Shown: one piece after another, positions 1 to 64,000 of the stretch | Layout: each line of letters opens with the position of its first letter | Position numbering within the stretch: position 1 is the first letter of the stretch | Assembly (NCBI GenBank): GCA_964370905.1 | Contig: CAYJKK010000004.1 | Location: 38,289-102,288, forward strand | Source of the DNA: an uncultured Clostridium sp. | GTDB taxonomy: Bacteria; Bacillota; Clostridia; TANB77; CAG-508 | Length of the DNA stretch: 64,000 nucleotides | Reading direction: 5' to 3' | The notes under the pieces: model-generated | The model's database searches: none | The model's input: only the letters and a program-made list of their open reading frames with translations | Told to the model about the DNA's origin: nothing | Translations under genes and position numbers: made by a program

Positions 1-1206
1 CTAGACTATGCAAGTGGAGATAGTAAAACTGAAAATAAACAATATGTATCTACCTTAAATTGTGGAGTTTCTACTGCATATGAAGAAATGAAAATAACAA
101 AAGAAAGATGGAATAAGAAAACTGGAATAATTGGATTTCACGGTTATCAATCTTTTAAAGGTGATGAAGTAACACCAGAAGTAGCTCATAGTATTGGTAT
201 TAAATTAGCAAATGAAATATGGGGAGATAAATTTGAAGTTATAATAACTACACATTTAGATACAGATAATGTTCATAATCATTTTGTAGTTAATTCTGTT
301 TCTTGCATAGATGGTAAAAAATATTATGCTTCAAGAACTACCTATGCAAATATGAGAGCCATAAGTGATGAGATTTGCGAAGAATATGGAATAAGTGTAT
401 TAAAAGAAAAAACATCACGAAAAAGTGGTATTAATTATAGTGCATATAATGAAAAATATAAGGAGCATAATAATTATTATACAGAAACAAAAAAAGATAT
501 TGATACTGCAATATCACAAGCTAATACTTATAGGGACTTTGAAAATATATTAAGAGTTATGAAATATGAATTAATATATAGAGCAGGAGTATTAAGTGTT
601 AGAAGATTTCCATATAAGAAGAATATTAGGGTTCATCGTTCATTTGGAGAAGATTATACCAAAGAAGCTATAATTGATAGAATACAAAAAGAAACAATAA
701 ATATAGATATGTCAGAAAAAGAAGTTAGTATTAGAAAGTATTACAGTAAGTTTAGTGATGTTAAAAAAGAAAAAGCAAAAGGTTTATATGGCTTATATCT
801 TCACTACTGTTATTTATTAAAAGTATTTCCAGTAAAATATCCTAAAAAAGTTTTAAGTGCTGAAATGAAAGCAGAGATAAAGTTAATGGATAAGATTTCA
901 AATCAAACAATATTTTTAGTAACAAAAGAGATAAAAACTGATAGTGAACTTTTAGAATATAAAGTTAAAAATAGTACTCAATTAAATGAGTGGATTAGTA
1001 CAAGAATTAATCTTTGGAAAAGGTATAATCGTAGTACAAATGAAAATGAAAAAATAGAAATTAGAAGTAAGATAGATATACTATCTAAAGATATTAATAA
1101 AGTCAGGAAGGAAGTGGAAATATGTGATGAAATAATAGATAGATTAGATGTAGTAAGAACTAATATAGAAAAACATTATGAAGTAGAAAAAAGAAAGGAG
1201 AGATGA
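1..1206 (+). CDS. Conjugative relaxase (MobA/VirD2-type relaxase/mobilisation nuclease domain), 5'-truncated by the window edge
   Basis: Frame 1 is open from nt 1. His-rich metal motif HLDTDNVHNHFVVNSV. C-terminal coiled-coil region. Confidence 0.8.
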   Translation, partial: LDYASGDSKTENKQYVSTLNCGVSTAYEEMKITKERWNKKTGIIGFHGYQSFKGDEVTPEVAHSIGIKLANEIWGDKFEVIITTHLDTDNVHNHFVVNSVSCIDGKKYYASRTTYANMRAISDEICEEYGISVLKEKTSRKSGINYSAYNEKYKEHNNYYTETKKDIDTAISQANTYRDFENILRVMKYELIYRAGVLSVRRFPYKKNIRVHRSFGEDYTKEAIIDRIQKETINIDMSEKEVSIRKYYSKFSDVKKEKAKGLYGLYLHYCYLLKVFPVKYPKKVLSAEMKAEIKLMDKISNQTIFLVTKEIKTDSELLEYKVKNSTQLNEWISTRINLWKRYNRSTNENEKIEIRSKIDILSKDINKVRKEVEICDEIIDRLDVVRTNIEKHYEVEKRKER

Positions 1207-1931
1207 CAATGGTTTCATCGGGAGATTCAGCTGAATCAATTGTAAGAATGTTATTACAAGGAACAGAAGTAGTTGTTAAAATTACAGGTTCTGCTATTAA
1301 AAATGTAGCTGTTGCATTATATGCGTTATCTAAAGAAAAAGGTAATAGTAAAGGAAAAGTTAATTTAACTAAAATGTTAAATACAAAAAAGGAATGTAAA
1401 ATTTATTCAATAAAAGAAGAAGATTTAAAAGTGTTTAAAAAGCAAGCAAATATATATGGAGTACTCTTTTGTGCATTAGTTAATAAAAATGAAAAATCAA
1501 AAGATGGTATGGTAGATTTAATGATAAGGTCAGAAGACGCTTCAAAAGTTAATAGGATAGTATCTAGGTTTAATCTATCAAGTATTGACCGTGCAACTTT
1601 AAGAACGGAAAATGAAAAAGATATAAACTTGAATGCTAAAATTGAAACTAAAACAACTACAAAAACAAAGACTAAAATTATAGAAGATAAAGAAAAGAGA
1701 GAAGTAGACCCAAAGTCTATGGGGGAGAAGTTAAAAAATCAGTCAGAGAATTTATCAAATACCAAAAATCAACAAATGGACATTAAAGATGAAAAAACAT
1801 CAGTAAAAGAAAAAATAGATGGATTTAAAGATAAAATTAAAAGTAAGGAAGAAGAAAAATCTAAAGCTAGAGATGTTAGAGGAAAAAAGCCTGAAAAAAC
1901 TAAAAAGAAAAATAGAAAAAAAGAAAGGTAG
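1203..1931 (+). CDS. PcfB-like (DUF3801-type) conjugation accessory protein with a Lys/Glu-rich tail
   Basis: Overlaps the relaxase stop by 4 nt. Sits between relaxase and T4CP, as in Firmicute ICEs. The N-terminal region resembles the PcfB family from memory. Confidence 0.5.
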   Translation: MTMVSSGDSAESIVRMLLQGTEVVVKITGSAIKNVAVALYALSKEKGNSKGKVNLTKMLNTKKECKIYSIKEEDLKVFKKQANIYGVLFCALVNKNEKSKDGMVDLMIRSEDASKVNRIVSRFNLSSIDRATLRTENEKDINLNAKIETKTTTKTKTKIIEDKEKREVDPKSMGEKLKNQSENLSNTKNQQMDIKDEKTSVKEKIDGFKDKIKSKEEEKSKARDVRGKKPEKTKKKNRKKER

Positions 1932-1938
1932 GTAGAAT

Positions 1939-2136
1939 ATGAGAGAAACAGTTTCAAGTGTTGATTTAGAACAATGGGAATCGAATATAATATTAAAAGC
2001 ATTAAATAATTTGAAGAATAATGTCGAAAGTAGAGATGAAATAGCGATAATAAGTGAATTGATTTTAAAAGTACTAGATGCCCCCGAAAAGAAAGTACCT
2101 CTAAATAAGATAAGAAAGGATTTAAATGAACGATAA
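1939..2136 (+). CDS. Small hypothetical protein (65 aa), overlaps the T4CP start
   Basis: ORF with the RBS-like sequence aaaggtaggtagaat upstream. Overlaps the next gene by 11 nt. Confidence 0.4.
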   Translation: MRETVSSVDLEQWESNIILKALNNLKNNVESRDEIAIISELILKVLDAPEKKVPLNKIRKDLNER

Positions 2137-3955
2137 AAACAAATCAACTACAATTATAGTTATAGTTGGTTCTGTTTTTGTAATATGGTTTTCTTTACTA
2201 ATAGCACCACTAATAGATGGTGGAATAATAAAAATAGTAAATGATTTTCCAAGTGTAATTAATAATCCATTTAAAATAAGTTTGTGTGATAATAGTTTAA
2301 AGGTTACTATTATTTTTTTATTGTCCTATTTATTAGGTATATATATTTATAACTCCACTAAGAGAAATTACAGAAAAAAAGAAGAACACGGCTCTGCGAA
2401 GTGGGGAAACAAAAAATATATAAATAAAAAGTATCAGCAAAAACCTATTTCGCAAAACAAGATATTAACACAAGATGTATCAATAGGATTAAATGGTAAA
2501 AAGCATAGAAGAAATCTAAATGTACTTGTATGTGGTGGAAGTGGTAGTGGTAAGACTAGATTTTATTGTAAGCCAAATATTATGCAAGCTAATACTTCTT
2601 TTGTAATATTAGACCCTAAAGGGGAAATTTTAAGAGATACAGGATATTTGTTAGAGAAAAAAGGATATACAATTAAAGTGTTAGATTTATTAACAATGGA
2701 AAAATCTCATTGCTATAATCCTTTTGCATATATTAAAGATGATAATGATGTACAAAAACTTGTTACAAATTTGTTTAAATCTACAACACCAAAAGACTCA
2801 AAAGGTTCTTCAGATCCATTTTGGGATACTGCAGCTGCTATGTTATTATTAGCACTTATATTTTATTTAAAACATGAAGCTCCAGATGAAGAACAAAACT
2901 TTCCAATGGTTATGGAAATGTTAAGAGCTGGAGAGATAAAAGAAGATGAAGATATGTATGAGAGTCCTTTGGATATGTTATTTAATGAGTTAGAACAAGA
3001 AAATCCTAGTCATATTGCTATTAAATATTATAGAGATTATAGAAGCGGGAGTTCAAAGACATTAAAGTCAATACAAGTAACATTATCATCAAGGTTAGAA
3101 AAATTTAATTTAACAACTCTTGCAGGAATTACAATAACAGATGAAATGGAGTTATCAAAATTAGGTGAAGAAAAGACAGCTTTATTTGCACTAATACCAG
3201 ATAATGACACATCATTTAATTTTATTGTAAGTATTTTATATACTCAATTATTTCAGCAGTTGTTTTGGATTGCAGATTTTAAATATGGTGGAAGATTACC
3301 AGTTCCAGTACATTTTGTTATGGACGAGTTTGCTAATGTAAGTCTACCAGACGATTTTGATAAAATACTTTCTGTAATGAGAAGTCGTGAAGTATCAGTA
3401 TCTATTATCTTACAAAATCTAGCACAATTAAAAGCATTATTTGAAAAGCAATGGGAATCAATTGTTGGAAATTGTGATGAATTTTTATACTTAGGTGGAA
3501 ATGAGCAAAGTACTCATAAGTATGTAAGTGAATTATTAGGTAAAGAAACTATTGATATGAATACTTATGGAAAATCAGCTGGTAGAAATGGTAGTTATTC
3601 AACTAATTATCAGCTTAGTGGTAGAGAGTTATTAATGCCAGATGAAGTTAGGACGGTTGATAATCAAGAAGCTATATTATTTATTAGAGGCGAAAAACCT
3701 ATAATGGATAAGAAATATGACATATTAAAACATCCTAATATTAATCTAGTTACAGATGGAAAAGCAAAACCGTATTTACACGGGGGAACAGAATATTCAA
3801 CTGGTGTAATAGAGTTAGAAGGAATATTCAAATATAGTAAAACAGAAGAAGAAACAGATATTGAAAGTGATTATATTATATTAACAAATGATGATGTAGA
3901 TAATTATTTTGATGAATTAGAGAATAAAAATAAAGAAATTAATAATGATAATTAA
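2126..3955 (+). CDS. Type IV coupling protein (VirD4/TraG family ATPase)
   Basis: Two N-terminal TM segments. Walker A VCGGSGSGKT. Walker B-like VHFVMDEFAN. Confidence 0.85.
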   Translation: MNDKNKSTTIIVIVGSVFVIWFSLLIAPLIDGGIIKIVNDFPSVINNPFKISLCDNSLKVTIIFLLSYLLGIYIYNSTKRNYRKKEEHGSAKWGNKKYINKKYQQKPISQNKILTQDVSIGLNGKKHRRNLNVLVCGGSGSGKTRFYCKPNIMQANTSFVILDPKGEILRDTGYLLEKKGYTIKVLDLLTMEKSHCYNPFAYIKDDNDVQKLVTNLFKSTTPKDSKGSSDPFWDTAAAMLLLALIFYLKHEAPDEEQNFPMVMEMLRAGEIKEDEDMYESPLDMLFNELEQENPSHIAIKYYRDYRSGSSKTLKSIQVTLSSRLEKFNLTTLAGITITDEMELSKLGEEKTALFALIPDNDTSFNFIVSILYTQLFQQLFWIADFKYGGRLPVPVHFVMDEFANVSLPDDFDKILSVMRSREVSVSIILQNLAQLKALFEKQWESIVGNCDEFLYLGGNEQSTHKYVSELLGKETIDMNTYGKSAGRNGSYSTNYQLSGRELLMPDEVRTVDNQEAILFIRGEKPIMDKKYDILKHPNINLVTDGKAKPYLHGGTEYSTGVIELEGIFKYSKTEEETDIESDYIILTNDDVDNYFDELENKNKEINNDN

Positions 3956-3999
3956 GCACTTACTAGATAGGTGCTTTTAATAAAGGAAGGAATTAAATT

Positions 4000-4305
4000 A
4001 TGAATAAGAAATATTTTAAAATATATGTAATGTTAATGTTAGTTCTAGGACTAACTATTTTTTCAGCTACTGGAGTAATGGCAAATAGTGGCGACCCACT
4101 TGCAGTTGTGAATAATTTATCAAGTTTTATATTTGGTTTTATTAGAGCAATAGGAATGATAATTTTAGGATTTGGAGTTGTGCAACTAGGTTTATCATTC
4201 AAATCACACGATCCAAGTCAAAGGGCAAATGGTTTTCTAACATTAGCAGGGGGAATTGTTATAACTTTTGCACAAGAAATATTAAACTTGATAGTAGGAG
4301 GATAG
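4000..4305 (+). CDS. Small membrane protein, VirB2/pilin-analogue (Maff2-like) candidate
   Basis: 101 aa with a signal-like N-terminus and two hydrophobic helices. Positioned after the T4CP. Confidence 0.5.
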   Translation: MNKKYFKIYVMLMLVLGLTIFSATGVMANSGDPLAVVNNLSSFIFGFIRAIGMIILGFGVVQLGLSFKSHDPSQRANGFLTLAGGIVITFAQEILNLIVGG

Positions 4306-4335
4306 GTATTACCTATCCTTTAGGAGGTGAGAAAA

Positions 4336-5172
4336 ATGAGTGATAGTTGGGTGGTTCAGAACTTACAAAATGCTTTAGATACTTGGAATGAGAAACTAGC
4401 AGAAATATGGTTATTAATAACACAATCTCCAGCAGAATTTAAAGGTGGAACTATATGGGAAGCGATATTAAACATTCACGGTGGATTACAAGCAATAGGA
4501 CTTGCATTATTGGTATTATTCTTTGTTATAGGTGTTGTTAAAACTTGTGGTTCGTTTGCTGAAATAAAAAGACCAGAGCAAGCATTTAAACTGTTTATAA
4601 GGTTTGCTATAGCTAAAGTAATAGTAACTTATGGACTAGATTTAATGCTTGCATTATTTGATATAGTACAAGGAGTGATTTTACAAATAAAAACAACTGT
4701 AGGCTTAGGAGAGGCAGAAACAACAGTATTACCAGAGAGTATTATTACATCAATAGAAAGTGTAGGATTTTTTGATTCAATACCATTATGGGCAGTTACT
4801 CTTATTGGTGGATTATTAATAACAGTACTAGCATTTATTATGATAATGACTGTTTATGGACGATTTTTTAAATTATATATTTATACTGCAATAGCACCAA
4901 TACCATTATCTACATTTGCAGGAGAACCTACACAGCAAGTAGGTAAAACATTTTTAAAAAGCTATGTAGGAGTTTGTTTAGAAGGTGCTATTATTGTACT
5001 TGCTTGTATAATGTTTAGTTTGTTTGCGTCAAGCCCACCAGTAGTTGATGAAACAGCACAAGCAGTTACACAAGTATGGACTTATGTAGGAGAGTTAGTA
5101 TTTAATTTACTTGTATTAGTAGGTACAATTAAGTTAGCAGATAGAGTAACAAAAGAAATGATGGGATTATAA
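4336..5172 (+). CDS. Polytopic membrane protein, VirB6/TrbL-like T4SS channel component
   Basis: Multiple TM helices. RBS AGGAGGTGA lies 5 nt before the ATG at 4336 (the ORF track starts at the GTG at 4327). Confidence 0.6.
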   Translation: MSDSWVVQNLQNALDTWNEKLAEIWLLITQSPAEFKGGTIWEAILNIHGGLQAIGLALLVLFFVIGVVKTCGSFAEIKRPEQAFKLFIRFAIAKVIVTYGLDLMLALFDIVQGVILQIKTTVGLGEAETTVLPESIITSIESVGFFDSIPLWAVTLIGGLLITVLAFIMIMTVYGRFFKLYIYTAIAPIPLSTFAGEPTQQVGKTFLKSYVGVCLEGAIIVLACIMFSLFASSPPVVDETAQAVTQVWTYVGELVFNLLVLVGTIKLADRVTKEMMGL

Positions 5173-5195
5173 TTAAAAAGGAAGGAAATAAGAAT

Positions 5196-6074
5196 ATGAG
5201 TATTTTAAAAGAATATGAAGATATTAAAAATAAGTTAGGTAATGCAGAATGGGAATTAATAGAAGAATATGTAGATAAACATAGAGATATTGAATTATCA
5301 GATGTATTATATAAAGAAAAAGAGTTTGATAAATTTAAAGATTGGAAAATAAATAAGTATATTAAAGAAACTACTGATAAGGTTTTGAATAAAGCAAATA
5401 CTGTATTACAAACAGAAGAATATAAAGGTTATAGCATAGACTATATTTTAATTGATAAAAAAGAAGAAAATAAATCTTTTGCAGTGTTATCAAATACAGA
5501 TGTTGTAGGTGTACTTGAATTAGGAAAAGAAAATATAGTTGAGATAGTAGAGTGGGATTATAATTATGATACCTACTTTTTAGAAGATTTGCATACTAAT
5601 CATATAGGTTATATATCAAATAGCTTTCACCACAATATTATGTGTTCAATTAATGAAACATATCCTATAGATGTATGTGATAAAGCTGGATTACAAATAT
5701 ATCTTAAATATTGTAAAGATAATAATATCACAAATGAAATTATTGGGAAAAGCGTAAAACTAGATACGCCAGATGTATTAAAATATCAATATGACGAATC
5801 AGTATATTATAAGGATAATAAATCAATTGTAATGACAGGTGTTAGAAATAAAGATACAAAAATAGCACTTATAATGAAAGAAGCAGATAGATTAATAGAT
5901 ACTGAATTTATAATAGCATTTAATTATAAAATCGATGGAGATGATATATCTTGGGGATATGGTAAATATTATGGCAATGATGAAAAGAAAGCAATTAAAG
6001 ATATAGAAAGAGCTGTTGCAGGGCATAGCTTAGATAATAGCTTTAAAAAACTAAAAACAGAAAGGGAGAGATAA
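5196..6074 (+). CDS. Hypothetical ICE protein (292 aa)
   Basis: ORF with RBS aaaggaagg. No motif recognised. Confidence 0.5.
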   Translation: MSILKEYEDIKNKLGNAEWELIEEYVDKHRDIELSDVLYKEKEFDKFKDWKINKYIKETTDKVLNKANTVLQTEEYKGYSIDYILIDKKEENKSFAVLSNTDVVGVLELGKENIVEIVEWDYNYDTYFLEDLHTNHIGYISNSFHHNIMCSINETYPIDVCDKAGLQIYLKYCKDNNITNEIIGKSVKLDTPDVLKYQYDESVYYKDNKSIVMTGVRNKDTKIALIMKEADRLIDTEFIIAFNYKIDGDDISWGYGKYYGNDEKKAIKDIERAVAGHSLDNSFKKLKTERER

Positions 6075-6078
6075 TACA

Positions 6079-6429
6079 ATGGAAGTGAAAATAAATAGAG
6101 AAATTAGAGATTATACTGAGTCTATATTTTTTGGATTATCTTTTAGGCAATTTATATTTTCAGTCTTAGGTTGTTGTGTATCAGTTCTAGTCTATTTTAT
6201 CTTTAAAGATATATTAGGTACTGAAACAATAAGTTGGGTGTGCATTTTAAGTGCATTCCCTTTTGCTATATTAGGATTTGTTAAATACAATGGTATGACT
6301 GCTGAAAAGTTTATAGTTGCTTTTATTAAATCAGAGCTTTTAATTCCAAAGAAGCTATGTTTCAAGCCGACAAACCTATATTATGAATTAACTAAAAAAA
6401 GAGATAAACCTAAGAAAGGAAAGATGTAA
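6079..6429 (+). CDS. PrgI/VirB3-like small membrane protein
   Basis: 116 aa with two TM helices, immediately upstream of and abutting VirB4. Confidence 0.6.
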   Translation: MEVKINREIRDYTESIFFGLSFRQFIFSVLGCCVSVLVYFIFKDILGTETISWVCILSAFPFAILGFVKYNGMTAEKFIVAFIKSELLIPKKLCFKPTNLYYELTKKRDKPKKGKM

Positions 6430-6430
6430 A

Positions 6431-8767
6431 ATGAAATCATTAAAAAATATGTTTAAGAAAGAAAAAGAGAAATTTATAATACCAAAAGGTGTGCAAGATA
6501 CAATACCAATAAGTAGGATATATGAAGATGGTATTTTTGTAATAGGTAAAAATAAATATACCAAAACTTTTAAGTTTAGTGATATTAATTATGCTGTTGC
6601 AAGTAAAAGTGATAAAGAGTCAATGTTTTTAAAATATAGTGAACTTTTAAATTCATTTGAAAGTGGTGCTACTGCTAAAATTACAATAAATAATAGGAAA
6701 ATGAACAAAATAGATTTTGATAATAATGTAAGTTTGAAATTAAATAAAGATGAATTAGATGTATATAGAAATGAATATAATAAAATTTTGTTAGACCAAA
6801 TATCAATCTCTAGTAATATGACACAGGAAAAATATATTACAGTTTCTATTTTAAAAAAGAGTATTGAAGAAGCAAGAAGTTATTTTGCTAGAGTTAGTGT
6901 AGACATTAATAATTATTTAGGTGAATTAGGTTCTAAATGTAATGAATTAGATAGTAATGAAAGATTAAGAATGTTGTATGATTTTTATAGGACAGGGGAA
7001 GAAAGTTATTTTAATTTTGATATGATAGATAATATGAGAAAAGGACACAGTTTTAAAGATTATATTTGTCCAGAAAGTATGGAATTTAAAAGTGATTATT
7101 TTAGAATTGGAAATAGGTTTGGAAGAGTTATATTTTTAAAAGATTATGCTTCATATATAAAAGATAGTATGATTTCTGAATTAACTGAAATTAATAATAA
7201 TTCTATGATGAGCATTGATATATTACCAATAGCGACTGATGAAGCAGTTACAGAAGTTAGAAATAGAAATTTAGGCGTTGAAACAAATATTACTAACTGG
7301 CAAAGAAGACAAAATGCTAATAATAATTTTAGTGCTATTATCCCGTACGACTTAGAACAACAAAGAAAAGAGTCTAAAGAATTTTTGGAAGATTTAACAA
7401 CTCGTGATCAAAGAATGTTTATGGCAGTATTAAGCTATGTATATACAGCTGATTCAAAAGAAGAATTGGATAATATAACTGAATCACTTTTTACAACAGC
7501 AAGAAAACATCTATGTCAGTTGGGAGTATTAAAATATCAACAATTAGATGGAATTAAAACAGCATTACCATTTGGAGATAGAAAAATAGATGTATTACGA
7601 ACATTAACAACAGAAAGTTTATCAATTTTAATGCCATTTAGAGTGCAAGAAATTAATCACTCAAATGGTATTTTTTATGGTCAAAATGTAATTAGTAAAA
7701 ATATGATAATAGCAGATAGAAAGCAGTTACTAAATGGTAATTCATTTATTTTAGGAGTAAGTGGGAGTGGGAAAAGTTTTAGTGCTAAAAATGAAATTGT
7801 ATCTACTATACTTAGAAATCCAGAGGCAGATATTATTATAATAGATCCAGAGCGTGAATATTCTGAACTTGTAAAAGCATTAAAAGGCGAAGTTATAAAA
7901 ATTTCTTCAAGTTCAAATAATCATATAAATGCAATGGATTTGAATAGTGAATATGGAGATGGAATTAATCCAGTATTATTAAAAGCTGAATTTGTGTTAT
8001 CTCTTTGTGAACAATTAATTGGTAGGAATAATATAGGTGCAAAACAAAGGTCTGTTATTGATAGGTGTACAGCTGATGTATATAAATATTATCAACAAGG
8101 AAATTATCAAGGGACAGCCCCAACATTAGAAGATTTTAGAATTGAATTATTAAAACAAAAAGAAACAGAAGCAAAAGAAATAGCACTTGCAATAGAATTA
8201 TTTACAAAAGGTTCTTTAAACACTTTTGCAAAACATACAAATGTAGCAACTGATAGTAGATTAATATGTTATGATATATTAGATTTAGGGAAACAACTAC
8301 AATCAATGGGAATGCTAGTTATATTAGATTCAATATTAAATAGGATAACAAAAAATAGAAATAAAGGTAAAAATACTTTTATATTTATTGATGAAATATA
8401 TCTTTTATTTCAACATCAATATTCATCTGAGTTTTTATTTACTCTATGGAAAAGAGTTAGAAAATATGGGGCATTTTGTACAGGAATAACTCAAAATGTA
8501 GAAGACTTACTACAAAGTCATAATGCAAGGACAATGTTAGCTAACTCAGAATTTATTATAATGTTAAATCAAGCTAGTACTGATAGAATAGAATTAGGTA
8601 AGTTATTAAATATATCTGAAATACAAATAAACTACATTACAAATGTAGGAGCTGGGCAAGGTCTTATTAAAATAGGAAGTTCACTAGTTCCATTTATAAA
8701 TAAATTTCCAAGTAATACTAAGTTATACAAATTGATGTCTACAAAACCGAATGAAGATAAAGAATAA
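6431..8767 (+). CDS. VirB4-like conjugal transfer ATPase
   Basis: 778 aa. Walker A GVSGSGKS. Walker B FIFIDEIY. Confidence 0.85.
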   Translation: MKSLKNMFKKEKEKFIIPKGVQDTIPISRIYEDGIFVIGKNKYTKTFKFSDINYAVASKSDKESMFLKYSELLNSFESGATAKITINNRKMNKIDFDNNVSLKLNKDELDVYRNEYNKILLDQISISSNMTQEKYITVSILKKSIEEARSYFARVSVDINNYLGELGSKCNELDSNERLRMLYDFYRTGEESYFNFDMIDNMRKGHSFKDYICPESMEFKSDYFRIGNRFGRVIFLKDYASYIKDSMISELTEINNNSMMSIDILPIATDEAVTEVRNRNLGVETNITNWQRRQNANNNFSAIIPYDLEQQRKESKEFLEDLTTRDQRMFMAVLSYVYTADSKEELDNITESLFTTARKHLCQLGVLKYQQLDGIKTALPFGDRKIDVLRTLTTESLSILMPFRVQEINHSNGIFYGQNVISKNMIIADRKQLLNGNSFILGVSGSGKSFSAKNEIVSTILRNPEADIIIIDPEREYSELVKALKGEVIKISSSSNNHINAMDLNSEYGDGINPVLLKAEFVLSLCEQLIGRNNIGAKQRSVIDRCTADVYKYYQQGNYQGTAPTLEDFRIELLKQKETEAKEIALAIELFTKGSLNTFAKHTNVATDSRLICYDILDLGKQLQSMGMLVILDSILNRITKNRNKGKNTFIFIDEIYLLFQHQYSSEFLFTLWKRVRKYGAFCTGITQNVEDLLQSHNARTMLANSEFIIMLNQASTDRIELGKLLNISEIQINYITNVGAGQGLIKIGSSLVPFINKFPSNTKLYKLMSTKPNEDKE

Positions 8768-8779
8768 GTAGGTGATATA

Positions 8780-10312
8780 GTGGCAGATATAAAATTAAAA
8801 GAAGTAGGAAATAAGACAATTAAAACATTAGATAAAGCAGTTACAGGATTTAAAAATACAAAAGAAAATCTAGTAGAGATAAAAAGAAATACTGATAATA
8901 TTTCTACAAAAGAAGAAACAGTAAATCAAGGTGTTAGTGATAAAATGATGAATAGTGCTAATTATGGAAAAGGAACAGTAATTAGCACTATTCCTAAAAT
9001 TGGTAACAAAGCAGTTCGAAGTACTAATAATATGATTAAATTAAAGAATAAGAATATTAAAAAACTGACTGGAAAAGCAAGCAAAAAAGCAATAAAAAGT
9101 AGTAAGGTTGCTATAAAATCAACTCAAAAAGCAGTTAAATATAGTATTAAAACAGCAAAAGAAACAGCAGTAGCAACAAGAAGAATAATGTTAGCAATTA
9201 AGCAAATTACTAGAGCTAGTTATATAGCAATTAAAACAATAATAATTGCTACAATAAAGGCGATTAAACTTGCAATTGCAGGAACAAAAGCATTAATAAG
9301 TGCAATAATTGCTGGTGGATGGATAGCTGTTATAATTATAATTGTAATATGTATTATAGCTTTAATTTGTGGTTCAGCATTTGGTATATTTTTTTCAAAC
9401 GAGAATGAGAATAGTGATAAAAATATAAGTAGTGTTATATCAAACCTAAATTTAGAATTTTCTAATAAAATAACTACTATTCAGAATGAAAATGTATATG
9501 ATGACTATAATTTAGAAGTTGATAGAGCAGATTGGAGAGAAATATTAGCAACTTACACAGCAAAAGTTACAGGTGGCAAAGGTACTAATGAAGTTGTAAC
9601 AATGGATAGTGGGAAAGAAGAAATTTTAAAAAATATATTTTGGGATATTCACGAAGTAAGTTATGAAATTAAAAGTGAAGATGTAGTAGAAGAACTAATA
9701 GATGACAATGGAGTAAGTACTTATCAAACAGTTAATAAAGATATATTATATATAAAAGTAAATAGTAAAACTGTAGATGAAATAATGAATGAATATAATT
9801 TTACAGAAACACAAAGGAAAGAAGTAAATGAGTTATTAAAAGATGAATATTCTTCTTTATGGAATTCAGCAATTTATGGTACTTCAATAGGAAGTTCTGA
9901 TATTGTAGAAGTAGCCATATCACAACTTGGAAATATTGGAGGAGAGCCATATTGGTCTTGGTATGGATTTGAATATAGAGTAGAATGGTGTGCCACTTTT
10001 GTAAGTTGGGTAGCTAATGAAACAGGATATATAGAATCAAATACTATTCCTAAGTTTGCAGGAGTAATTAACGGTATTAATTGGTTTAAAATGATTGGAG
10101 AATGGGAAGATAGTAATTATATACCAACTGAAGGTAGTATAATATTTTTTGACTGGGAACAAGATGGTATAGCAGATCACGTAGGAATAGTTGAGAAGGT
10201 AGATAAGGATAAAGTATATACAATAGAAGGTAATTCTAACAATGAATGTAAACAATTATCATATTCCTTAAATAGTAAAGTTATATATGGATATGGTACT
10301 CCTAATTATTAG
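8780..10312 (+). CDS. Membrane-anchored cell-wall hydrolase with C-terminal CHAP/NlpC-P60-type domain (VirB1 analogue)
   Basis: Central TM helix. Catalytic-type Cys in EWCATFVSW and His in DHVGIV. Confidence 0.8.
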   Translation: MADIKLKEVGNKTIKTLDKAVTGFKNTKENLVEIKRNTDNISTKEETVNQGVSDKMMNSANYGKGTVISTIPKIGNKAVRSTNNMIKLKNKNIKKLTGKASKKAIKSSKVAIKSTQKAVKYSIKTAKETAVATRRIMLAIKQITRASYIAIKTIIIATIKAIKLAIAGTKALISAIIAGGWIAVIIIIVICIIALICGSAFGIFFSNENENSDKNISSVISNLNLEFSNKITTIQNENVYDDYNLEVDRADWREILATYTAKVTGGKGTNEVVTMDSGKEEILKNIFWDIHEVSYEIKSEDVVEELIDDNGVSTYQTVNKDILYIKVNSKTVDEIMNEYNFTETQRKEVNELLKDEYSSLWNSAIYGTSIGSSDIVEVAISQLGNIGGEPYWSWYGFEYRVEWCATFVSWVANETGYIESNTIPKFAGVINGINWFKMIGEWEDSNYIPTEGSIIFFDWEQDGIADHVGIVEKVDKDKVYTIEGNSNNECKQLSYSLNSKVIYGYGTPNY

Positions 10313-10324
10313 ATGATACAGATT

Positions 10325-10347
10325 AAAACAGTCAATTTGACTGTTTT
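10325..10347. terminator. Bidirectional hairpin between convergent genes
   Basis: AAAACAGTCAA-t-TTGACTGTTTT, an 11-bp perfect stem flanked by A and T runs. Confidence 0.6.
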
Positions 10348-10736
10348 AATGCGTTTTCTAATACTATTGGTAATTTTTCTAATTCAAATGATTTTAATAA
10401 ATATCCGTCAAATCCTTCAGACAAAAACTTCGTTTCTGTTTTATATACTGAATATACAATTACTGGAGTTTCAAAATTATCTAAATCTCGCAATTTAGAT
10501 AGAAGTTTGGCACCATAAGTAATGTTTCCATCTTGATATATACTATTACTAAAAATAATATCATAGGAATTAGTAATAACTTTTTTGAATACTTCATCAG
10601 CAGTTGATACAATTTCTACTTTAAATCCAAAATTAATTAAGTGTTTTTCTAATAATTCTGCAAAATGCTTGTTATAACAGCCAATAAGAGCTTTTTTGTT
10701 CGCATAAATGTTTAAATATTTTTCTTCAAATAACAT
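10332..10736 (-). CDS. Stand-alone CheY-like receiver-fold protein lacking the acidic pocket (pseudo-receiver)
   Basis: REC-like pattern: beta5 GYLLKSF with the conserved Lys, and VIVYSVY. The DD position reads GCYNK and the phospho-Asp position reads IIFSNS. Confidence 0.55.
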   Translation of the reverse strand: MLFEEKYLNIYANKKALIGCYNKHFAELLEKHLINFGFKVEIVSTADEVFKKVITNSYDIIFSNSIYQDGNITYGAKLLSKLRDLDNFETPVIVYSVYKTETKFLSEGFDGYLLKSFELEKLPIVLENALKQSN

Positions 10737-10887
10737 TAAAGGCTCCTTTCTTATATTAAATACTATCTTATATTATATAACATTTACATTGAAAATTAAA
10801 TACTTTTTCAAAATTTTATCCAACAGTTGTTCATAGACATATTTAGTCATTTTTTGTAGCATAATATTATATATGGAGGTAAATGTT

Positions 10888-11154
10888 ATGAGTAATAAAT
10901 TTAAAAATAAAAGCCGTGAAAACCTAGCTAATAATATATTAACAATCAGATATGAAAAAGATTTGTCTCAAGAAAAGCTAGCACAATTATCAGGTTCTAG
11001 TTCAAACTATATTAGTAATATTGAAGCAGGCAAAAGAAATCCTTCATTGGATTTTATAGATAATCTTGCAAAAGCACTTGGTGTAGAAAGTGATGAATTA
11101 TTAAAGAAGAATAAAAAAGTTAAACCTAGACTTAGAGTAGATAGTAAAAATTAA
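10888..11154 (+). CDS. XRE-family HTH transcriptional regulator (possible controller protein of the downstream R-M-like operon)
   Basis: HTH LSQEKLAQLSGSSSNYISNIEAGKRNPS. RBS GGAGGT lies 7 nt before the ATG at 10888 (the ORF track starts at 10873). Confidence 0.8.
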   Translation: MSNKFKNKSRENLANNILTIRYEKDLSQEKLAQLSGSSSNYISNIEAGKRNPSLDFIDNLAKALGVESDELLKKNKKVKPRLRVDSKN

Positions 11155-11180
11155 AAATAGCGTAAAAGCTATTTTTTTTC
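11154..11180 (+). terminator. Intrinsic terminator after the XRE gene
   Basis: AAAATAGC-gtaaaa-GCTATTTT followed by a T run. Confidence 0.6.
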
Positions 11181-11332
11181 GTTATATAAATTTTTTCATA
11201 AAATGATGTTATTTTTTAAGATAACAATAGAAAATTTGTTTAGTATGTGATATAATTCGACTAAGAATTTTAGTATAAAAGAATGTATTTAAGTTAATTG
11301 TAAATTCTTGGAGCAAAGGAGCCGATATATAT

Positions 11333-14300
11333 ATGGAATTAATTGATAATAAAACAAAAAAATTAGGTGATGATTTAAAAAAAGAAATTAAGTCTAATAG
11401 CAAACTAAAGATATGTGCCTCAGTTTTTTCAATGTATGGATTTGAGACATTAAAAAAAGAATTATCTAAAATAGATAATTTAAAATTTATATTTACTGAC
11501 CCTACTTTTGTAAATACAGTAACAGCAAAAAAAGAAACAAGACAATTTGGAATTGGTGAATATAATAGAGAAAAACTAATTAATGGAACAGAATATGAAG
11601 TAAGATTAAAAAATGAATTAAATACAAAAGCAATAGCAAAAGAATGTGCTAAATGGGTGCAAGAAAAGGTTTTATTTAAAAGCAATATAAACAGAAACCC
11701 AATAAATAAATTTATTAATATTGAAACACCACCTGCTATATTATCTAAACAAAAATTAACTACATATTTAAATACGGATGAGTTTAATACCGTAGGTTTT
11801 GGTTATGAAAAAGGAAATGGATTATTTAATCCTATTACTAAAGTTAATGATGATTTTGAAATGAGTAAATATTATATAAAATCATTTGAAGAATTATGGA
11901 ATGATGAAAAAAACTTTAAAGATATAACTAGTGATGTTATATCATATATTTCAGATTTGTATAAAGAAAACTCACCAGAGTTTATATACTATATTACTTT
12001 ATATAATATATTTAATGAATTTTTAGAAGATATAACAGAAGATGAACTAGCAAATGAAAAAACAGGTTTCAAAGAATCTGTAATTTGGAATACACTATAT
12101 GATTTTCAAAAAGACGCAGTATTAGGTTTAATAAATAAGCTAGAAAGACACAATGGTTGTATATTAGCAGACAGTGTGGGACTTGGTAAAACATTTACAG
12201 CACTTGCAGTAATGAAATATTATCAAGAAAGAAATAGAAGTGTTTTAGTATTATGTCCTAAAAAACTAACTGAGAACTGGAATACATATAAAGATAATTA
12301 TAAAGATAACATATTATTTAGGGATAGATTTAACTATGATGTTCTATATCATACAGATTTATCAAGAAAAAATGGTAAGTCAAATGGTATTGATTTATCG
12401 AGAGTAAATTGGGGGAATTATGATTTAGTAGTTATAGACGAATCTCACAATTTTAGAAATAACAATGCTAGAAAAGATAGAGATACTAGATACGATAGAT
12501 TAATGAAAGAAGTTATGAAAGCAGGAGTTAAAACTAAAGTATTAATGCTATCAGCAACGCCAGTTAATAATAAATTTACAGATTTAAAAAATCAATTAGC
12601 ACTTGCATATGAAGGTAATACAGATAAAGTTAATGATAAAATAAGTGAAAGCAAATCAATAGACACGATATTAAGAAATGCACAAAATACTTTTAATGAA
12701 TGGTCTAAACTTCCTATAGAAGAAAAGACAGGAACAGAGCTATTAAGAAGGTTAAATTCTAATTTTGATTTCTTCAAATTACTAGATAATGTTACAATTG
12801 CTAGAAGTAGAAAACATATAGAAAAACATTATGATATGAATCAAATAGGAAAATTTCCAACTAGATTAAAGCCTATTAGTAAGCAAACAGAAATTACAGA
12901 TATTCCAGATTTTATGACAGTAAAACAAATTTCTGAAAATTTAATGAAATTAAATATGAGTATCTATTCTCCGTTTGATTATATTTTAGATTCTAAATTA
13001 GAAGAGTATGAAAAGAAATATGATATATCTGTTAGAGATGGAAAAACAAGATTTAAGCAAGCAGATAGAGAAAAAAGTTTAAAAGTACTTATGAGAATAA
13101 ACTTACTAAAAAGACTAGAAAGTTCAGTAGACGCATTTAGAATTACATTGGTAAAAGTTTTATCACAAATAAATGCTAATATAAGTGCAATAAATAAATT
13201 TGAAAGTGCAGGAATAAATCAGTCTTTTTCAGAAATAGAACTTACAAATTACAATTCAGATGATGACGCTGAAGAATTAATGGAAGATGATTTTAACATA
13301 GGTAAAAATGTAAAAATTGATTTGAAAGATATGAATACTTTAGGTTTTAAAGAAGATTTATCAAAAGATTCTATATTACTAACAGAACTATTAAATGAAA
13401 TGAATAAAATAACACCAAAAGATGACTGTAAATTGCAAGAATTGATAGCTTTAATTAAATATAAGGTGAATAATCCAATAAATCCAAACAATAAAAAAGT
13501 TATTATCTTTAGTGCATTTGCAGATACAGCAAATTATTTATACAAACAGTTATCAACATCTATGAAAGAAAGTTTAGGATTAGAAACAGCTAAAGTTACT
13601 GGTTCTGGAACAAATGAATGTACACTTAAAATAGGGAGTGATTACAATAATTTACTTACTAACTTTTCTCCAAAATCTAAACATAGAGAATTAGTATTAC
13701 CTAGTGCAAGCGATGAAATTGATATTTTAATAGCTACTGATTGTATATCAGAAGGACAAAACTTACAAGATTGTGATTATTTAATAAATTACGATATACA
13801 TTGGAATCCAGTTAGAATAATACAAAGATTTGGTAGAGTTGATAGAATAGGTTCAAGTAATGAAGTTATACAATTAGTAAATTTCTGGCCTAATATAAGT
13901 TTAGATGATTATATCAATCTTAAAAATAGAGTTGAAAATAGAATGTTAATGTTAGATATTTCAGGTACTGGAGAAGATAATGTTTTAACAAACAAATCAA
14001 GTGATATGGAATATAGAAAAGCACAATTAAAAAAATTACAAGAAGAAGTAGTAGATTTAGAAGATATGAGTACAGGTATTGCAATAACTGATTTAGGTTT
14101 AAATGACTTTAGAATGGACTTATTGGAATTTATAAAAAATAGTGATATAAAGTTTGATAAAATTCCAAATGGTATGCACTCAGTAGTGTTTGAAGACAAA
14201 AACATAGGATTAGAAAAAGGAGTAATATATATTCTTAAAAACATAAATAATGATATTAATGTTGACAATGTAAATCAACTACATCCATTTTATTTAATTT

Positions 14301-14614
14301 ACATAAAAGAAAACGGAGAAATAAAATCTAATCATTTAAATATCAAAAATACGTTAGACATTATTAGAAGTGTATCAAAAGGAATGGATAAACCCATTGT
14401 TGAAGCATACACAAAATTCAATGAAGAAACAGATGATGGAAAAAGTATGAAAATGTATTCAGAACTATTAAATGATAGTATTAAATCTATTATTAATATC
14501 AAAGAAGAAAGTGATATTGACAGCTTATTTACAACTGGTGGTACTACTATGCTAAAGAATGATATAAAGGGAATAAGTGATTTTGAATTAATTTCATTTA
14601 TAGTGGTAGTATAG
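11333..14614 (+). CDS. SNF2-family helicase/translocase (1093 aa) with about 270 aa of non-helicase N-terminal domain
   Basis: Motif I DSVGLGKTFTA, motif II VIDESHNFRN, motif III LSATPVNN, motif VI QRFGRVDRIGS. No HxKx4D motif in the N-terminal region. Confidence 0.85.
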   Translation: MELIDNKTKKLGDDLKKEIKSNSKLKICASVFSMYGFETLKKELSKIDNLKFIFTDPTFVNTVTAKKETRQFGIGEYNREKLINGTEYEVRLKNELNTKAIAKECAKWVQEKVLFKSNINRNPINKFINIETPPAILSKQKLTTYLNTDEFNTVGFGYEKGNGLFNPITKVNDDFEMSKYYIKSFEELWNDEKNFKDITSDVISYISDLYKENSPEFIYYITLYNIFNEFLEDITEDELANEKTGFKESVIWNTLYDFQKDAVLGLINKLERHNGCILADSVGLGKTFTALAVMKYYQERNRSVLVLCPKKLTENWNTYKDNYKDNILFRDRFNYDVLYHTDLSRKNGKSNGIDLSRVNWGNYDLVVIDESHNFRNNNARKDRDTRYDRLMKEVMKAGVKTKVLMLSATPVNNKFTDLKNQLALAYEGNTDKVNDKISESKSIDTILRNAQNTFNEWSKLPIEEKTGTELLRRLNSNFDFFKLLDNVTIARSRKHIEKHYDMNQIGKFPTRLKPISKQTEITDIPDFMTVKQISENLMKLNMSIYSPFDYILDSKLEEYEKKYDISVRDGKTRFKQADREKSLKVLMRINLLKRLESSVDAFRITLVKVLSQINANISAINKFESAGINQSFSEIELTNYNSDDDAEELMEDDFNIGKNVKIDLKDMNTLGFKEDLSKDSILLTELLNEMNKITPKDDCKLQELIALIKYKVNNPINPNNKKVIIFSAFADTANYLYKQLSTSMKESLGLETAKVTGSGTNECTLKIGSDYNNLLTNFSPKSKHRELVLPSASDEIDILIATDCISEGQNLQDCDYLINYDIHWNPVRIIQRFGRVDRIGSSNEVIQLVNFWPNISLDDYINLKNRVENRMLMLDISGTGEDNVLTNKSSDMEYRKAQLKKLQEEVVDLEDMSTGIAITDLGLNDFRMDLLEFIKNSDIKFDKIPNGMHSVVFEDKNIGLEKGVIYILKNINNDINVDNVNQLHPFYLIYIKENGEIKSNHLNIKNTLDIIRSVSKGMDKPIVEAYTKFNEETDDGKSMKMYSELLNDSIKSIINIKEESDIDSLFTTGGTTMLKNDIKGISDFELISFIVVV

Positions 14615-14615
14615 T

Positions 14616-15161
14616 ATGATAGAAAATCCAATAGATACACTTTTAAAAATAATGGATTATAGTGAAATTTTACTGAATATTAATGAAAGTATGTATGAAA
14701 TAAAACAGTTTATAAATAAAAAAGACATTACTGCATTAGATTATAGGATGATAGAACAAAAACATAAGAATATAATTGATAGAATTGTTAAAATTTTAGC
14801 GGTTGATAAAAACTTTCCCAACTATGTAAAAACAAACACAGGTATTATACAGTTAAAAGAAAATATACCTTATTTAGAAACAGAAATTCAAAAAATAGTG
14901 TTAAACTATTTAGAGTTGTTAGATACAATTAGGTATGTTAGAAATAAAAAATGCGAACACGAAATTCATAATATGTATACTGTAAATTTATTAAGAGAGA
15001 AAGAGCAATCGAGATTTAATTATGTATATAAACATACAGATGTATATAAAATAAATACTATTGAATTAGAAAGATTGATAGAAGATATAAATGTATTATT
15101 TGACAAAATTTATAGTGATATAAATTTTCAAAAAAATTATAGGATTGGAAATAAAAAATGA
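14616..15161 (+). CDS. Hypothetical protein (181 aa), translationally coupled between the SNF2 and DUF4391-like genes
   Basis: Starts 1 nt after the SNF2 stop. Its 3' end overlaps the next gene by 4 nt (ATGA). Confidence 0.6.
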   Translation: MIENPIDTLLKIMDYSEILLNINESMYEIKQFINKKDITALDYRMIEQKHKNIIDRIVKILAVDKNFPNYVKTNTGIIQLKENIPYLETEIQKIVLNYLELLDTIRYVRNKKCEHEIHNMYTVNLLREKEQSRFNYVYKHTDVYKINTIELERLIEDINVLFDKIYSDINFQKNYRIGNKK

Positions 15162-15775
15162 AAGAAGTATTACCAAAAGATTGTATAGTAAATAGGTTTA
15201 TACCTAAAAAAACATTTTATGAAAAAACTAATGTAAGTGTAGTTACCAAAACTGAATTTATAGATATTGTAGATAAAATAACTTGGAAATATAAACTAGC
15301 TGAAGATACAATTAATATAACTAAAACAGATGAAGTAGAAGAAATAGAAATATTTGAAATTGAATTAAAAGAAAAAAAGATTCCTAGAAATGTTATAAAT
15401 ACAATAGTTAGAGCAATCCCATATAAAATATTATTTATATTAAGTTATAAAGAAGAATTTTGCTATATGATAAATGCCAATCAAAACTATTATAGTAAAT
15501 GGAATGAAGAAATAGAATTTGATTTTTCTGATATCAATTTAGAATATATTTATCAAAATATTGTTAAAAAGCTTATAAAACACGAAGATAATGATAATGG
15601 CAATAAAAATTTCCAACAAATATTAGAAAATAATAAAAAGAAGGAAGAATTAAATAAAAGAATTGACATTTTAAAAAACAAAGTTAAAAATGAAAAACAA
15701 TTTAATAAAAAAGTTGAATTTAATCAAGAATTAAGAAAATTAGAAAGCGAATTGGAGGAATTAATAAATGAATAA
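15158..15775 (+). CDS. DUF4391-like protein (205 aa)
   Basis: Pattern IPKKTFYEK...ITWKYKL...EEIEIFEIELKEKKIP...IPYKILFIL matches my memory of the DUF4391 family, which co-occurs with SNF2 helicases and methyltransferases. Confidence 0.6.
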   Translation: MKEVLPKDCIVNRFIPKKTFYEKTNVSVVTKTEFIDIVDKITWKYKLAEDTINITKTDEVEEIEIFEIELKEKKIPRNVINTIVRAIPYKILFILSYKEEFCYMINANQNYYSKWNEEIEFDFSDINLEYIYQNIVKKLIKHEDNDNGNKNFQQILENNKKKEELNKRIDILKNKVKNEKQFNKKVEFNQELRKLESELEELINE

Positions 15776-17612
15776 ATTAGATATGCAAACAACAGATATT
15801 GTAGATGAAAACATAGAAAAAATAGGAGAGTTGTTTCCAAATGTTATTGTTGAATCTGAAAAAGGAAAAGCAATAGATTTTAATTTACTAAAACAAGAAT
15901 TATCAAAAGTAGCAGTAGATGAAAGTAAAGAAAAATACCAACTTACTTGGCCAGGAAAAAAAGAAAGTATTATAACTGCAAATACTCCTACTACTAAAAC
16001 ATTAAGACCAGTAAAAGAAAAGTCAGTAGATTTTGAAAACACTAAGAATATATATATAGAAGGTGATAACCTTGAAGTATTAAAAATATTACAAGAGTCA
16101 TATTTAAATAAAGTTAAATGTATATATATAGACCCACCATATAACACAGGGAATGATTTTATATATAATGATAAATTTAGTAAAAGCAAAGAAGAAGAAT
16201 TAGAAGAGTCGGGACAAGTTGATGAATATGGTAATAAAATGGTATCTAACCCACAATCTAATGGTAAATATCATAGCGATTGGTTATCAATGATGTATCC
16301 AAGAATAAAGCTTGCTAGAAATTTACTTACTGATGATGGCGTAATATTTATATCAATTGATGATAATGAAGTTGATAATTTGAAAAAAGTTTGTAATGAG
16401 ATTTTTGGCGAGAATAATTTTATATGTGATATTATTAGAAAAACTAAATCTACAACTAATGATAGCAATGTAGGTGTAAATGTGCAACACGAAAATACAC
16501 TTATATATTCTAAAAATAACAATAAATGTAAATTATATGGTGAAGAAAAAACATTTGAAAACTACAAAAATCCTGATAATGATTTGAATGGAGAATGGTG
16601 TTCAGCAGATCCAAGTGCAAGAACAGGTTCTACATTTGAAATAATAAATCCGTATACGGGGAGAGTGGATTTGCCACCTTTAAACAGTTGCTGGAGATTT
16701 TCAAAAAAATCATTTGATGAATTTGTAAAAAGTGGTAAGATAAAATTCAAAGAATCTCATAATGAAAATGAAAGAGGATTTATATTTAAAAGATACAAAA
16801 ATGAAGTTAAGAGTGAATATAATAAAATCGGAAGTTTATTTGGTGTGGACAATAAATATATGAATCAAGCAGCAACTAAAAATATAAATGAATTAATTCC
16901 TGAGTTTAAAGCGTTTGATTATACAAAACCAGTAAACTATATGTTTAAATTATTACAATACTCATCAGATAAAGACACGATTGTTTTGGACTTCTTCTCG
17001 GGATCAGGAACAACAGCACACGCTTGTATGCAACTAAACGCTGAAGATGGTGGGAATAGAAAATACATAATGGTACAATTACCAGAAAAATGTGATGAAA
17101 AATCAGAAGCATTTAAGGCAGGATATAAAACGATTTGTGAAATAGGACAAGAAAGAATTCGTCGTGCTGCAAATAAAATAAAAGAAGAAACGAAAGCTGA
17201 TATTGATTATGGATTTAGAGTATATAAAGTAGATTCATCTAATATGAAAGATGTATATTATACAGCAGATGAATATAAACAAGAGCAATTAGAAATGTTT
17301 ACTACCAATATAAAAGAAGATAGAAATAATAACGATTTATTAACTTCTGTTATCTTAGATTTAGGTTTATCATTAGATTTAAAAATTGAAGAAAAAACAA
17401 TATTAGATAATAAAGTATATTTTATAGACGAAAATTCATTAGTAGCTTGTTTTGATGATAATATAAATATAGAAATAGTAGATAATATTGCAAAATATTC
17501 ACCATTAAAGGTAGTATTTAGAGAAAGTTCGTTTAAGTCCGATAATGATAAAATAAATTTAATGGAAAAGATGAAAAAAATATTGCCAGAAACAGAGGTT
17601 AGTGTAATATAA
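15768..17612 (+). CDS. mod: Type III-like DNA methyltransferase (Mod, beta-class N6/N4 MTase)
   Basis: YQLTWPGKK N-terminal motif. Motif IV IYIDPPYNTGNDF precedes motif I LDFFSGSGTTAHA. Confidence 0.85.
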   Translation: MNKLDMQTTDIVDENIEKIGELFPNVIVESEKGKAIDFNLLKQELSKVAVDESKEKYQLTWPGKKESIITANTPTTKTLRPVKEKSVDFENTKNIYIEGDNLEVLKILQESYLNKVKCIYIDPPYNTGNDFIYNDKFSKSKEEELEESGQVDEYGNKMVSNPQSNGKYHSDWLSMMYPRIKLARNLLTDDGVIFISIDDNEVDNLKKVCNEIFGENNFICDIIRKTKSTTNDSNVGVNVQHENTLIYSKNNNKCKLYGEEKTFENYKNPDNDLNGEWCSADPSARTGSTFEIINPYTGRVDLPPLNSCWRFSKKSFDEFVKSGKIKFKESHNENERGFIFKRYKNEVKSEYNKIGSLFGVDNKYMNQAATKNINELIPEFKAFDYTKPVNYMFKLLQYSSDKDTIVLDFFSGSGTTAHACMQLNAEDGGNRKYIMVQLPEKCDEKSEAFKAGYKTICEIGQERIRRAANKIKEETKADIDYGFRVYKVDSSNMKDVYYTADEYKQEQLEMFTTNIKEDRNNNDLLTSVILDLGLSLDLKIEEKTILDNKVYFIDENSLVACFDDNINIEIVDNIAKYSPLKVVFRESSFKSDNDKINLMEKMKKILPETEVSVI

Positions 17613-18419
17613 ATGAATATTAAAAAATATACATATAATTTTATCTTATTATTCTCAATTGTGCTGAATATATTTCTAGGTATTATTGTAATATTAAGTC
17701 ACTTAGATTTTAAATTTAATATTCTAACACAAGATAATTGGATTGATATTATGCTCTGTTTGATTACAATAATACCGACTAGTATATTTTCATATCTTAT
17801 ATTTAAACAAGCAAAAGATATTAGTAACAGGCAAGAAAAATTTGAAGTAGAACTGCTGCAGAAACAATTCGATGCTTCGCTAAGAGAAAATAGATTAAAT
17901 GTATATAATACTTTTATGAGTTTGAAATATATAGAAAGAATTTATAATAGTGATATAGTAATTTTAAATTTTATAAATCAAAATCACGAAGAAAACAAAA
18001 AAATATTTGATTTATTATTAAAAAAGGAAGAACAAATTATATTGGCATTATGTAATAGTAAGTTATTATTTAAGAATGATTTGGAACTAGAAGAACAAAA
18101 TGATAATTTGGCTAAATTGATTATAGCGTATAGAGAGTGTGCACAAGAATTTGCAAAAAATATCTATAAAGCAAATGATGAGGCGTTATCTTATTTGCAT
18201 ACATATCATTTATATATTCCAACGAAAGTTATACCGAAAAATGTAATAACAAAGAATAAAAAAATATTTAATGATGTAAAAGAAATATTTAGGAAATATA
18301 CAGAAGATTTGAAAAATAAAATAAGTGATATTAGTGATATATTTGATGGAGACTATTATATGAATTTATATGACAAATATATAAATATAGATATAAAAGA
18401 TAGTAGTATTGAAAAATAA
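17613..18419 (+). CDS. Membrane-anchored coiled-coil protein (268 aa), unknown function
   Basis: The ATG directly abuts the mod stop. Two N-terminal TM helices, then a helical Lys/Glu-rich domain. Confidence 0.6.
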   Translation: MNIKKYTYNFILLFSIVLNIFLGIIVILSHLDFKFNILTQDNWIDIMLCLITIIPTSIFSYLIFKQAKDISNRQEKFEVELLQKQFDASLRENRLNVYNTFMSLKYIERIYNSDIVILNFINQNHEENKKIFDLLLKKEEQIILALCNSKLLFKNDLELEEQNDNLAKLIIAYRECAQEFAKNIYKANDEALSYLHTYHLYIPTKVIPKNVITKNKKIFNDVKEIFRKYTEDLKNKISDISDIFDGDYYMNLYDKYINIDIKDSSIEK

Positions 18420-18441
18420 TAAAGTGAGAAAGGAGAAAAAC

Positions 18442-18801
18442 GTGGATAAATATTGTGATAAAGATGATATTACAAATTGGCTAAAAGAAGGTAAACATAT
18501 TTTTTTAGAAAACAGTAGAGTAGCAACAGATAGTGAAGAATTGAAAGAGGAAGAGTTATTTTTTGTTAGTGGAACATCTGAAATAAATAATAATATTGAT
18601 AGAATTACATTAACCCAAATAGATAGTGGTGAAATAGAAAATATATTAAATTATTTAGATGAAAATAGCCTAATAACTAAGAAAGAATTAGAACTAAAAT
18701 ATAATGTAACAAAAGAAAAAGATCATTCTATCAATGCTTTAATTGCTAAAAAATATATTAAAGAAGTTGGAGATAAATATCAAATTATAAAAAGGAGGTA
18801 A
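18442..18801 (+). CDS. Small protein with a winged-helix-like C-terminus (about 119 aa)
   Basis: RBS AAGGAG lies 6 nt before the GTG at 18442 (the ORF track begins at the TTG at 18409). C-terminal segment ITKKELELKYNV...INALIAKKYIKEVGDKYQI. Confidence 0.5.
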   Translation: MDKYCDKDDITNWLKEGKHIFLENSRVATDSEELKEEELFFVSGTSEINNNIDRITLTQIDSGEIENILNYLDENSLITKKELELKYNVTKEKDHSINALIAKKYIKEVGDKYQIIKRR

Positions 18802-18806
18802 AACAA

Positions 18807-21800
18807 TTGAAATTAAAATTTAAAAAACAACAATATCAAGAAGACGCAGTAATGTCAGTAGTAAATTGTTTTGCTGGGCAGAAAAAAGGAAATAGAAAAG
18901 ACTTAATAGCAAGATATACTAAGGTAACTGGTGTCGGATTTTTGGAAGAAAAAGAAGATGTAGAAGTAGTAGCATTCGGGAATAAACAAATCGAACTTTT
19001 AGAAAGTGAAAGAAGATTAAACATTAGAGAAGTACAAAGAGTAAATGATATTAATTATACAGACTCTGCTAGTTTAAATGATTTTACTATTGAAATGGAA
19101 ACTGGTACTGGTAAAACATTTACATATATAAAAACAATGTATGAACTAAATAAGCATTATGGTTGGAATAAATTTATTGTAATGGTTCCATCTATTGCAA
19201 TACGTGAAGGAGTACAGAAGTCTTTTGAAATAACTAAAGATTATTTTCAAGAAATATATCATAAAAAGATTAGATTTTTTGTATATAATTCATCAAATAG
19301 TTCTAATATAGCAAATATAAATACTTTTGCGTCAGATGATTCTGTGCAAGTAATGATAATAAATTATCAAGCATTTAATGCAAAATCAAGCAGTAATAGA
19401 AGAATATATGAAGAACTAGATGAACTGCAATCAAGAAGACCAATAGACGTAATTAAAAGTGTTAGACCAATTCTAATAATAGATGAGCCACAAAAGTTTG
19501 GAGATAAGACTGAGGAGCTATTTAAAGAATTTAATCCACTAATAAAAATAAGATATTCTGCAACACATAAAAAAGGTAAAGAATATAACAAAGTATATAG
19601 GTTAGACGCAATTGACGCATATAATCAAAAATTAGTTAAAAAAATAAATGTAAAAGGTATAGAAGTTCTAAATAACAAATCAGAAGATACATATATGTTT
19701 TTAGAAAGTGTAGATATAAGTCAAAAAAGTGATCCAGTGGCTAAAATGGAAATTGAAGTTAAATCACAAACAGGTGTTACTAGAAAATTAATGAAAATAA
19801 AAGCTGGAGATGATTTATATACAAAGTCAGGTGGATTAACACCATATAAGGGATATGTAGTGAGCGAAGTAGACGCAAGATATGAAGCTTATGATAAAGT
19901 ATTTTTTACAAATGGTAAAGAAATATCATCAGGTCAAGCAATTGGAGATGTAGACGAAGAATATATTGTAAGAATACAAATTAGAGAAACAATAAGAACT
20001 CATTTAGAAAAGGAAAAAGAGTTATTTAAACAAGGGATTAAAGTACTGTCATTATTCTTTATAAATGAAGTAGCTAAATACAAATTTTATGAAAATGGAA
20101 CTGCATTAAAAGGTGATTATGCTAAAATGTTTGAAGAAGAATATATTAATGCTGTAAATGATTTTAGAAGTATAATTGATGAGGAATATACAAAGTATTT
20201 AGATTCATTTGATACTGGTAAAATACACTCAGGATATTTTTCTATTGATAAAAAAGGACAAGTGGTAGATTCAGCAATAAACGATAAAAAAGAATATCTT
20301 AGTTTTGATGAAGGAGCATATGACTTAATAATGAAAGATAAAGAAAGGTTATTATCTTTATCTGAACAAGTTCGATTTATATTCTCACATTCAGCACTTC
20401 GTGAAGGTTGGGATAATCCTAATATATTTCAAATATGTACATTAAAACATAGTAATTCTGAAATTAGTAAAAGACAAGAAATAGGTCGTGGTCTTCGTAT
20501 TTGTGTAAACAATGATGGAGACAGAATGGATTATAATACTTTAGAAAATAATTTCCATATAGTTAATACTTTAACAGTAGTTGCAAGTGAATCTTATGAT
20601 AGTTTTGCTAAATCATTGCAATCAGAAATGTCAGATAGTTTAACAGCAAGACCTAAAAACTTTGTTCAAGAAAACTTTATTGGAAAAGTATTAGTAAATG
20701 AAGAAGGACATAAATATGAATTTACAGCAGAACATTATCAAGACTTTTTATTCCATAATGTAGAATGTGGATATATAGATAGAAAAGATAACTATAAAAT
20801 AACAGATAAATTTATTGATGATATGGAAAATAATAAACTAGAGATAATGGAAGAATTACAACCTTTTGAAAATGAAGTTCATAATTTAATGTTAAAATTA
20901 TACTCTACAAATAATACTAAATTAGTATCAGATGAAAGAAGAGAAAATATAAAAGATTTAAAACCGAATAGTAATTTTGAAAGAAAAGAATTCCAAGAAC
21001 TATGGGACAAAATCAATGTAAAAACAATGTATGAAGTTTCTTTTGATACAAATGAATTAATAGATAAAACAATTAATTCAATTAATGATAAATTAACAAT
21101 AAACAAAATGAAAGTAAGAATAACAGAAGGTAATCAGAAAGAAAATATATCAGCAGTAAGTGTAAATAGTAAAGAATCTATGGTAGAGGCAAAAACAAAA
21201 GTAGAAGTTGTTGATAGCTTTTCAAGTTCTCAAATAAAATATGATTTAATAGGAGAACTGACAAAAGACACTGGGCTTACGAGAAAAACAATTATTGATA
21301 TTTTGAAAAATATCAAAGCAGATAAATTTGAATTTTTCAAATATAATCCAGAAGAATTTTTAAGAAAAGTTTCAAAAATTATAAACGAAGAAAAAGCAAC
21401 AACTGTTATTGATGGAATAACTTATCACAAAACAGATAAAAAATATAGTAATGATATATTTACAATTAATAATGTAAGAGCAGAACTTGGAGAAAATGCA
21501 ATTGATGTAAAAAAACATATATATGATTTTCTTGTAACAGATTCTAATAACGAAAAAGAATTTGCTAAAAAATTAGAAACTGGAGAAGTAACAGTATATG
21601 CTAAGCTACCAAATGGGTTCAAAATACCAACTCCAGTAGGTAACTATAACCCAGATTGGGCAATTGTATTTGATAATGAAGATTTTAAATACATATATTT
21701 TATTGCAGAAACAAAAGGTAGTATGAAGTCAATGGAACTGCGAGAAGTTGAGAAAGCTAAAATAGAGTGTGCTAAAAAGCATTTCAAAGCTATATGTAAT

Positions 21801-21860
21801 GATAAAGTTAAATATGATGTAATAAATAACTATGAAACATTGATTAATATAGTAACATAG
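18807..21860 (+). CDS. res: Type III restriction enzyme Res subunit (helicase plus C-terminal PD-(D/E)xK nuclease)
   Basis: Walker [11 protein letters not shown], motif II IIDEPQKF, ALREGWDNPNIF, QEIGRGLRI. Nuclease motif NPDWAIVF...IAETKG. TTG start with RBS AGGAGG. Confidence 0.85.
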   Translation: MKLKFKKQQYQEDAVMSVVNCFAGQKKGNRKDLIARYTKVTGVGFLEEKEDVEVVAFGNKQIELLESERRLNIREVQRVNDINYTDSASLNDFTIEMETGTGKTFTYIKTMYELNKHYGWNKFIVMVPSIAIREGVQKSFEITKDYFQEIYHKKIRFFVYNSSNSSNIANINTFASDDSVQVMIINYQAFNAKSSSNRRIYEELDELQSRRPIDVIKSVRPILIIDEPQKFGDKTEELFKEFNPLIKIRYSATHKKGKEYNKVYRLDAIDAYNQKLVKKINVKGIEVLNNKSEDTYMFLESVDISQKSDPVAKMEIEVKSQTGVTRKLMKIKAGDDLYTKSGGLTPYKGYVVSEVDARYEAYDKVFFTNGKEISSGQAIGDVDEEYIVRIQIRETIRTHLEKEKELFKQGIKVLSLFFINEVAKYKFYENGTALKGDYAKMFEEEYINAVNDFRSIIDEEYTKYLDSFDTGKIHSGYFSIDKKGQVVDSAINDKKEYLSFDEGAYDLIMKDKERLLSLSEQVRFIFSHSALREGWDNPNIFQICTLKHSNSEISKRQEIGRGLRICVNNDGDRMDYNTLENNFHIVNTLTVVASESYDSFAKSLQSEMSDSLTARPKNFVQENFIGKVLVNEEGHKYEFTAEHYQDFLFHNVECGYIDRKDNYKITDKFIDDMENNKLEIMEELQPFENEVHNLMLKLYSTNNTKLVSDERRENIKDLKPNSNFERKEFQELWDKINVKTMYEVSFDTNELIDKTINSINDKLTINKMKVRITEGNQKENISAVSVNSKESMVEAKTKVEVVDSFSSSQIKYDLIGELTKDTGLTRKTIIDILKNIKADKFEFFKYNPEEFLRKVSKIINEEKATTVIDGITYHKTDKKYSNDIFTINNVRAELGENAIDVKKHIYDFLVTDSNNEKEFAKKLETGEVTVYAKLPNGFKIPTPVGNYNPDWAIVFDNEDFKYIYFIAETKGSMKSMELREVEKAKIECAKKHFKAICNDKVKYDVINNYETLINIVT

Positions 21861-21901
21861 AAAATAATTAATAGTTTGAAATATCAACAATAGGAGGAAA
21901 T

Positions 21902-24223
21902 ATGATTAGAGAAAATTCTTTTGTACCAGTATATACTGATATACATATTCATACATCAGAAGATCCAGATAAATTAAATTCAAAATATAACATAGAAAAA
22001 CTTATTGCTAATATGAATAAAATTGCACAAAATTCTATAAAACTAATAAGTTTTACAGATCATAATGTAATAAATAAGAGTGTATATCTAAGTGAATTTC
22101 CAAATGATGTATATTTGGTTTTAGGTGTAGAACTTCATATTAGATTCGCTAAAGAAAAGGAGCCTTATCACTGTCATATGTTATTTGACTGTGAAATAAC
22201 TGAAAATACTATAGATGTAATTAATGACAAACTAAATAAATATTACCCAATAAAGCATATTAAAAACGAAGATAATATACCTTTTTTGCAAGATATAATA
22301 AATGAGTTTGATGATTATAATTACTTGATTTTACCTCATGGTGGACAAAACCATAAGACATTTAACTTAGCTATACCTAAGGGGAGCAAATTAAATAATG
22401 TTATGGAAAGAATGCTATACTATAATCAATTTGATGGATTTACCTCTAGATCACAAACTGGAACAAAGAAAACAATCGATTATTTTAAAAAATTAGGAAT
22501 AAATGAATTTACAAATTTATTAACCTGCAGTGATAATTATAAGCCAAATAGTTATCCTAATCCTAAAAGTGGTACTAAAACATTCATACCTACTTGGATA
22601 TTATCGGAACCTACATTTGAAGGTTTAAAAATAGCTTTATCTGAAAAATCCAGACTAATATACTCAAAGGAAAAACCAGAAATTTATGAAGAATATATAA
22701 AAGAGTATAAAATAAAAAATGATAAATTGAATATTGATGTAAAATTCCAACCTGGATTAAATGTAATAATTGGGGAGTCATCTAGTGGAAAAAGTTTATT
22801 AGTTGATACGTTGCTTAATTCAATTAAAGGAACAATTAAACAAAGCTCATATGCTAAGAAATTTGACTTTGCTAATTTGAATGTTAGTAATCCAGCTGGA
22901 TTCACACCGCATTATATAAATCAAAACTATATTATGGACATATCAAAAACTGAAAAAATAGAAGATATTCCTTTAATAAAAAAGATGTTTGGATCTAAAA
23001 CAGAGATAGAGATTAAGACAGATGAAAAGATACTAGAATTAAAAGAAACACTTGATTTTATAATTGATAAAGTTGAAAGTATTCAACAGTTACACTCTGA
23101 GTTTAAATCTTTATTAAGTATAAATAAAATTTTACTTAAAAAAACAAAAAATATAAATCCATTTAACACTATATTTCCAGATAATAGATTACTTGAAAAA
23201 ATGGATTTTAGTAAAACTACATATAACGAATTCTTGACAAAATTAGACGAAATAGATAAATTTGCTAAAAATAATATTTTTACTGATGATATAACAAATG
23301 AAATAGAAATTATTAAAGAAAAATTAAAGAATAGTTTCGAGTTAAATGTATTCCAAGAAATTATTTCTAATATAATCAGTGATAAACAAACTAAATTTTT
23401 AGAAATGTTAGAGCAACAAACAGACAAAGAAAAAATAAAAAAAGAAAATTATAACAAACTGATATATTTTATTAGTAAATATTTAGAAGAAATAGATGCG
23501 TTTGATAAGAAAATAAAAAAACTAAAAAAATATTCGTATAAAATAAACTCAGATAAAAAAGTTATTGCAAATCATAAACTATATGTATCTAATGAATTTA
23601 AGATTGATGATAAAGTTATATTAGAAAATTTAAATACATTCTTAATTAGAGATAAAGAAATCAAAGAATTTGACTCAATAACACCAGAAATGCTATTTTT
23701 GAATAATTATAATGGTAATTATAAAATTAAAAGCTATGATATTTTAAAAAACAAATTATTAGAGGCATTTACAAGTAATAATGTATATAAATATAAAATA
23801 ACTACTTCTGATAATAGAAATTGGTCTGACCTAAGTCCAGGATGGAAAACGGCTATTTTAACGGAATTAATTTTACAATATGATGGTGATCAGGCACCTT
23901 TAATTATAGATCAACCAGAGGATAATCTGGCTAATGGATACATCAATAATAAGTTAATTACAGACATTCAGAAAGCAAAAATAAGAAAGCAGATAATAAT
24001 AGTAACACATAATGCAACAATTCCAGTATTAGGTGATGCACAAAATATAATAGTATGTCAAACCAAAAATAATGTTTTAAATATTAACTCGGGATTATTG
24101 GAAGAAAAAATAGATGATAAATTTTCACTAGAGCATATTGCACAAATAGCTGATGGTGGAAAAAGCTCCATTAAAAAGAGATTTAAAAAATATAATATCA
24201 AGAAGTTCAGGGAGAGTGATTAA
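21902..24223 (+). CDS. PHP-domain phosphoesterase fused to an ABC/SMC-like ATPase (PplA-like defence protein candidate)
   Basis: PHP His motifs DIHIHT, FTDHN, LPHGGQNH. Walker A IIGESSSGKS. Coiled-coil middle region. Signature-like LSPGWK, Walker B LIIDQPEDNL, IIVTHNA. Confidence 0.7.
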   Translation: MIRENSFVPVYTDIHIHTSEDPDKLNSKYNIEKLIANMNKIAQNSIKLISFTDHNVINKSVYLSEFPNDVYLVLGVELHIRFAKEKEPYHCHMLFDCEITENTIDVINDKLNKYYPIKHIKNEDNIPFLQDIINEFDDYNYLILPHGGQNHKTFNLAIPKGSKLNNVMERMLYYNQFDGFTSRSQTGTKKTIDYFKKLGINEFTNLLTCSDNYKPNSYPNPKSGTKTFIPTWILSEPTFEGLKIALSEKSRLIYSKEKPEIYEEYIKEYKIKNDKLNIDVKFQPGLNVIIGESSSGKSLLVDTLLNSIKGTIKQSSYAKKFDFANLNVSNPAGFTPHYINQNYIMDISKTEKIEDIPLIKKMFGSKTEIEIKTDEKILELKETLDFIIDKVESIQQLHSEFKSLLSINKILLKKTKNINPFNTIFPDNRLLEKMDFSKTTYNEFLTKLDEIDKFAKNNIFTDDITNEIEIIKEKLKNSFELNVFQEIISNIISDKQTKFLEMLEQQTDKEKIKKENYNKLIYFISKYLEEIDAFDKKIKKLKKYSYKINSDKKVIANHKLYVSNEFKIDDKVILENLNTFLIRDKEIKEFDSITPEMLFLNNYNGNYKIKSYDILKNKLLEAFTSNNVYKYKITTSDNRNWSDLSPGWKTAILTELILQYDGDQAPLIIDQPEDNLANGYINNKLITDIQKAKIRKQIIIVTHNATIPVLGDAQNIIVCQTKNNVLNINSGLLEEKIDDKFSLEHIAQIADGGKSSIKKRFKKYNIKKFRESD

Positions 24224-24475
24224 ATGGAATATAAAGTAATTAAGAATAAGAATGAAATTGAATTTATTAAAGATGATGAAAAAAAATTAGATTATATAGA
24301 AATGGTAAGAGACCTATATAAAGGAAATAAAGTCGGATTTAATATACAAAAAAATTGTGGTATCTCTGAAGAAGAAACAGAGATGATACTTGAATTACAA
24401 AAAGAAATAAACATTTTAACAGTAAGTGATAAAAGAAAAAAGTTAATAAAGGATTTTGAAAGGAATAAAAGATAA
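24224..24475 (+). CDS. Small acidic protein (83 aa) translationally coupled to the PHP-ATPase
   Basis: The ATG immediately follows the TAA of the upstream gene. Confidence 0.5.
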   Translation: MEYKVIKNKNEIEFIKDDEKKLDYIEMVRDLYKGNKVGFNIQKNCGISEEETEMILELQKEINILTVSDKRKKLIKDFERNKR

Positions 24476-24498
24476 TTAACGTATATTATTGTAAAAAG

Positions 24499-24522
24499 TT
24501 AGCAAGAAATTGCTAATTTTTT
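24499..24522 (+). terminator. Intrinsic terminator closing the defence operon
   Basis: TTAGCAA-gaaa-TTGCTAA followed by TTTTTT. Confidence 0.7.
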
Positions 24523-24975
24523 CTTTTTAACGACAAATTTCGACACAAAAAAATAAAACAATATGATATAGTTTATAATAAATAAAGTTCAATACTTGGT
24601 GATAAAAGTATAGATATACCATTTAAAACAATATAAAAGATACAAATACAATAATAGTTATTGTATAGTAGGCAAAATAAGGAAAAGGGTCAGTGACTGC
24701 AATTATTCTTTTAATTAACAAAAGATAAATTAAGGCTTACTGACTCTTTTTGTGCAGTCACAAATTTAGTTTTGTGGAGGCGTATGTTGTTTGAAAAATG
24801 GTATGAAATTGATTTAGATATTCATTTTAGAAATAGAGATAAATTTACTAATTGTATTAGTGGCTTTATCTCTATTTTTTTATATTCAATTTATCATATT
24901 AATTTGAAAGTGATATATAGATGTAGAAGTCCACCAACTCCAATTATTTAGAAAAAAATGATTGGAGGATAAAAA

Positions 24976-25449
24976 ATGGACAAGATTCCTAAAAGAAGAA
25001 AAAGAAAAGATAATCCATATACCATTTTTAAAAATGGTGATACATATAAAATATCATTTAAAGATAATCAAGGTAGGATACAAAAAGTTGATATTACAAA
25101 AGAAATATATGAAGTATTTAATGAATTTGAACTTATGGATAAGTCTTTAATAAATGAAGAAGAGAGATATTTTGAAAGATTAGAGTTATCAGAAGAATTG
25201 ATACATAAAAGGGCATTTATTAACCCAATAGCATTATTAGATGAGGTAGTTCTTAAAGATACTTTAAATAAGTTAAAAATAGCTTTAAATAGTTTACCTG
25301 AAATTCAAAAAAAAAGAATTGAAATGTACTATTTTAACAGTATGACATTTCAACAAATTGCTCAAAAAGAAGGTTGTACTAAGAGAGCAGTTAAGTTTTC
25401 TATAGATTTAGGAATAGAAAAAATGAAAAAAATTTTAAAAAATTTATAA
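24976..25449 (+). CDS. Sigma-70 region-4-like HTH protein typical of conjugative-transposon regulation modules
   Basis: LPEIQKKRIEMYYFNSMTFQQIAQKEGCTKRAVKFSI. RBS GGAGGA. Confidence 0.65.
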   Translation: MDKIPKRRKRKDNPYTIFKNGDTYKISFKDNQGRIQKVDITKEIYEVFNEFELMDKSLINEEERYFERLELSEELIHKRAFINPIALLDEVVLKDTLNKLKIALNSLPEIQKKRIEMYYFNSMTFQQIAQKEGCTKRAVKFSIDLGIEKMKKILKNL

Positions 25450-25605
25450 TTCAGACTACACTTTTGGTGAATTAATGAGGAATAGTATGAGGAGATATAA
25501 AATATCAATTCAAATCTATTCCTTTTTTATTATAAGGAAAAATGTTCCTTGAAAATTTAATATACATTCATTAGATACATTTCATTATCATAAGCACATT
25601 AATAA

Positions 25606-25830
25606 CTACGCTTGCGACAATAGTTGATTAGAAATAATAGGTTGTCCCTATTACTGCGATGATTGATAATAGATAAAATAATAAGAACGATACTTCTGCC
25701 TAGCCACAGAAAGACGCAATGGGGGTAGCTTTGTGAAAACCACAAGGAGGTTTAGTAGACCTATGGAGTTATTTAACAAATAACCATCTAATGATTTCCG
25801 TGTACTAAGGGTTCGAGGAAAAATATAGTA
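25606..25830 (+). ncRNA. Candidate structured RNA or long leader upstream of mazF (family not recognised)
   Basis: No plausible ORF in any + frame. Visibly richer in G+C than its surroundings. Local hairpins TAATAGG-ttgtc-CCTATTA, CTTTGTG-aaaac-CACAAGG and GTACTA...TAGTAC. Confidence 0.25.
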
Positions 25831-25923
25831 CAAATATAAAATGATTAATAAAATAAATTAGATGTAGAAGGAATAGTTATAGATACTGTTCCTTCTATAT
25901 CAATAAAAAAGGAAGGAGCGAAT

Positions 25924-26283
25924 ATGGAGATATTAAAAGGAGATGTATATTATGCAATATTAGATCCAGTTGTAGGTTCAGAACAAGGTGGAAATAGACC
26001 AGTAGTTGTTGTTCAAAATAAATATGGAAATAAACATAGTACAACTGTATTGATTGCACCGATTACTAAAGATTCGCATCCTAAAAAGAATTTACCAACT
26101 CATATAGCAATAAAAAGAAATGATAAAATTAAACATAATTCTCTAATATTATTAGAACAAATCAGAGTTATTGATAAAAAGAGATTAGGTAATTATTTAA
26201 CAAAACTAGACAATGATATTATAGCAAGAATTGATAAAGCTATGCTTATATCACTTGGAATAGAAAATAGGAGGAAAATTTAA
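25924..26283 (+). CDS. mazF: MazF/PemK (EndoA-like) endoribonuclease toxin
   Basis: GDVYYAILDPVVGSEQGGNRPVVVVQN and LLEQIRVIDKKRL closely resemble B. subtilis EndoA. RBS GGAAGGAG. Confidence 0.85.
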   Translation: MEILKGDVYYAILDPVVGSEQGGNRPVVVVQNKYGNKHSTTVLIAPITKDSHPKKNLPTHIAIKRNDKIKHNSLILLEQIRVIDKKRLGNYLTKLDNDIIARIDKAMLISLGIENRRKI

Positions 26284-26468
26284 TGAAAATAAAAGAATAT
26301 TTAATAAAAGTTACATATATAAAAGAAACAGAATTTGTAGTTAAAGCTACAAATGTTAATAATGCAATATTAAAGGCAAAAAAATTTATTGAAATATATC
26401 CTTTAAATTGTGAAAATACACTATATATAAATAGGAAAAGAAGATATAAGGCAATAAAATTAAGTTAG
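26283..26468 (+). CDS. Small basic protein (61 aa) coupled to mazF via a TAATG overlap
   Basis: 1-nt stop/start overlap. No recognisable antitoxin motif. Confidence 0.45.
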   Translation: MKIKEYLIKVTYIKETEFVVKATNVNNAILKAKKFIEIYPLNCENTLYINRKRRYKAIKLS

Positions 26469-26520
26469 TTGTCAAATGTGAAAAATTAAAATTTTACACA
26501 ATGGTAATAGATATTCTGAA

Positions 26521-26552
26521 CTGCTAAAATTCAAGTTACATAGCAGTTCTTT
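26521..26552 (+). terminator. Intrinsic terminator
   Basis: CTGCTA-aaattcaagttaca-TAGCAG followed by ttcttttt. Confidence 0.5.
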
Positions 26553-26576
26553 TTGTGTAAAAAGAAAGGAATGTAT

Positions 26577-26786
26577 ATGGAAAATAAGATATGCGAAAGA
26601 TTTTATACTGTTAAAGATATAATAGTAATATTAAAAATAAGTAAAAGTAAAGCCTATAAATTTATTGAAGAAGCACAAAAAAATAATACTTACCCATTTA
26701 CAGTTGTTAATTTAGACGGAACATATAGAATAAATGCAAATGAATTTGAAAGTTGGATAAATGGGGGAATGATGAAGAATGTATAG
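26577..26786 (+). CDS. xis: Excisionase-type (MerR-like) HTH DNA-binding protein
   Basis: FYTVKDIIVILKISKSKAYKFIEEA. The RBS favours the ATG at 26577 over the TTG at 26553. Confidence 0.65.
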   Translation: MENKICERFYTVKDIIVILKISKSKAYKFIEEAQKNNTYPFTVVNLDGTYRINANEFESWINGGMMKNV

Positions 26787-26973
26787 GAAGAAAAACAAAA
26801 AATACATTATTAATATTGTATCTAAAGAAAAGATTGAAACATTTTGTATTAATGCAAAAAGTAAAAAAGAATCTTTGATAATAATAAAATATTTATTAAA
26901 TAGATGTAGTTATTTAGGCTATGCAAACAGAAAATATTATCTTTTTAGCACTAGGTTTAAAGGAGATTTATAA
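26779..26973 (+). CDS. Small basic hypothetical protein (64 aa)
   Basis: Overlaps xis by 8 nt and abuts the int start. Confidence 0.4.
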   Translation: MYRKKNKKYIINIVSKEKIETFCINAKSKKESLIIIKYLLNRCSYLGYANRKYYLFSTRFKGDL

Positions 26974-28167
26974 ATGGAAAAAATTAAAAATTACAAAGGT
27001 ACAATAGCTTTTTATTATAAAGGTTCTTGGTATCATAGGAAGAAAACAATCAATGAGTTTGGAAAAACTGTTTATTCAAGACTAGGGGGATTTGCTACTC
27101 CTGAAGAAGCTGAAGAAAGTTATTATAAATATTTAAAAATATTTGAAGATGAACAATCAAAAATAATATCACCGAAAGTAAATAAAGATATTCTATTAAA
27201 AGATTATCTAATATATTGGTATGAAAGTATATTAAAAGAAAGAGTAAAATCAACTACAAGTATGACAGTTTCGTATGCTATATATAAATTGATAATACCA
27301 AATCTGATGTATGATATAAAATTAACACATATTACAACAGAGTATATAAATGAGTTATTAGAAAGTATTAATAAATTAGGTACTTCTACTGCAAATAAAG
27401 CAAGAGAAATATTATTTCTAGCATTAAAAGAAGCGTGGCTTGAAAAATATATAACAACTAATCCAGTTGAAAAATCAAAAGAATATAGAAGAAACAATAA
27501 ACCTATTACTATATTAAAAGAAGATGAGATAAAAAAGATGTTAGAAGTAACATCCAAAGAAAATTGGTATTTAGAAATTTTATTAGCACTTTTCTGTGGT
27601 CTTCGTAAAGGGGAAATAATGGGCTTGAAATTTACAGATTTTGATTTTAAAAGAAATACAGTTACAATATCTAGGCAGGTAGCTACTAATTTCACAATGA
27701 AAGCTAATGAATTTAATATTAGTAATGCAAAAAGAATAGAAACAGAACCTAAAACTGAAAATAGTTATAGAACTTTAAAAGTTCCTAAAATGATTATGGT
27801 AGAAGTAACTAAAAGAAAAGAATATATGAAACAACAAAAATTAATTTTAAAAGATAATTTTATTGATAATGATTATATAACTTGTCAAAAAAATGGTAGT
27901 GCAAGAAGTGCAGGTTCATTAAATACATATTTACAAAAGTTATCGAAAAGATTAAATTTTTCTAATATAACAATACACGGTCTTAGACATATGTATGCAA
28001 CAATATTAATAGAACAAAATGTTGCATTACCTAAAATTTCTTCATTACTAGGACATAATTCAATTCATACAACCTATAACATTTATTGTGGTGTAATGAA
28101 TGATAATGATAGAATTCTTGCATTTATGAATAATAAATTTAATGTGAAGGAGGAAATAAATGAGTAA
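26974..28167 (+). CDS. int: Tyrosine recombinase/integrase 1 with an N-terminal arm-binding (AP2-like) domain
   Basis: LRKGEI (Arg I), HGLRHMYAT, LGHNSIHTTYNIY (catalytic Tyr). Confidence 0.85.
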   Translation: MEKIKNYKGTIAFYYKGSWYHRKKTINEFGKTVYSRLGGFATPEEAEESYYKYLKIFEDEQSKIISPKVNKDILLKDYLIYWYESILKERVKSTTSMTVSYAIYKLIIPNLMYDIKLTHITTEYINELLESINKLGTSTANKAREILFLALKEAWLEKYITTNPVEKSKEYRRNNKPITILKEDEIKKMLEVTSKENWYLEILLALFCGLRKGEIMGLKFTDFDFKRNTVTISRQVATNFTMKANEFNISNAKRIETEPKTENSYRTLKVPKMIMVEVTKRKEYMKQQKLILKDNFIDNDYITCQKNGSARSAGSLNTYLQKLSKRLNFSNITIHGLRHMYATILIEQNVALPKISSLLGHNSIHTTYNIYCGVMNDNDRILAFMNNKFNVKEEINE

Positions 28168-29455
28168 TAAAGAGTATATAGACTATAAAGTATATAATAT
28201 CACTAAAATAAAGAATAAGTATGGTTATAGAATAAAATTAGAATATTATGATGGAACTAGTAGTCTAATTCAAAAGTCAGGTTTTAAAACATTAAAAGAA
28301 GCTACAGAAAGCAAGAATAAATCAATTGCAGATTTGATAAATAAAACATTTATATTAAATGATAGTATTTCTATAAAAGATTTTTACACTAAGTGGTTAG
28401 AAGAGATTATGAGACCTAAAATTACAGCAGGTTCGTATGATTCATATAAAAATATAGTATATAATCATATTATACCGTATTTTAAAGGAATGAAATTAAC
28501 TACCTTAGACAAATCACATATCCAAAGATTATATAATTCTAAAGTAGAATACTCACTTAGTGTAACTAGGGGGATAAGTATTGTTATCCATACATCTTTA
28601 AATTATGCAGTAGAAAAAAATTATATAAAAGTAAATCCATCTCAAGGAATAAATTTACCTAAAAATATAAAGAAAAAAGAATATAGGAAAACAAATATTA
28701 ATTCAGCAGATACTTTAACTGAAGAACAAATACTAATATTACTTGAACATAGTAAAGGGACACTTATTTATCTACAAATAATGTTTGCTGTTTTAATGGG
28801 ATTAAGAAAAAGTGAAATAAATGGTCTAAAATATACAGATATTGATTTTGTAAGAAGAAAAATTCATATACAAAGACAATTAGGAGTTATGCCTAATACT
28901 AAGTTAGAAGATGTACCACTTGGAAAATATACAAAGCAAGAAATAAAGTGTAAAACATTTTCTAGTAATAGAATATTAAATATACCAGATATTTTATTTG
29001 AAGAAATATTAATAGAAAAAGCTAAATATGAAAAGCGCAAAAATAGAAGAAAGAATGACCAAACTAATACATTCTTCGATTTAAACTATATCATTTGCAG
29101 TTCAAATGGAAATCCTAGAAGTAAATCATTTCATTTTAAACATTGGAAGGAAATTCTAAAAAAAGCAAATTTACCTGATATGAAGTTCCACGATTTAAGA
29201 AAAACTTATTGTACTTTATTATTAAATAATAATTTCAATTCTAAAGCAGTATCTTCTTTAATGGGACATGCTACTGAAATAATAACTGTTGATGTATATG
29301 GTGATAAACAGCAACTTGTTAAAGATGGTACATTAGAATTAGAGCCATTTTTAGATAGAGTGTTACCTAAGAATACAGAAAATAATACTAATTTATCAAA
29401 CGATACAGAAATTAATAAAGTAATTAATGATATAACAGAATATTTTTTAAAATAA
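28160..29455 (+). CDS. Tyrosine recombinase/integrase 2
   Basis: LRKSEI, HDLRKTYCT, MGHATEIITVDVY. Overlaps int1 by 8 nt. Confidence 0.85.
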   Translation: MSNKEYIDYKVYNITKIKNKYGYRIKLEYYDGTSSLIQKSGFKTLKEATESKNKSIADLINKTFILNDSISIKDFYTKWLEEIMRPKITAGSYDSYKNIVYNHIIPYFKGMKLTTLDKSHIQRLYNSKVEYSLSVTRGISIVIHTSLNYAVEKNYIKVNPSQGINLPKNIKKKEYRKTNINSADTLTEEQILILLEHSKGTLIYLQIMFAVLMGLRKSEINGLKYTDIDFVRRKIHIQRQLGVMPNTKLEDVPLGKYTKQEIKCKTFSSNRILNIPDILFEEILIEKAKYEKRKNRRKNDQTNTFFDLNYIICSSNGNPRSKSFHFKHWKEILKKANLPDMKFHDLRKTYCTLLLNNNFNSKAVSSLMGHATEIITVDVYGDKQQLVKDGTLELEPFLDRVLPKNTENNTNLSNDTEINKVINDITEYFLK

Positions 29456-29467
29456 TATTCATAATAA

Positions 29468-29492
29468 GACAAGGTTTAGTGCCTTGTTTTTT
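29468..29492 (+). terminator. Intrinsic terminator after int2
   Basis: ACAAGG-tttagtg-CCTTGT followed by TTTTT. Confidence 0.7.
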
Positions 29493-29567
29493 GCAAGTAA
29501 TAATGGTATAATTTATTGTATTAAAAGGTTCAAACATTCCGTATATTCCATATAGTTTTTTTAGAAG

Positions 29568-29695
29568 TTTGTGACCTTTATTCGTTCACAGCCAAAAATG
29601 ACAAAAATCAGAACAAAAAAAATTGATTTGTGAACGAATTTGTGAACGAATTTTCAAAAAAAGTGGTTGATAGTGATCCTTTTTTTGGTCACAAA
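29568..29695. repeat. Five copies of a TTTGTGA(A/C)C motif (three direct, including a 12-bp tandem pair, and two inverted)
   Basis: TTTGTGACC 29568-76. TTCGTTCACA 29581-90 (inverted). TTTGTGAACGAA at 29628-39 and 29640-51. GGTCACAAA 29687-95 (inverted). Confidence 0.7.
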
Positions 29696-29705
29696 AGGAG
29701 GTAAA

Positions 29706-31661
29706 ATGTTCAAATTAGTATCAAAATATAAGCCAGCAGGAGACCAACCTCAGGCAATAGAAAAGCTAGTAGAAGGATTAAATAAAGGACTGAAACATCA
29801 AGTGCTTCTAGGAGCAACGGGAACAGGAAAAACTTTTACTATGGCAAATGTAATAGAAAAAGTTCAAAAACCAACACTTGTTTTAGCACATAATAAGACC
29901 TTAGCTGGACAACTTTATAGCGAACTCAGGGAGATATTCCCCGAAGCACACGTTGAGTATTTCGTATCATATTACGACTATTACCAGCCAGAAAGCTATA
30001 TTGCCCATTCTGACACATATATAGAAAAAGATAGTAGTATTAATGATGAAATAGATAAACTTCGTCATTCAGCAACCTTATCTCTATTTGAAACACGAGA
30101 TGTAATAATTGTAGCATCAGTATCATGTATATATGGTCTAGCAGATCCAGTAGACTATAAAGAAATGATGATGTCACTAAGACCGGGAATGCAAAAAGGA
30201 AGAGATGAAGTATTAAAAAGGCTAGTAAATATGCAATATGCAAGAAATGAATTAGACTTTAAAAGAGGAACATTTAGAGCAAAAGGAGATACAGTAGAGA
30301 TATATCCTTCATCACAAAGTGAAGCAGCAGTCAGAGTAGAATTTTGGGGAGATGAAATAGAAAAAATAACAGAAATAAATCCATTAACTGGAAAAGGAAT
30401 AGGACTTAGAAATCATATATTAATACCACCAGCATCACAATATGCAACAGAAAAAGCAAAAGTCGATATAGCAATAGAAAATATTGAAAAAGAATTAGAA
30501 GGAAGAATAAAATATTTTAAAGAAAACAATAAACTAATAGAAGCACAAAGAATAGAAGAAAGAACAAACTTTGATATGGAAATGCTAAGAGAAACAGGAT
30601 TTTGTTCAGGGATAGAAAACTATTCAAGACATATCAGTGGTAGAGAAGAGGGGAGTAGGCCATACACATTATTTGATTATTTTCCAGATGACTTCTTATT
30701 ATTAGTAGATGAATCACATGTAAGTATTCCACAAGTTAGAGCAATGTATAATGGGGATAGGGCAAGAAAAGAAAGCTTAGTTAATTTTGGATTTAGATTA
30801 CCTTCAGCTTTTGATAATAGGCCACTTAAATTTCCAGAGTTTGAAGAACAATTAAATCAAGTAATATATGTTAGTGCAACACCAGCAGATTATGAAAAAG
30901 AACATAGTAGTGGAAATGTAGTAGAACAAATAATACGCCCTACAGGTCTATTAGATCCAAAAATAGAGGTAAAACCAGTAACAAATCAAATAGACGACTT
31001 ATTAGAACAAATACGAATAACTGTAGAGAAAAAAGAAAGAGTATTAGTTACAACATTAACTAAAAAACAAGCAGAAGATTTAACTGCATATTTAAAAAGT
31101 TTTAATATAAAAGTAAACTATATGCATTCAGATACAAAAACATTAGAAAGAATGGAAATAATACGTAATTTAAGACTAGGAGAATTTGATGTTTTAGTTG
31201 GAATAAACCTATTAAGAGAAGGGTTAGACATACCAGAAGTTTCATTAGTAGCAATACTAGATGCAGACAAAGAAGGTTTCTTACGTTCAGAAAGATCCTT
31301 AATACAGACAATTGGTCGTGCTGCTAGAAATTCAGAAGGACGAGTTATCATGTATGCAGATCAGTTGACAGATAGTATGGAAAAAGCAATAAGAGAAACA
31401 AATAGGAGAAGAACAATACAAGAAGAATATAATAGAGTTCATAATATAACACCTAAAACTATAAGTAAATCTGTTCGTGATTCAATTAGTGCAGTTAAAA
31501 TGGAAGATATTAAAGTAGAATATAAATTAGAAAAAGAACAAGATATAACAGATATCATAAATAAACTTAGTGAAGAAATGCTTAAATATGCTGCTAATAT
31601 GGAATTTGAGGAAGCAGCAAAAATTCGAGACAAGATTAAAGAATTAGAAAAATTGATATAA
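29706..31661 (+). CDS. uvrB: Excinuclease ABC subunit B
   Basis: [35 protein letters not shown]-terminal UVR motif [24 protein letters not shown] precedes the ATG at 29706. Confidence 0.95.
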
Positions 31662-31766
31662 AACTAATAGTCTTAATAAATACTTAATAATCTTGTAGTT
31701 GATATTTAGAAAATTATAGTATAAAATATAAATGAGGATAAAAAATAAAAGGAAAAGGGATAATAA

Positions 31767-32312
31767 ATGGTAGTAAAAAAACGAACTATAAAAACGCAAG
31801 ATATATTTATATATTTTTATATAGCTGCAATACTTGGATGGATATTAGAAACAGTTTTTGCAATAATGCTAGAAAATCCAGAAAAAAGAGGATTTCTATA
31901 TGGACCACTATGTCCAATATATGGTTTTGGAGCTATAATGTTAGTACTAGTTAATTCAGCATTAAACAGAAAAAATATAAAAAAAATGTATATAAAGTTT
32001 GCAGTATTTGCAATTACATTTACAATTTTAGAATATTTGTCATCAGTAATTTTAGAAGCTTTATTTGGAATGAGATGGTGGGACTATACAGGATTATTTT
32101 TAAATTTCCAAGGAAGAATAGCATTAGGTTATTCTATAGCATTTGGACTAATAGGGATAATATTTATAAAACTAATATTAAAACCAATTAAGAGATTATG
32201 TGAAAAACTAAGAAAAACTTTAACTCCAAAAGGGGTAAATATATTAGTAACTATGATAACAATGATTTTTGTTATAGATATAGTACTTTCTTGCATAAGA
32301 TATGCAAATTAA
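31767..32312 (+). CDS. Polytopic membrane protein (putative ABC-transporter type IV-like family)
   Basis: 181 aa, 5-6 TM helices. N-terminal pattern ILGWILETVF is family-like, from memory. Confidence 0.45.
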   Translation: MVVKKRTIKTQDIFIYFYIAAILGWILETVFAIMLENPEKRGFLYGPLCPIYGFGAIMLVLVNSALNRKNIKKMYIKFAVFAITFTILEYLSSVILEALFGMRWWDYTGLFLNFQGRIALGYSIAFGLIGIIFIKLILKPIKRLCEKLRKTLTPKGVNILVTMITMIFVIDIVLSCIRYAN

Positions 32313-32376
32313 ATAATAAAATAATTATATAGAAACAAAAATTAAAACCATACATATCATATAATAGGTGATGTGT

Positions 32377-32890
32377 ATGGTTTTAAATGATTTAAAGGAG
32401 ATAGCAGAAAATATAAAAGAAAAAGACCCAGCAAGTAAAAATATATTAGAAGTAATAATTCTATATCCAGGTTTTCATATACTAATATTTCACAAGTTAG
32501 CACATTTTTTATATAATAAAAATTGGCTATTTTTAGCAAGGCTTGTATCACAAGTAGGAAGATTTTTAACTGGAATTGAAATACATCCAGGTGCAAAAAT
32601 AGGTAAACGACTTTTTATAGACCATGGAATGGGAATAGTAATAGGTGAAACTGCAACAATTGGTGATGATTGTACAATTTATCATAATTCGACTTTAGGT
32701 GGGACAGGGAAAGATGAAAATAAACGACATCCAGATATAGGAAATAATGTAATGGTAGGAGCAGGAGCTAAAATCTTGCGGTCCAATTAAGATAGGAAAC
32801 AATGTAAAAATAGGTGCAAATGCAACTGTACTTACAGATATACCAGATAATGTAACTGTTGTAGAATGTAATAGAATAGTAAAAACTTGA
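32377..32890 (+). pseudogene. cysE: Serine O-acetyltransferase, interrupted by a +1 frameshift near 32779
   Basis: Hexapeptide repeats. Frame 1 ends [10 protein letters not shown], while the +1 frame continues [28 protein letters not shown] to the TGA at 32888-90. Confidence 0.8.
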
Positions 32891-32915
32891 CAAGTCAAAT
32901 GATATTATGTATACT
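32887..32915 (+). promoter_or_regulatory. Sigma-A promoter of orphan gene A
   Basis: TTGACA, 17 nt, TATACT. The -35 overlaps the cysE stop codon. Confidence 0.6.
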
Positions 32916-32971
32916 ACTTAACAGGACAATTTTTAATAGATAAGTTATATACTAAAATTTTGGAGGACATT

Positions 32972-33754
32972 ATGAAGAAAGAAAACTTATTAAAATCAAT
33001 CGCTGATATTAATCAAGAAATCAAGAGTATTAAAGAAGAGATTGGTAATCAAGACAGAGTCAATATTGCTCTTGATATTAGATGTTTAGCAAGAAAAATA
33101 TTTACATTCTTACGAGATATAGAAGAAGAAATATTGGTTAAAGAATCTACTATTTGCTTGAATGCTACAGAGCAAGATGAGTTTGAAGAAGAACTTGAAA
33201 AAATGTCTTCTAAGTATAAAAAACTTAAAAAGGATCTTACATCTTTTAAAGGTTTAGATGGATTAGAAGATATCATAGAAAGCACAGTTGATGCAGCTAA
33301 ATGTTATATTAATGGATTGCAATATGAAGAGGCATTAAAAGAGCCTACACTATATAGTATAGATGAAAAGTACTTTATTTTTGCAAATACTGATTTAATA
33401 ACAGATGAAGCTAATATATATAATAGTTTAGATGCTGCTTTAGAAAATCTTGTTGCTAGAATAAATGTGTTATTCATTAAAGAAGATAATCAATATGTTA
33501 TTGATTCAGGAGATGAAGTAGGTTCAAGGATATATTGTTTACAAAATGCTGTTAATACTGCGTATGAAGTTGCGATATTATCTAAAATAAGTAGTGAAAA
33601 TCTAAAAATTATTAACTCAGTTGAGCCAAAAAGATTAAACGAAATTATAAAGTTTTTGAAAATTTTTAATAACTTTTATAGTGAAACTGATATGTTCCCA
33701 TATAGAACAATAACTACTTTTTTAGATGCACTTATAAAATGCATTAAGAAGTAA
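32972..33754 (+). CDS. Orphan acidic helical protein A (about 260 aa)
   Basis: RBS GGAGGA 5 nt before the ATG at 32972. No known motif. Confidence 0.65.
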   Translation: MKKENLLKSIADINQEIKSIKEEIGNQDRVNIALDIRCLARKIFTFLRDIEEEILVKESTICLNATEQDEFEEELEKMSSKYKKLKKDLTSFKGLDGLEDIIESTVDAAKCYINGLQYEEALKEPTLYSIDEKYFIFANTDLITDEANIYNSLDAALENLVARINVLFIKEDNQYVIDSGDEVGSRIYCLQNAVNTAYEVAILSKISSENLKIINSVEPKRLNEIIKFLKIFNNFYSETDMFPYRTITTFLDALIKCIKK

Positions 33755-33786
33755 AATTAAGCTTAAATTGTCCAAAATAACTTATC

Positions 33787-33819
33787 AAAAAAAGACTTAT
33801 GAAATCATAGGTCTTTTTT
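33787..33819. terminator. Intrinsic terminator of gene A
   Basis: A run, AAAGACTTATG-aaat-CATAGGTCTTT, T run. Confidence 0.75.
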
Positions 33820-33821
33820 AT

Positions 33822-33850
33822 TTGACAAAAAATACGATATTATGTATACT
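33822..33850 (+). promoter_or_regulatory. Sigma-A promoter of orphan gene B
   Basis: TTGACA, 17 nt, TATACT. GATATTATGTATACT is identical to promoter A. Confidence 0.6.
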
Positions 33851-33907
33851 GGATGTAGGACAATTTTACCATAGATAAGTTATAAAACATTTAAGGAGGA
33901 CTACTGT

Positions 33908-34687
33908 ATGCAAAAATCAATAATTGGTAGAATGAGTGAAATTATAAATATAGGTGACACTATATTGAAAAACTTCATTAGCTACGATAAGAAAGCATTG
34001 TCTCAAAAAATCTTAAACTTTACGGATTCAATGTATGAATTAATTAAAGATTTAGAAAGCTATGTATCATCAGATATATTAGTAGAAGATGATCTACTAA
34101 TTGATCGATATGTAAAAAATCTAGAATATGTAGTTAAAAACATTGAAGAAATATTTCATTATTATACGGGAATAACGGAGCTGAGCAATTCAATAGTTAC
34201 GTATATTTATATACTAACTAAAAAAGATACTGAGCCCTGTGAACTAGATACTTTTGGATTAAAAATGTTAGAAGAAGATCTAGTTGACTTTGAAAAAGTT
34301 AGAGTGAATTTGGAGAAATTAATTTGCAGACCTAAAATAAAGGAAATATATAGTGAAATAGTCACTGTAGCTTCTTTATCACAAGCAATACTTCAAGATG
34401 ATGGTTTGGGAAATGGTGAAATGATACTCCCAGAAGATATAACTATAAATGAAGAAGGTTTCAAAAAACTAAAAGATAGTTCATATGAAGCATATAAAAG
34501 GATTTTAGAATTTTCAATAATAGATAGAGACTATCTAATTAAAGAGGAATATTCTAAAGAGATAGATACTATATATGAATGGCTATCCACATTTGTAGTG
34601 TATTTAGTTGGAAACAAATTAGCGGTAGGATTAATAGGAACTTTAACAGCTTTTGATGCTGTATATCAAGAGTTTTTTGATTGTTAG
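33908..34687 (+). CDS. Orphan acidic helical protein B (259 aa)
   Basis: RBS AAGGAGGA. No known motif. Weak C-terminal resemblance to A (TxTxF-DA). Confidence 0.65.
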   Translation: MQKSIIGRMSEIINIGDTILKNFISYDKKALSQKILNFTDSMYELIKDLESYVSSDILVEDDLLIDRYVKNLEYVVKNIEEIFHYYTGITELSNSIVTYIYILTKKDTEPCELDTFGLKMLEEDLVDFEKVRVNLEKLICRPKIKEIYSEIVTVASLSQAILQDDGLGNGEMILPEDITINEEGFKKLKDSSYEAYKRILEFSIIDRDYLIKEEYSKEIDTIYEWLSTFVVYLVGNKLAVGLIGTLTAFDAVYQEFFDC

Positions 34688-34717
34688 AATAACTTAAATT
34701 GTCCCAAATAACTTATC

Positions 34718-34751
34718 AAAAAAAGACTTATGAAAATATAAGTCTTTTTTT
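34718..34751. terminator. Bidirectional terminator (gene B and the convergent PRTase gene)
   Basis: AAAGACTTAT-gaaaat-ATAAGTCTTT flanked by A and T runs. Confidence 0.75.
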
Positions 34752-34761
34752 ATATGGTTAT

Positions 34762-35619
34762 TTAATTAATACCGTAAATATTATTGTCAACTAATAGCTG
34801 AGCTCTTTTTTTAGTTTTCTCATCACTATTTAAAGAATTCGTAATAAATTCAGGATGGTTAATTAAAAAGTTTCTCATAGATTCGTCTGGATTATGATAG
34901 AAATTATTTAATAACTCTTGTTGTACTGTAGTAATTAAATTCATATCTACAGCTTTTTGAAAAAGCTTTTCATCTACATTTACTAAAGAATAGGATGCAA
35001 TACCTTTAGATTCAATTATTTCTGTACCACCTTGCATTCTATCAACAACAACGCAAGACCAAGCAATTTTACCACCTAAATTTTCAATAGCAGGTATCCA
35101 AGCTCTAACATAACTTGAAGCTACAGTAATTAAATCAGCAATATGCAGTACTTTTTTATTAGCTAAGCTAGTTATTTCTAAATCGCTATTAAAGTCATAA
35201 GAATTAATCTTAATTGATAAATCTTTATATATTGAAATATGAGGTTTTTTTAATATATATGATATTACATTTGAAAAGAACCAATCACGTCTTTCACCAG
35301 CAGATATATAGTCTATTTCGTTAATATCTATATTTGCTTTTATTATAGTTACCATAGCATCTATAACATTTTTATATATTTCATTATTTTCATATTGTAA
35401 AAAAGTTTTATCAAAAACTTTTTTAGGTAAAGTGTCTTTGTCACTTAAACTTTCATCTATAAAAGAAAGTAAGTTTACAGCATCTGTTTCAGATCCATAT
35501 ATAAAATGTGTATTTATAAAATATGGTCCTATTTTACCAGATGTATACCAAAAAGGCTTGTTTTCCTCACAAAATTTTATAGCATTTGTGCTAAATAAAT
35601 ATGATTCTATATTAATCAT
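34762..35619 (-). CDS. Type I phosphoribosyltransferase, PyrE-like long form (285 aa)
   Basis: N-terminal AIKFCEENKPFWYTSGKIGPYFIN resembles OPRTase. Degenerate PRPP loop VLHIADLITVASS. Confidence 0.5.
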   Translation of the reverse strand: MINIESYLFSTNAIKFCEENKPFWYTSGKIGPYFINTHFIYGSETDAVNLLSFIDESLSDKDTLPKKVFDKTFLQYENNEIYKNVIDAMVTIIKANIDINEIDYISAGERRDWFFSNVISYILKKPHISIYKDLSIKINSYDFNSDLEITSLANKKVLHIADLITVASSYVRAWIPAIENLGGKIAWSCVVVDRMQGGTEIIESKGIASYSLVNVDEKLFQKAVDMNLITTVQQELLNNFYHNPDESMRNFLINHPEFITNSLNSDEKTKKRAQLLVDNNIYGIN

Positions 35620-35673
35620 TGTAATCCTCCTAAATTTAAATTAATAGTATTCTAAATAAAAACTAAATAATTG

Positions 35674-36189
35674 TCAATCAAAATATCCTATATATGGTAA
35701 ATTTCTAAATTTTTCTCCATAATCTAATCCATAACCAACAACAAATTTATCTTCTATTTTAAAGCCAGTATAATCTACATTAATATCTACAACTCTTCTT
35801 GAAGGTTTATCTAGAAGAGTGCAAAGTTTAACAGATTTAGGATTTTTACTATCAAGATATTTTAATAGATATGATAATGTTCTTCCAGTATCTATAATAT
35901 CTTCAACAACAATTACATCTTTACCAGTAATATTTTCTTTTAAATCTAATTCTAATTTAATAATTCCAGTACTTTCAGTTTCATTACCATAACTAGAAAC
36001 CTTAATAAAGTCAAAAATCATAGGATTTGAAATTCTTTTACTTAGGTCAGTAGTGAAAAATACAGAGCCTTTTAAAATACAAATAAGCACGATTTCTTTT
36101 CCTATATAGTCACTTTCTATTTGTTTTGCCATTTCTAATATTTTGTTTTGTAAAGATGATTCATCAATTAGTACATTTAAATTTTTCAT
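35674..36189 (-). CDS. hpt: Hypoxanthine phosphoribosyltransferase
   Basis: 171 aa. PRPP motif VIVVEDIIDTGRTL. C-terminal YGLDYGEKFRNLPYIG. Confidence 0.9.
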   Translation of the reverse strand: MKNLNVLIDESSLQNKILEMAKQIESDYIGKEIVLICILKGSVFFTTDLSKRISNPMIFDFIKVSSYGNETESTGIIKLELDLKENITGKDVIVVEDIIDTGRTLSYLLKYLDSKNPKSVKLCTLLDKPSRRVVDINVDYTGFKIEDKFVVGYGLDYGEKFRNLPYIGYFD

Positions 36190-36273
36190 ATATTACTCCA
36201 TTTCTTTTTTATAGATTATATATCTACTAGATTTAAATATCAATAAAAAATAAAAAAATGTAAAATTAAATTT

Positions 36274-36302
36274 TTGACAATTAACATAATGTATGATAAA
36301 AT
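36274..36302 (+). promoter_or_regulatory. Sigma-A promoter of orphan gene C
   Basis: TTGACA, 17 nt, TAAAAT with an upstream TGa (extended -10). Confidence 0.6.
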
Positions 36303-36353
36303 ACTATACGAATTTAATTAAAAAAAACTTATATTACAGCAGGAGGAAACAGC

Positions 36354-36944
36354 ATGAAAAAAGTAAATCAAAACAAAATAGTAGAGGTGTCAAAAGCACT
36401 ATATAGTTTAAAACGATTTGAAGAAATATGTAAGCAAATATATCTAGGTTTTGAAACATTACAATCATCAAATGAAGCAAGAGAAGAAAGCATATTTAAA
36501 TTATCAAACTCTATTATTTACTTTAATGATATATTACTTGAACTAGAAAAAATAGTTAAAAGTAAAAAAGTAGATAACGAAATTGAAACCCTTATAATTG
36601 AAACAGAAAGTCATTTAGAAACAGATATACAGTCAGATAAATATGGATTTGGAGTAGAAATATATTTCGATAAAGAAGATTTGCCAGTACACTCAAAGAC
36701 TGTAACTATAAAAAAGAGTAACGTCATTCTTATTTTGGAATATAAATATAATCTAGAAAAAAGTTATGAAACACTAGAAATATCAAAGATGTTTCGTCAA
36801 GAAAGCTTGCATATGCAAAATTCTTTTGTTTTAGATTTGAAATCTGGAACAATAGATGAAATAGCTATTTCAAATGAAATGAGCTTATGTATTATAGAGG
36901 ATTTGAAATTAGCTGTTGATACAATAAAAAAAGCATTTAAATAA
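36354..36944 (+). CDS. Orphan protein C (196 aa)
   Basis: RBS AGGAGGAAA. C-terminal region paralogous to D. Confidence 0.65.
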   Translation: MKKVNQNKIVEVSKALYSLKRFEEICKQIYLGFETLQSSNEAREESIFKLSNSIIYFNDILLELEKIVKSKKVDNEIETLIIETESHLETDIQSDKYGFGVEIYFDKEDLPVHSKTVTIKKSNVILILEYKYNLEKSYETLEISKMFRQESLHMQNSFVLDLKSGTIDEIAISNEMSLCIIEDLKLAVDTIKKAFK

Positions 36945-36954
36945 TATAAGTTGT

Positions 36955-36988
36955 GTGCCAGAATAGATTTATCTGGCGCAATTTTTTT
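36955..36988 (+). terminator. Intrinsic terminator of gene C
   Basis: GTGCCAGA-atagattta-TCTGGCGC followed by a T run. Confidence 0.7.
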
Positions 36989-37017
36989 ATTTAGAGAATA
37001 TATAATAATATGGAATT

Positions 37018-37046
37018 TTGACAAACTGATTAAAAGATGATAATAT
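37018..37046 (+). promoter_or_regulatory. Sigma-A promoter of orphan gene D
   Basis: TTGACA, 17 nt, TAATAT with an upstream TGa. Confidence 0.6.
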
Positions 37047-37095
37047 ATGTGAAATCTAGTTTAAAAAACTTATATTACAACAGGAGGAAAACATC

Positions 37096-38031
37096 ATGAG
37101 TATTAGTAGATATGAATTTGTCCAAGTAGCAGAATTATTAGGAGGAAAGGTTGTAGAGAACTATAGTACCAAGGCTACCAAATTAGATTTTGCAGAATAT
37201 ATTAGCAAAATTGCTGAGCAGAACACGTTGTATACAGGTATATATGAATTTAATAATGGTATTAGATTTATACATAACCAAGATGAAGCGAGAGTACAAA
37301 TAGTACGGGATCAAATTTGGGAATTAAAAAGCAAAGAAAGACCGTCTAAAACATTATATGAAATTGTGTCTGAAACTGAAGAACTATTTAAAGGTCAAGA
37401 TAAAGTTATAGAAAATGAGGAAGGATATATATTAACAACAATAGCATATATATCTGCTATCTTAATTTCTAAAGAAGAGTATAGTAAGCAAAAAGTACAA
37501 GAAATTATGAATAATGTATATAACAATCTTTTTATTCAAATGGAAGAAACTTTTTTAGTAGATATTTCGGAATTAATTAATGTAATGAAGAAGTATAAGC
37601 ATATATTTAAAAAAGAACATTTCATTAATTCACTAACAGAAGAAAGTGAAAGTAAAGTAGATATAAAAATATATCTAGAAGAAAATTCCATGGAGATTGA
37701 TATAATTTCGAAAGATAAGTTATGTTCGTTAAGAATGTATCATGGCAGTACAGAAATAATGTTGGAGATAATTAGTGATAAATATAAGCCATATGAATAT
37801 TATTATAATTTGAAAACCAAAACAGAAACACTTGAATTTTCTCCGAGAGATACTGGATATAGGTCTGGATATTTTAAATTAAATCTTCAAACAGGCTCTA
37901 TCGGAGATAAATTTATTACTCAAGAACAGTTAGATGACTTAATAACTGATCTAGAAGAAGTAATTAAAATTGTTGAAGATAAAATCTTAATGTATTTACC
38001 AAATTATAAGAAACTAGTGACTGAAAAATAA
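37096..38031 (+). CDS. Orphan protein D (311 aa)
   Basis: RBS AGGAGGAAAA. C-terminal ETLEFS...FKLNLQTGSIGD...ITDLEEVIKIV aligns with C. Confidence 0.65.
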   Translation: MSISRYEFVQVAELLGGKVVENYSTKATKLDFAEYISKIAEQNTLYTGIYEFNNGIRFIHNQDEARVQIVRDQIWELKSKERPSKTLYEIVSETEELFKGQDKVIENEEGYILTTIAYISAILISKEEYSKQKVQEIMNNVYNNLFIQMEETFLVDISELINVMKKYKHIFKKEHFINSLTEESESKVDIKIYLEENSMEIDIISKDKLCSLRMYHGSTEIMLEIISDKYKPYEYYYNLKTKTETLEFSPRDTGYRSGYFKLNLQTGSIGDKFITQEQLDDLITDLEEVIKIVEDKILMYLPNYKKLVTEK

Positions 38032-38042
38032 AATATAAGTTT

Positions 38043-38075
38043 AAACTACCAAATATATTAGTTTGGTAGTTTTTT
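38043..38075 (+). terminator. Intrinsic terminator of gene D
   Basis: AAACTACCAAA-tatattag-TTTGGTAGTTT followed by a T run. Confidence 0.75.
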
Positions 38076-38143
38076 ATTGCAAGATAGTAGTAAATATGGT
38101 AAAGTAATAATAGGGACTTAAAATAAAATAATGGGAGAAAAAA

Positions 38144-39202
38144 ATGTTTAAAAGAATAGATACAAAAAAAATAATGGTAGGAAATGTACAAATAGGTGGG
38201 CAAAATAAAGTTGTAATACAATCTATGTGTAATACAAAAACAAAAGATATAGAAGCAACTGTAAAACAAATATTAGAACTAGAAAAATTAGGATGTGAAA
38301 TAGTTAGAGTAGCATGTTTAGATATAGAAGATGCAAAAGCAATAAAAGAAATTAAACAAAAAGTAAATATTCCACTTGTTGCTGATATTCATTTTGACTA
38401 TAAAATAGCATTAGAAGCAATAGACGCAGGAGTAGATAAAGTACGAATAAACCCAGGAAATATTGGAAGCATCGAAAGAATAAAAGCAGTTGTAGATAAA
38501 TGCAAAGAAAAAAACATACCAATTAGAATAGGGGTAAATGCAGGTTCACTAGATAAAGAATTATTACAAAAATATGGAAAACCAACAGCAAAAGCAATGG
38601 TAGAAAGTGCTAAAAAACATACAGATATATTAGAATCTTTAGACTTTAAAAACTATGCAATATCTTTAAAAGCTTCTAAATTAGATTTGTGTATAGAAAG
38701 CTATAAAGAAGCAGCTAAAGTATTTAATTGCCCTCTTCATTTAGGTGTAACAGAATCTGGAACAGAATTTGGTGGAACAATAAAATCTAGTATAGGATTA
38801 GGTATCTTATTAAGAGAAGGTATAGGAGATACTTTGAGAGTATCTTTATCAGATGATCCGACTAAAGAAATACCAGTAGCAAAAGAGATACTTAAAAATT
38901 GTAACTTATATTCAAAATCACCAACATTAATAGCCTGCCCTACTTGTGGTAGAACACAAATAGATTTAATTCCTATGGCTAAGAAAGTAGAAGAGTTTTT
39001 ACAAACAATAGAAGCGGATATTACTGTTGCAGTAATGGGATGTGTTGTAAATGGACCTGGAGAAGCAAGAGAAGCAGATATTGGTATTGCTGGAGGAATT
39101 AATGAAGGCTTGTTATTTAAAAAGGGTGAAATAATTAGAAAAGTAAAACAAGAAGAAATTGTAAAAGTTTTAAAAGAAGAAATTTTAGATATGATAAAAT
39201 AA
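38144..39202 (+). CDS. ispG: 4-hydroxy-3-methylbut-2-en-1-yl diphosphate synthase
   Basis: 352 aa. [29 protein letters not shown]...GCVVNGPGE cluster ligands. Confidence 0.92.
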
Positions 39203-39409
39203 GCAAGAAAAGGAAGAATAACATCCTTTAAAGAATGCTTAAAAAATAATATTGTTCCATTTATTATATTAGAAAAAGAGAAATTATACTATTATAGAGG
39301 TTTAAAAGAGTATCAAACTGGAGGAGAAAAAGGATATTTAGAAGATACATGTCTACATGCTCAAGACCAATATATTCTTCTTATTAAAAAGTTTCTAAGT
39401 TTAAATTAA
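39203..39409 (+). pseudogene. C-terminal remnant of a Fic-family protein gene (68 codons, no start codon)
   Basis: Open frame ARKGRITSFKECLKNNIVPFIILEKEKLYYYRGLKEYQTGGEKGYLEDTCLHAQDQY. Resembles the region from the end of the Fic motif (GNGRxGRL) to the C-terminus of small Firmicute Fic proteins, from memory. Confidence 0.45.
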
Positions 39410-39431
39410 AAATAAAGAAAAACAACAAAAA

Positions 39432-39467
39432 AACAGTAATAAACATTTAAGTTAATTACTGTTTTTT
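39432..39467. terminator. Bidirectional terminator (ispG side and the capA-like side)
   Basis: AACAGTAAT, 13-nt loop, ATTACTGTT, flanked by A and T runs. Confidence 0.6.
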
Positions 39468-39470
39468 ATA

Positions 39471-40763
39471 TTATATCTCTTTACCTAGTACGTTATATAC
39501 ATTATCACGTTCTTTAACAAGTAAGTTATATGTAGAAGTACCAATAGATGTATCAATACCATTTTCAAAATCATATATTTCTTGCTCTATATCTAAAACC
39601 TTCATACGCCTAATAGATAAATTAGGATCTTTATACATATATATGGGTATATAATCTGCACTATCAACTGTTAATTTATTATCAGATGTTTTAGTAATTT
39701 CTAAATTTAATATAGCAGAAGTTCTAGTGTTTTGATAAACTTGATCACATATAAAATTACCAAGTGCATATACTACAAAACAATCTTTTATAGTTCCATC
39801 ATCTAGTGTAATTGTTCTTTTTTCCATAGGTTGAATTACATGTGGATGATTTCCAAGAATTATATCAACGCCATTTTTAAATAAGAAATCTGTAAGTTCA
39901 TCTTGATTTGAATTTTGCTTTTGTACATATTCAGTCCCCCAGTGCATAGATGTAATAATAACATCCGCTTCTTGAGTTTTAGCTAAATTAATATCAGATA
40001 AAATTAAAACTTTATCAATTAAATTAACAGAATAACTTTTATCAGTTGGAACAGGAATACCATTAGTTCCATATGTATAACTTAAAAATGCAACTTTAAG
40101 ACCATTTAAATCTTTAAACAAAATTGTATCTCTAGATTCCTTAGATGTATATGTACCAACATTTTCAATATTATTTTCTTCTAACTTTTCAATAGTTCTT
40201 TCTAATCCAGAATAACCATAATCTAAAGCATGATTACCTGCAGTAGATAAAATATCTATTCCTATATTACTTAAGCTAGTAGCTAAGCTGCTAGGAGAGT
40301 TAAACAAAGGATAATTACTATAACCTCTATCTTTACCTGCAAAAGTTGTTTCTAAACTTGCAATAGTTATATCCGCTTCTTGAGTATATTTAATAATATC
40401 ATTAAAAACATAATCAAAATCATATGTATTAGTACTACTTTGGTATGCATCAAAATATTGAGTATTATGACACATAACGTCACCTAAGGCAGTAAGGGTA
40501 AAAGATTTACTAGTAATAATTTCTTCTTGTTCTAGTTCATTAGAATCACTACTATCTAAAGAACTATTATCAATATTTTGTGTATTAATATCTGAACTAG
40601 TATGTGATGTTTCATTATCCCTATTTAAGAAGTAAAATAAAGTAATAATAGATAATATAATTAAGATTATAAAAATAAAAGATATAAAAAGATTTTTGAA
40701 ATTTGATTTAGACTTAGTAATATTATTGTTATTAGAATAATTACTATGTTTACCATGTTTCAT
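39471..40763 (-). CDS. CapA-family (PGA_cap) metallophosphatase-like membrane-anchored protein
   Basis: N-terminal TM helix. GDVMCH, AGNHALDYG, SMHWGTEY, GNHPHV motifs. Confidence 0.8.
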   Translation of the reverse strand: MKHGKHSNYSNNNNITKSKSNFKNLFISFIFIILIILSIITLFYFLNRDNETSHTSSDINTQNIDNSSLDSSDSNELEQEEIITSKSFTLTALGDVMCHNTQYFDAYQSSTNTYDFDYVFNDIIKYTQEADITIASLETTFAGKDRGYSNYPLFNSPSSLATSLSNIGIDILSTAGNHALDYGYSGLERTIEKLEENNIENVGTYTSKESRDTILFKDLNGLKVAFLSYTYGTNGIPVPTDKSYSVNLIDKVLILSDINLAKTQEADVIITSMHWGTEYVQKQNSNQDELTDFLFKNGVDIILGNHPHVIQPMEKRTITLDDGTIKDCFVVYALGNFICDQVYQNTRTSAILNLEITKTSDNKLTVDSADYIPIYMYKDPNLSIRRMKVLDIEQEIYDFENGIDTSIGTSTYNLLVKERDNVYNVLGKEI

Positions 40764-40921
40764 ATAAATTCCCCCTTTAATATATCTAAAAATATATCAT
40801 AAGGAGAATAAAAAGTATATAAGATATTGATAAAATATATATTTGTGTAATATAATGTACAAATAAAGAGATATAAATAGATCACTTTAGATATATTAGG
40901 CTCATGAAAGGAGCAAAAAAT

Positions 40922-41806
40922 ATGAAAGAAAGTATTTTTAAAGGATGTGGAACAGCAATCATCACACCATTTATAGGTGATGAAATTAATTATGAGGAAT
41001 TTGAAAAAATGTTAGAATTCCAAATTAAAGAAGGAGTAAAAGCAATTATTGTATGTGGGACAACAGGTGAATCTTCTACAATGACAGAAGAGGAAAAGAA
41101 AACTCTAATTAAGTTTACAGTAGATAAAGTAGCTAAAAGAGTAAAAGTAATAGCTGGAACAGGAGGAAATTCTACTAAAGCAGTTATAGAATTATCTAAA
41201 TATGCAGATAGTGTTGGTGTTGATGGACTTTTAATAGTAACACCATACTATAATAAAACAACACAAGAAGGATTAAGACTCCACTATAATAAAATAGCAG
41301 AAGCGGTAAATACACCAATAATAATATATAGTGTACCAGGAAGAACTGGGTTAAACATAGATGCAAACACGTGTTTAGAACTATCTAAAATAAAAAATAT
41401 AGTTGCTATAAAAGAAGCAAGTGGTAATATTTCGCAAGTAGCTAAAATAGCTAGCTTATGTGGAGATAACTTACATATATATTCAGGAAATGATGACCAG
41501 ATTGTACCTGTATTATCATTAGGTGGATTAGGAGTAATATCAGTACTTTCTAATATAATACCAAAAGATACACAAAAAATGGTAGAAAGCTATTTATCAG
41601 GAGATATAAAAACATCATTAGAACTACAATTAAGAACTTTAGATTTATCTAATAGTCTTTTTACAGAAGTAAATCCAATACCAGTAAAAGCTGCTTGTAA
41701 TATGATTGGATTTAATAGTGGCATTCCTAGATTACCATTAATAGAAGCAAGTAATAATTGTAAAGAAAAAATGAAAAAAGAAATAGAAAAATATATGAAT
41801 AAATAG
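40922..41806 (+). CDS. dapA: 4-hydroxy-tetrahydrodipicolinate synthase
   Basis: GTTGESSTMT, YNKTTQEG, IKEASG. RBS AAAGGAG before the ATG at 40922. Confidence 0.92.
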   Translation: MKESIFKGCGTAIITPFIGDEINYEEFEKMLEFQIKEGVKAIIVCGTTGESSTMTEEEKKTLIKFTVDKVAKRVKVIAGTGGNSTKAVIELSKYADSVGVDGLLIVTPYYNKTTQEGLRLHYNKIAEAVNTPIIIYSVPGRTGLNIDANTCLELSKIKNIVAIKEASGNISQVAKIASLCGDNLHIYSGNDDQIVPVLSLGGLGVISVLSNIIPKDTQKMVESYLSGDIKTSLELQLRTLDLSNSLFTEVNPIPVKAACNMIGFNSGIPRLPLIEASNNCKEKMKKEIEKYMNK

Positions 41807-41815
41807 AGGTGAGTA

Positions 41816-42568
41816 ATGAAAGTTTTAGTAATCGGAGCTAAAGGAAGAATGGGGCAAGAGGTAATAAATCAAATAAATACATCAGAAGATTATATAGTTT
41901 TAGCTGGAATAGATAAAGAAGATGAAATATGTAATAATATTAAGATATATGATGATCCATATAAATTAGAAGAAGTACCAGATATAATAATAGATTTTTC
42001 TCTTCCTATTGTAACAATGAAAATTTTAAAATATGCAGTAGATAAAAAAGTGCCTATGGTAATTGCTACAACAGGGTTTACAGAAGCGGAAACAGAACAA
42101 ATAAACAAATGTTCGGAAGTTGTACCTATATTTAAATCTCATAATATGTCATATAACATTAGTCTTATGATGAACATTATAAGCAAGTTAGCTATTGAAT
42201 TAGAGGATAATGATATAGAGATAACTGAAACACACCATAAAAATAAGGTAGATAGCCCAAGTGGTACAGCATTGATGCTTGCAAATTCTATGAATGAAGC
42301 ATTAAATGATAAAATGGAATATATGTTCGATAGAACAAAACAAAGAAAACAAAGAGATATAAATGAGATAGGTATACATTCAGTAAGAGGCGGAACAGAG
42401 GTAGGAACACATAGTGTAACTTTCTTTGGTGATAATGAAAAATTTGAAATAACTCATACTGTAACATCTAGAAGTATTTTTGCAAAAGGGGCAATAAAAG
42501 CAGCTAAGTTTTTAATAAATAAGCCAGCTAAAATGTATAATATGAAGGATTTAAGCATAAATAAATAG
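41816..42568 (+). CDS. dapB: 4-hydroxy-tetrahydrodipicolinate reductase
   Basis: MKVLVIGAKGRMG, ETHHKNKVDSPSGTA. Confidence 0.92.
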   Translation: MKVLVIGAKGRMGQEVINQINTSEDYIVLAGIDKEDEICNNIKIYDDPYKLEEVPDIIIDFSLPIVTMKILKYAVDKKVPMVIATTGFTEAETEQINKCSEVVPIFKSHNMSYNISLMMNIISKLAIELEDNDIEITETHHKNKVDSPSGTALMLANSMNEALNDKMEYMFDRTKQRKQRDINEIGIHSVRGGTEVGTHSVTFFGDNEKFEITHTVTSRSIFAKGAIKAAKFLINKPAKMYNMKDLSINK

Positions 42569-42586
42569 AAAAATACTATGTAAACC

Positions 42587-42615
42587 TTGATTATGAATAA
42601 AATATAGTATATAAT
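42587..42615 (+). promoter_or_regulatory. Sigma-A promoter of orphan gene E
   Basis: TTGATT, 17 nt, TATAAT. Confidence 0.55.
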
Positions 42616-42701
42616 AATGCCTATGCTAATATTAATTGTATTCATATAATTATATGGAAGCAAATAATAGTTTAGATTATAATACAAGAGGAGACAGAAA
42701 A

Positions 42702-43607
42702 ATGAAAAACACGATGAAAGAAAAAACAAAAGAACTAGTGCTAGACACTAAGAAAATGGAGGAGTTAGCAATTCGGGCAAAAACAGTAGGAACATATATT
42801 GAGTTTCTAAATAGTAATGGTTACTGTGAAGAAATAGATGTAGTTAAATTAGAAGTATTGCAGGAACAATTAAATGAAATCTCTACAGATATGATGCATA
42901 TTGAATCTCAAGTGAGATTACATAAGTTACAATATAGTTTAAAAAGCTATATTGTAGAAATTGTAGAAGAATTAGAGTTAGAAAATATATTGCCATATAT
43001 TTTTATTAACAAAAGATTATCATCTTTCTTAGAAAGATGTAGTTCGATAAAATTTTATCAATATCATATGAGTAATTTCTTTAGTTATTTAGAAGAAAGA
43101 CTAGATGAAGTATCAAAATACTTAACTAAAAATGAAAAAGGTAATAAGATTTTAGAGTATATTGAAGAAGCAATTAAAAAAAGGAATGCATTAGAAATTG
43201 AATATTTGAAATCTCCAACAGTTAACCCATATGCCCATTATAAGAATGAAGCTATATATTATCCAAAATTAAATAACCATTTTATAGCTTTAGGTTTAGA
43301 ATGGGAGCATATAGAACGTGATTTTCACACCAAATATCTTGATAAAGGATATACAGGTGATAGATCTGTTCGAGTAAATGGTAGAATAATATATGGTGAT
43401 TTACTTAAAATCTTCTTAAGGCTAGTAAATGAATTAGAACCTAGCTTAGAGACAATTGAAATTAAAAGGAAACTAAATTATGTATATGATTCTCATATGG
43501 CATATTCAAAAGCTAATATGTGCAGGAATCCTTTTAATTTTACAATGCTTAATAATTTTAAGGAATTAGAATTAGAGCTAGAAAAACTATTTAAAATATT
43601 AATATAA
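42702..43607 (+). CDS. Orphan protein E (about 301 aa)
   Basis: RBS GAGGAGA before the ATG at 42702. The ORF-track TTG start at 42636 lacks an RBS. Confidence 0.65.
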   Translation: MKNTMKEKTKELVLDTKKMEELAIRAKTVGTYIEFLNSNGYCEEIDVVKLEVLQEQLNEISTDMMHIESQVRLHKLQYSLKSYIVEIVEELELENILPYIFINKRLSSFLERCSSIKFYQYHMSNFFSYLEERLDEVSKYLTKNEKGNKILEYIEEAIKKRNALEIEYLKSPTVNPYAHYKNEAIYYPKLNNHFIALGLEWEHIERDFHTKYLDKGYTGDRSVRVNGRIIYGDLLKIFLRLVNELEPSLETIEIKRKLNYVYDSHMAYSKANMCRNPFNFTMLNNFKELELELEKLFKILI

Positions 43608-43616
43608 TCTAAACTA

Positions 43617-43646
43617 AACAGGCTACTTAAGTGTAGCCTGTTATTT
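43617..43646 (+). terminator. Intrinsic terminator of gene E
   Basis: AACAGGCTAC-ttaagt-GTAGCCTGTT followed by ttattt. Confidence 0.7.
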
Positions 43647-43673
43647 GACTATTTTATTAACATAATGTATAAT
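43645..43673 (+). promoter_or_regulatory. Sigma-A promoter of orphan genes F-G
   Basis: TTGACT, 17 nt, TATAAT. Confidence 0.6.
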
Positions 43674-43772
43674 GTTTGCATAGTATTTTTAAATGTGTGT
43701 TATATATAAATATATTTACACGTATATCCCTATAATAATATTATAATACAAAAGACAAGAGGAGATAGCAAC

Positions 43773-44288
43773 ATGAGTGAAGAAAAAATAAAGTATACAA
43801 AGGAAGAAATAGAAAAGTTTAAAGAGATTAATTTTCACTTTAATACAATAAGTGAAAAAATTAAAGAAACTTTAACTAAAAAGAGTAATGGAAATATTAT
43901 TTCATATATTTCAAATATTCCAAGTAAAGAGCAAACGGTTAAAGAATTTATATTTGATGAGATAATTGTTCATATTTTTAAAAATCAAATTAAAATTGAA
44001 GAACCTATAATTGTACAATCTGTTATAGTAGATAAAGAAAATGAAGATGTAGAGCTAGAATATTTTTTCGTAGCAGTAGATACACAATTACCTATATGCT
44101 ATTTGAAAAATACGGAATTAAAGGTTCAAGATTTTCCAATTCTTATGTCTACAGTGTTAGCTCATTTAAAAACACAAGCAGCATTTATAGAAGCAACATC
44201 AATAATAGAGTTGCCAAAACCTTTTATAATTAAGAAGTCAATTGAAGAGGTAAGAAGATTAGTAAATTCATATAAACTTGAGGAATAG
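43773..44288 (+). CDS. Orphan protein F (171 aa)
   Basis: RBS AGAGGAGA. No known motif. Confidence 0.65.
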   Translation: MSEEKIKYTKEEIEKFKEINFHFNTISEKIKETLTKKSNGNIISYISNIPSKEQTVKEFIFDEIIVHIFKNQIKIEEPIIVQSVIVDKENEDVELEYFFVAVDTQLPICYLKNTELKVQDFPILMSTVLAHLKTQAAFIEATSIIELPKPFIIKKSIEEVRRLVNSYKLEE

Positions 44289-44343
44289 ATTAAAACTGAT
44301 TTTAGGGATAATCAGTTTTAGAATAACAACAAAGGAGAAACAA

Positions 44344-45159
44344 ATGGAAGTTTTTAAAAAATTGGCTGATATACAAATTATACCAGACTTAGTAACAAGT
44401 ATAAGACAACGGGCAGAAAAATTTTTACCGTGCTCCTCAAAAAGTAAAAAGCAAATGAATTATGAAAAAGTACATTTAAAATACTTCACTAATTTTTATT
44501 TAGCTAGAACAGAGTTATACATTGTTATAGTAGAAGTATTTAAAAGAGTTCAACAAATTGAAAGGAATAAATCACAAATCAGTTTAGTAAGAAAACAATT
44601 TGAAAATACACTAAGTAAGTTCTCTTTTAAAGATTACTATAAGGTAAATAAGCAATCAGATGATGAGACTGAAAAAATTAAAATATGTATAGAATTGATA
44701 AAAAATAATTCTAAAGCTGAGTGTTTAGAAAAAATATCATTTGATAACTTACAATTTTCATTTCGTGGAAATCTAAGAGAAAATGCAATAGAACTCCTTA
44801 TTTCAAATGCATTAGAGGATACGGTTTTAATTGAATTAGAAGCATTGCTAAAAGCTTTAAAGAATGAAGAACTATTTTCAAAATTTGAAATTTTGAAATA
44901 TTCTAAATGTGGATTAACTGTGGCTCATGGAAATATTGAATCAATTATTTTGGTTATGCAAGAATTGGAAACTTTCTTAAAAGTTATAGCTCAAAAAAAT
45001 CGAAAACATATAAAAGGCCATATGTACAAAGAATTAATGAGTAAGTTCAAAATCATGTATGAATATCAAGCACTTTATGTAGATATTTCTTATTTGAATG
45101 ATATCTTTATATTAATTCACAAATTTATAAATGAAATATATGTTTCATTAAAAAAATAA
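44344..45159 (+). CDS. Orphan protein G (about 271 aa)
   Basis: RBS AAAGGAGAAA before the ATG at 44344. The ORF-track start at 44278 would overlap F and a 10-bp hairpin. Confidence 0.6.
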   Translation: MEVFKKLADIQIIPDLVTSIRQRAEKFLPCSSKSKKQMNYEKVHLKYFTNFYLARTELYIVIVEVFKRVQQIERNKSQISLVRKQFENTLSKFSFKDYYKVNKQSDDETEKIKICIELIKNNSKAECLEKISFDNLQFSFRGNLRENAIELLISNALEDTVLIELEALLKALKNEELFSKFEILKYSKCGLTVAHGNIESIILVMQELETFLKVIAQKNRKHIKGHMYKELMSKFKIMYEYQALYVDISYLNDIFILIHKFINEIYVSLKK

Positions 45160-45175
45160 CTTAATTTAGTTAAAC

Positions 45176-45210
45176 AAAAAATCATATTGTAAAAGATATG
45201 ATTTTTTTGT
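45176..45210 (+). terminator. Intrinsic terminator after gene G
   Basis: AAAAATCATAT-tgtaaaag-ATATGATTTTT followed by a T run. Confidence 0.75.
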
Positions 45211-45366
45211 TTTTAAATTTCTAATCTTAGAGTTGAATTTTAAAATATATTTTATGTTTATAATTTTAAGATTAATATATTTATTATTATATACTAGCTG
45301 AAAAAAATTACTTGAAAAAAATTTTAAGTAATGTTATTATAGAAAAAAATTAAGGAGGAATAAAAA

Positions 45367-46647
45367 ATGACAATTTTACTAAAAAATGGAACACTAATTG
45401 ATTACAAAACAAATGTTTTTGCTAAAAAAGATATTTTACTAAAAGACGAAAAAGTATCTAACATTTCAGATAGTATTGAATATGATGCTGATAAAGTTAT
45501 TGATTGTACTAATTTATACATTATGCCAGGTATGATAGATATGCATGTACATTTAAGAGATCCTGGGTTTACTCATAAAGAAACAATTATGACAGGCGCT
45601 AAAAGTGCAGTTAGTGGTGGATTTACTACGATATGTCCTATGCCAAACACAAAACCTGTACCAGATAATATAGAAGTCTTAAAAGATATATTAAAAAGAG
45701 CTAAAGAAGCTAACTTATGTAATATACTTCCATATGCATCTGTTTCTAAATCGGAAAAAGGTGAAGAATTAGTAAATTTTGAAGAATTAAAAAAAGCTGG
45801 AGCTATTGCATTTTCAGATGATGGTATTCCAGTTACAAATAGTAGATTAATGAGAGAAGCTATAATAAAGGCAGATAAACTTGGGACTTTTGTAGCTTCT
45901 CATTGTGAGGAAAAATCTGTAGCTTCTGGTGTGATACATGCTGGTAAAGTGGCAGACGAGTTAGGTGTAGAAGGTGTACTTCCAGAAGCGGAAGAAATAA
46001 TGGCCGCAAGAGAGATTGTTTTAGCAGAAACGAACACTGTTCGCTCTCATATTTGTCATATAAGTACTAAAACTACAAAAAATATGATAACAGATGCTAA
46101 AAAAAGGGGTGTTAAGATATCAGTAGAGGTATGTACACATCATTTTGCATTAACAGTTGATAAAGTTTTAGAAGTAGGTGCAAATGCAAAAATGAATCCT
46201 CCTTTAAGAGACGAAATAGATAGATTAACTATGATAGAAGGTTTAAGAGATGGAACAATAGATACAATAGTAACAGATCATGCACCACACAGTAAAGAAG
46301 AAAAAGAAGCTGGATTAGAAAAAGCTCCAAATGGTATAATTGGATTTGAAACAGCATTATCAACAGAGATTATGAATTTAATAGATCCAGGTCATATATC
46401 ATATTTAGACTTAGTTAAATTAACGTCATATAACGCGGCACAATTACTTAAAATAGATAGAGGGATACTTGATATAGGTAAAGTAGCAGACATCACTATT
46501 TTTGATCCTAATTATAAATATGTGTATACTGAGAATATGATAGTTTCTAAATCTAAAAACTCTCCTTTTATAGGTATGGAGTTAAAAGGAAAAGTTAAGT
46601 ATACATTGGTAAATGGGAATGTTGTATTTGAAGATGTTAATATATAA
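45367..46647 (+). CDS. pyrC: Dihydroorotase
   Basis: IDMHVHLRDPG, DHAPH. Confidence 0.92.
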   Translation: MTILLKNGTLIDYKTNVFAKKDILLKDEKVSNISDSIEYDADKVIDCTNLYIMPGMIDMHVHLRDPGFTHKETIMTGAKSAVSGGFTTICPMPNTKPVPDNIEVLKDILKRAKEANLCNILPYASVSKSEKGEELVNFEELKKAGAIAFSDDGIPVTNSRLMREAIIKADKLGTFVASHCEEKSVASGVIHAGKVADELGVEGVLPEAEEIMAAREIVLAETNTVRSHICHISTKTTKNMITDAKKRGVKISVEVCTHHFALTVDKVLEVGANAKMNPPLRDEIDRLTMIEGLRDGTIDTIVTDHAPHSKEEKEAGLEKAPNGIIGFETALSTEIMNLIDPGHISYLDLVKLTSYNAAQLLKIDRGILDIGKVADITIFDPNYKYVYTENMIVSKSKNSPFIGMELKGKVKYTLVNGNVVFEDVNI

Positions 46648-46729
46648 ATCTATATACAGCTATATGCATCTAAGTATATAGATAATTAAAAGTAAAACGA
46701 TATAATATTTTGAAAGGAATTTGATTTTA

Positions 46730-47659
46730 ATGAAAATAGCAATAGATAGATTAATAGATAAGATAAAAGAAACAAATAACCCTACTATAATAGGTTTAGA
46801 CCCAAGGTTTGATATATTACCTAAGTGTGTAATTAATAAGTATCCAAAGACAATAGAAGGTGTTGCTCAAGCTATAGTAGAATATAACAAAAATATAATA
46901 GATGACGTATATGATATTATACCAGCTGTAAAACCTCAAATAGCTTTTTATGAAATGTTTGGTGTACCAGGTATGATAGCTTTTAAAGAAACATGTAAAT
47001 ATGCTAAAGAAAAAGGTATGATAGTAGTTGCAGATATTAAAAGAGGTGATATAGGGTCAACTGCAGAAGGTTATTCTAATGCGTATTTAGGTAAAACTAA
47101 AATAGGGGATATAGAACAAAGTATTTTTGATGTAGACTTTATTACAGTTAATCCATATATGGGATCGGATTCAGTTATTCCTTTTGTTAAAGATTGTATT
47201 AAATATGGTAAAGGAATATTTGTACTTGCTAAAACATCTAATCCATCTTCAGGCGAATTACAGGATTTACATTTAGAAGATGGTAAAGAAGTATATAAAA
47301 AGGTTTCTGAATTAATAGAAATGTGGGGAGAAGATTTAAGAGGTAAGTATGGATATAGTAGTGTTGCTTCTGTAGTTGGTGCTACATATAAAGAGCAACT
47401 ATCAGATATTAGAAAAATAGCTCCTCATACATATTTTTTAATTCCGGGTTATGGCGCTCAAGGAGGTAAAGCAGAAGATATAGCTCTTGGGTTTGATGAA
47501 AAAGGTTTAGGTGGACTTGTTAATGCTTCTAGAAGTTTAATGTGTGCATATAAAAATGATATGTATACAGATAAATATCAAGAAGAAGATTATGCTAAAG
47601 CTACAAGAGAAGAAGCTATAAGAATGAAAGAAGAATTAAATAAATATATAGGAAAGTAG
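46730..47659 (+). CDS. pyrF: Orotidine 5'-phosphate decarboxylase (long, type 2)
   Basis: IIGLDPRFDILP, VVADIKRGDIGSTA. The start could instead be the TTG at 46721. Confidence 0.88.
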   Translation: MKIAIDRLIDKIKETNNPTIIGLDPRFDILPKCVINKYPKTIEGVAQAIVEYNKNIIDDVYDIIPAVKPQIAFYEMFGVPGMIAFKETCKYAKEKGMIVVADIKRGDIGSTAEGYSNAYLGKTKIGDIEQSIFDVDFITVNPYMGSDSVIPFVKDCIKYGKGIFVLAKTSNPSSGELQDLHLEDGKEVYKKVSELIEMWGEDLRGKYGYSSVASVVGATYKEQLSDIRKIAPHTYFLIPGYGAQGGKAEDIALGFDEKGLGGLVNASRSLMCAYKNDMYTDKYQEEDYAKATREEAIRMKEELNKYIGK

Positions 47660-47669
47660 GGAATTAATT

Positions 47670-48461
47670 ATGCCAGAAATGTATTTAGCTAAAATAGAAA
47701 ATAAAGAAATTTTAAAAGATGATATTATTAAGTTTACATTAGATGCTCCATCTATTGTAGAAAAATCAAGACAAGGTCAATTTATAGAAATTAGAGTTAC
47801 AGAAGGAACTGATCCTTTTTTAAGAAGACCTATTAGTATTCACAATATAAATAAGGAAGAAGGAACTTTAGATATAATATTCCAATTACGTGGTAAAGGA
47901 ACTAATATGATGTCTAAGTTAGAAGTAGGAGATAGTTTAGATATTATTGCTCCACTTGGAAATGGAACTTTTAATCATGAAAAAAGTAATAAGCTTGGAA
48001 TTATTGGTGGTGGTATAGGGATTTTTCCTTTATATGAACTTGCTAAAAATGCTATAAAGGATAATAAAGAAGTTAGAACTTATTTAGGGTTTAGAAATAA
48101 AGATTTAGTTATTTTAGAAGCGGATTTTAAAAGTGTTTCAACTGATTTAATTATTTCGACTGATGATGGTAGTTATGGAAGAGAAGGTTTTGCTATAAGC
48201 TTTTTAGAAGAGGATGTTAGAAGCGGAAATATAGATTCAATATATGCATGTGGTCCACTACCGATGCTAAAAGCTGTTAAAGATGTAGCAAATAAATATA
48301 ATATAGCATGCCAAATATCTTTAGAAGAAAAAATGGCTTGTGGTATGGGATTGTGTTTAGGATGCGCAGTTAAAGTAGCAAGTAGTACAGAGGATAATCC
48401 AGAATATGTTCATGTGTGTAAAGCAGGACCAGTATTTGATGCTAATTATGTAGAAATATAG
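47670..48461 (+). CDS. pyrK: Dihydroorotate dehydrogenase B electron-transfer subunit
   Basis: FAD/NAD-binding fold RRPISI. C-terminal 2Fe-2S cysteines CGMGLCLGC...C. Confidence 0.88.
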   Translation: MPEMYLAKIENKEILKDDIIKFTLDAPSIVEKSRQGQFIEIRVTEGTDPFLRRPISIHNINKEEGTLDIIFQLRGKGTNMMSKLEVGDSLDIIAPLGNGTFNHEKSNKLGIIGGGIGIFPLYELAKNAIKDNKEVRTYLGFRNKDLVILEADFKSVSTDLIISTDDGSYGREGFAISFLEEDVRSGNIDSIYACGPLPMLKAVKDVANKYNIACQISLEEKMACGMGLCLGCAVKVASSTEDNPEYVHVCKAGPVFDANYVEI

Positions 48462-48478
48462 TAAAAGGAGGAAATATA

Positions 48479-49390
48479 ATGAATACAGAAATAAATTTTG
48501 CAGGAATTAAAATGAAAAATCCAGTTATGGTAGCTTCAGGTACTTTTGGATACGGTAGAGAAATGAGCGAATTTTATGATTTGAGTAAACTAGGAGCAAT
48601 AATTACAAAAGGTACTTCATTAAAACCTAAGAGTGGAAATAAGCCATCTAGAGTTGTAGAAACAGCAAGTGGTATGTTAAATAGTATTGGTCTTCAAAAT
48701 CCCGGTGTAGAACATTTTGCTAAATATGATTTACCATTTTTAAGAAAATTTGATACGAAAATAATAGTTAATGCTTGTGGTAGTTCAGTAGAAGAATATG
48801 TAGAACTATGTAAGATATTAAATGAATTAGATATAGATGGTGTAGAGCTAAACGTGTCTTGCCCAAATGTAAAAGCTGGTTGTATGGCTTTTGGAAGTAC
48901 TATAGAAGGAGTTAAATTAGTTACAAGTGAAGTTAAAAAAGTGTTAACTAAAAAACCTTTAATAGTAAAATTAACACCAAATGTTACAGATATTGCAAGT
49001 ATTGCAAAAGCAGCAGAAGAAGCAGGAGCAGATGCTATATCACTTATAAATACATTACTTGGAATGAAAATAGATATAAATACAAGAAAACCAGTTTTAG
49101 CAAATAATACTGGAGGTTTATCAGGACCAGCTGTAAAACCAGTTGCAGTTAGAATGGTAAATCAAGTAGCAAATGCTGTTAGTATTCCAGTACTTGGAAT
49201 GGGTGGAATTTCAAATGGAGATGATGCTATAGAGTTTATGTTAGCTGGTGCAAATGCAGTGGCAATAGGAGCTGGAAATTTTATAAATCCTTATGCTCCA
49301 GTTATAACAAAAGTTGGTATTGAAAATTATATGGAAAAACATAAAATTGATGATATTAATAGTATTATAGGAACAGTTGAAATGAACTAG
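48479..49390 (+). CDS. pyrD: Dihydroorotate dehydrogenase B catalytic subunit
   Basis: NPVMVASGTFG, ELNVSCPN, GGLSGPAVKP. Confidence 0.92.
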   Translation: MNTEINFAGIKMKNPVMVASGTFGYGREMSEFYDLSKLGAIITKGTSLKPKSGNKPSRVVETASGMLNSIGLQNPGVEHFAKYDLPFLRKFDTKIIVNACGSSVEEYVELCKILNELDIDGVELNVSCPNVKAGCMAFGSTIEGVKLVTSEVKKVLTKKPLIVKLTPNVTDIASIAKAAEEAGADAISLINTLLGMKIDINTRKPVLANNTGGLSGPAVKPVAVRMVNQVANAVSIPVLGMGGISNGDDAIEFMLAGANAVAIGAGNFINPYAPVITKVGIENYMEKHKIDDINSIIGTVEMN

Positions 49391-49471
49391 AATATTTTTA
49401 TAAGTTATAACTGATAAAAATATAAAAAAAGATTAAAAAAAAGTTATATCTGTGGTAAATATATAAACTAA

Positions 49472-49500
49472 AAAAAGAATACAGTATTTGTATTCTTTTT
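49472..49500. terminator. Bidirectional terminator
   Basis: AAAAAGAATAC-agtattt-GTATTCTTTTT. Confidence 0.75.
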
Positions 49501-49516
49501 TAATATATTATTGTTA

Positions 49517-50137
49517 TTACTTATTTTCTTCATCAGAAACAGTATTTGTATCAGTAATTGTATCAATAACTTTAACTTCAGATTCAGTTTCAGTATTTGA
49601 ATTAGATTCTGCTGCTGATTCTTCTGTTTTAGGTTCTTCTCCATATGGTGTATATGTATAGTTTTTACAAAACCCAAGTATTGGATAAAATACATATGGT
49701 AAGAAATATAATCCAACTGCCATACCTGCTCCTTGATTAAAGCATTTAGCTACTCTATATGATATGAACCCTTGTAATACTGCAAAACAAATTGAGTATG
49801 CCATAGATACTAATGCATATATCATAGTGAAAAAGAACATATTCATTGAATTAACACTTGAGTAATATGAACTTGAGTAACTAGCAAATTCTAAAAAGAA
49901 ACTCATAATCGAAGCTATTATTGGTAATATAAATAGTAGTGCGTATAGTGGTGATAATTTAGATATTTTAAGTAATACCACATAGTTATATATTGGGATT
50001 AGTGAAGCCCAACCTGGGTAACCTGCTTTACTAAATACTTTCCACATACCAGCTATTTGAAAACCAGCTATAACAAAACTAATTACAAGTATAATTAATG
50101 CGAAAATAAGCATAAACATTCCAAATAAAAACGCCAT
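49517..50137 (-). CDS. DUF5684-like membrane protein with an acidic Ser/Thr/Glu tail
   Basis: MWKVFSKAGYPGWASLIPIYNYVVLLKI motif plus 4-5 TM helices. Confidence 0.6.
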   Translation of the reverse strand: MAFLFGMFMLIFALIILVISFVIAGFQIAGMWKVFSKAGYPGWASLIPIYNYVVLLKISKLSPLYALLFILPIIASIMSFFLEFASYSSSYYSSVNSMNMFFFTMIYALVSMAYSICFAVLQGFISYRVAKCFNQGAGMAVGLYFLPYVFYPILGFCKNYTYTPYGEEPKTEESAAESNSNTETESEVKVIDTITDTNTVSDEENK

Positions 50138-50349
50138 AATTTCCTCCTTTTTTATATATTAAACTAATATTAGTATAACATAAGTTATATAAAAAAACAA
50201 ACTAGAATGAAATAAAGAAAAAAATTAATATAACAATATAAATTATTAGTTATATTATTGTAATTTAATTGTGAAAATTATTGTATAAAAAAAAATGGTT
50301 TGATATAATGCAAACGTGAAATGAATATATTTTTTTAGGAGGAAATAAA

Positions 50350-50844
50350 ATGAGTGAAGAAAAATGTGCATGTGGATGTAATAAAAAAGATGAATTTTTA
50401 GAAAAGCTATTTAAGGAATACTTACCAGTAAAAGACAATATGATACAAATATTAAATGAGATTCAAGAATATTTCGGCTATGTGCCAAGTTATGTTATGC
50501 AAGAATTATCAGAATTTTTAAAAGTACCTATGGCAGAAATTTATGGAGTTGTTACATTTTATTCGAGATTTTCATTAGAACCAAAAGGAAAATATAATGT
50601 GGCAGTATGTATGGGAACAGCTTGTTATGTAAAAGGAGCTGGAAAAATGTTAGAAAGATTAGTAGAAAAGATAGGAATTAACCCAGGTCAAACAACAGAA
50701 GATGGTCTATTTTCTATAGAAGAAACAAGATGTGTTGGGGCATGTGGAATAGCACCAGTATTTACTGTAAATGGTGAAGTATATGGAAAAGGAACAGTTC
50801 AAAAATTAGATAATGTAATAGATGATTTAATTAAAAATAAATAG
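50350..50844 (+). CDS. hydC: NuoE-like [2Fe-2S] subunit of the NAD(P)-dependent [FeFe] hydrogenase
   Basis: Thioredoxin-like 2Fe-2S pattern CMGTAC...CVGACGIAP. Confidence 0.85.
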   Translation: MSEEKCACGCNKKDEFLEKLFKEYLPVKDNMIQILNEIQEYFGYVPSYVMQELSEFLKVPMAEIYGVVTFYSRFSLEPKGKYNVAVCMGTACYVKGAGKMLERLVEKIGINPGQTTEDGLFSIEETRCVGACGIAPVFTVNGEVYGKGTVQKLDNVIDDLIKNK

Positions 50845-50858
50845 AAAGAGGAGATTCT

Positions 50859-52712
50859 ATGTTAGATAAGATTAGAAAAATAAGGGAAACAAAGAAAAAA
50901 GAATTAGACTTACGTATTAATACTAAAGCTGATACTAGAGAAAAACATATTCTAATATGTCATGGTACTGGATGTACATCTTCAAAATCAGATAAAATAC
51001 TAGAAAATTTTAATCAAATAATAAAAGAAAAAGAACTACAAAATGTAAGAGTTATAAAAACAGGTTGTTTTGGATTATGTGCTAAAGGTCCAATAGTAAT
51101 AATTAGACCAGAAGATACATTTTATGCTATGGTATCTCCTGAAGATTGTGAAGAAATAATTACTACTCACATAATAGAAGGTAATAAAGTAGAAAGACTA
51201 TTATGTAAAGATATCGATGGAACAAAGGTAAATAGTTTAGATGAATTAAGTTTCTATAAAAAACAAAAACGTATTACTTTAAAAAACTGTGGGTTAATTA
51301 ATCCAGAAGAAATAGATGAATATATTGCTTTTGATGGATATGTAGCATTAGAAAAAGTACTTAAAAAAATGTCTCAAGAAGAAGTTATAAACACTATAAA
51401 AGAATCAGGACTAAGAGGTCGTGGTGGAGCAGGTTTCCCAACAGGAATGAAATGGGAATTTACTAAAAAAGAACTAGATGAACAAAAATATGTAGTATGT
51501 AATGCAGATGAAGGAGATCCAGGTGCTTTTATGGATAGAAGTATTTTAGAAGGAGATCCACACTCTGTTTTAGAGGCTATGACAATTGCAGCATATGCGA
51601 TAGGTGCAAACAAAGGATATATATATGTAAGGGCAGAATATCCAATAGCAGTAGAAAGATTAAAAATAGCAATAAATCAAGCAAAAGAATATAAATTACT
51701 AGGTGAAGATATATTTGATTCAGGTTTTAATTTTGATATAGAAATAAGACTTGGAGCTGGAGCATTTGTTTGTGGAGAAGAAACAGCCTTATTAGAATCA
51801 ATTGAAGGTAGAAGAGGACAACCAAGACAAAAACCACCTTTTCCAGCACAAAAAGGATTATGGGGAAAACCAACATTAATTAATAATGTTGAAACATTTG
51901 CAAATATAGCACAAATAATAATAAATGGAGCTAACTGGTATTCTTCTATTGGAACAGAAAAATCGAAAGGAACAAAAGTATTTGCATTAGGTGGAAATGT
52001 AAATAATATAGGTTTAGTTGAAGTACCTATGGGAACAACTTTAAGAGAAATAGTATTTGAAATAGGTGGAGGAATACCAAATAAAAGAGAATTTAAAGCT
52101 GCACAAACTGGAGGACCTTCAGGAGGATGTATACCAGTAGAACATCTAGATACACCAATAGATTATGAATCACTAAAAGAAATTGGATCTATGATGGGTT
52201 CAGGTGGATTGATAATTATGGATGATACAAAATGTATGGTAGGATTATCTAAATTTTATTTAGATTTTACAGTAAGTGAGAGTTGTGGAAAATGTACACC
52301 TTGTAGAATAGGTACAAAAAGAATGCACGAAATATTAGAAAAATTATGTGATGGTAAAGGTGAAGAAGCAGATATATATAAATTAGAAAAATTATCAATA
52401 AATATTCAGAAATCAAGTATTTGTGGATTGGGTCAAACAGCTCCAAACCCTGTTCTTAGTTCAATAAAATATTTTAGAGATGAATTTATGAAGCATGCTG
52501 TAGATAAAACTTGCCCAGCACTTGAATGTAAGGCTTTATCTAAAATAGTTATATCAGAAGAAAAATGTAAAGGTTGTAGCTTATGTCAAAAAACTTGTCC
52601 TGTTGATGCAATAGAAGGAGTTGGTAGAGACATAAGAGTTATAAATCAAGAAAAATGTATTAAATGCGGAACTTGTATACCAAGTTGTCCATTTAAAGCA
52701 ATCGGAAACTAG
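50859..52712 (+). CDS. hydB: NuoF-like flavoprotein subunit (FMN/NADH binding, Fe-S) of the [FeFe] hydrogenase
   Basis: GLRGRGGAGFPTG, ESCGKCTPCR, two C-terminal CxxCxxCxxxCP ferredoxin motifs. Confidence 0.88.
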   Translation: MLDKIRKIRETKKKELDLRINTKADTREKHILICHGTGCTSSKSDKILENFNQIIKEKELQNVRVIKTGCFGLCAKGPIVIIRPEDTFYAMVSPEDCEEIITTHIIEGNKVERLLCKDIDGTKVNSLDELSFYKKQKRITLKNCGLINPEEIDEYIAFDGYVALEKVLKKMSQEEVINTIKESGLRGRGGAGFPTGMKWEFTKKELDEQKYVVCNADEGDPGAFMDRSILEGDPHSVLEAMTIAAYAIGANKGYIYVRAEYPIAVERLKIAINQAKEYKLLGEDIFDSGFNFDIEIRLGAGAFVCGEETALLESIEGRRGQPRQKPPFPAQKGLWGKPTLINNVETFANIAQIIINGANWYSSIGTEKSKGTKVFALGGNVNNIGLVEVPMGTTLREIVFEIGGGIPNKREFKAAQTGGPSGGCIPVEHLDTPIDYESLKEIGSMMGSGGLIIMDDTKCMVGLSKFYLDFTVSESCGKCTPCRIGTKRMHEILEKLCDGKGEEADIYKLEKLSINIQKSSICGLGQTAPNPVLSSIKYFRDEFMKHAVDKTCPALECKALSKIVISEEKCKGCSLCQKTCPVDAIEGVGRDIRVINQEKCIKCGTCIPSCPFKAIGN

Positions 52713-52721
52713 GAGGTAAAA

Positions 52722-54479
52722 ATGGATAAAAAATTAATTACATTAACAATTGATGGAGAAAAAATAACAGTAGAAGAAGGAACTACAGTCTTAGAAGCAG
52801 CTAGAAGAGCCGGAATAGAAATACCAACATTATGTTTTTTAAAAGATGTAAATGAACTAGGAGATTGTAGGATGTGTATTGTCGAAATAGAAGGTAGACG
52901 AGGATTTAGTACATCTTGTAATCAAAAAGTAGAAGAAAATATGATAGTACATACAAAAAATGATAATGTTTTAGAATCAAGATCAGTTATATTGGATTTA
53001 ATAATATCTAATCACAAACAAGATTGTTTAACATGTATTAGATCTGGTAATTGTGAATTACAAGAATTGACTAAAAAATTAAATGTAAATACAATTGAAT
53101 TTGATGGAGAAAAGAAAGAATATTTAGTAGACGATTTTTCACCATCAATAGTTAGAGATTTTACTAAATGTGTATTATGTAGAAGATGTGTTTCTACTTG
53201 TAAAAATATTCAAAAAGTTGGATCAATTGAATGTATAAATAGAGGATTTGATTCTTGTATATCTACAGTTGGAGATATGAGTTTAAATGATGTTAATTGT
53301 ACTTTTTGTGGTCAGTGTATACAAAATTGTCCTACAGGAGCACTTCATGAAAAAGAAACAACAAAAGAAGTTTGGAATAGTCTTAAAAATCCAGATAAAT
53401 ATGTAGTAGTACAAACAGCTCCGTCAGTAAGAGCGGCACTAGGTGAAGAGTTTGGAATGGAAATAGGAACTAATGTAACAGGAAAAATGGTAGCAGCACT
53501 TAAAAAGTTAGGATTTGATAAAGTATTTGATACAAATACAGGAGCAGATTTTACAATAATGGAAGAAGCAAATGAGTTTGTAGAAAGAGTTACAAAAGGT
53601 GGAGTATTACCAATGATTACATCTTGTAGTCCAGGCTGGGTAAGATACATAGAAATGAATTATCCAGAATTATTACCACATTTATCTAGTTGTAAATCAC
53701 CACATCAAATGTTTGGAGCAGTATTAAAAACATATTATGCAGAAAAAGAAAATATAGATCCGAGTAAAATATATGTAGTTTCTGTTATGCCATGTATATC
53801 TAAAAAGTTCGAAAGTGTAAGACCTGAAATGGAAGTAAATGGCTTACGAGATGTAGATAATGTTATTACTACTCGTGAACTTGCAAGAATGATAAAACAA
53901 GCAAATATAGAATTTATAGATCTGCTAGATGAAGAGTTTGATAATCCTATGGGTGAGGCAACTGGAGCAGCTGCAATATTTGGTACAACAGGAGGAGTAA
54001 TGGAAGCAGCACTTAGAACAGCTCAAGATACATTAACAGGGCAAAGTCTAGATAAAATTGACTTTACAGATGTTAGAGGAGGAGAAGGAATAAAAAGAGC
54101 TGATGTAAATATAGCTGGTAATGAATTAAGTGTAAGAGTTGCAAGTGGTCTTGGAAATGCTCAAAAAATATTAGAAGAAATTAAATCAGGAAAGGCAGAT
54201 TTCCAATTTGTAGAAATTATGGCATGTCCTGGAGGATGTATTATGGGTGGAGGTCAACCAATTAAAAGTTCTAAAATAAGACAAAATATTGATGTTAGAA
54301 GTTTACGTGCAAATTGCTTATATTCAATCGATGAAAAAAGCACAGTTAGAAAATCTCATGAAAATCCAGTTATTAAAAAAATATATGCAGAATATTTAGA
54401 AAAACCTGGTTCTCATAAAGCACATGAATTATTGCATACTCATTATGCAATAAGAGAGAAATATAAGATAGAAAAATAG
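52722..54479 (+). CDS. hydA: [FeFe] hydrogenase catalytic subunit
   Basis: N-terminal 2Fe-2S and ferredoxin domains. H-cluster motifs TSCSPGW, MPCISKK, MACPGGC. Confidence 0.9.
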   Translation: MDKKLITLTIDGEKITVEEGTTVLEAARRAGIEIPTLCFLKDVNELGDCRMCIVEIEGRRGFSTSCNQKVEENMIVHTKNDNVLESRSVILDLIISNHKQDCLTCIRSGNCELQELTKKLNVNTIEFDGEKKEYLVDDFSPSIVRDFTKCVLCRRCVSTCKNIQKVGSIECINRGFDSCISTVGDMSLNDVNCTFCGQCIQNCPTGALHEKETTKEVWNSLKNPDKYVVVQTAPSVRAALGEEFGMEIGTNVTGKMVAALKKLGFDKVFDTNTGADFTIMEEANEFVERVTKGGVLPMITSCSPGWVRYIEMNYPELLPHLSSCKSPHQMFGAVLKTYYAEKENIDPSKIYVVSVMPCISKKFESVRPEMEVNGLRDVDNVITTRELARMIKQANIEFIDLLDEEFDNPMGEATGAAAIFGTTGGVMEAALRTAQDTLTGQSLDKIDFTDVRGGEGIKRADVNIAGNELSVRVASGLGNAQKILEEIKSGKADFQFVEIMACPGGCIMGGGQPIKSSKIRQNIDVRSLRANCLYSIDEKSTVRKSHENPVIKKIYAEYLEKPGSHKAHELLHTHYAIREKYKIEK

Positions 54480-54490
54480 CAAAAAATGTA

Positions 54491-54523
54491 GAAAGATTTT
54501 ATTATAAAGTCTTTCTTTTTTTA
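54491..54523 (+). terminator. Intrinsic terminator after hydA
   Basis: 12-bp stem AGAAAGATTTTA / TAAAGTCTTTCT followed by a T run. Confidence 0.75.
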
Positions 54524-54595
54524 TAAAAAAACCTTGTAAAAAAAGTACTGTTATGATAAATTAAACTAAAGAAAAATAAAAGGAGAAAGTTGAAA

Positions 54596-56158
54596 ATGTT
54601 TAATATACAAAAGGTAAAAAGTCATATTAAATTAAGGAATGCAAAGGAGTTAAATGCAGAAAAAGGAATAACATTAATTTCTTTAGTATTAACTATAATA
54701 ATATTATTAATCTTAGCAACAATTACAATGTCTATGATATTATCTGATACAGGGATTTTAGGACAAGCTCAAAATGCAGAATTTTTAACTGAATATGCTT
54801 CATATAAAGAAGCAATGGATTTAATAGAGGGAGAAGATGTTTTAGAAGAACATCTAGAAGAAAGTGAAGATCCAGAAACATCATTAACATATAACATAAT
54901 ACGAGGTACAAGGCTACCTGAAATATTACCAAATGTAGAACAAGAAGTGATGGATAAAATAATTAAAATAGATGGAGAACTCATATATATCACAGATGAA
55001 TTTAATGAAAATACAAAAGATTTACAGAGCATTGGCTATAGGATTGTTGCTAAAAAAGATATAGAATATATGATAGAGCTACAAATGATAGAAAATTTAG
55101 TAGAACTATCAAATAAATATGACTATTTAGAAATAGGAAAACAAGTAGAAACAATAGCATATCCAGATACAGTATATATCGTAGGACTTGCATTTGGTGA
55201 TGGATGGAATGTATTAGGAGATGGGGATGAAAATGGCGATAACACTAATATATTAAAAGAGATAGAAGAATTAGATAAATTTATTTTAACAGAAGAAGAA
55301 AAATCATATTTGAAAAATAGTCCGTATGTTGTTAGTTACGAAACAAATGATTATGTACTGAGTATTGATGGAAAACAAACAAGTACTCAAGAAACTGAGA
55401 ATGATTATACATATTCATATAATTATCCTATTCCAATAGGTTACATATCAAATAATATTTATGCTGCAGTAACAGAAAAAGCTGATAAGACTGAAGAAAA
55501 TTATGGGGAATTTGAAGAAGTTAATAAAGAAGAAGTAATAGAATATACTGAAGATAAGTATGGTAATATTGGTTTTGTTGCAAATGGCAATCCAGTTGCT
55601 ATGCCATTACAAGATAGTGAAGTTAATATTAATGAACAATATACTTTAAGTGTTTTAATAGAAGGAACTACAAATCAAAAAACTACTAGTGGCACTGGCT
55701 CAACAGTGTATTATCCAGATGGCAAAAGATATTATGGCGCAACAGTAATAGCTATATCAAGTGGAATGGAAAAATATACAGCCTGGATTAGCATGGCAGA
55801 AGGATATTTAAGAGTATATGTATATTCAACTATAAATATATCTAAAGGATTTACATATGTAGATGTAAGTGAATTTGATAATAAATATATGCATATTGTT
55901 ATAACTGCTCAAAAAGGAAGAGATGCTAATTTATATATAAATGGAAGTCTAAAATCTACTTTTGCAATAGACAATTATACATTTAATAATACTGAAATAA
56001 CATTAGGTGATTTAAGACCAGGTAGAGGACTATTCTATAACGGAAATATATATGATGTACTTGTATATGATAGGGTGCTAACAAAAAATGAAATAGACTA
56101 TACTTGGAATTATGTAAAAAGACAGTACAACATAGATGAAACAGGAACTCAATATTAA
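54596..56158 (+). CDS. Pilin-like N-terminal anchor fused to a C-terminal LamG/concanavalin-like domain
   Basis: KGITLISLVLTIIILLILATIT prepilin-like segment (no Glu at +5). C-terminal LamG-type motif GDLRPGRGLFYNGNIYDVLVYDRVLTKNEI. Confidence 0.65.
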   Translation: MFNIQKVKSHIKLRNAKELNAEKGITLISLVLTIIILLILATITMSMILSDTGILGQAQNAEFLTEYASYKEAMDLIEGEDVLEEHLEESEDPETSLTYNIIRGTRLPEILPNVEQEVMDKIIKIDGELIYITDEFNENTKDLQSIGYRIVAKKDIEYMIELQMIENLVELSNKYDYLEIGKQVETIAYPDTVYIVGLAFGDGWNVLGDGDENGDNTNILKEIEELDKFILTEEEKSYLKNSPYVVSYETNDYVLSIDGKQTSTQETENDYTYSYNYPIPIGYISNNIYAAVTEKADKTEENYGEFEEVNKEEVIEYTEDKYGNIGFVANGNPVAMPLQDSEVNINEQYTLSVLIEGTTNQKTTSGTGSTVYYPDGKRYYGATVIAISSGMEKYTAWISMAEGYLRVYVYSTINISKGFTYVDVSEFDNKYMHIVITAQKGRDANLYINGSLKSTFAIDNYTFNNTEITLGDLRPGRGLFYNGNIYDVLVYDRVLTKNEIDYTWNYVKRQYNIDETGTQY

Positions 56159-56188
56159 ATATCAAAAAATATACAAAGTAACAAATAT

Positions 56189-56219
56189 AGAACAAAGAGA
56201 GCATAGCTTACTTTGTTCT
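56189..56219. terminator. Hairpin between convergent transcription units
   Basis: AGAACAAAG, 13 nt, CTTTGTTCT. Weak T tract. Confidence 0.4.
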
Positions 56220-56578
56220 ATTAGCTTTAAATTATTTTAACTAAATTTACGTTTATTTAGTTATTTTTAGGACATTTTTCATTTTTATTAGTATTGTTGT
56301 TATTATTGTTTTTATTTTCCTTATTTTTCTTACTCATATAAACACCTCCAAAATAATTGATAAATATATTTTCCACCAAAATAAATAAAATATACTAAAA
56401 TTAATAAAATAAAATTTAAAAAATGAAAAATGTAAAAGAAAATAAACAAAAATTAATAAAAATTTGATTTTTATTTTTCTTTGCTATATAATGTAAAAAA
56501 ATTAGTAACTAATAGTAAATATTTATAAAATATTAATAAAACATAAAAAAAATAATAACATATAATAAGGTGGGGAAA

Positions 56579-57982
56579 ATGGAATTTAAAAACAAAAAAT
56601 TAAAAGAATTTGAAGAATATATAAGATATAGAAAAATAGCACTAATTGGATTAGGTGTTAGTAATCAGCCATTAATAGAATACCTATATAATAAAAAAGC
56701 AAGAGTAACAATATTTGATGAAAGAAACATAGAAGATATAAGCCCAGATATAGTAAAAAAAATAGAAGCATATGATTTTGAAATGATATTAGGAACAAGT
56801 TGTTTAAATGACTTAGTAGGATTTGATATGATATTTAGATCACCAAGTTGCTTGCCAACTAGAAAAGAACTTGTATTAGAAAAAGAAAGAGGAGCAATAA
56901 TTACAACAGAAGTAGAAATGTTTATGGAAATGTGCCCTTGTAAAATAATAGGTATAACTGGAAGTGAAGGAAAAACAACTACTACAACATTAATATCAGA
57001 AATATTAAAAAAATCAGGTAAAAAAGTATATTTAGGTGGAAATATAGGTATACCGTTATTTACTAAACTCTCAGAAATTATGCCAGAAGATATTGTAGCA
57101 TTAGAACTTAGCAGTTTTCAATTAATGGAAATGGAAATAAGCCCAGATATTGCAATAATTACAAATATAACACCAAATCATTTAAATATACATAAAGATT
57201 ATACAGAATATATAGAAGCTAAAAAGAATATATTTAAACATCAAAATTCAGATGGAATTGTTATTTTAAATTATGATAACGAAATAACAAGACAATGTGG
57301 AAATGAAGTAAATTCAAAAGTTATATACTATAGCTCTGAATTTAAATTAGAAACAGGATATATTGTAGATAATAGTGTAATTAAATATTCAGAAGATGGT
57401 GTTAGAAGACATATATTAAATACTAATGAAATTGTTTTAAAAGGAAAACACAATTATGAAAATATAGCTGCAGCTATTGCTGCTACAAGTCCTTTTATTT
57501 CAGAAGAAAAACAAATTGAAGTAATAAAAAATATTACTCCTGTTGAACATAGATTAGAATTTGTAAGAGAAATTGATGGAGTTAAATGGTATAATGATTC
57601 AGCTAGTTCAAGTCCTACAAGAACAATAGCAGGTCTTGAAGCCTTTGACGAAAATATAACATTAATTGCTGGTGGATATGATAAAAATCTAGACTATATG
57701 CCAATTGCAAAGCCAATAATTAAAAACGTTAAGAATTTAATCTTATTTGGCCAAACATCTAAAAAGATTTTAGATGCTGTTAAAAATGAATTAGAAAGTA
57801 AAGAATTAGATCTAGAAATCTCTATTTGCTATTCATTAGAAGAAACAGTAAATGTTGCTAAAAAATTAACATCTCCAGGTGAAATAGTCCTATTTTCTCC
57901 AGCTAGTGCAAGTTTTGATATGTTTAAAGATTTTGCAGATAGAGGTAGAAAATTTAAAGATTTTGTAAAAACTTTGAATTAA
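56579..57982 (+). CDS. murD: UDP-N-acetylmuramoylalanine--D-glutamate ligase
   Basis: GITGSEGKTTTT, NITPNHLNIH. RBS AAGGTGG before the ATG at 56579. Confidence 0.9.
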   Translation: MEFKNKKLKEFEEYIRYRKIALIGLGVSNQPLIEYLYNKKARVTIFDERNIEDISPDIVKKIEAYDFEMILGTSCLNDLVGFDMIFRSPSCLPTRKELVLEKERGAIITTEVEMFMEMCPCKIIGITGSEGKTTTTTLISEILKKSGKKVYLGGNIGIPLFTKLSEIMPEDIVALELSSFQLMEMEISPDIAIITNITPNHLNIHKDYTEYIEAKKNIFKHQNSDGIVILNYDNEITRQCGNEVNSKVIYYSSEFKLETGYIVDNSVIKYSEDGVRRHILNTNEIVLKGKHNYENIAAAIAATSPFISEEKQIEVIKNITPVEHRLEFVREIDGVKWYNDSASSSPTRTIAGLEAFDENITLIAGGYDKNLDYMPIAKPIIKNVKNLILFGQTSKKILDAVKNELESKELDLEISICYSLEETVNVAKKLTSPGEIVLFSPASASFDMFKDFADRGRKFKDFVKTLN

Positions 57983-58052
57983 ATTATAGATATTGTTATA
58001 ACAATATATTAAAACCTTCATATAATATATAAAATATTAAGGAGGTTTTTTT

Positions 58053-64000: not shown

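Follow-up and report, generated by a model that had tools for sequence, protein, structure and literature searches.

The conserved unit in this operon comprises four genes, for an SNF2-family ATPase, a DUF4391 protein, a Type III Mod and a Type III Res, and not the seven genes that stand in line in the window (the whole 64,000-nucleotide stretch analysed, from an uncultured Clostridium sp.). Our preferred reading, to which we give a probability of roughly 0.6, has two layers: a four-component Type III-like core and locus-specific embedded effectors, carried on an integrative conjugative element (ICE). The first-pass annotation had described a composite system rather than plain Type III restriction-modification (R-M), and this is borne out: SNF2 and DUF4391 are obligate companions of a clade of Mod/Res across many phyla. 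It had also taken all seven genes as one system, which does not hold; each of the three additional genes (orf181, TM268 and wH119), whose presence in homologous operons it had proposed as a census test, was missing from all 86 homologous loci, and other loci have unrelated genes at the same junctions.

Seven + strand ORFs are present between 11333 and 21860 (Table 1), with every coordinate, abutment and overlap as first annotated. The SNF2 stop (14614) is followed by the orf181 start at 14616; orf181 and DUF4391 overlap by an ATGA (15158-15161), and DUF4391 and Mod overlap at 15768-15775; TM268 (start 17613) abuts the end of Mod (17612). Res starts at a TTG (18807) with AGGAGG in front, and wH119 ends at 18801. 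The mechanical ORF of wH119 starts at TTG 18409, encodes 130 aa and overlaps the TM268 gene; an alternative GTG at 18442, 6 nt 3' of AGGAG, gives 119 aa and a 22-nt spacer. The three extra genes are real, being too long for chance ORFs: at 21-23% GC, their lengths have P values of ~4e-10 (orf181), 3e-14 (TM268) and 6e-7 (wH119), and in 2000 shuffles none was open. The promoter-like site matches 10/12 consensus positions with the TG present, a consensus match alone, and our terminator scan called no + strand terminator-like site within the operon.

Table 1. Features of the operon and its immediate neighbours (window coordinates)
Feature	Position	Strand	Evidence or remarks
HTH_3 (Cro/C1-type) regulator gene	10873..11154	+	Pfam HTH_3 7.2e-15
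Promoter-like site	11228..11256	+	TAGAAA-17-TATAAT, TG extension (extended -10); 77 nt 5' of SNF2 start codon
SNF2-family ATPase, 1093 aa	11333..14614	+	SNF2-rel_dom, Helicase_C, PADLOC C3a139
orf181, inserted passenger gene	14616..15161	+	Predicted all-helical; R109-N110-K111...H115...H118, HEPN-like Rx4-6H
DUF4391 protein, 205 aa	15158..15775	+	Pfam PF14335 138.8 bits, 3.6e-40
Type III Mod, beta-class N6A/N4C methyltransferase, 614 aa	15768..17612	+	N6_N4_Mtase, MTase_III
TM268, 268 aa, inserted passenger gene	17613..18419	+	Two N-terminal hydrophobic segments, soluble C-terminal region ~200 aa
wH119, inserted small acidic protein, 119 aa	18442..18801	+	GTG start behind AGGAG
Type III Res, 1017 aa	18807..21860	+	SF2 helicase + C-terminal PD-(D/E)xK nuclease
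Ppl/TrlF-like ATPase, 773 aa	21902..24223	+	PADLOC Ppl 1.4e-21; 41 nt 3' of Res, behind AGGAGG

The first-pass assignments of all four core proteins were upheld by profile matches, and the motifs show intact catalytic sites. The SNF2 protein matches SNF2-rel_dom (6.8e-15) and Helicase_C (4.1e-16) in Pfam and has the motifs GLGKT (residue 283), DESH (369) and QRFGRVDR (831) of an intact ATPase. These are flanked by a conserved N-terminal domain of ~250 aa and a conserved C-terminal region of ~190 aa. The N-terminal domain has neither a Pfam nor a PDB match and, as originally claimed, is without an HKD motif, with no conserved HxK in the window protein and 57 homologues. For DUF4391, which matches its Pfam family strongly, the AF2 model (pLDDT 87.5) predicts an alpha/beta N-terminal domain (~1-140) and a C-terminal helical hairpin (152-203); Foldseek against the PDB gave no significant structural neighbour (best match E = 0.45). 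Mod matches Pfam N6_N4_Mtase (3.1e-36) and, over its full length, PADLOC MTase_III (1.2e-227). Its DPPY (residue 122) stands ahead of FSGSG (residue 410), the order of a beta-class methyltransferase, with the site intact. Res matches PADLOC REase_III (8.2e-290) and Pfam ResIII (1.4e-14) and RE_endonuc (1.1e-34); helicase motifs GTGKT (100), DEPQ (226) and GRGLR (560) and nuclease motifs PD (949-950) and ETK (968-970) show that both the SF2 motor and the PD-(D/E)xK nuclease are intact.

A search of representative genomes gave 480 DUF4391 relatives; the 80 loci that we kept span many phyla, CPR bacteria and archaea among them. SNF2 was directly upstream of DUF4391 in all 58 informative loci. Mod and Res were downstream of SNF2-DUF4391 in 41/44 loci and upstream in 2/44 (43/44 linked), and no census locus had SNF2-DUF4391 clearly without Mod/Res. 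The same four genes occur on plasmids of E. coli, Acinetobacter, Enterococcus and Aeromonas; for Res homologues down to ~35% identity, an SNF2 gene was alongside in all plasmid examples that we checked. All four genes move as a set and diverge in step. Pairwise-identity matrices correlated with r = 0.97 (SNF2-Res), 0.955 (SNF2-DUF4391) and 0.95 (DUF4391-Res), and with 0.77-0.79 for the comparisons with Mod, values that 0 of 500 permutations reached; co-divergence of this kind is expected from block inheritance of neighbours and does not prove physical interaction. All catalytic motifs were invariant among 37 systems: the ATPase motifs of SNF2, the DPPY of Mod (37/37) and the helicase and nuclease motifs of Res.

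The core resembles canonical Type III enzymes such as EcoP1I and EcoP15I (Mod2Res) in its beta-class Mod, in a Res that joins an SF2 helicase to a C-terminal PD-(D/E)xK nuclease, in having mod ahead of res on one strand, and in its full-length MTase_III and REase_III matches. It differs in the two additional, obligately linked genes, in the variable genes embedded at the core junctions of such loci, and in a Res that falls below the NCBIfam PRK15483 cut-off (4.4e-108; 362 versus 564 bits) and has ~26-33% identity, mostly over half its length, to plasmid genes with a Type III endonuclease annotation. PGAP names the window Res a 'type III restriction-modification system endonuclease', and the Type III systems of lactococci are taken to consist of M+R alone; Mod and Res may therefore suffice for restriction. 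The first-pass annotation had looked to PADLOC for a classification of the locus, which was partly forthcoming: the models assign Mod and Res to Type III, and label SNF2 only as CRISPR-neighbourhood cluster C3a139. The SNF2 protein matches this 'HKD+Snf2' model (Shah et al. 2018) end to end (6.8e-131), although the 'HKD' is not borne out here, and the label reflects a neighbourhood statistic for four genomes, not a function.

Two other helicase systems bear comparison. The analogy with DISARM drawn at first pass is no more than a resemblance: like class 1 DISARM (DrmA, DrmB, DrmC, the SNF2 helicase DrmD and DrmMI), the window has a multi-gene operon with an SNF2-family helicase and an adenine-type methylase, and the SNF2 core matches DrmD models of PADLOC (3.8e-40) and NCBIfam (8e-49). 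However, the DrmD match is limited to the helicase core (167 bits versus a cut-off of 610), DrmA, DrmB and DrmC are absent (no operon protein has a DUF1998 or PLD match, and DrmA is matched by the SNF2 helicase core only), and the nuclease is a Type III Res. In Hma (HmaA SNF2 helicase-nuclease, HmaB methylase, HmaC ATPase), an SNF2 helicase also stands beside a methylase, and the window helicase core matches HmaA (1.8e-25). In contrast to HmaA, which has its own C-terminal PD-(D/E)xK nuclease, the window SNF2 has no nuclease motif, the nuclease being in the separate Res, and the operon has no HmaC-like ATPase. The Hma operon is itself reported to be a hotspot where other defence genes insert (PMC11232893).

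The three genes inserted in the window are at exactly two core junctions and are translationally coupled to their neighbours. Elsewhere the same junctions hold RhuM (at the Mod/Res junction of 14 related loci), a second Mod, 23S_rRNA_IVP, PDDEXK_3, YhcG, Bro-N, ORF6N, Shedu SduA, a UvrD-like helicase or AAA_21+DUF4276. We conclude that orf181, TM268 and wH119 are one-off passenger cargo, of a kind often found within restriction operons; the suggestion that they are specific to this variant stands in that sense and not for parts of a seven-gene system. HEPN and RhuM genes embedded within R-M operons have been described as multi-level defence (PMC3710099), and PrrC acts as a guard from within a Type IC locus (PMC12707154). 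As in EcoprrI, accessory toxin-type genes are found between R-M subunit genes, and orf181 has a HEPN-like RNxxxxH motif. Unlike EcoprrI, where the surrounding operon is of Type I, the window has a Type III-like operon around the inserts; orf181 also lacks an ABC-ATPase domain and is not recognised as belonging to a HEPN family.

Among 5.8e9 proteins, orf181 matched only itself. A full HMMER search gave 17 remote homologues (E 1e-6 to 1e-3), and the RNKxEHxxH motif was invariant in the 15 that were aligned with it. Single family members have weak HEPN_LA2681 and Abi_C matches, the HEPN profile match being below threshold (16.7 bits versus a cut-off of 27). The AF2 model, of low confidence (pLDDT 57.8), has four long helices and no significant Foldseek match. 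Together, the motif and sub-threshold profiles suggest that orf181 is a probable HEPN-type RNase. The two transmembrane segments first noted in TM268 were recovered by a hydropathy scan (residues 6-38 and 43-65); the protein matched nothing in Pfam, PHROG, PADLOC or NCBIfam and only itself among the 5.8e9 proteins. The winged-helix call for wH119 was not confirmed, all matches being sub-threshold (B-block_TFIIIC 7e-4, 20.1 versus 22 bits; MCM_C 0.057), and wH119 may be such a protein. Searches narrower than for the other two (metagenome and viral contigs scanned for close relatives; plasmids and phages searched with tblastn) gave no wH119 relatives. TM268 and wH119, with no known counterpart in the PrrC, HEPN, RhuM or Doc embedded-gene systems, might be a membrane protein and a small putative DNA-binding partner, where any effector or regulator role is pure analogy.

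A single obligate defence machine with all seven gene products as components would fit the abutting or overlapping genes, the one promoter-like site and the lack of a called internal + strand terminator-like site, and the coupling of the extras could equally mean that they are functional subunits in this one lineage. We nevertheless consider an obligate machine very improbable, given the 86 homologous loci without the extras, where identity to the core proteins of the window reaches 81%, the clean SNF2/DUF4391 abutment and 12-nt Mod/Res gap in the closest of them, the unrelated genes at the same junctions, the self-only matches of orf181 and TM268 among the 5.8e9 proteins and the lack of wH119 relatives in the narrower scans. 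A view in which the inserts take no part in phage defence, being selfish or neutral hitchhikers, or addiction or anti-defence genes, that persist only because the junctions tolerate insertion, draws on this same orphan status and on the varied contexts outside R-M operons of the remote orf181 relatives. We regard it as rather unlikely: the same-junction genes elsewhere come from families typical of defence or toxins (Shedu, RhuM, YhcG, PDDEXK_3, AAA_21+DUF4276), the precise coupled insertions would keep the downstream core genes expressed, and one orf181 relative adjoins a reverse transcriptase and an M78-HTH gene while another is fused to NUDIX.

Turning to the core, Mod and Res could be an ordinary two-gene Type III system with SNF2-DUF4391 as an independent defence module next door, as in defence islands. 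PADLOC and NCBIfam models do recognise Mod and Res by themselves, the two pairs are permuted as blocks at two loci (L064 and L083), and the C3a139 SNF2 family first came to notice beside type III CRISPR-cas cassettes (PMC6546367). Yet near-absolute linkage in very distant phyla, overlapping start and stop codons, co-divergence of SNF2, DUF4391 and Res at r >= 0.95, the SNF2 gene retained beside distant plasmid Res homologues, and the lack of any census locus with SNF2-DUF4391 clearly alone make independence unlikely. Alternatively, SNF2-DUF4391 could be a regulator and not an effector, for example one that delays cutting until the DNA of a new host is methylated after conjugative or plasmid transfer, or that alleviates restriction after DNA damage. 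Mobile elements very often carry the system (the window ICE, many plasmids, one phage contig), the SNF2 N-terminal domain is without a nuclease motif, and classical Type III operons are not known to have a C protein. This too seems improbable: the upstream HTH gene could already give transcriptional control, and the invariant SNF2 ATPase motifs, the mark of a motor under selection, fit regulator and effector alike.

The operon is defence cargo of an ICE, whose relaxase, T4CP, VirB4-like ATPase, CHAP hydrolase and two tyrosine recombinases are followed by uvrB. The HTH_3 gene could control the operon or could instead serve the ICE itself as a regulator; its product is 38% identical to that of the HTH gene upstream of the homologous operon in L001. 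A hairpin and T-run 3' of this gene were read by eye, the same hairpin not being called by the terminator scan. Downstream of Res, the Ppl/TrlF-like ATPase matches the NCBIfam TrlF (3.4e-60) and Ppl (3.2e-29) families, both under cut-off, and is probably a separate defence gene; it may be co-transcribed with the operon, the scan having called no terminator-like site between the two. Its N-terminus looks PHP-like by eye, with no domain match.

We found no published experimental description or solved structure of an SNF2-DUF4391-Mod-Res system, in line with the first-pass statement that its mechanism is not experimentally defined. In the two-layer reading, and by extension from established Type III biology, Mod would methylate host DNA at a short asymmetric site, on one of the two strands, and a Mod-Res complex would cut incoming DNA without this methylation once ATP had triggered movement along the DNA. 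SNF2 and DUF4391 would be an accessory ATP-driven DNA translocase module, with the DUF4391 hairpin as putative adaptor to Mod-Res; restriction would require this module or be strongly boosted by it, e.g. by driving or clearing DNA between sites. The extras would act as a second line, as effectors of the abortive-infection type that are expressed along with the restriction complex, as for PrrC in EcoprrI, and may be held in check by that complex rather than being its subunits. The four-gene system is a widespread, unstudied helicase-assisted variant of Type III restriction-modification.

Seven forward-strand open reading frames occupy 11333-21860, as the first-pass annotation had described, in the order SNF2, orf181, DUF4391, Mod, TM268, wH119 and Res. 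The abutting or overlapping stops and starts that it listed from the SNF2 stop to the TM268 start were seen in the junction sequences (see table). The mechanical frame of wH119, which opens at TTG 18409, is probably over-long, and we take the GTG downstream as the start instead. The promoter-like site at 11228-11256 has an extended -10, and the sole terminator-like site on the + strand in 10000-25500 (10322-10350) is 5' of the operon. Searches for Rfam families in 9000-30000 and for tRNAs across the whole window gave none. At 21-23% GC, the probabilities that the three extra frames are open by chance are ~4e-10, 3e-14 and 6e-7, and 0 of 2000 shuffled sequences kept them open; orf181, TM268 and wH119 are therefore not chance ORFs. 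A 158-aa antisense ORF (11209-11685, - strand) overlaps the SNF2 start region; judged by composition it is probably not a gene, since its translation is rich in Leu, Phe and Ser, as expected where an A-rich coding strand is read in reverse complement.

Features of the operon, the surrounding element and its chromosomal edge
Feature	Position	Strand	Detail	Evidence
Relaxase	88-1206			
Coupling protein	2126-3955			
VirB4-like ATPase	6431-8767			
CHAP hydrolase	8780-10312			
SNF2/orf181 junction	14614/14616	+	SNF2 stop 14614, orf181 ATG 14616	Junction sequence
orf181/DUF4391 junction	15158-15161	+	ATGA overlap	Junction sequence
DUF4391/Mod junction	15768-15775	+	8-nt overlap	Junction sequence
Mod/TM268 junction	17612/17613	+	Mod stop 17612, TM268 ATG 17613	Junction sequence
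wH119 start	18442	+	GTG, 6 nt 3' of AGGAG	Junction sequence
Res start	18807	+	TTG, AGGAGG before it	Junction sequence
Ppl/TrlF-like ATPase	21902-24223	+	773 aa; 41 nt after Res, AGGAGG before it	
83-aa ORF	24224-24475		Starts right after the Ppl/TrlF-like ATPase stop	
Sigma-70 region-4 protein	24976-25449			
PemK/MazF toxin	25924-26283			Pfam, 7e-30
Two tandem tyrosine recombinases	26974-29455		Chromosomal uvrB comes next	
uvrB	29667-31661		Just beyond the end of the element	

The textbook view of Type III restriction is of a two-subunit system, in which Mod and Res suffice and cleavage requires ATP and two unmethylated sites in inverse orientation. Both subunits are recognizable here. In Mod, DPPY (at 122) precedes FSGSG (at 410), with matches to N6_N4_Mtase (3.1e-36, Pfam) and, over its full length, to MTase_III (1.2e-227, PADLOC), as befits the beta-class methyltransferase proposed earlier. 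The Res motifs (GTGKT, DEPQ, GRGLR and PD...ETK) are those of a Superfamily 2 helicase with a C-terminal PD-(D/E)xK nuclease, again as first described, and the protein matched ResIII (1.4e-14) and RE_endonuc (1.1e-34) in Pfam and REase_III (8.2e-290, full length) in PADLOC. Its score against the NCBIfam Type III endonuclease equivalog PRK15483 was 362.5 bits, under the 564 cut-off, and it is only ~26-33% identical, mostly over half its length, to plasmid genes that carry a Type III endonuclease annotation. By these comparisons, Res is a Type III endonuclease homologue of a different clade.

The 1093-aa SNF2 protein has the N-lobe (SNF2-rel_dom, 55.4 bits; cut-off 24.9) and the Helicase_C lobe (59.6 bits) of its Pfam family, with Walker A, the DExH box and motif VI intact. 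It also matched the PADLOC 'C3a139 HKD+Snf2' model end to end (6.8e-131); the C3a139 name goes back not to functional work but to a survey of the neighbourhoods of type III CRISPR-cas cassettes (PMC6546367). The N-terminal domain (~250 aa) is conserved over 58 homologues and gave no Pfam match at E <= 10 and no PDB profile match. Since none of the 58 sequences revealed a conserved HxK, the statement that this domain lacks an HKD motif extends to the whole family. An active PLD nuclease in SNF2 was rejected, as neither HxK(x)4D nor a PLD profile match was found.

The protein first called 'DUF4391-like' matched PF14335 far past the gathering threshold (138.8 versus 29.9 bits; 3.6e-40; profile positions 3-232 of 232). 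Its AlphaFold2 model (28 sequences; pLDDT 87.5) has an alpha/beta domain and then a long C-terminal helical hairpin. Foldseek against the PDB found no match better than E = 0.45; the weak resolvase and splicing-endonuclease rows were not significant, so a nuclease reading was dropped. Sequence and profile searches of the PDB returned nothing informative for DUF4391, the SNF2 N-terminal domain or the orf181 family. The closest DUF4391 relatives among the matches listed come from uncultured Bacilli and Coprobacillus MAGs, and in the literature, where two papers mention the domain, one has it only as an entry in an enrichment table. No PADLOC model matched DUF4391; of the core, PADLOC 2.0 assigns Mod and Res alone to Type III.

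Phage collections also touch this pair of genes. Window 11333-12142 matched phrog_26785 and 15158-15772 matched phrog_37194 (PHROG), the SNF2 N-terminal domain matched a 1087-position PHROG profile (1.2e-35), and MT836075.1, a 13-kb phage contig from human faeces, carries a DUF4391 homologue at 4729-5322. From the homologue and the PHROG matches it follows that some phages carry an SNF2/DUF4391 module.

The four core genes (SNF2, DUF4391, Mod and Res) have intact catalytic sites and are inherited and diverging together. Scanning with a DUF4391 alignment, with one genome per species, gave at least 480 relatives, from which 80 loci were kept; these span Firmicutes, CPR/Patescibacteria, Omnitrophota, Planctomycetota, Desulfobacterota, Bacteroidota, Spirochaetota, Thermotogota and archaeal MAGs. 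SNF2 is directly 5' of DUF4391 in all 58 loci with enough sequence, and Mod and Res follow the pair in 41/44. Two loci (L064 and L083) have Mod and Res upstream as a block, in the order Mod-Res-SNF2-DUF4391, and one (L070) is without Res within the flank. The two pairs behave as permutable blocks that are still adjacent. The hosts of L064 and L083 are both Bacteroidota: Segetibacter koreensis and a Chitinophagaceae MAG. Pairwise-identity matrices for 36 complete loci and the window were strongly correlated for SNF2-Res (r = 0.97), SNF2-DUF4391 (0.955) and DUF4391-Res (0.95); no permutation of 500 reached the observed correlations. Every pair involving Mod reached only 0.77-0.79; exchange of target-recognition regions would be expected to have this effect. 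The catalytic motifs are invariant in 37/37 systems: GLGKT, DESH and motif VI (QRFGRxDR) in SNF2; GTGKT, DEPQ, GRGLR and PD...ETK in Res; and DPPY in Mod. This obligate SNF2-DUF4391 linkage casts doubt on whether Mod and Res are sufficient here.

The core also occurs on plasmids: as a clean four-gene operon on E. coli IncFIB plasmids (10/5426 complete E. coli genomes) and likewise in Acinetobacter. One clean E. coli copy (L097) spans 3254-12300 of plasmid pEC21Z137-115K (NZ_CP101235.1). Full-length homologues of SNF2 and/or Res were also seen on plasmids of Listeria, Lactococcus, Leuconostoc and Bacillus cereus. In every example checked among Res homologues down to ~35% identity, an SNF2 gene was alongside. 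Megablast of the whole operon against plasmids gave no match. On Enterococcus faecalis pKUB3007-1 (L099), SNF2 and Mod flank a 185-aa 'hypothetical protein' (4637-5194) that hhalign identifies as a divergent DUF4391 (probability 98.3%). Pfam annotation therefore probably underestimates the size of the family, which is under-annotated at least on this plasmid. The SNF2 gene of pKUB3007-1 is split by ISL3.

The three extra genes behave quite differently from the core. None has a tblastn-detectable relative in any of 86 homologous loci, and in the closest of these SNF2 and DUF4391 abut and the Mod|Res gap is 12 nt. The seven-gene framing of the first-pass annotation therefore overstated conservation; its suggestion that the extras are variant-specific stands in that they are unique to this locus, but no clade of loci shares them (0/86). 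Among 5.8 billion proteins, orf181 and TM268 each matched only themselves, and narrower scans of metagenome, viral, plasmid and phage collections found no relative of wH119. Since phmmer of the three against every inserted ORF of related loci gave only noise (best 0.0018, 60-sequence set), kinship with those ORFs was rejected. TM268 has the two N-terminal hydrophobic segments expected of the two-TM protein first described, and no other recognizable feature.

For orf181, exhaustive HMMER searching brought up 17 distant relatives (E 1e-6 to 1e-3). R109, N110, K111, H115 and H118 are invariant in 16 sequences (15 relatives and orf181), in an RNKxEHxxH block with a one-residue insert in orf181. 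The family has the Rx4-6H motif, a signature of HEPN RNases, which suggests that orf181 may be HEPN-like; signals beyond the motif are weak. HEPN_LA2681 scored 16.7 bits (cut-off 27) over the motif region of one relative, Abi_C reached E = 0.11 in another, and the single-sequence AlphaFold2 model of orf181 is a low-confidence four-helix bundle of long helices (pLDDT 57.8) for which Foldseek listed HEPN toxins only at a non-significant E of ~1. The relatives are stand-alone genes in varying contexts, none of them in an R-M operon; one is fused to NUDIX, and another adjoins a reverse transcriptase, an M78-HTH gene and a DUF3368 gene.

Comparison of related loci shows that the core junctions accept varied cargo. 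Gaps of >300 nt occur at SNF2|DUF4391 in 6/81 loci, at DUF4391|Mod in 25/68 and at Mod|Res in 30/64; in ~10 of the last 30 the Mod match stops short of the C-terminus, and these may reflect a divergent Mod C-terminal region instead of an insertion. The ORFs in the gaps belong to RhuM (14 loci), a second Mod, 23S_rRNA_IVP, PDDEXK_3, YhcG/DUF1016, Bro-N and ORF6N. One locus (L013) has a complete Shedu SduA (SduA_N and SduA_C; 190-1341) between SNF2 and DUF4391, the same rare junction that orf181 uses in the window. Another, Aeromonas media pE31A 1526-7998 (L100), has a UvrD-like helicase of 900 aa at the DUF4391|Mod junction and an AAA_21 ATPase-DUF4276 pair at Mod|Res. R-M operons are known to harbour some of these families as embedded accessory genes; HEPN and RhuM genes were described in this setting by Anantharaman et al., who proposed multi-level defence (PMC3710099). 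PrrC inside EcoprrI is a guard that fires upon inhibition of the restriction enzyme (PMC12707154), and Hma, another SNF2-methylase operon, is reported to have a similar insertion hotspot (PMC11232893).

The operon sits in the accessory region of an integrative conjugative element (ICE; window 1-29455), whose further genes include DUF3801 and an HTH_17 excisionase-like gene. This is where Tn916-type elements carry cargo. The Ppl/TrlF-like ATPase that follows Res is probably a separate, second defence gene on the operon transcript. It scored 204.8 bits against TrlF (cut-off 350) and 101.5 against Ppl (cut-off 1000), and by these NCBIfam thresholds is a relative, not a member; a PHP-like N-terminus may be read from its sequence without a domain match. 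Directly behind the PemK/MazF toxin comes a 61-aa ORF without any family match (25924-26468 for the two together), a toxin-first order that is unusual if this ORF is the antitoxin. Just 5' of the operon is an HTH_3 gene (10873-11154); the closest metagenomic homologue (L001) also has one just 5' (3831-4091), with 38% identity and in the opposite orientation. The HTH_3 gene may be a controller of the operon family, not an ICE regulator. Between the CHAP and HTH genes, a 134-aa ORF (10332-10736, - strand) weakly matched a response-regulator receiver (33 bits; cut-off 30.2), with no kinase partner seen near it.

Among known systems, DISARM was rejected, since drmA (helicase with DUF1998), drmB (DUF1998) and drmC (PLD nuclease) are absent; neither DUF1998 nor PLD was matched by any operon protein, and the likeness is confined to SNF2, which alone matches the DrmA and DrmD models, over the helicase core only. 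Hma was rejected because the SNF2 helicase carries no nuclease. Among open-access papers and preprints we found no paper or solved structure for SNF2-DUF4391-Mod-Res. The lactococcal Type III system Lcr007I gave protection upon cloning (PMC12418389). The locus is best filed as a Type III-like R-M system with an obligate SNF2-DUF4391 module and unique embedded cargo.

A more far-reaching reading is less likely than not, at a probability of roughly 0.3. In it, SNF2-DUF4391-Mod-Res would be a distinct, widespread class of ATP-dependent restriction that has a chromatin-remodeller-type translocase and a fold-orphan adaptor as obligate subunits and works unlike classical Type III. Its junctions would be a dedicated docking site for guard-type effectors, of which orf181, as a new HEPN-like family, and TM268/wH119, as a membrane effector without detectable homologues, would be previously unseen examples. 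In the less far-reaching reading that we moderately favour, Mod would, by analogy with Type III biology, mark self DNA and Mod-Res would cut unmarked DNA following ATP-dependent movement; SNF2-DUF4391 would work with them as an accessory translocase-adaptor module, and orf181, TM268 and wH119 would be PrrC-like second-line effectors, not subunits.

Four other readings bear on parts of this one. That all seven products form a true seven-subunit machine fits the tight coupling of the genes, and is very improbable given a cargo found at this locus only. The Mod-Res and SNF2-DUF4391 pairs might be two independent systems that happen to be neighbours; they do permute as blocks, they also remain adjacent and co-diverge, and we consider this quite unlikely. 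A regulatory role for SNF2-DUF4391 is slightly less probable again. It is unlikely, less markedly so, that orf181, TM268 and wH119 are inert hitchhikers; they lack relatives in every homologous locus, and they sit at junctions that elsewhere hold accessory genes. Should they prove inert and Mod and Res suffice, the locus amounts to an ordinary Type III system that carries passengers.

The four-gene core is the part worth pursuing. A large clade, with members in at least 480 representative genomes that span many phyla, always has an SNF2 motor and DUF4391 beside Mod and Res. If SNF2 and DUF4391 are required, it would be a machine of four components, its second motor unexplained, and under-described by current annotation and defence-finding tools. 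The native E. coli plasmid copy makes a direct test of the core practical. The variable junction genes form a natural catalogue of candidate second-line effectors, to which the window adds a small, putatively HEPN-like family and an orphan membrane protein pair.

Follow-up and report, generated by a model that had tools for sequence, protein, structure and literature searches.

Mutually complementary 5′ and 3′ untranslated islands frame neighbouring orphan genes in an uncultured gut Clostridium

What could keep nearly the same expression signals around two adjacent coding sequences that have no recognizable similarity to each other? The question is raised by a 1.9-kb block within a 64,000-nt stretch of contig CAYJKK010000004.1 (the window, to which all positions refer; the units described here are read on its forward strand), from an uncultured member of the gut Clostridia with a genome of 26% G+C. 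The block, an insertion relative to the closest syntenic relative, which has 56 bp at this position, consists of unit A (32887-33822) and unit B (33822-34754) and lies between cysE and a PRTase-like gene. The neighbourhood comprises uvrB, a CmpB-like membrane protein gene, cysE, the PRTase-like gene, hpt and ispG, the immediate neighbours being housekeeping genes, and the region is strongly rearranged between species, as comparison with loci from related metagenome-assembled genomes (MAGs) revealed. By exact-protein and cluster look-ups the species is represented by one public genome, because the neighbouring housekeeping proteins, too, form singletons when clustered at 90%; the exact-protein look-up found no contig with the same proteins.

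As read from the sequence, A and B are each a monocistronic unit with predicted transcript ends, composed of a near-consensus sigma-A promoter, a leader of ~50 nt, a strong Shine-Dalgarno sequence, an open reading frame (ORF), a 3′ UTR of ~30 nt and a terminator, and the units are spaced 931-935 nt apart. Both promoters (A, 32887-32915; B, 33822-33850) consist of TTGACA-17 nt-TATACT with TG at -15/-14 (extended -10) and match the consensus at 11/12 positions; the start site of mRNA A would fall at about 32922-32923, 7-8 nt past the -10 box. The upstream block GATATTATGTATACT is identical at 15/15 positions, as are two leader islands, AGGACAATTTT (11/11) and ATAGATAAGTTATA (14/14), separated by spacers that are scrambled while the islands themselves are perfect, and both units carry the ribosome-binding site GGAGGAC (A, 32962-32968; B, 33895-33901). 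At this site the similarity ends abruptly, to return 5-8 nt past the stop codon in 3′ flanks (33762-33819 and 34693-34750) that agree at 54/58 positions (93%). These flanks lead into strong intrinsic terminators; that of A (33787-33822; -14.8 kcal/mol, z -4.15) has an A-tract, an 8-bp stem and a U-tract, and both differences found in that of B (34718-34754; -15.9 kcal/mol, z -3.77) keep the stem (U.G to U-A, and G-C to G.U). Since the convergent PRTase-like gene ends at 34762, terminator B probably works on both strands. The initial annotation had placed the promoter, the three identical blocks and GGAGGAC correctly, and its estimate that the 3′ flanks are about nine-tenths identical accords with the count. 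The leaders are unstructured when folded alone, and no known RNA family of Rfam was matched; the leader motif had 0 matches in viral contigs and was absent from all 80 related loci, and its 51 matches in metagenome contigs were all due to chance and had no common context.

Between these flanks, ORF A (32972-33754, 260 aa) and ORF B (33908-34687, 259 aa) encode acidic orphan proteins (D+E 47 and 48, K+R 34 and 28, for A and B respectively) that are all-helical by prediction, as had been described before, and B has a hydrophobic C-terminal segment. Both are real, lineage-specific protein-coding genes, because ORFs of some 260 codons stand in a genome of 26% G+C with genome-typical codon usage and a strong preference for frame 0. 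A word-indexed search of 5.8 billion proteins yielded no relatives of A or B, an exhaustive phmmer search with A against 1.84 billion representatives returned the self match only, sequence searches of Pfam, NCBIfam, PADLOC, PHROGs and PDB gave no matches for either, and tblastn detected no relatives of A, B or the two further genes C and D described below in 80 related MAG loci. Structure prediction, which had been suggested as a check, produced single-sequence AlphaFold models of low confidence (pLDDT 48.5 for A and 38 for B), and Foldseek found no PDB match for low-confidence model A (best E 0.56, TM below 0.25).

Additionally, the presumption that the two coding sequences had diverged almost beyond recognition from a common ancestor is not borne out. 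BLASTP between the proteins gave E = 0.75, the whole-protein alignment had a z of about 0, the in-register correlation of hydropathy profiles was about 0, the DNA showed no similarity (p = 0.45), and alternative frames revealed no relation. The faint shared C-terminal motif (T-x-T-x-F-DA) that had been noted does not rise above chance (last 120 nt, p = 0.32 versus codon shuffles). The only hints of kinship are equal length and a weak agreement of helix boundaries in the low-confidence models (p about 0.005-0.015). Of the cassette picture drawn in the initial annotation, the conserved expression flanks around unrelated cores stand, and the homology of the cores finds no support; to call the genes diverged paralogues is an assumption, because the ORFs show no similarity above chance.

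What the initial annotation had not recorded is that the conserved 5′ and 3′ islands are reverse complements of each other. In unit A, X (GGACAATTT, 32924-32932), at the predicted 5′ end of the mRNA, is the exact reverse complement of X′ (AAATTGTCC, 33765-33773), located 10 nt past the stop codon, and Y (GATAAGTTAT, 32939-32948) in the leader is that of Y′ (ATAACTTATC, 33777-33786), directly 5′ of the terminator. The same elements recur in unit B (X, 33858-33866, again at the predicted 5′ end; Y, 33874-33883; X′, 34696-34704; Y′, 34708-34717), so that X/X′ of 9 nt and Y/Y′ of 10 nt are exact in both. Unit B also has a second partner of Y, named Y″ (ATAACTTA, 34689-34696), which starts 1 nt past the stop codon and stands 5′ of X′, and thus X-Y faces Y″-X′ in nested order. 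The counterpart in A (33755-33764) is degenerate (AAGCTT), a good nested partner Y″ being present in B only, and since X-Y and X′-Y′ follow one another in crossing order in A, no simple stem could hold both helices there. On the leader side, the complementary segments fall on the perfectly conserved islands, and every partner falls within the predicted transcript, either between start site and ribosome-binding site or between stop codon and terminator.

This complementarity is rare. Among 29,747 mismatched 5′/3′ flank pairs from 1,116 lineage genes, a 10-mer together with a separate 9-mer, as in A and B, had P = 5.7e-4, although each match taken singly is marginal, the best local alignment having P of about 0.04-0.08 for A, B and C. 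Y is near-palindromic (ATAA-G-TTAT), and an inverted copy is therefore likelier to be found by chance. Such complementarity is no general property of the lineage, in which own and mismatched flanks had the same distributions up to 10-mers.

A second orphan pair of the same design, C and D (36354-38031), lies 1.6 kb downstream of A and B. Unit C has a promoter (TTGACA, 17 nt, TAAAAT, with TG) and leader at 36274-36353, in which the segment M (AACTTATATTA, 36326-36336) is the exact complement of M′ (TAATATAAGTT, 36942-36952), which overlaps the stop codon of ORF C (36354-36944, 196 aa) and is followed by a terminator (36956-36990); the 11-nt match has P of about 0.005, and its predicted pairing probability is about 0.9. 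In unit D, a promoter and leader (37018-37095) precede an ORF of 311 aa (37096-38031), and the leader arm TAGTTTAAA[AAA]CTTATATT (37057-37076) is complementary to AATATAAGTTTAAACTA (38032-38048) in the 3′ UTR, which enters the 5′ arm of the terminator (38043-38072), making 17 bp with a 3-nt bulge (P = 3e-4 versus 6,627 mismatched flank pairs). C and D are paralogues (alignment z about 5) with about 27% protein identity and different terminators, and yet in both a block of the leader and one of 9 nt just past the stop codon have stayed mutually complementary.

When the four upstream and the four downstream regions were aligned separately with MAFFT, the helix centres of A/B and C/D fell in register as G-C and C-G, respectively, and a second base pair was also flipped between the pairs. 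The proposed register has 78.6% of cells paired, versus 30-46% when the partner is slid, and the covariation score, drawn from four sequences in two lineages, was reached in 33/500 shuffles. As A and B are duplicates, and C and D likewise, these amount to two independent observations only, and the flips are possibly compensatory.

Folding of the full-length mRNAs predicted a 5′-3′ helix in 4/4 genes (A-D), with pairing probabilities of 0.4-0.9. In the minimum-energy fold of mRNA A, Y pairs with Y′, and UGUCC of X′ is joined to GGACA of the Shine-Dalgarno region (32965-32969). The mRNA B fold has X paired with 34697-34704 at a probability of about 0.8-0.9 and Y with Y″, so that X:X′ and Y:Y″ make up one nested helix. 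In silico, pairing comes easily to AU-rich mRNA ends, and in a UTR-shuffle control with full-length folds the native and shuffled sequences were not separated for A and were separated weakly for B.

Based on these findings, we propose that A and B are paralogous monocistronic frames conserved for a long-range helix between their 5′ and 3′ UTRs, akin to that of hbs or icaR, and we give this reading a probability of roughly 0.42; the transcript ends, the pairing in vivo and its effect are what we infer. The initial ~30 nt of the mRNA, with X at the 5′ end and then Y, would pair with the segment from stop codon to terminator (Y″/X′/Y′). This pairing would close the mRNA into a loop, and the flanks would be conserved since they act jointly as RNA. 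By analogy with Bacillus subtilis hbs, the helix may protect the leader and the 5′ end against RNase Y and RNase J1; in unit A, it might additionally block the ribosome-binding site, in the manner of icaR. Because the 3′ arm of B, C and D begins 0-2 nt from the stop codon, a terminating ribosome would open the helix, and the fate of the mRNA would thereby be coupled to its translation. Selection on RNA elements with a regulatory role accounts better for how patchily the flanks are conserved.

To our knowledge, intramolecular 5′/3′-UTR pairing has been proven for a handful of bacterial mRNAs, of which hbs and icaR are the standard examples. In B. subtilis hbs, a leader segment pairs fully with a segment just 5′ of the intrinsic terminator, forming a helix of 14 nt and -19 kcal/mol that has been proven in vivo with compensatory mutants (Braun, Durand and Condon 2017, PMC5737220). 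The units described here resemble hbs in belonging to a Firmicute, in their short monocistronic mRNA and strong ribosome-binding site, and in a 3′ segment just 5′ of an intrinsic terminator, and their helices of 9+10, 11 or 17 nt and about -12 to -16 kcal/mol are comparable, although the pairing is predicted here and proven there. However, hbs has a long leader with much structure, whereas the present leaders have about 50 nt and no structure alone; in A and B one of the arms is placed at the very 5′ end, in B, C and D the 3′ arm adjoins the stop codon or overlaps it, and the design is repeated in four neighbouring orphan genes. In Staphylococcus aureus, the icaR 3′ UTR pairs with the Shine-Dalgarno region through a UCCCCUG motif, creating a substrate of RNase III (Ruiz de los Mozos et al. 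2013, PMC3868564). The predicted pairing of UGUCC in X′ with GGACA at the ribosome-binding site of mRNA A is similar, but the 3′ UTRs here have about 30 nt, the main partners lie 5′ of the ribosome-binding site, and occlusion is predicted in A only.

Much of the anatomy could also have come about by tandem duplication followed by concerted evolution, whether through short tracts of gene conversion or through selection on promoter, ribosome-binding site and terminator, the ORFs having drifted or been replaced and the complementarity being a functionless by-product, an account that we find rather unlikely. One form that such a by-product could take is a gene landing in or beside an old hairpin. 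The 3′ flank is more uniform than a structure needs (93% over 58 nt, terminator loop included), which fits recent conversion; the A/B terminator resembles a bidirectional terminator that relative L002 has, by itself, between cysE and the PRTase-like gene, and because of this likeness the A/B flank may be ancestral local sequence. The weak shuffle controls on the predicted pairing of A and B point the same way. However, duplication gives no reason why it should be precisely the perfect leader islands that complement the 3′ UTR, or why C and D, with unrelated terminators, nevertheless have a complementary block right past the stop codon; neither promoter nor ribosome-binding site needs the X and Y sequences.

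The model of the initial annotation, namely paralogues under diversifying selection or alleles swapped through conserved flanks, in the way of loci for immunity or surface variation, appears unlikely to a greater degree. Cassettes matched in size (260 and 259 aa, with a spacing of 931-935 nt), the sharp break of similarity at the ORF edges, direct repeats in the flanks that would permit unequal crossing-over, and helix boundaries that agree beyond chance between the two low-confidence models are in keeping with it, but the ORFs show no residual similarity of any kind, and a hypervariable core between conserved flanks is by itself no sign of diversifying selection. The suggested immunity or surface function found no footing in the PADLOC, Pfam, NCBIfam and PHROG searches or in the housekeeping neighbours: neighbour annotation and PADLOC, which gave no match at the locus, linked no toxin, secretion or defence partner genes to A or B, neither N-terminus resembles a signal peptide as judged by eye, and protein, contig and related-loci searches found no homologue or flank motif in other strains or species. 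The units do recall integron cassettes and polymorphic immunity-gene arrays in being tandem, similar in size and conserved at the boundaries of unrelated ORFs, but each has its own strong promoter and terminator, and there are two units only, with no toxin or secretion context and no sign of exchange. An integron gene cassette is a promoterless ORF followed by attC, with the intI integrase and attI nearby; the 11/12-consensus promoters and the terminators of the units themselves speak against an integron origin, no RYYYAAC/GTTRRRY pair being seen on reading the flanks and no attC-like site or integron integrase at A/B.

It is still less probable that X and the near-palindrome ATAA(G/C)TTAT are DNA operators that bind a dimeric regulator and permit repression by roadblock or DNA looping from both gene ends. 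Y is indeed a 4-1-4 palindrome, X and Y occupy +1 to +27 of the predicted transcript, the classic position of a repressor, the 3′ sites of A lie 36-57 bp upstream of promoter B, and the core ATAAGTT/AACTTAT is common to both gene pairs, with 12/32 of its copies in the window falling in intergenic sequence, which makes up 11%. Across the lineage, however, the core is not enriched in intergenic sequence, ranking 26 and 57 of 140 7-mers of the same composition, and a lineage-wide ATAACTT/AAGTTAT motif was dropped on that ground; the copies flanking a DUF5684 gene (49400 and 50180) were also dropped, being directly oriented and not following the UTR scheme. The leader of an orphan operon in L002 has a hairpin of the ATAACTT/AAGTTAT motif, which is probably a coincidence. 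X and the C/D motif are non-palindromic and yet have exact inverted counterparts, the 3′ copy past B has no promoter downstream, all copies lie within transcript boundaries, which is not required of an operator, and no regulator gene is adjacent.

Finally, invertible cassettes, in which the inverted repeats would serve a recombinase as crossover sites for flipping each ORF against a fixed promoter in phase variation, are highly improbable, for although repeats of 9-10 bp, the size of those of the fim switch, flank each ORF and two tyrosine recombinases are encoded 3.4 kb upstream (26974-29455), the latter probably serve as integrases of an integrative conjugative element at whose end they stand, the right-hand site of A is not the mirror of the left (X-Y, then X′-Y′), and the promoter is outside and the ribosome-binding site inside the segment, unlike the usual switch of the fim/cwpV type, where mirror-image recombination sites flank a promoter-carrying segment and both orientations are found in the population.

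Returning to the preferred reading, a conserved UTR helix, the same anatomy occurs four times within 5 kb, and the islands have been kept while their surroundings, the coding sequence included, changed. In a wider and quite doubtful extension, promoter, leader, 3′ UTR and terminator would form a reusable "closed-loop" frame in which the 5′/3′ pairing is selected and unrelated new genes are captured or arise. If this were true, four orphan genes in 5 kb would share one RNA architecture related by descent, with compensatory change between the pairs, and the frame would serve reduced, AT-rich gut Clostridia as a nursery of lineage-specific genes. If the proposed UTR pairing were confirmed, closed-loop mRNAs could be a design that is inherited and duplicated, and no isolated case, UTR elements could outlast the genes that they frame, and compact, portable UTR modules would be at hand for tuning expression in Clostridia.

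The tandem units A and B each comprise a near-consensus promoter (TTGACA-17-TATACT with TG at -15/-14; 32887-32915 and 33822-33850, forward strand), a leader of about 50 nt with the ribosome-binding site GGAGGAC, an open reading frame (ORF A, 260 aa, 32972-33754; ORF B, 259 aa, 33908-34687; both forward) and a strong intrinsic terminator (-14.8 and -15.9 kcal/mol, z about -4), whose native folding was equalled by no shuffled sequence. Global DNA alignment shows that the similarity of the units lies only in their flanks, as it stops at the ribosome-binding site and restarts 5-8 nt past the stop codon, where the 3′ flanks (33762-33819 and 34693-34750) are identical at 54 of 58 positions. The leader conservation is patchy, with AGGACAATTTT (11/11), ATAGATAAGTTATA (14/14) and GGAGGAC (7/7) perfectly kept and the intervening spacers scrambled, and neither of the two sequence differences between the terminator stems disrupts pairing. 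The tandem promoters, leader islands and near-identical 3′ flanks described in the initial annotation are therefore all present.

What that annotation overlooked is that the conserved islands of the leader recur in the 3′ flank as reverse complements, likewise conserved. Leader island X (GGACAATTT, at 32924 and 33858) is the reverse complement of X′ (AAATTGTCC, at 33765 and 34696), and leader island Y (GATAAGTTAT, at 32939 and 33874) that of Y′ (ATAACTTATC, at 33777 and 34708), with the caveat for the latter that Y is a near-palindrome. Since X starts 1-2 nt past the predicted start site, it would lie at the very 5′ terminus of the mRNA, and X′ and Y′ are located after the stop codon and before the terminator. 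The order X-Y ... X′-Y′ is a crossing one; unit B carries an extra copy, Y″ (ATAACTTA, 34689-34696), 1 nt past the stop codon and 5′ of X′, and in the minimum-energy fold of the full-length B mRNA, X-Y pairs with Y″-X′ as a nested helix with pairing probabilities of 0.8-0.9. In unit A, Y″ is degenerate, and the predicted mRNA fold pairs Y with Y′ and UGUCC of X′ with GGACA of the ribosome-binding site.

Downstream, a second pair of orphan genes, C (196 aa, 36354-36944) and D (311 aa, 37096-38031), is an independent replicate of this complementarity design; the pair spans 36274-38078 and follows an A/B-like layout in different sequence. C and D are paralogues (alignment z about 5, 27% identity mostly in the C-terminal half) with their own consensus promoters and wholly different terminators, and they share a leader block, AAAAAACTTATATTACA.CAGGAGGAAA, and a block, ATATAAGTT, overlapping or abutting the stop codon. 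The two blocks are mutually complementary, over an exact 11 nt in C and over 17 bp with a 3-nt bulge in D, where the complementarity extends into the 5′ arm of the terminator. When the four upstream and the four downstream regions were aligned separately by MAFFT, Y of A/B (AAGTTAT) fell in register with the C/D leader element M (AACTTAT), and Y″ of B (ATAACTT) with its 3′ partner M′ (ATAAGTT), so that the pair at the helix centre reads G-C in A/B but C-G in C/D, with another pair likewise flipped. In register 78.6% of cells are paired, versus 30-46% with the partner slid, and two pairs are altered on both sides; as 33 of 500 shuffles reached the covariation score for these four sequences from two lineages, covariation between A/B and C/D is suggestive only.

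Background for the complementarity was drawn from 1,116 genes of the window and of 80 related loci (L001-L080) of metagenome-assembled genomes. Among mismatched 5′/3′ flanks, a 10-mer plus a separate 9-mer had P = 5.7e-4, an exact 11-mer P of about 0.005 and the gapped match of D P = 3e-4, while the A, B and C matches taken singly are marginal (P of about 0.04-0.08). When the 55 genes of the window are ranked by RNAduplex energy, A, B and D stand out most (z = -3.2, -2.8 and -3.7), and UTR-shuffle controls on full-length folds were good for D only, weak for B and uninformative for A. Such 5′/3′ complementarity is not a general trait of the lineage, the distributions of own and mismatched flanks being equal up to 10-mers. 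Separately, a conserved gene for a protein of about 160 aa with a hydrophobic, signal-peptide-like N-terminus (L016 8121-8612, L025 8100-8591, L064 4544-5035, L078 1280-1771 and others) has a leader 9-mer, TCATTTAAT, complementary to ATTAAATGA over the stop codon in most of the orthologues compared (L016 has lost the match); this may represent a further instance of such pairing, its orthologues being too alike for covariation. A long G+C-containing palindrome at L005 10880-10935 (TTTTGGGGACGGAGGAAAAAATCATGATT ... AATCATGATTTTTTCCTCCGTCCCCAAAA) is an intergenic bidirectional terminator, and putative copies on either side of the phosphoribosyltransferase (PRTase)-like gene in L043, L052, L035 and L080 may account for the top own-flank complementarity scores.

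Based on these findings, we propose that the A/B flanks could be conserved through acting as RNA, with a long-range 5′/3′-UTR helix closing each monocistronic mRNA; this is the best-supported reading, at a probability of about 0.4. A less probable though still appreciable explanation is duplication with gene conversion, the complementarity being incidental, which suits the very uniform 3′ flank but fits neither the match between conserved islands and complementarity nor the C/D replicate.

The initial annotation instead suggested that the units are diverged paralogues under diversifying selection or exchanged by flank homology, as at immunity or surface-variation loci. A and B are real genes, because chance cannot account for a frame that stays open over 260 codons at a genomic G+C content of 26%; their composition is genome-typical and their frame-0 codon preference strong. 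They are, as far as sequence comparison can detect, not related to each other: BLASTP gave E = 0.75, local and global alignment scores z of about 0 against shuffles, DNA alignment p = 0.45 overall, and neither an in-register correlation of hydropathy profiles nor an alternative-frame relation was found. The faint C-terminal motif noted for both does not exceed chance in the DNA alignment of the last 120 nt (p = 0.32). Single-sequence AlphaFold models are all-helical and of low confidence (pLDDT 48.5 and 38), and the in-register agreement of their helix boundaries, somewhat above chance (p of about 0.005-0.015), is the sole hint of a possible common ancestry. Both proteins are acidic and helical, with a hydrophobic C-terminal segment in B and N-termini that, read by eye without a predictor, are unlike signal peptides. 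The cassette-like frames thus stand, but homology of the ORFs is unsupported, and the one public genome of the species yields no evidence for diversifying selection or immunity; diversifying selection or cassette exchange is unlikely.

A and B returned only the query itself from a word-indexed search of 5.8 billion proteins, as did A from an exhaustive phmmer search of 1.84 billion representatives; A and B had no match in Pfam, NCBIfam, PADLOC, PHROGs or PDB, nor model A in Foldseek, nor A-D in the 80 related loci by tblastn. This orphan status is to be read with care, since hpt, ispG and other neighbours are also singleton 90% clusters and exact copies of the neighbour proteins were not found on other contigs, and therefore the species is represented by one public genome.

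The host belongs to an uncultured gut Clostridia lineage, with relatives from rabbit, goat, human and chicken gut, and the gene order is uvrB, a CmpB-like membrane protein gene, cysE, A, B, the convergent PRTase-like gene, hpt, C, D and ispG. L002, the nearest relative with shared synteny (uvrB 89% identical), has just 56 bp, holding a bidirectional terminator, between cysE and the PRTase-like gene; A and B therefore constitute a 1.9-kb lineage-specific block, whose terminators align loosely with that ancestral one. The window cysE (serine O-acetyltransferase) has an apparent frameshift in the stretch 32768-32886, one extra base near 32778 (cttgCggtcc), and its last 35 or so codons run on in another frame to a TGA within the promoter A -35 box. 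The L002 orthologue is intact (172 aa), and the frameshift marks a pseudogene or else an error of assembly. The PRTase-like protein (285 aa, 34762-35619, reverse strand), matched weakly and below cut-offs by pyrE and apt models, is an uncharacterised family kept at 64-76% identity in about 80 species of the lineage, usually beside pyrimidine-biosynthesis genes. Between hpt and this gene, L002 has a two-gene operon of K/E-rich helical orphans (116 and 99 aa; 9071-9830, minus strand), whose leader hairpin ATAACTT-N7-AAGTTAT has as arms the same 7-mers as Y′/Y; the motif lacks lineage-wide enrichment and the resemblance may be coincidence. Same-orientation copies of ATAAGTTAT (49397-49409 and 50178-50190), one within the 13-nt palindrome TTATAAGTTATAA, flank a DUF5684 membrane-protein gene (49517-50137, minus strand). 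An integrative conjugative element (1-29500) adjoins uvrB and stops before it, leaving the cassettes outside; it encodes a VirD4/TraG coupling protein (2126-3955), a VirB4-like ATPase (6431-8767), a CHAP peptidase (8780-10312), restriction-like cargo (SNF2 helicase, DUF4391, N6/N4 methylase and a ResIII+endonuclease protein; 11333-21860) followed by a 773-aa protein with no Pfam match (21902-24223), a sigma-70 region-4 protein (24976-25449), MazF (25924-26283) and two tandem tyrosine recombinases (26974-29455).

That the islands serve as DNA operators is improbable: Y is palindromic and the common core ATAAGTT is over-represented between the genes of the window, but not across the lineage, and the motifs keep within the transcript boundaries. 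Invertible cassettes are very improbable.

In Firmicute mRNA decay, a helix arm at the very 5′ end would hinder RppH and RNase J1. The proposed 5′/3′-UTR helix would have one arm at exactly this position in A and B, and its 3′ arm begins 0-2 nt from the stop codon in B, C and D, where a terminating ribosome would melt it; both features are specific to this locus. The anatomy of the units, whose pairing is predicted, matches that of Bacillus subtilis hbs, wherein 14 nt of the leader base-pair with their full complement immediately before the terminator and limit cleavage by RNase Y, as proved by compensatory mutants (PMC5737220). Unit A matches in part Staphylococcus aureus icaR, wherein a 3′-UTR motif masks the Shine-Dalgarno site (PMC3868564). 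The mechanism itself is known but rare, and this locus may, pending experiments, represent a variant of it, with a recurrent and conserved 5′/3′-UTR complementarity in four neighbouring orphan genes as the added finding.

Follow-up and report, generated by a model that had tools for sequence, protein, structure and literature searches.

Exact complementarity between leader and post-stop sequence in five predicted orphan-gene expression cassettes

Seven genes (A to G) were analysed in the window, by which we mean the complete 64 kb stretch of gut Clostridia DNA under study, which has a GC content of 26%. Homologue searches with the seven proteins returned no orthologues, and the genes are true orphans. 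With promoters and terminators taken from prediction, each orphan appears as a self-contained expression cassette that opens with a near-consensus sigma-A promoter, continues with a short leader, a strong SD and the CDS, and closes with a very short 3'UTR before an intrinsic terminator. In cassettes A to E, a segment of the leader (arm M, or arms X and Y in A and B) is complementary to a segment near the stop codon (M', or X' and Y'). The elements of cassettes A and B are as follows:

32887-32915, + strand, predicted promoter of cassette A, TTGACA-17-TATACT (11/12 match)
32924-32932, + strand, leader arm X of A, GGACAATTT, at the predicted transcript 5' end; pairs exactly with 33765-73
32939-32948, + strand, leader arm Y of A, GATAAGTTAT, 13 nt upstream of the SD (32962-66); pairs exactly with 33777-86
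32972-33754, + strand, orphan CDS A, 260 aa
33765-33773, + strand, tail arm X' of A, AAATTGTCC, exact complement of X
33777-33786, + strand, tail arm Y' of A, ATAACTTATC, exact complement of Y, ending 1 nt from the terminator stem
33788-33819, + strand, predicted terminator hairpin of A with U-tract
33822-33850, + strand, predicted promoter of cassette B, TTGACA-17-TATACT
33858-33866, + strand, leader arm X of B; pairs exactly with 34696-704
33874-33883, + strand, leader arm Y of B; pairs exactly with 34708-17
33908-34687, + strand, orphan CDS B, 259 aa
34689-34704, + strand, tail of B: an additional nested partner, ATAACTTA (34689-96), then arm X' (34696-704)
34708-34717, + strand, tail arm Y' of B, flush with the terminator stem
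34718-34751, + strand, predicted terminator hairpin of B, shared with the convergent gene 34762-35619

Between proteins A and B no similarity was detectable. The tails of the two cassettes (58 nt) are 93% identical; in the 5' flank the two agree fully in the -35 box, the -10 box, X and Y, and differ in the intervening spacers. On the 5' side conservation stops at arm Y, and on the 3' side it begins 3 nt before arm X'. The helices of A and B run in crossing order (X, Y ... X', Y') and are not nested, so that a pseudoknot-like or alternating arrangement would be needed. Weaker secondary pairings that overlap the SD are found only in A (UUUUGGA:UCCAAAA) and B. The stop codon of a frameshifted cysE falls within the -35 box of the A promoter.

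Cassettes C and D each carry a single arm pair:

36274-36302, + strand, predicted promoter of cassette C, TTGACA-17-TAAAAT, with TG
36326-36336, + strand, leader arm M of C, AACTTATATTA, 4 nt upstream of the SD (36341-46); pairs exactly with 36942-52
36354-36944, + strand, orphan CDS C, 196 aa
36942-36952, + strand, tail arm M' of C, TAATATAAGTT, with the stop codon inside the arm
36954-36989, + strand, predicted terminator hairpin of C with U-tract
37018-37046, + strand, predicted promoter of cassette D, TTGACA-17-TAATAT, with TG
37057-37076, + strand, leader arm of D: TAGTTT, a 3-nt AAA bulge and AAACTTATATT, 17 bp in total; SD at 37082-87
37096-38031, + strand, orphan CDS D, 311 aa
38032-38048, + strand, tail arm of D, AATATAAGTTT plus AAACTA, the final 6 nt overlapping the terminator base
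38043-38072, + strand, predicted terminator hairpin of D

Without the bulged part, the exact arm pair of D is 37066-76 with 38032-42. The likeness of protein D to protein C is limited to the C-terminal 56 aa of D (36% identity). In the tails of these paralogous cassettes the arm alone is conserved, and the rest, including the terminators, is unrelated. Further downstream lie cassette E and an operon of two orphans:

42587-42615, + strand, predicted promoter of cassette E, TTGATT-17-TATAAT
42668-42681, + strand, leader arm M of E, TAGTTTAGATTATA, 6 nt upstream of the SD (42688-93); pairs exactly with 43603-16
42702-43607, + strand, orphan CDS E, 301 aa; the true ATG is at 42702
43603-43616, + strand, tail arm M' of E, TATAATCTAAACTA, containing the stop codon and flush with the terminator
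43617-43642, + strand, predicted terminator hairpin of E
43645-45211, + strand, F-G orphan operon, with predicted promoter (43645-73) and terminator (45173-45211)
43725-43732, + strand, 8-mer in the F leader, TATCCCTA
43773-44288, + strand, CDS F
44291-44320, + strand, hairpin after F whose loop holds TAGGGATA (44303-10)
44344-45159, + strand, CDS G

The same order is found in 5/5 cassettes, namely near-consensus promoter, arm M ending 4-13 nt upstream of the SD, CDS, arm M' and terminator, and in 5/5 the distance from the end of M' to the terminator stem is 0-1 nt. Both arms are thus bracketed by a predicted sigma-70-type promoter (10-11/12 matches) and a predicted intrinsic terminator. Judged from the predicted ends, the 3'UTR measures 9-33 nt. 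Exact arm length is 9-14 nt, and D reaches 17 bp with its bulge. The flanks are common to the cassettes and the encoded proteins are unrelated. A sequence-only reading of this DNA had claimed six exact arm pairs, and all six proved to be exact reverse complements; its placement of the first element of A and B (arm X) at the predicted transcript 5' end is likewise correct. Its rule for "each orphan gene", which holds for A to E, is slightly overstated, since G has no match and the match of F comprises only 8 nt (43725-32 against the hairpin loop at 44303-10). The F-G operon follows the rule weakly or in part.

Almost all complements of the arms in the 64 kb window lie at the cognate tails, and no other copies of the arm-bearing flanks were found there. 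Searches of 1.35 Mb of relatives, of viral contigs and of metagenomes gave no copy of the cassette flanks elsewhere, and the species itself was not met in any other sample searched. The leaders of C, D, E and F have the motif TTATAWTACA in common, the complement of which is rich in stop codons. A 7-mer, ATAAGTT/AACTTAT, is common to the A/B and C/D arms, with 8 of its 32 occurrences in the window falling in those flanks.

Non-cognate leader/tail pairs of the window were used as background, and a match of at least 10 nt was found in 2.2% of them and one of at least 11 nt in 0.5%. Over 1407 genes from the window and 80 related loci, cognate pairs were not enriched (31 at 10 nt or longer vs 34.9 expected), and the complementarity is therefore not a clade-wide rule. 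When a composition-weighted score was used, with 519 other monocistronic-looking genes from the window and the 80 related loci as controls, A/B ranked in the top 0.8%, C/D in the top 1.7%, E in the top 0.2% and F in the top 1.9% (orphans vs controls, Mann-Whitney p = 2e-5). As the flanks of A/B and of C/D are paralogous, these are only three to four independent units. Exact matches of 12-16 nt are common between unrelated intergenic regions here, and in thermodynamic folding about 5-10% of the control mRNAs match the orphans in predicted leader-tail pairing. Cognate complementarity is in excess at the level of the window too, and across the clade it is not.

Additional information comes from comparison of the paralogous cassettes. 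The leaders of D and E are homologous, as are their tails, and the mid-helix segment differs in leader and tail alike yet pairs (AAAAAAC vs AGA in the leader, GTTT vs TCT in the tail). In an alignment of five paralogous cassettes, anchored by hand on structure with the shared TTATA core as reference, both partners have changed in 7 of 17 pairs. The covariation score of this hand-anchored alignment of five sequences is 0.27, compared with 0.11 in shuffles (0 of 500 reach 0.27) and at most 0.09 with a slid partner. G-U pairs, a possible mark of selection on the sense RNA strand, are absent from the helices. The complementarity is statistically in excess, its geometry is constant, and it is kept over diverged paralogous flanks. 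The earlier argument for selection on pairing is partly supported: complementarity rather than sequence is preserved, as seen in the outlier position of the orphans against a matched background, in the C/D arm and in the D/E helix middle; an action in RNA is still a prediction.

Chance in low-complexity, AT-rich DNA, spread by ancestry, is an unlikely explanation of these arms. It would require one or two ancestral cassettes that happened to have complementary ends and were then duplicated, and this would fit the low GC content, the many exact 12-16 nt matches between unrelated intergenic regions, the duplicate nature of A/B and C/D, the stop-codon-rich complement of TTATAWTACA in the leaders of C, D, E and F, the lack of a clade-wide excess, the 5-10% of controls with similar predicted pairing and the fact that regulatory modules have also been copied beside unrelated genes in relatives L006 and L054. 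However, four independent units all fall in the top 2%, with a probability of about 1e-7 before post hoc selection is allowed for; E reaches its 0.2% rank by itself, and A/B carries two arms. Moreover, the arms are intact amid diverged neighbouring non-coding sequence, the D/E middle segment is altered on both sides and still paired, and complements of the arms are essentially limited to the cognate tails. We regard as equally unlikely that the arms are inverted repeats acting at the DNA level, either as crossover sites at which a site-specific recombinase flips the CDS against a fixed promoter and terminator (ON/OFF) or as joints for the exchange of coding segments between a promoter and a terminator that stay the same. 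SD and CDS of each cassette do lie between exact inverted repeats of 9-14 bp, as in an inverton (the repeats of the fim switch have only 9 bp), with promoter and terminator outside them, and the conserved flanks enclose unrelated CDSs (A vs B, D vs E), with the conservation limits of A/B at arm Y and 3 nt before X'. Two tyrosine recombinases are encoded at 26974-29455. Yet these integrase-like enzymes, at the end of a conjugative element at least 3.5 kb away, are the sole recombinases, and none is dedicated to the cassettes. The repeats differ among A/B, C/D and E, without a shared consensus, so that only a recombinase of loose specificity could serve all of them. The two separate pairs in crossing order in A/B do not fit a single inverted repeat, the D repeat has a 3-nt bulge, all seven genes are ON-oriented, and the flanks are absent from the relatives, viral contigs and metagenomes searched.

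It is very improbable that the arms are half-sites of a DNA-binding regulator, placed up- and downstream of the gene for repression of the cassette by looping or roadblock. Arm Y (GATAAGTTAT) comes close to a palindrome, X and X' each resemble half of the palindrome GGACAA/TTGTCC, ATAAGTT/AACTTAT recurs in the A/B and C/D arms (8/32 window occurrences), X and Y are identical between A and B where the spacers differ, and in relative L066 operator copies are found around the promoter of an Xre-type gene and again downstream of its stop codon. On the other hand, no regulator gene accompanies the cassettes, arm sequences differ between groups (E has no motif in common with A/B), X and Y do not keep their order and spacing from leader to tail, and the D/E covariation favours complementarity over a fixed recognition sequence. 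Still further from likely is a mobile or duplicating unit made up of the intergenic module M'-terminator-promoter-M, MITE-like with inverted ends, the genes merely lying between copies. While the A-B and C-D junctions fit this layout, with about 90-115 nt from M' to M, six half-modules stand alone (the leaders of A, C and E and the tails of B, D and E), the A-B junction does not end in a simple terminal inverted repeat, target-site duplications are lacking, and neither the window nor 1.35 Mb of relatives nor viral or metagenome collections gave a further copy. A MITE or IS element as such was rejected as a candidate on the grounds that the arms are internal to promoter and terminator and that neither target-site duplications nor further copies were found.

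As the best reading we tentatively favour, with somewhat less than even confidence, a closing helix between 5'UTR and 3'UTR that may act on mRNA stability or translation, by analogy with hbs and icaR. In the mRNA, 9-14 nt of leader ending 4-13 nt 5' of the SD would pair with the spacer between stop codon and terminator and would put SD and CDS inside one loop. The long-range helix would be set directly against the terminator hairpin, and the 5' and 3' ends of the transcript would thus sit together. When full-length mRNAs were folded, the helix had a probability of 0.96 in C, 0.94 in D, 0.96 in E and 0.84 for arm X of B; in A the two arms are alternatives (0.44 and 0.51). The expected number of leader-tail base pairs is 9-21 in the cassettes vs a control median of 2.9. 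Taken alone, the arms are AU-rich and form weak helices (-7.6 to -13.8 kcal/mol) over a span of 600-940 nt. The closing helix could set mRNA lifetime, ribosome access or both: it might protect the leader against RNase Y and RNase J and keep exonucleases from the 3' end, and it would be located in the standby region of the 30S subunit. Since the stop codon overlaps M' or adjoins it, the helix would be opened by translation; ribosomes terminating within or beside M' would melt it, so that the helix would be coupled to translation. Our account of the transcript boundaries, of helix formation in vivo and of any influence on translation or decay is inferred. In a more far-reaching version, which we consider improbable, the seven orphans would be cargo of an undescribed plug-in chassis in which a conserved promoter-leader and tail-terminator hold unrelated, very fast-evolving or exchanged coding segments, with a closed-loop mRNA that brings the stop near the SD. 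If true, terminating ribosomes might be returned to the message they have just read, or translation might be licensed for complete transcripts alone; bacteria would then have a counterpart of eukaryotic mRNA circularisation, linked to gene birth or acquisition.

Long-range intramolecular pairing in B. subtilis mRNAs acts in vivo (PMC12697547), and in the hbs mRNA of this species a 14-bp interaction between 5' and 3'UTR shields an RNase Y site (Braun et al. 2017, PMC5737220). The cassettes resemble hbs as predicted monocistronic Firmicute mRNAs with a strong SD, and would resemble it in a leader-3'UTR helix of about 14 bp (14 bp in E) that need not cover the SD and in a coupling of translation and decay. 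However, hbs is a housekeeping gene that is conserved, its 5'UTR is long and structured, and its RNase Y and RNase J1 sites have been mapped, whereas the genes described here are orphans with a 3'UTR of 9-33 nt and an arm that abuts stop codon and terminator, in a design present in five cassettes. With S. aureus icaR (Ruiz de los Mozos et al. 2013, PMC3868564; icaR and RNAIII are reviewed in PMC7821165) the cassettes would share intramolecular pairing of both ends of one mRNA and a duplex that could be an RNase III target. In icaR, in contrast, a 3'UTR of about 390 nt carries a UCCCC motif that base-pairs with the SD; the main arms here end 4-13 nt upstream of the SD and are not anti-SD sequences. 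The earlier analogy with hbs and icaR fits the arms in their contiguous complementarity (9-14 nt, against about 7-14 nt in mRNAs of this type), which goes beyond chance; as the arms leave the SD uncovered, the icaR mechanism is not directly transferable.

There are also likenesses to structures in which complementary sequences flank a whole RNA segment and form a closing stem beside other helices. The processing stalks of rRNA operons and the RNase III sites of phage T7 have stems of at least 20 bp that are cleaved by RNase III; the arms here have 9-17 bp and would reach at least 20 bp only by stacking on the terminator hairpin. At the DNA level, fimS, the invertons of gut bacteria and integron cassettes have in common with our cassettes that short inverted repeats bracket a segment and that variable cargo sits in a constant expression context. 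Invertons, however, usually flip promoters and have one repeat consensus per recombinase and a recombinase nearby, and integron cassettes are promoterless and have a local attC hairpin, intI and attI; none of these features was found here. An integron gene cassette was rejected in view of the near-consensus promoter of each cassette, arms that are a whole CDS apart and a context without integron integrase.

If the pairing is active in RNA, the cassettes would be compact, portable test cases of about 1 kb each, with their own promoter and terminator, and could serve to study in Firmicutes what end-to-end pairing does to mRNA lifetime and translation. A further implication would be that newly arisen or newly acquired genes are expressed from a reusable regulatory frame, which, if true, bears on the orphan genes of uncultured gut bacteria. 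To our knowledge, pairing between 5' and 3'UTR is known in only a handful of bacterial mRNAs, each a single case; here one genome has five cassettes with the same end-pairing design, and the proteins they encode are unrelated.

Seven orphan genes, A to G, are found at three sites in the window, all of them among housekeeping genes:

32972-33754, orphan CDS A, 3' of a frameshifted cysE
33908-34687, orphan CDS B, together with A 3' of the frameshifted cysE
36354-36944, orphan CDS C, between hpt and ispG
37096-38031, orphan CDS D, between hpt and ispG
42702-43607, orphan CDS E, between dapB and pyrC
43773-44288, orphan CDS F, between dapB and pyrC
44344-45159, orphan CDS G, between dapB and pyrC

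The start codon of E is the ATG at 42702, which has a strong SD upstream, and not an earlier TTG. None of the seven could be assigned to a family with significance by Pfam, NCBIfam, PHROGs or PADLOC. When A, E and D were searched against 5.8e9 proteins, the query itself was the sole match, as it was when D was subjected to a full HMMER scan of 1.84e9 representatives; a search for contigs encoding A found none. AlphaFold2 single-sequence models (pLDDT 48 for A and 51 for E) were too poor for a fold search. GC3 is slightly higher in the orphans (0.145-0.186) than in most of the window's housekeeping genes, where values of about 0.08-0.14 are typical; the overall GC content of the window is 26%. 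The seven genes are thus real orphans. The nearest matches of the window's IspG reach 84% identity at most and belong to gut Clostridia of the CAG:273 / CAG:354 type, which are uncultured and have small genomes. At 90% identity this IspG forms a singleton, and the collections therefore contain the species just once. Gene order is poorly conserved across 80 loci from related gut Clostridia that were anchored on ispG (ispG, hpt and pyrC are adjacent in one, L012), and these loci contain no counterparts of the cassettes described below; tblastn of the orphans against them yielded a chance motif of C inside ispH as its sole match.

Each orphan is part of a cassette, by which we mean its promoter, leader, SD, CDS, tail and terminator. 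The predicted promoters are near-consensus and are among the best promoter-like matches in 32300-45400, a region in which Rfam found nothing; each cassette also has an SD of the AGGAGG type and a predicted intrinsic terminator hairpin. The cysE-like serine acetyltransferase gene (32371-32890) is frameshifted near 32785, and its final TGA falls within the -35 box (TTGACA) of cassette A, so that no terminator separates it from A.

The sequence-only reading had proposed that the leader of each orphan gene is complementary to sequence at or just after its own stop codon, and all the arm pairs that it listed are exact reverse complements where it had placed them. A leader arm M, lying before the SD, has its complement M' between stop codon and terminator; A and B carry two leader arms, X and Y, with the tail partners X' and Y'. 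Leader arms end 4-13 nt ahead of the SD. In C and E the stop codon is part of the tail arm; in D the arm begins immediately behind the stop codon, and in A and B 9-11 nt behind it. Each of the five cassettes A to E leaves 0-1 nt between the end of this arm and the base at which terminator pairing begins, and the stop-to-terminator spacer of C, D and E is tail arm throughout.

For an exact-match test, the leader was defined as the 70 nt before the start codon, and the tail ran from 6 nt upstream of the stop codon to 45 nt downstream of it. The longest cognate matches are 10 nt in A and B (each with a second arm of 9 nt), 11 nt in C and D, and 14 nt in E, while 2.2% of the window's non-cognate leader/tail pairs match over at least 10 nt and 0.5% over at least 11 nt. 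Among 1407 genes (the window and the 80 related loci), 31 cognate pairs of at least 10 nt were found versus 34.9 expected. Complementarity is therefore not a general property of the clade, and a clade-wide rule was rejected. A composition-weighted test used as controls 519 further genes that are flanked on both sides by intergenic space of their own. Here A/B rank at 0.8%, C/D at 1.7%, E at 0.2% and F, with TATCCCTA at 43725-32 matching TAGGGATA at 44303-10, at 1.9%, and the orphans differ from the controls with a Mann-Whitney p of 2e-5. No leader/tail complementarity was seen in G. The sequence-only observation is confirmed; its “each orphan gene” holds for A to E, extends to F at the rank given, and fails for G.

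If A/B and C/D are counted once each, four independent promoter-bearing units remain. That all four lie in the top 2% is far beyond chance, even allowing for the post hoc choice of the gene class. This is tempered by the fact that exact matches of 12-16 nt among unrelated intergenic regions are common in the window's DNA, and that 5-10% of 110 control mRNAs reach the leader-tail pairing predicted for the orphans by thermodynamic folding (9.2-20.8 expected pairs, F just 1.3; controls: median 2.9, 95th percentile 13.4). On balance, we consider selection on the complementarity quite likely.

The flanks of the cassettes are related in ways that the proteins are not. The proteins of A and B are not similar (blastp E > 5), but the tails of the two genes are 93% identical over 58 nt; their 5' flanks are mosaic, with identical -35 boxes, extended -10 boxes, X and Y, separated by spacers that differ in sequence and length. 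The C and D proteins have in common only 56 C-terminal residues (36% identity), their leaders share a 28-nt block (96% identity), and their tails share only the arm, as the terminator hairpins are unrelated. The promoters of C (36280-36294) and F (43656-43670) have an identical 15 nt, ATTAACATAATGTAT, in spacer and extended -10, and again the proteins are unrelated. C, D, E and F each have TTATAWTACA in the leader, directly 5' of the SD, and these are four of its six occurrences in the window; in 1.35 Mb from relatives, the motif never occurs ahead of an SD. Searches of viral contigs and metagenomes for the A/B leader and tail and the C/D leader yielded no matches or chance matches within CDS.

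The proteins of D and E are unrelated. Their leaders (TAGTTT-[AAAAAAC|AGA]-TTATAWTACA) and their tails (AATATAA-[GTTT|TCT]-AAACTA) are homologous, with a middle segment that has changed in leader and tail alike yet pairs. To quantify covariation, the five cassettes were anchored on the TTATA core and placed by hand on the structure. In this five-row alignment 7 of 17 pairs are altered in both partners, and the covariation score is 0.27 versus 0.11 in shuffles, none of 500 reaching it; sliding the partner by 1-3 columns lowers it to at most 0.09. Because the alignment was placed on the structure by hand and has just five rows, we regard these counts as supportive, not decisive. Taken together, the comparisons indicate that complementarity, rather than a fixed sequence, is what is maintained.

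Full-length folding predicts the helix with a probability of 0.96 in C, 0.94 in D, 0.96 in E and, for arm X, 0.84 in B; for A it predicts either one arm or the other (0.44 and 0.51). The energies of the arms alone range from -7.6 to -13.8 kcal/mol. The D helix is longer than originally noted, with 11 bp, a 3-nt bulge and 6 bp more (37057-37076 with 38032-38048). In A and B the arm order is X, Y ... X', Y', so that the two helices cross and could form jointly only side by side or as a pseudoknot-like structure; otherwise they would alternate. B has an extra nested partner of Y, ATAACTTA, at 34689-96. Weaker alternative pairings in both genes reach the SD from sequence at or beside tail arm X': 33771-33777 can pair with 32958-32964 in A (UCCAAAA with UUUUGGA), and 34692-34702 with 33887-33896 in B, each the 5' part of the SD region. 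Speculatively, the 5'-end arm X could compete with the SD for one 3'UTR segment. Mimicry of the terminator's 3' arm by the leader was dismissed, as it is present only in A/B and D and absent in C and E. Between F and G, a hairpin at 44291-44320 (AAAACTGATT ... AATCAGTTTT) has TAGGGATA in its loop, complementary to the F leader; it may act as an attenuator between the two genes, or contact the leader through its loop.

The best-supported mechanism is a closing helix between 5'UTR and 3'UTR at the RNA level, to which we tentatively give somewhat less than an even chance. Pairing within the mRNA is the simplest reading because the arms are individually complementary, their position relative to SD, stop codon and terminator is constant, a bulge is tolerated and a change is compensated. 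A test of G-U wobbles for strand-specific (RNA-level) selection had no informative positions in the arms. Since the tail arm is flush with the terminator, the long-range helix would stack on the terminator hairpin; the 3' U-tract would be placed beside the 5' part of the mRNA, with SD and CDS as an enclosed loop. By analogy with known cases, such a helix would protect both transcript ends and occupy the 30S standby region, and as M' overlaps or abuts the stop codon, both initiating and terminating ribosomes would open it. In Bacillus subtilis hbs, a 14-bp 5'/3'UTR interaction modulates how RNase Y cleaves the leader (PMC5737220). In icaR, pairing of the 3'UTR with the SD of the same mRNA yields a substrate for RNase III, and the ends of RNAIII likewise pair (PMC3868564; PMC7821165). 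Intramolecular pairing also acts in vivo in mRNAs of B. subtilis at distances of hundreds of nucleotides (PMC12697547). Unlike in icaR, the arms of the window cassettes lie outside the SD, and a strict icaR mechanism therefore does not apply. The net effect might be stabilising, as in hbs, or repressive, as in icaR. Compared with known UTR pairing, the novelty would lie in its recurrence, its position flush with the terminator and clear of the SD, and its link to orphan cassettes that have a regulatory chassis in common.

DNA-level readings have to be weighed against this helix, among them inversion or exchange of cassettes between the repeats. Its possible agents are encoded next door, where window 1-29455 looks like an integrative conjugative or mobilisable element:

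88-1206, relaxase
2126-3955, T4 coupling protein
6431-8767, VirB4/TraG-like ATPase
11333-14614, SNF2 helicase
15768-17612, N6/N4 methylase
18807-21860, type III restriction subunit
24976-25449, sigma-70 region 4 protein
25924-26283, MazF toxin
26974-29455, two tandem tyrosine integrases, adjoining uvrB

The recombinases, the unrelated cargo proteins and the location of promoter and terminator outside the repeats would suit inversion or exchange. However, the recombinases belong to the adjacent conjugative element, the repeat sequences differ from group to group, two pairs cross in A/B, and seven of seven genes are in the ON orientation. That the arms are operator sites is suggested by the near-palindromic Y and by a 7-mer common to the A/B and C/D arms, which hold 8 of its 32 occurrences in the window, but E lacks the common motif, there is no regulator gene nearby, and the arms covary. 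The E leader contains a perfect 14-nt palindrome, CATATAATTATATG (42643-42656), 12 nt 5' of arm M, which could be an operator or a small hairpin; perfect AT-rich palindromes are frequent in the window (e.g. 57990-58007, 54516-54531 and 61881-61896). Low-complexity DNA and the few independent units would leave room for chance plus inheritance, against which stand the ranks among the 519 controls, the selective survival of the arms and the compensated change in D/E. A MITE-like intergenic module was rejected, since six half-modules occur alone; there are also no other copies.

The same geometry was found in several top-scoring control genes of the relatives. In L044 (15232-15969, non-orphan), an 11-nt arm (CAACACTAAAT) adjoins the SD and its partner adjoins the stop codon; in L051 (1847-2206, non-orphan), an 11-nt arm beside the SD (AATCGCACAAA) has its partner between stop codon and terminator, flush with the latter. 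The 3'UTR of L031 18904-19416 contains CATTTTCCT immediately downstream of a GC hairpin; this sequence is the complement of the SD/start region AGGAAAATG of the same gene, an anti-SD arrangement that resembles icaR. From these three cases, end-to-end pairing may be in sporadic use in the clade. Other high scorers in the same test are clearly DNA-level features, namely a 12-nt leader/tail complement in an IS200-type tnpA (L048 15310-15774) and, in a small Xre-type gene (L066 18889-19083), copies of AGTTCACT/AGTGAACT in the promoter spacer, at the transcription start and after the stop codon. The reuse of regulatory modules is not unique to the window either, since L054 has an identical 40-nt terminator module 3' of two adjacent unrelated genes (3625-3664 and 4956-4995), and L006 has two copies of a promoter with a conserved leader upstream of unrelated genes (11375-11514 and 14181-14325). 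The L006 leader, in which a hairpin (GACACAACT ... AGTTGTC) encloses GGAGGTGA, is a candidate small-ORF leader or uncharacterised cis-regulatory RNA.
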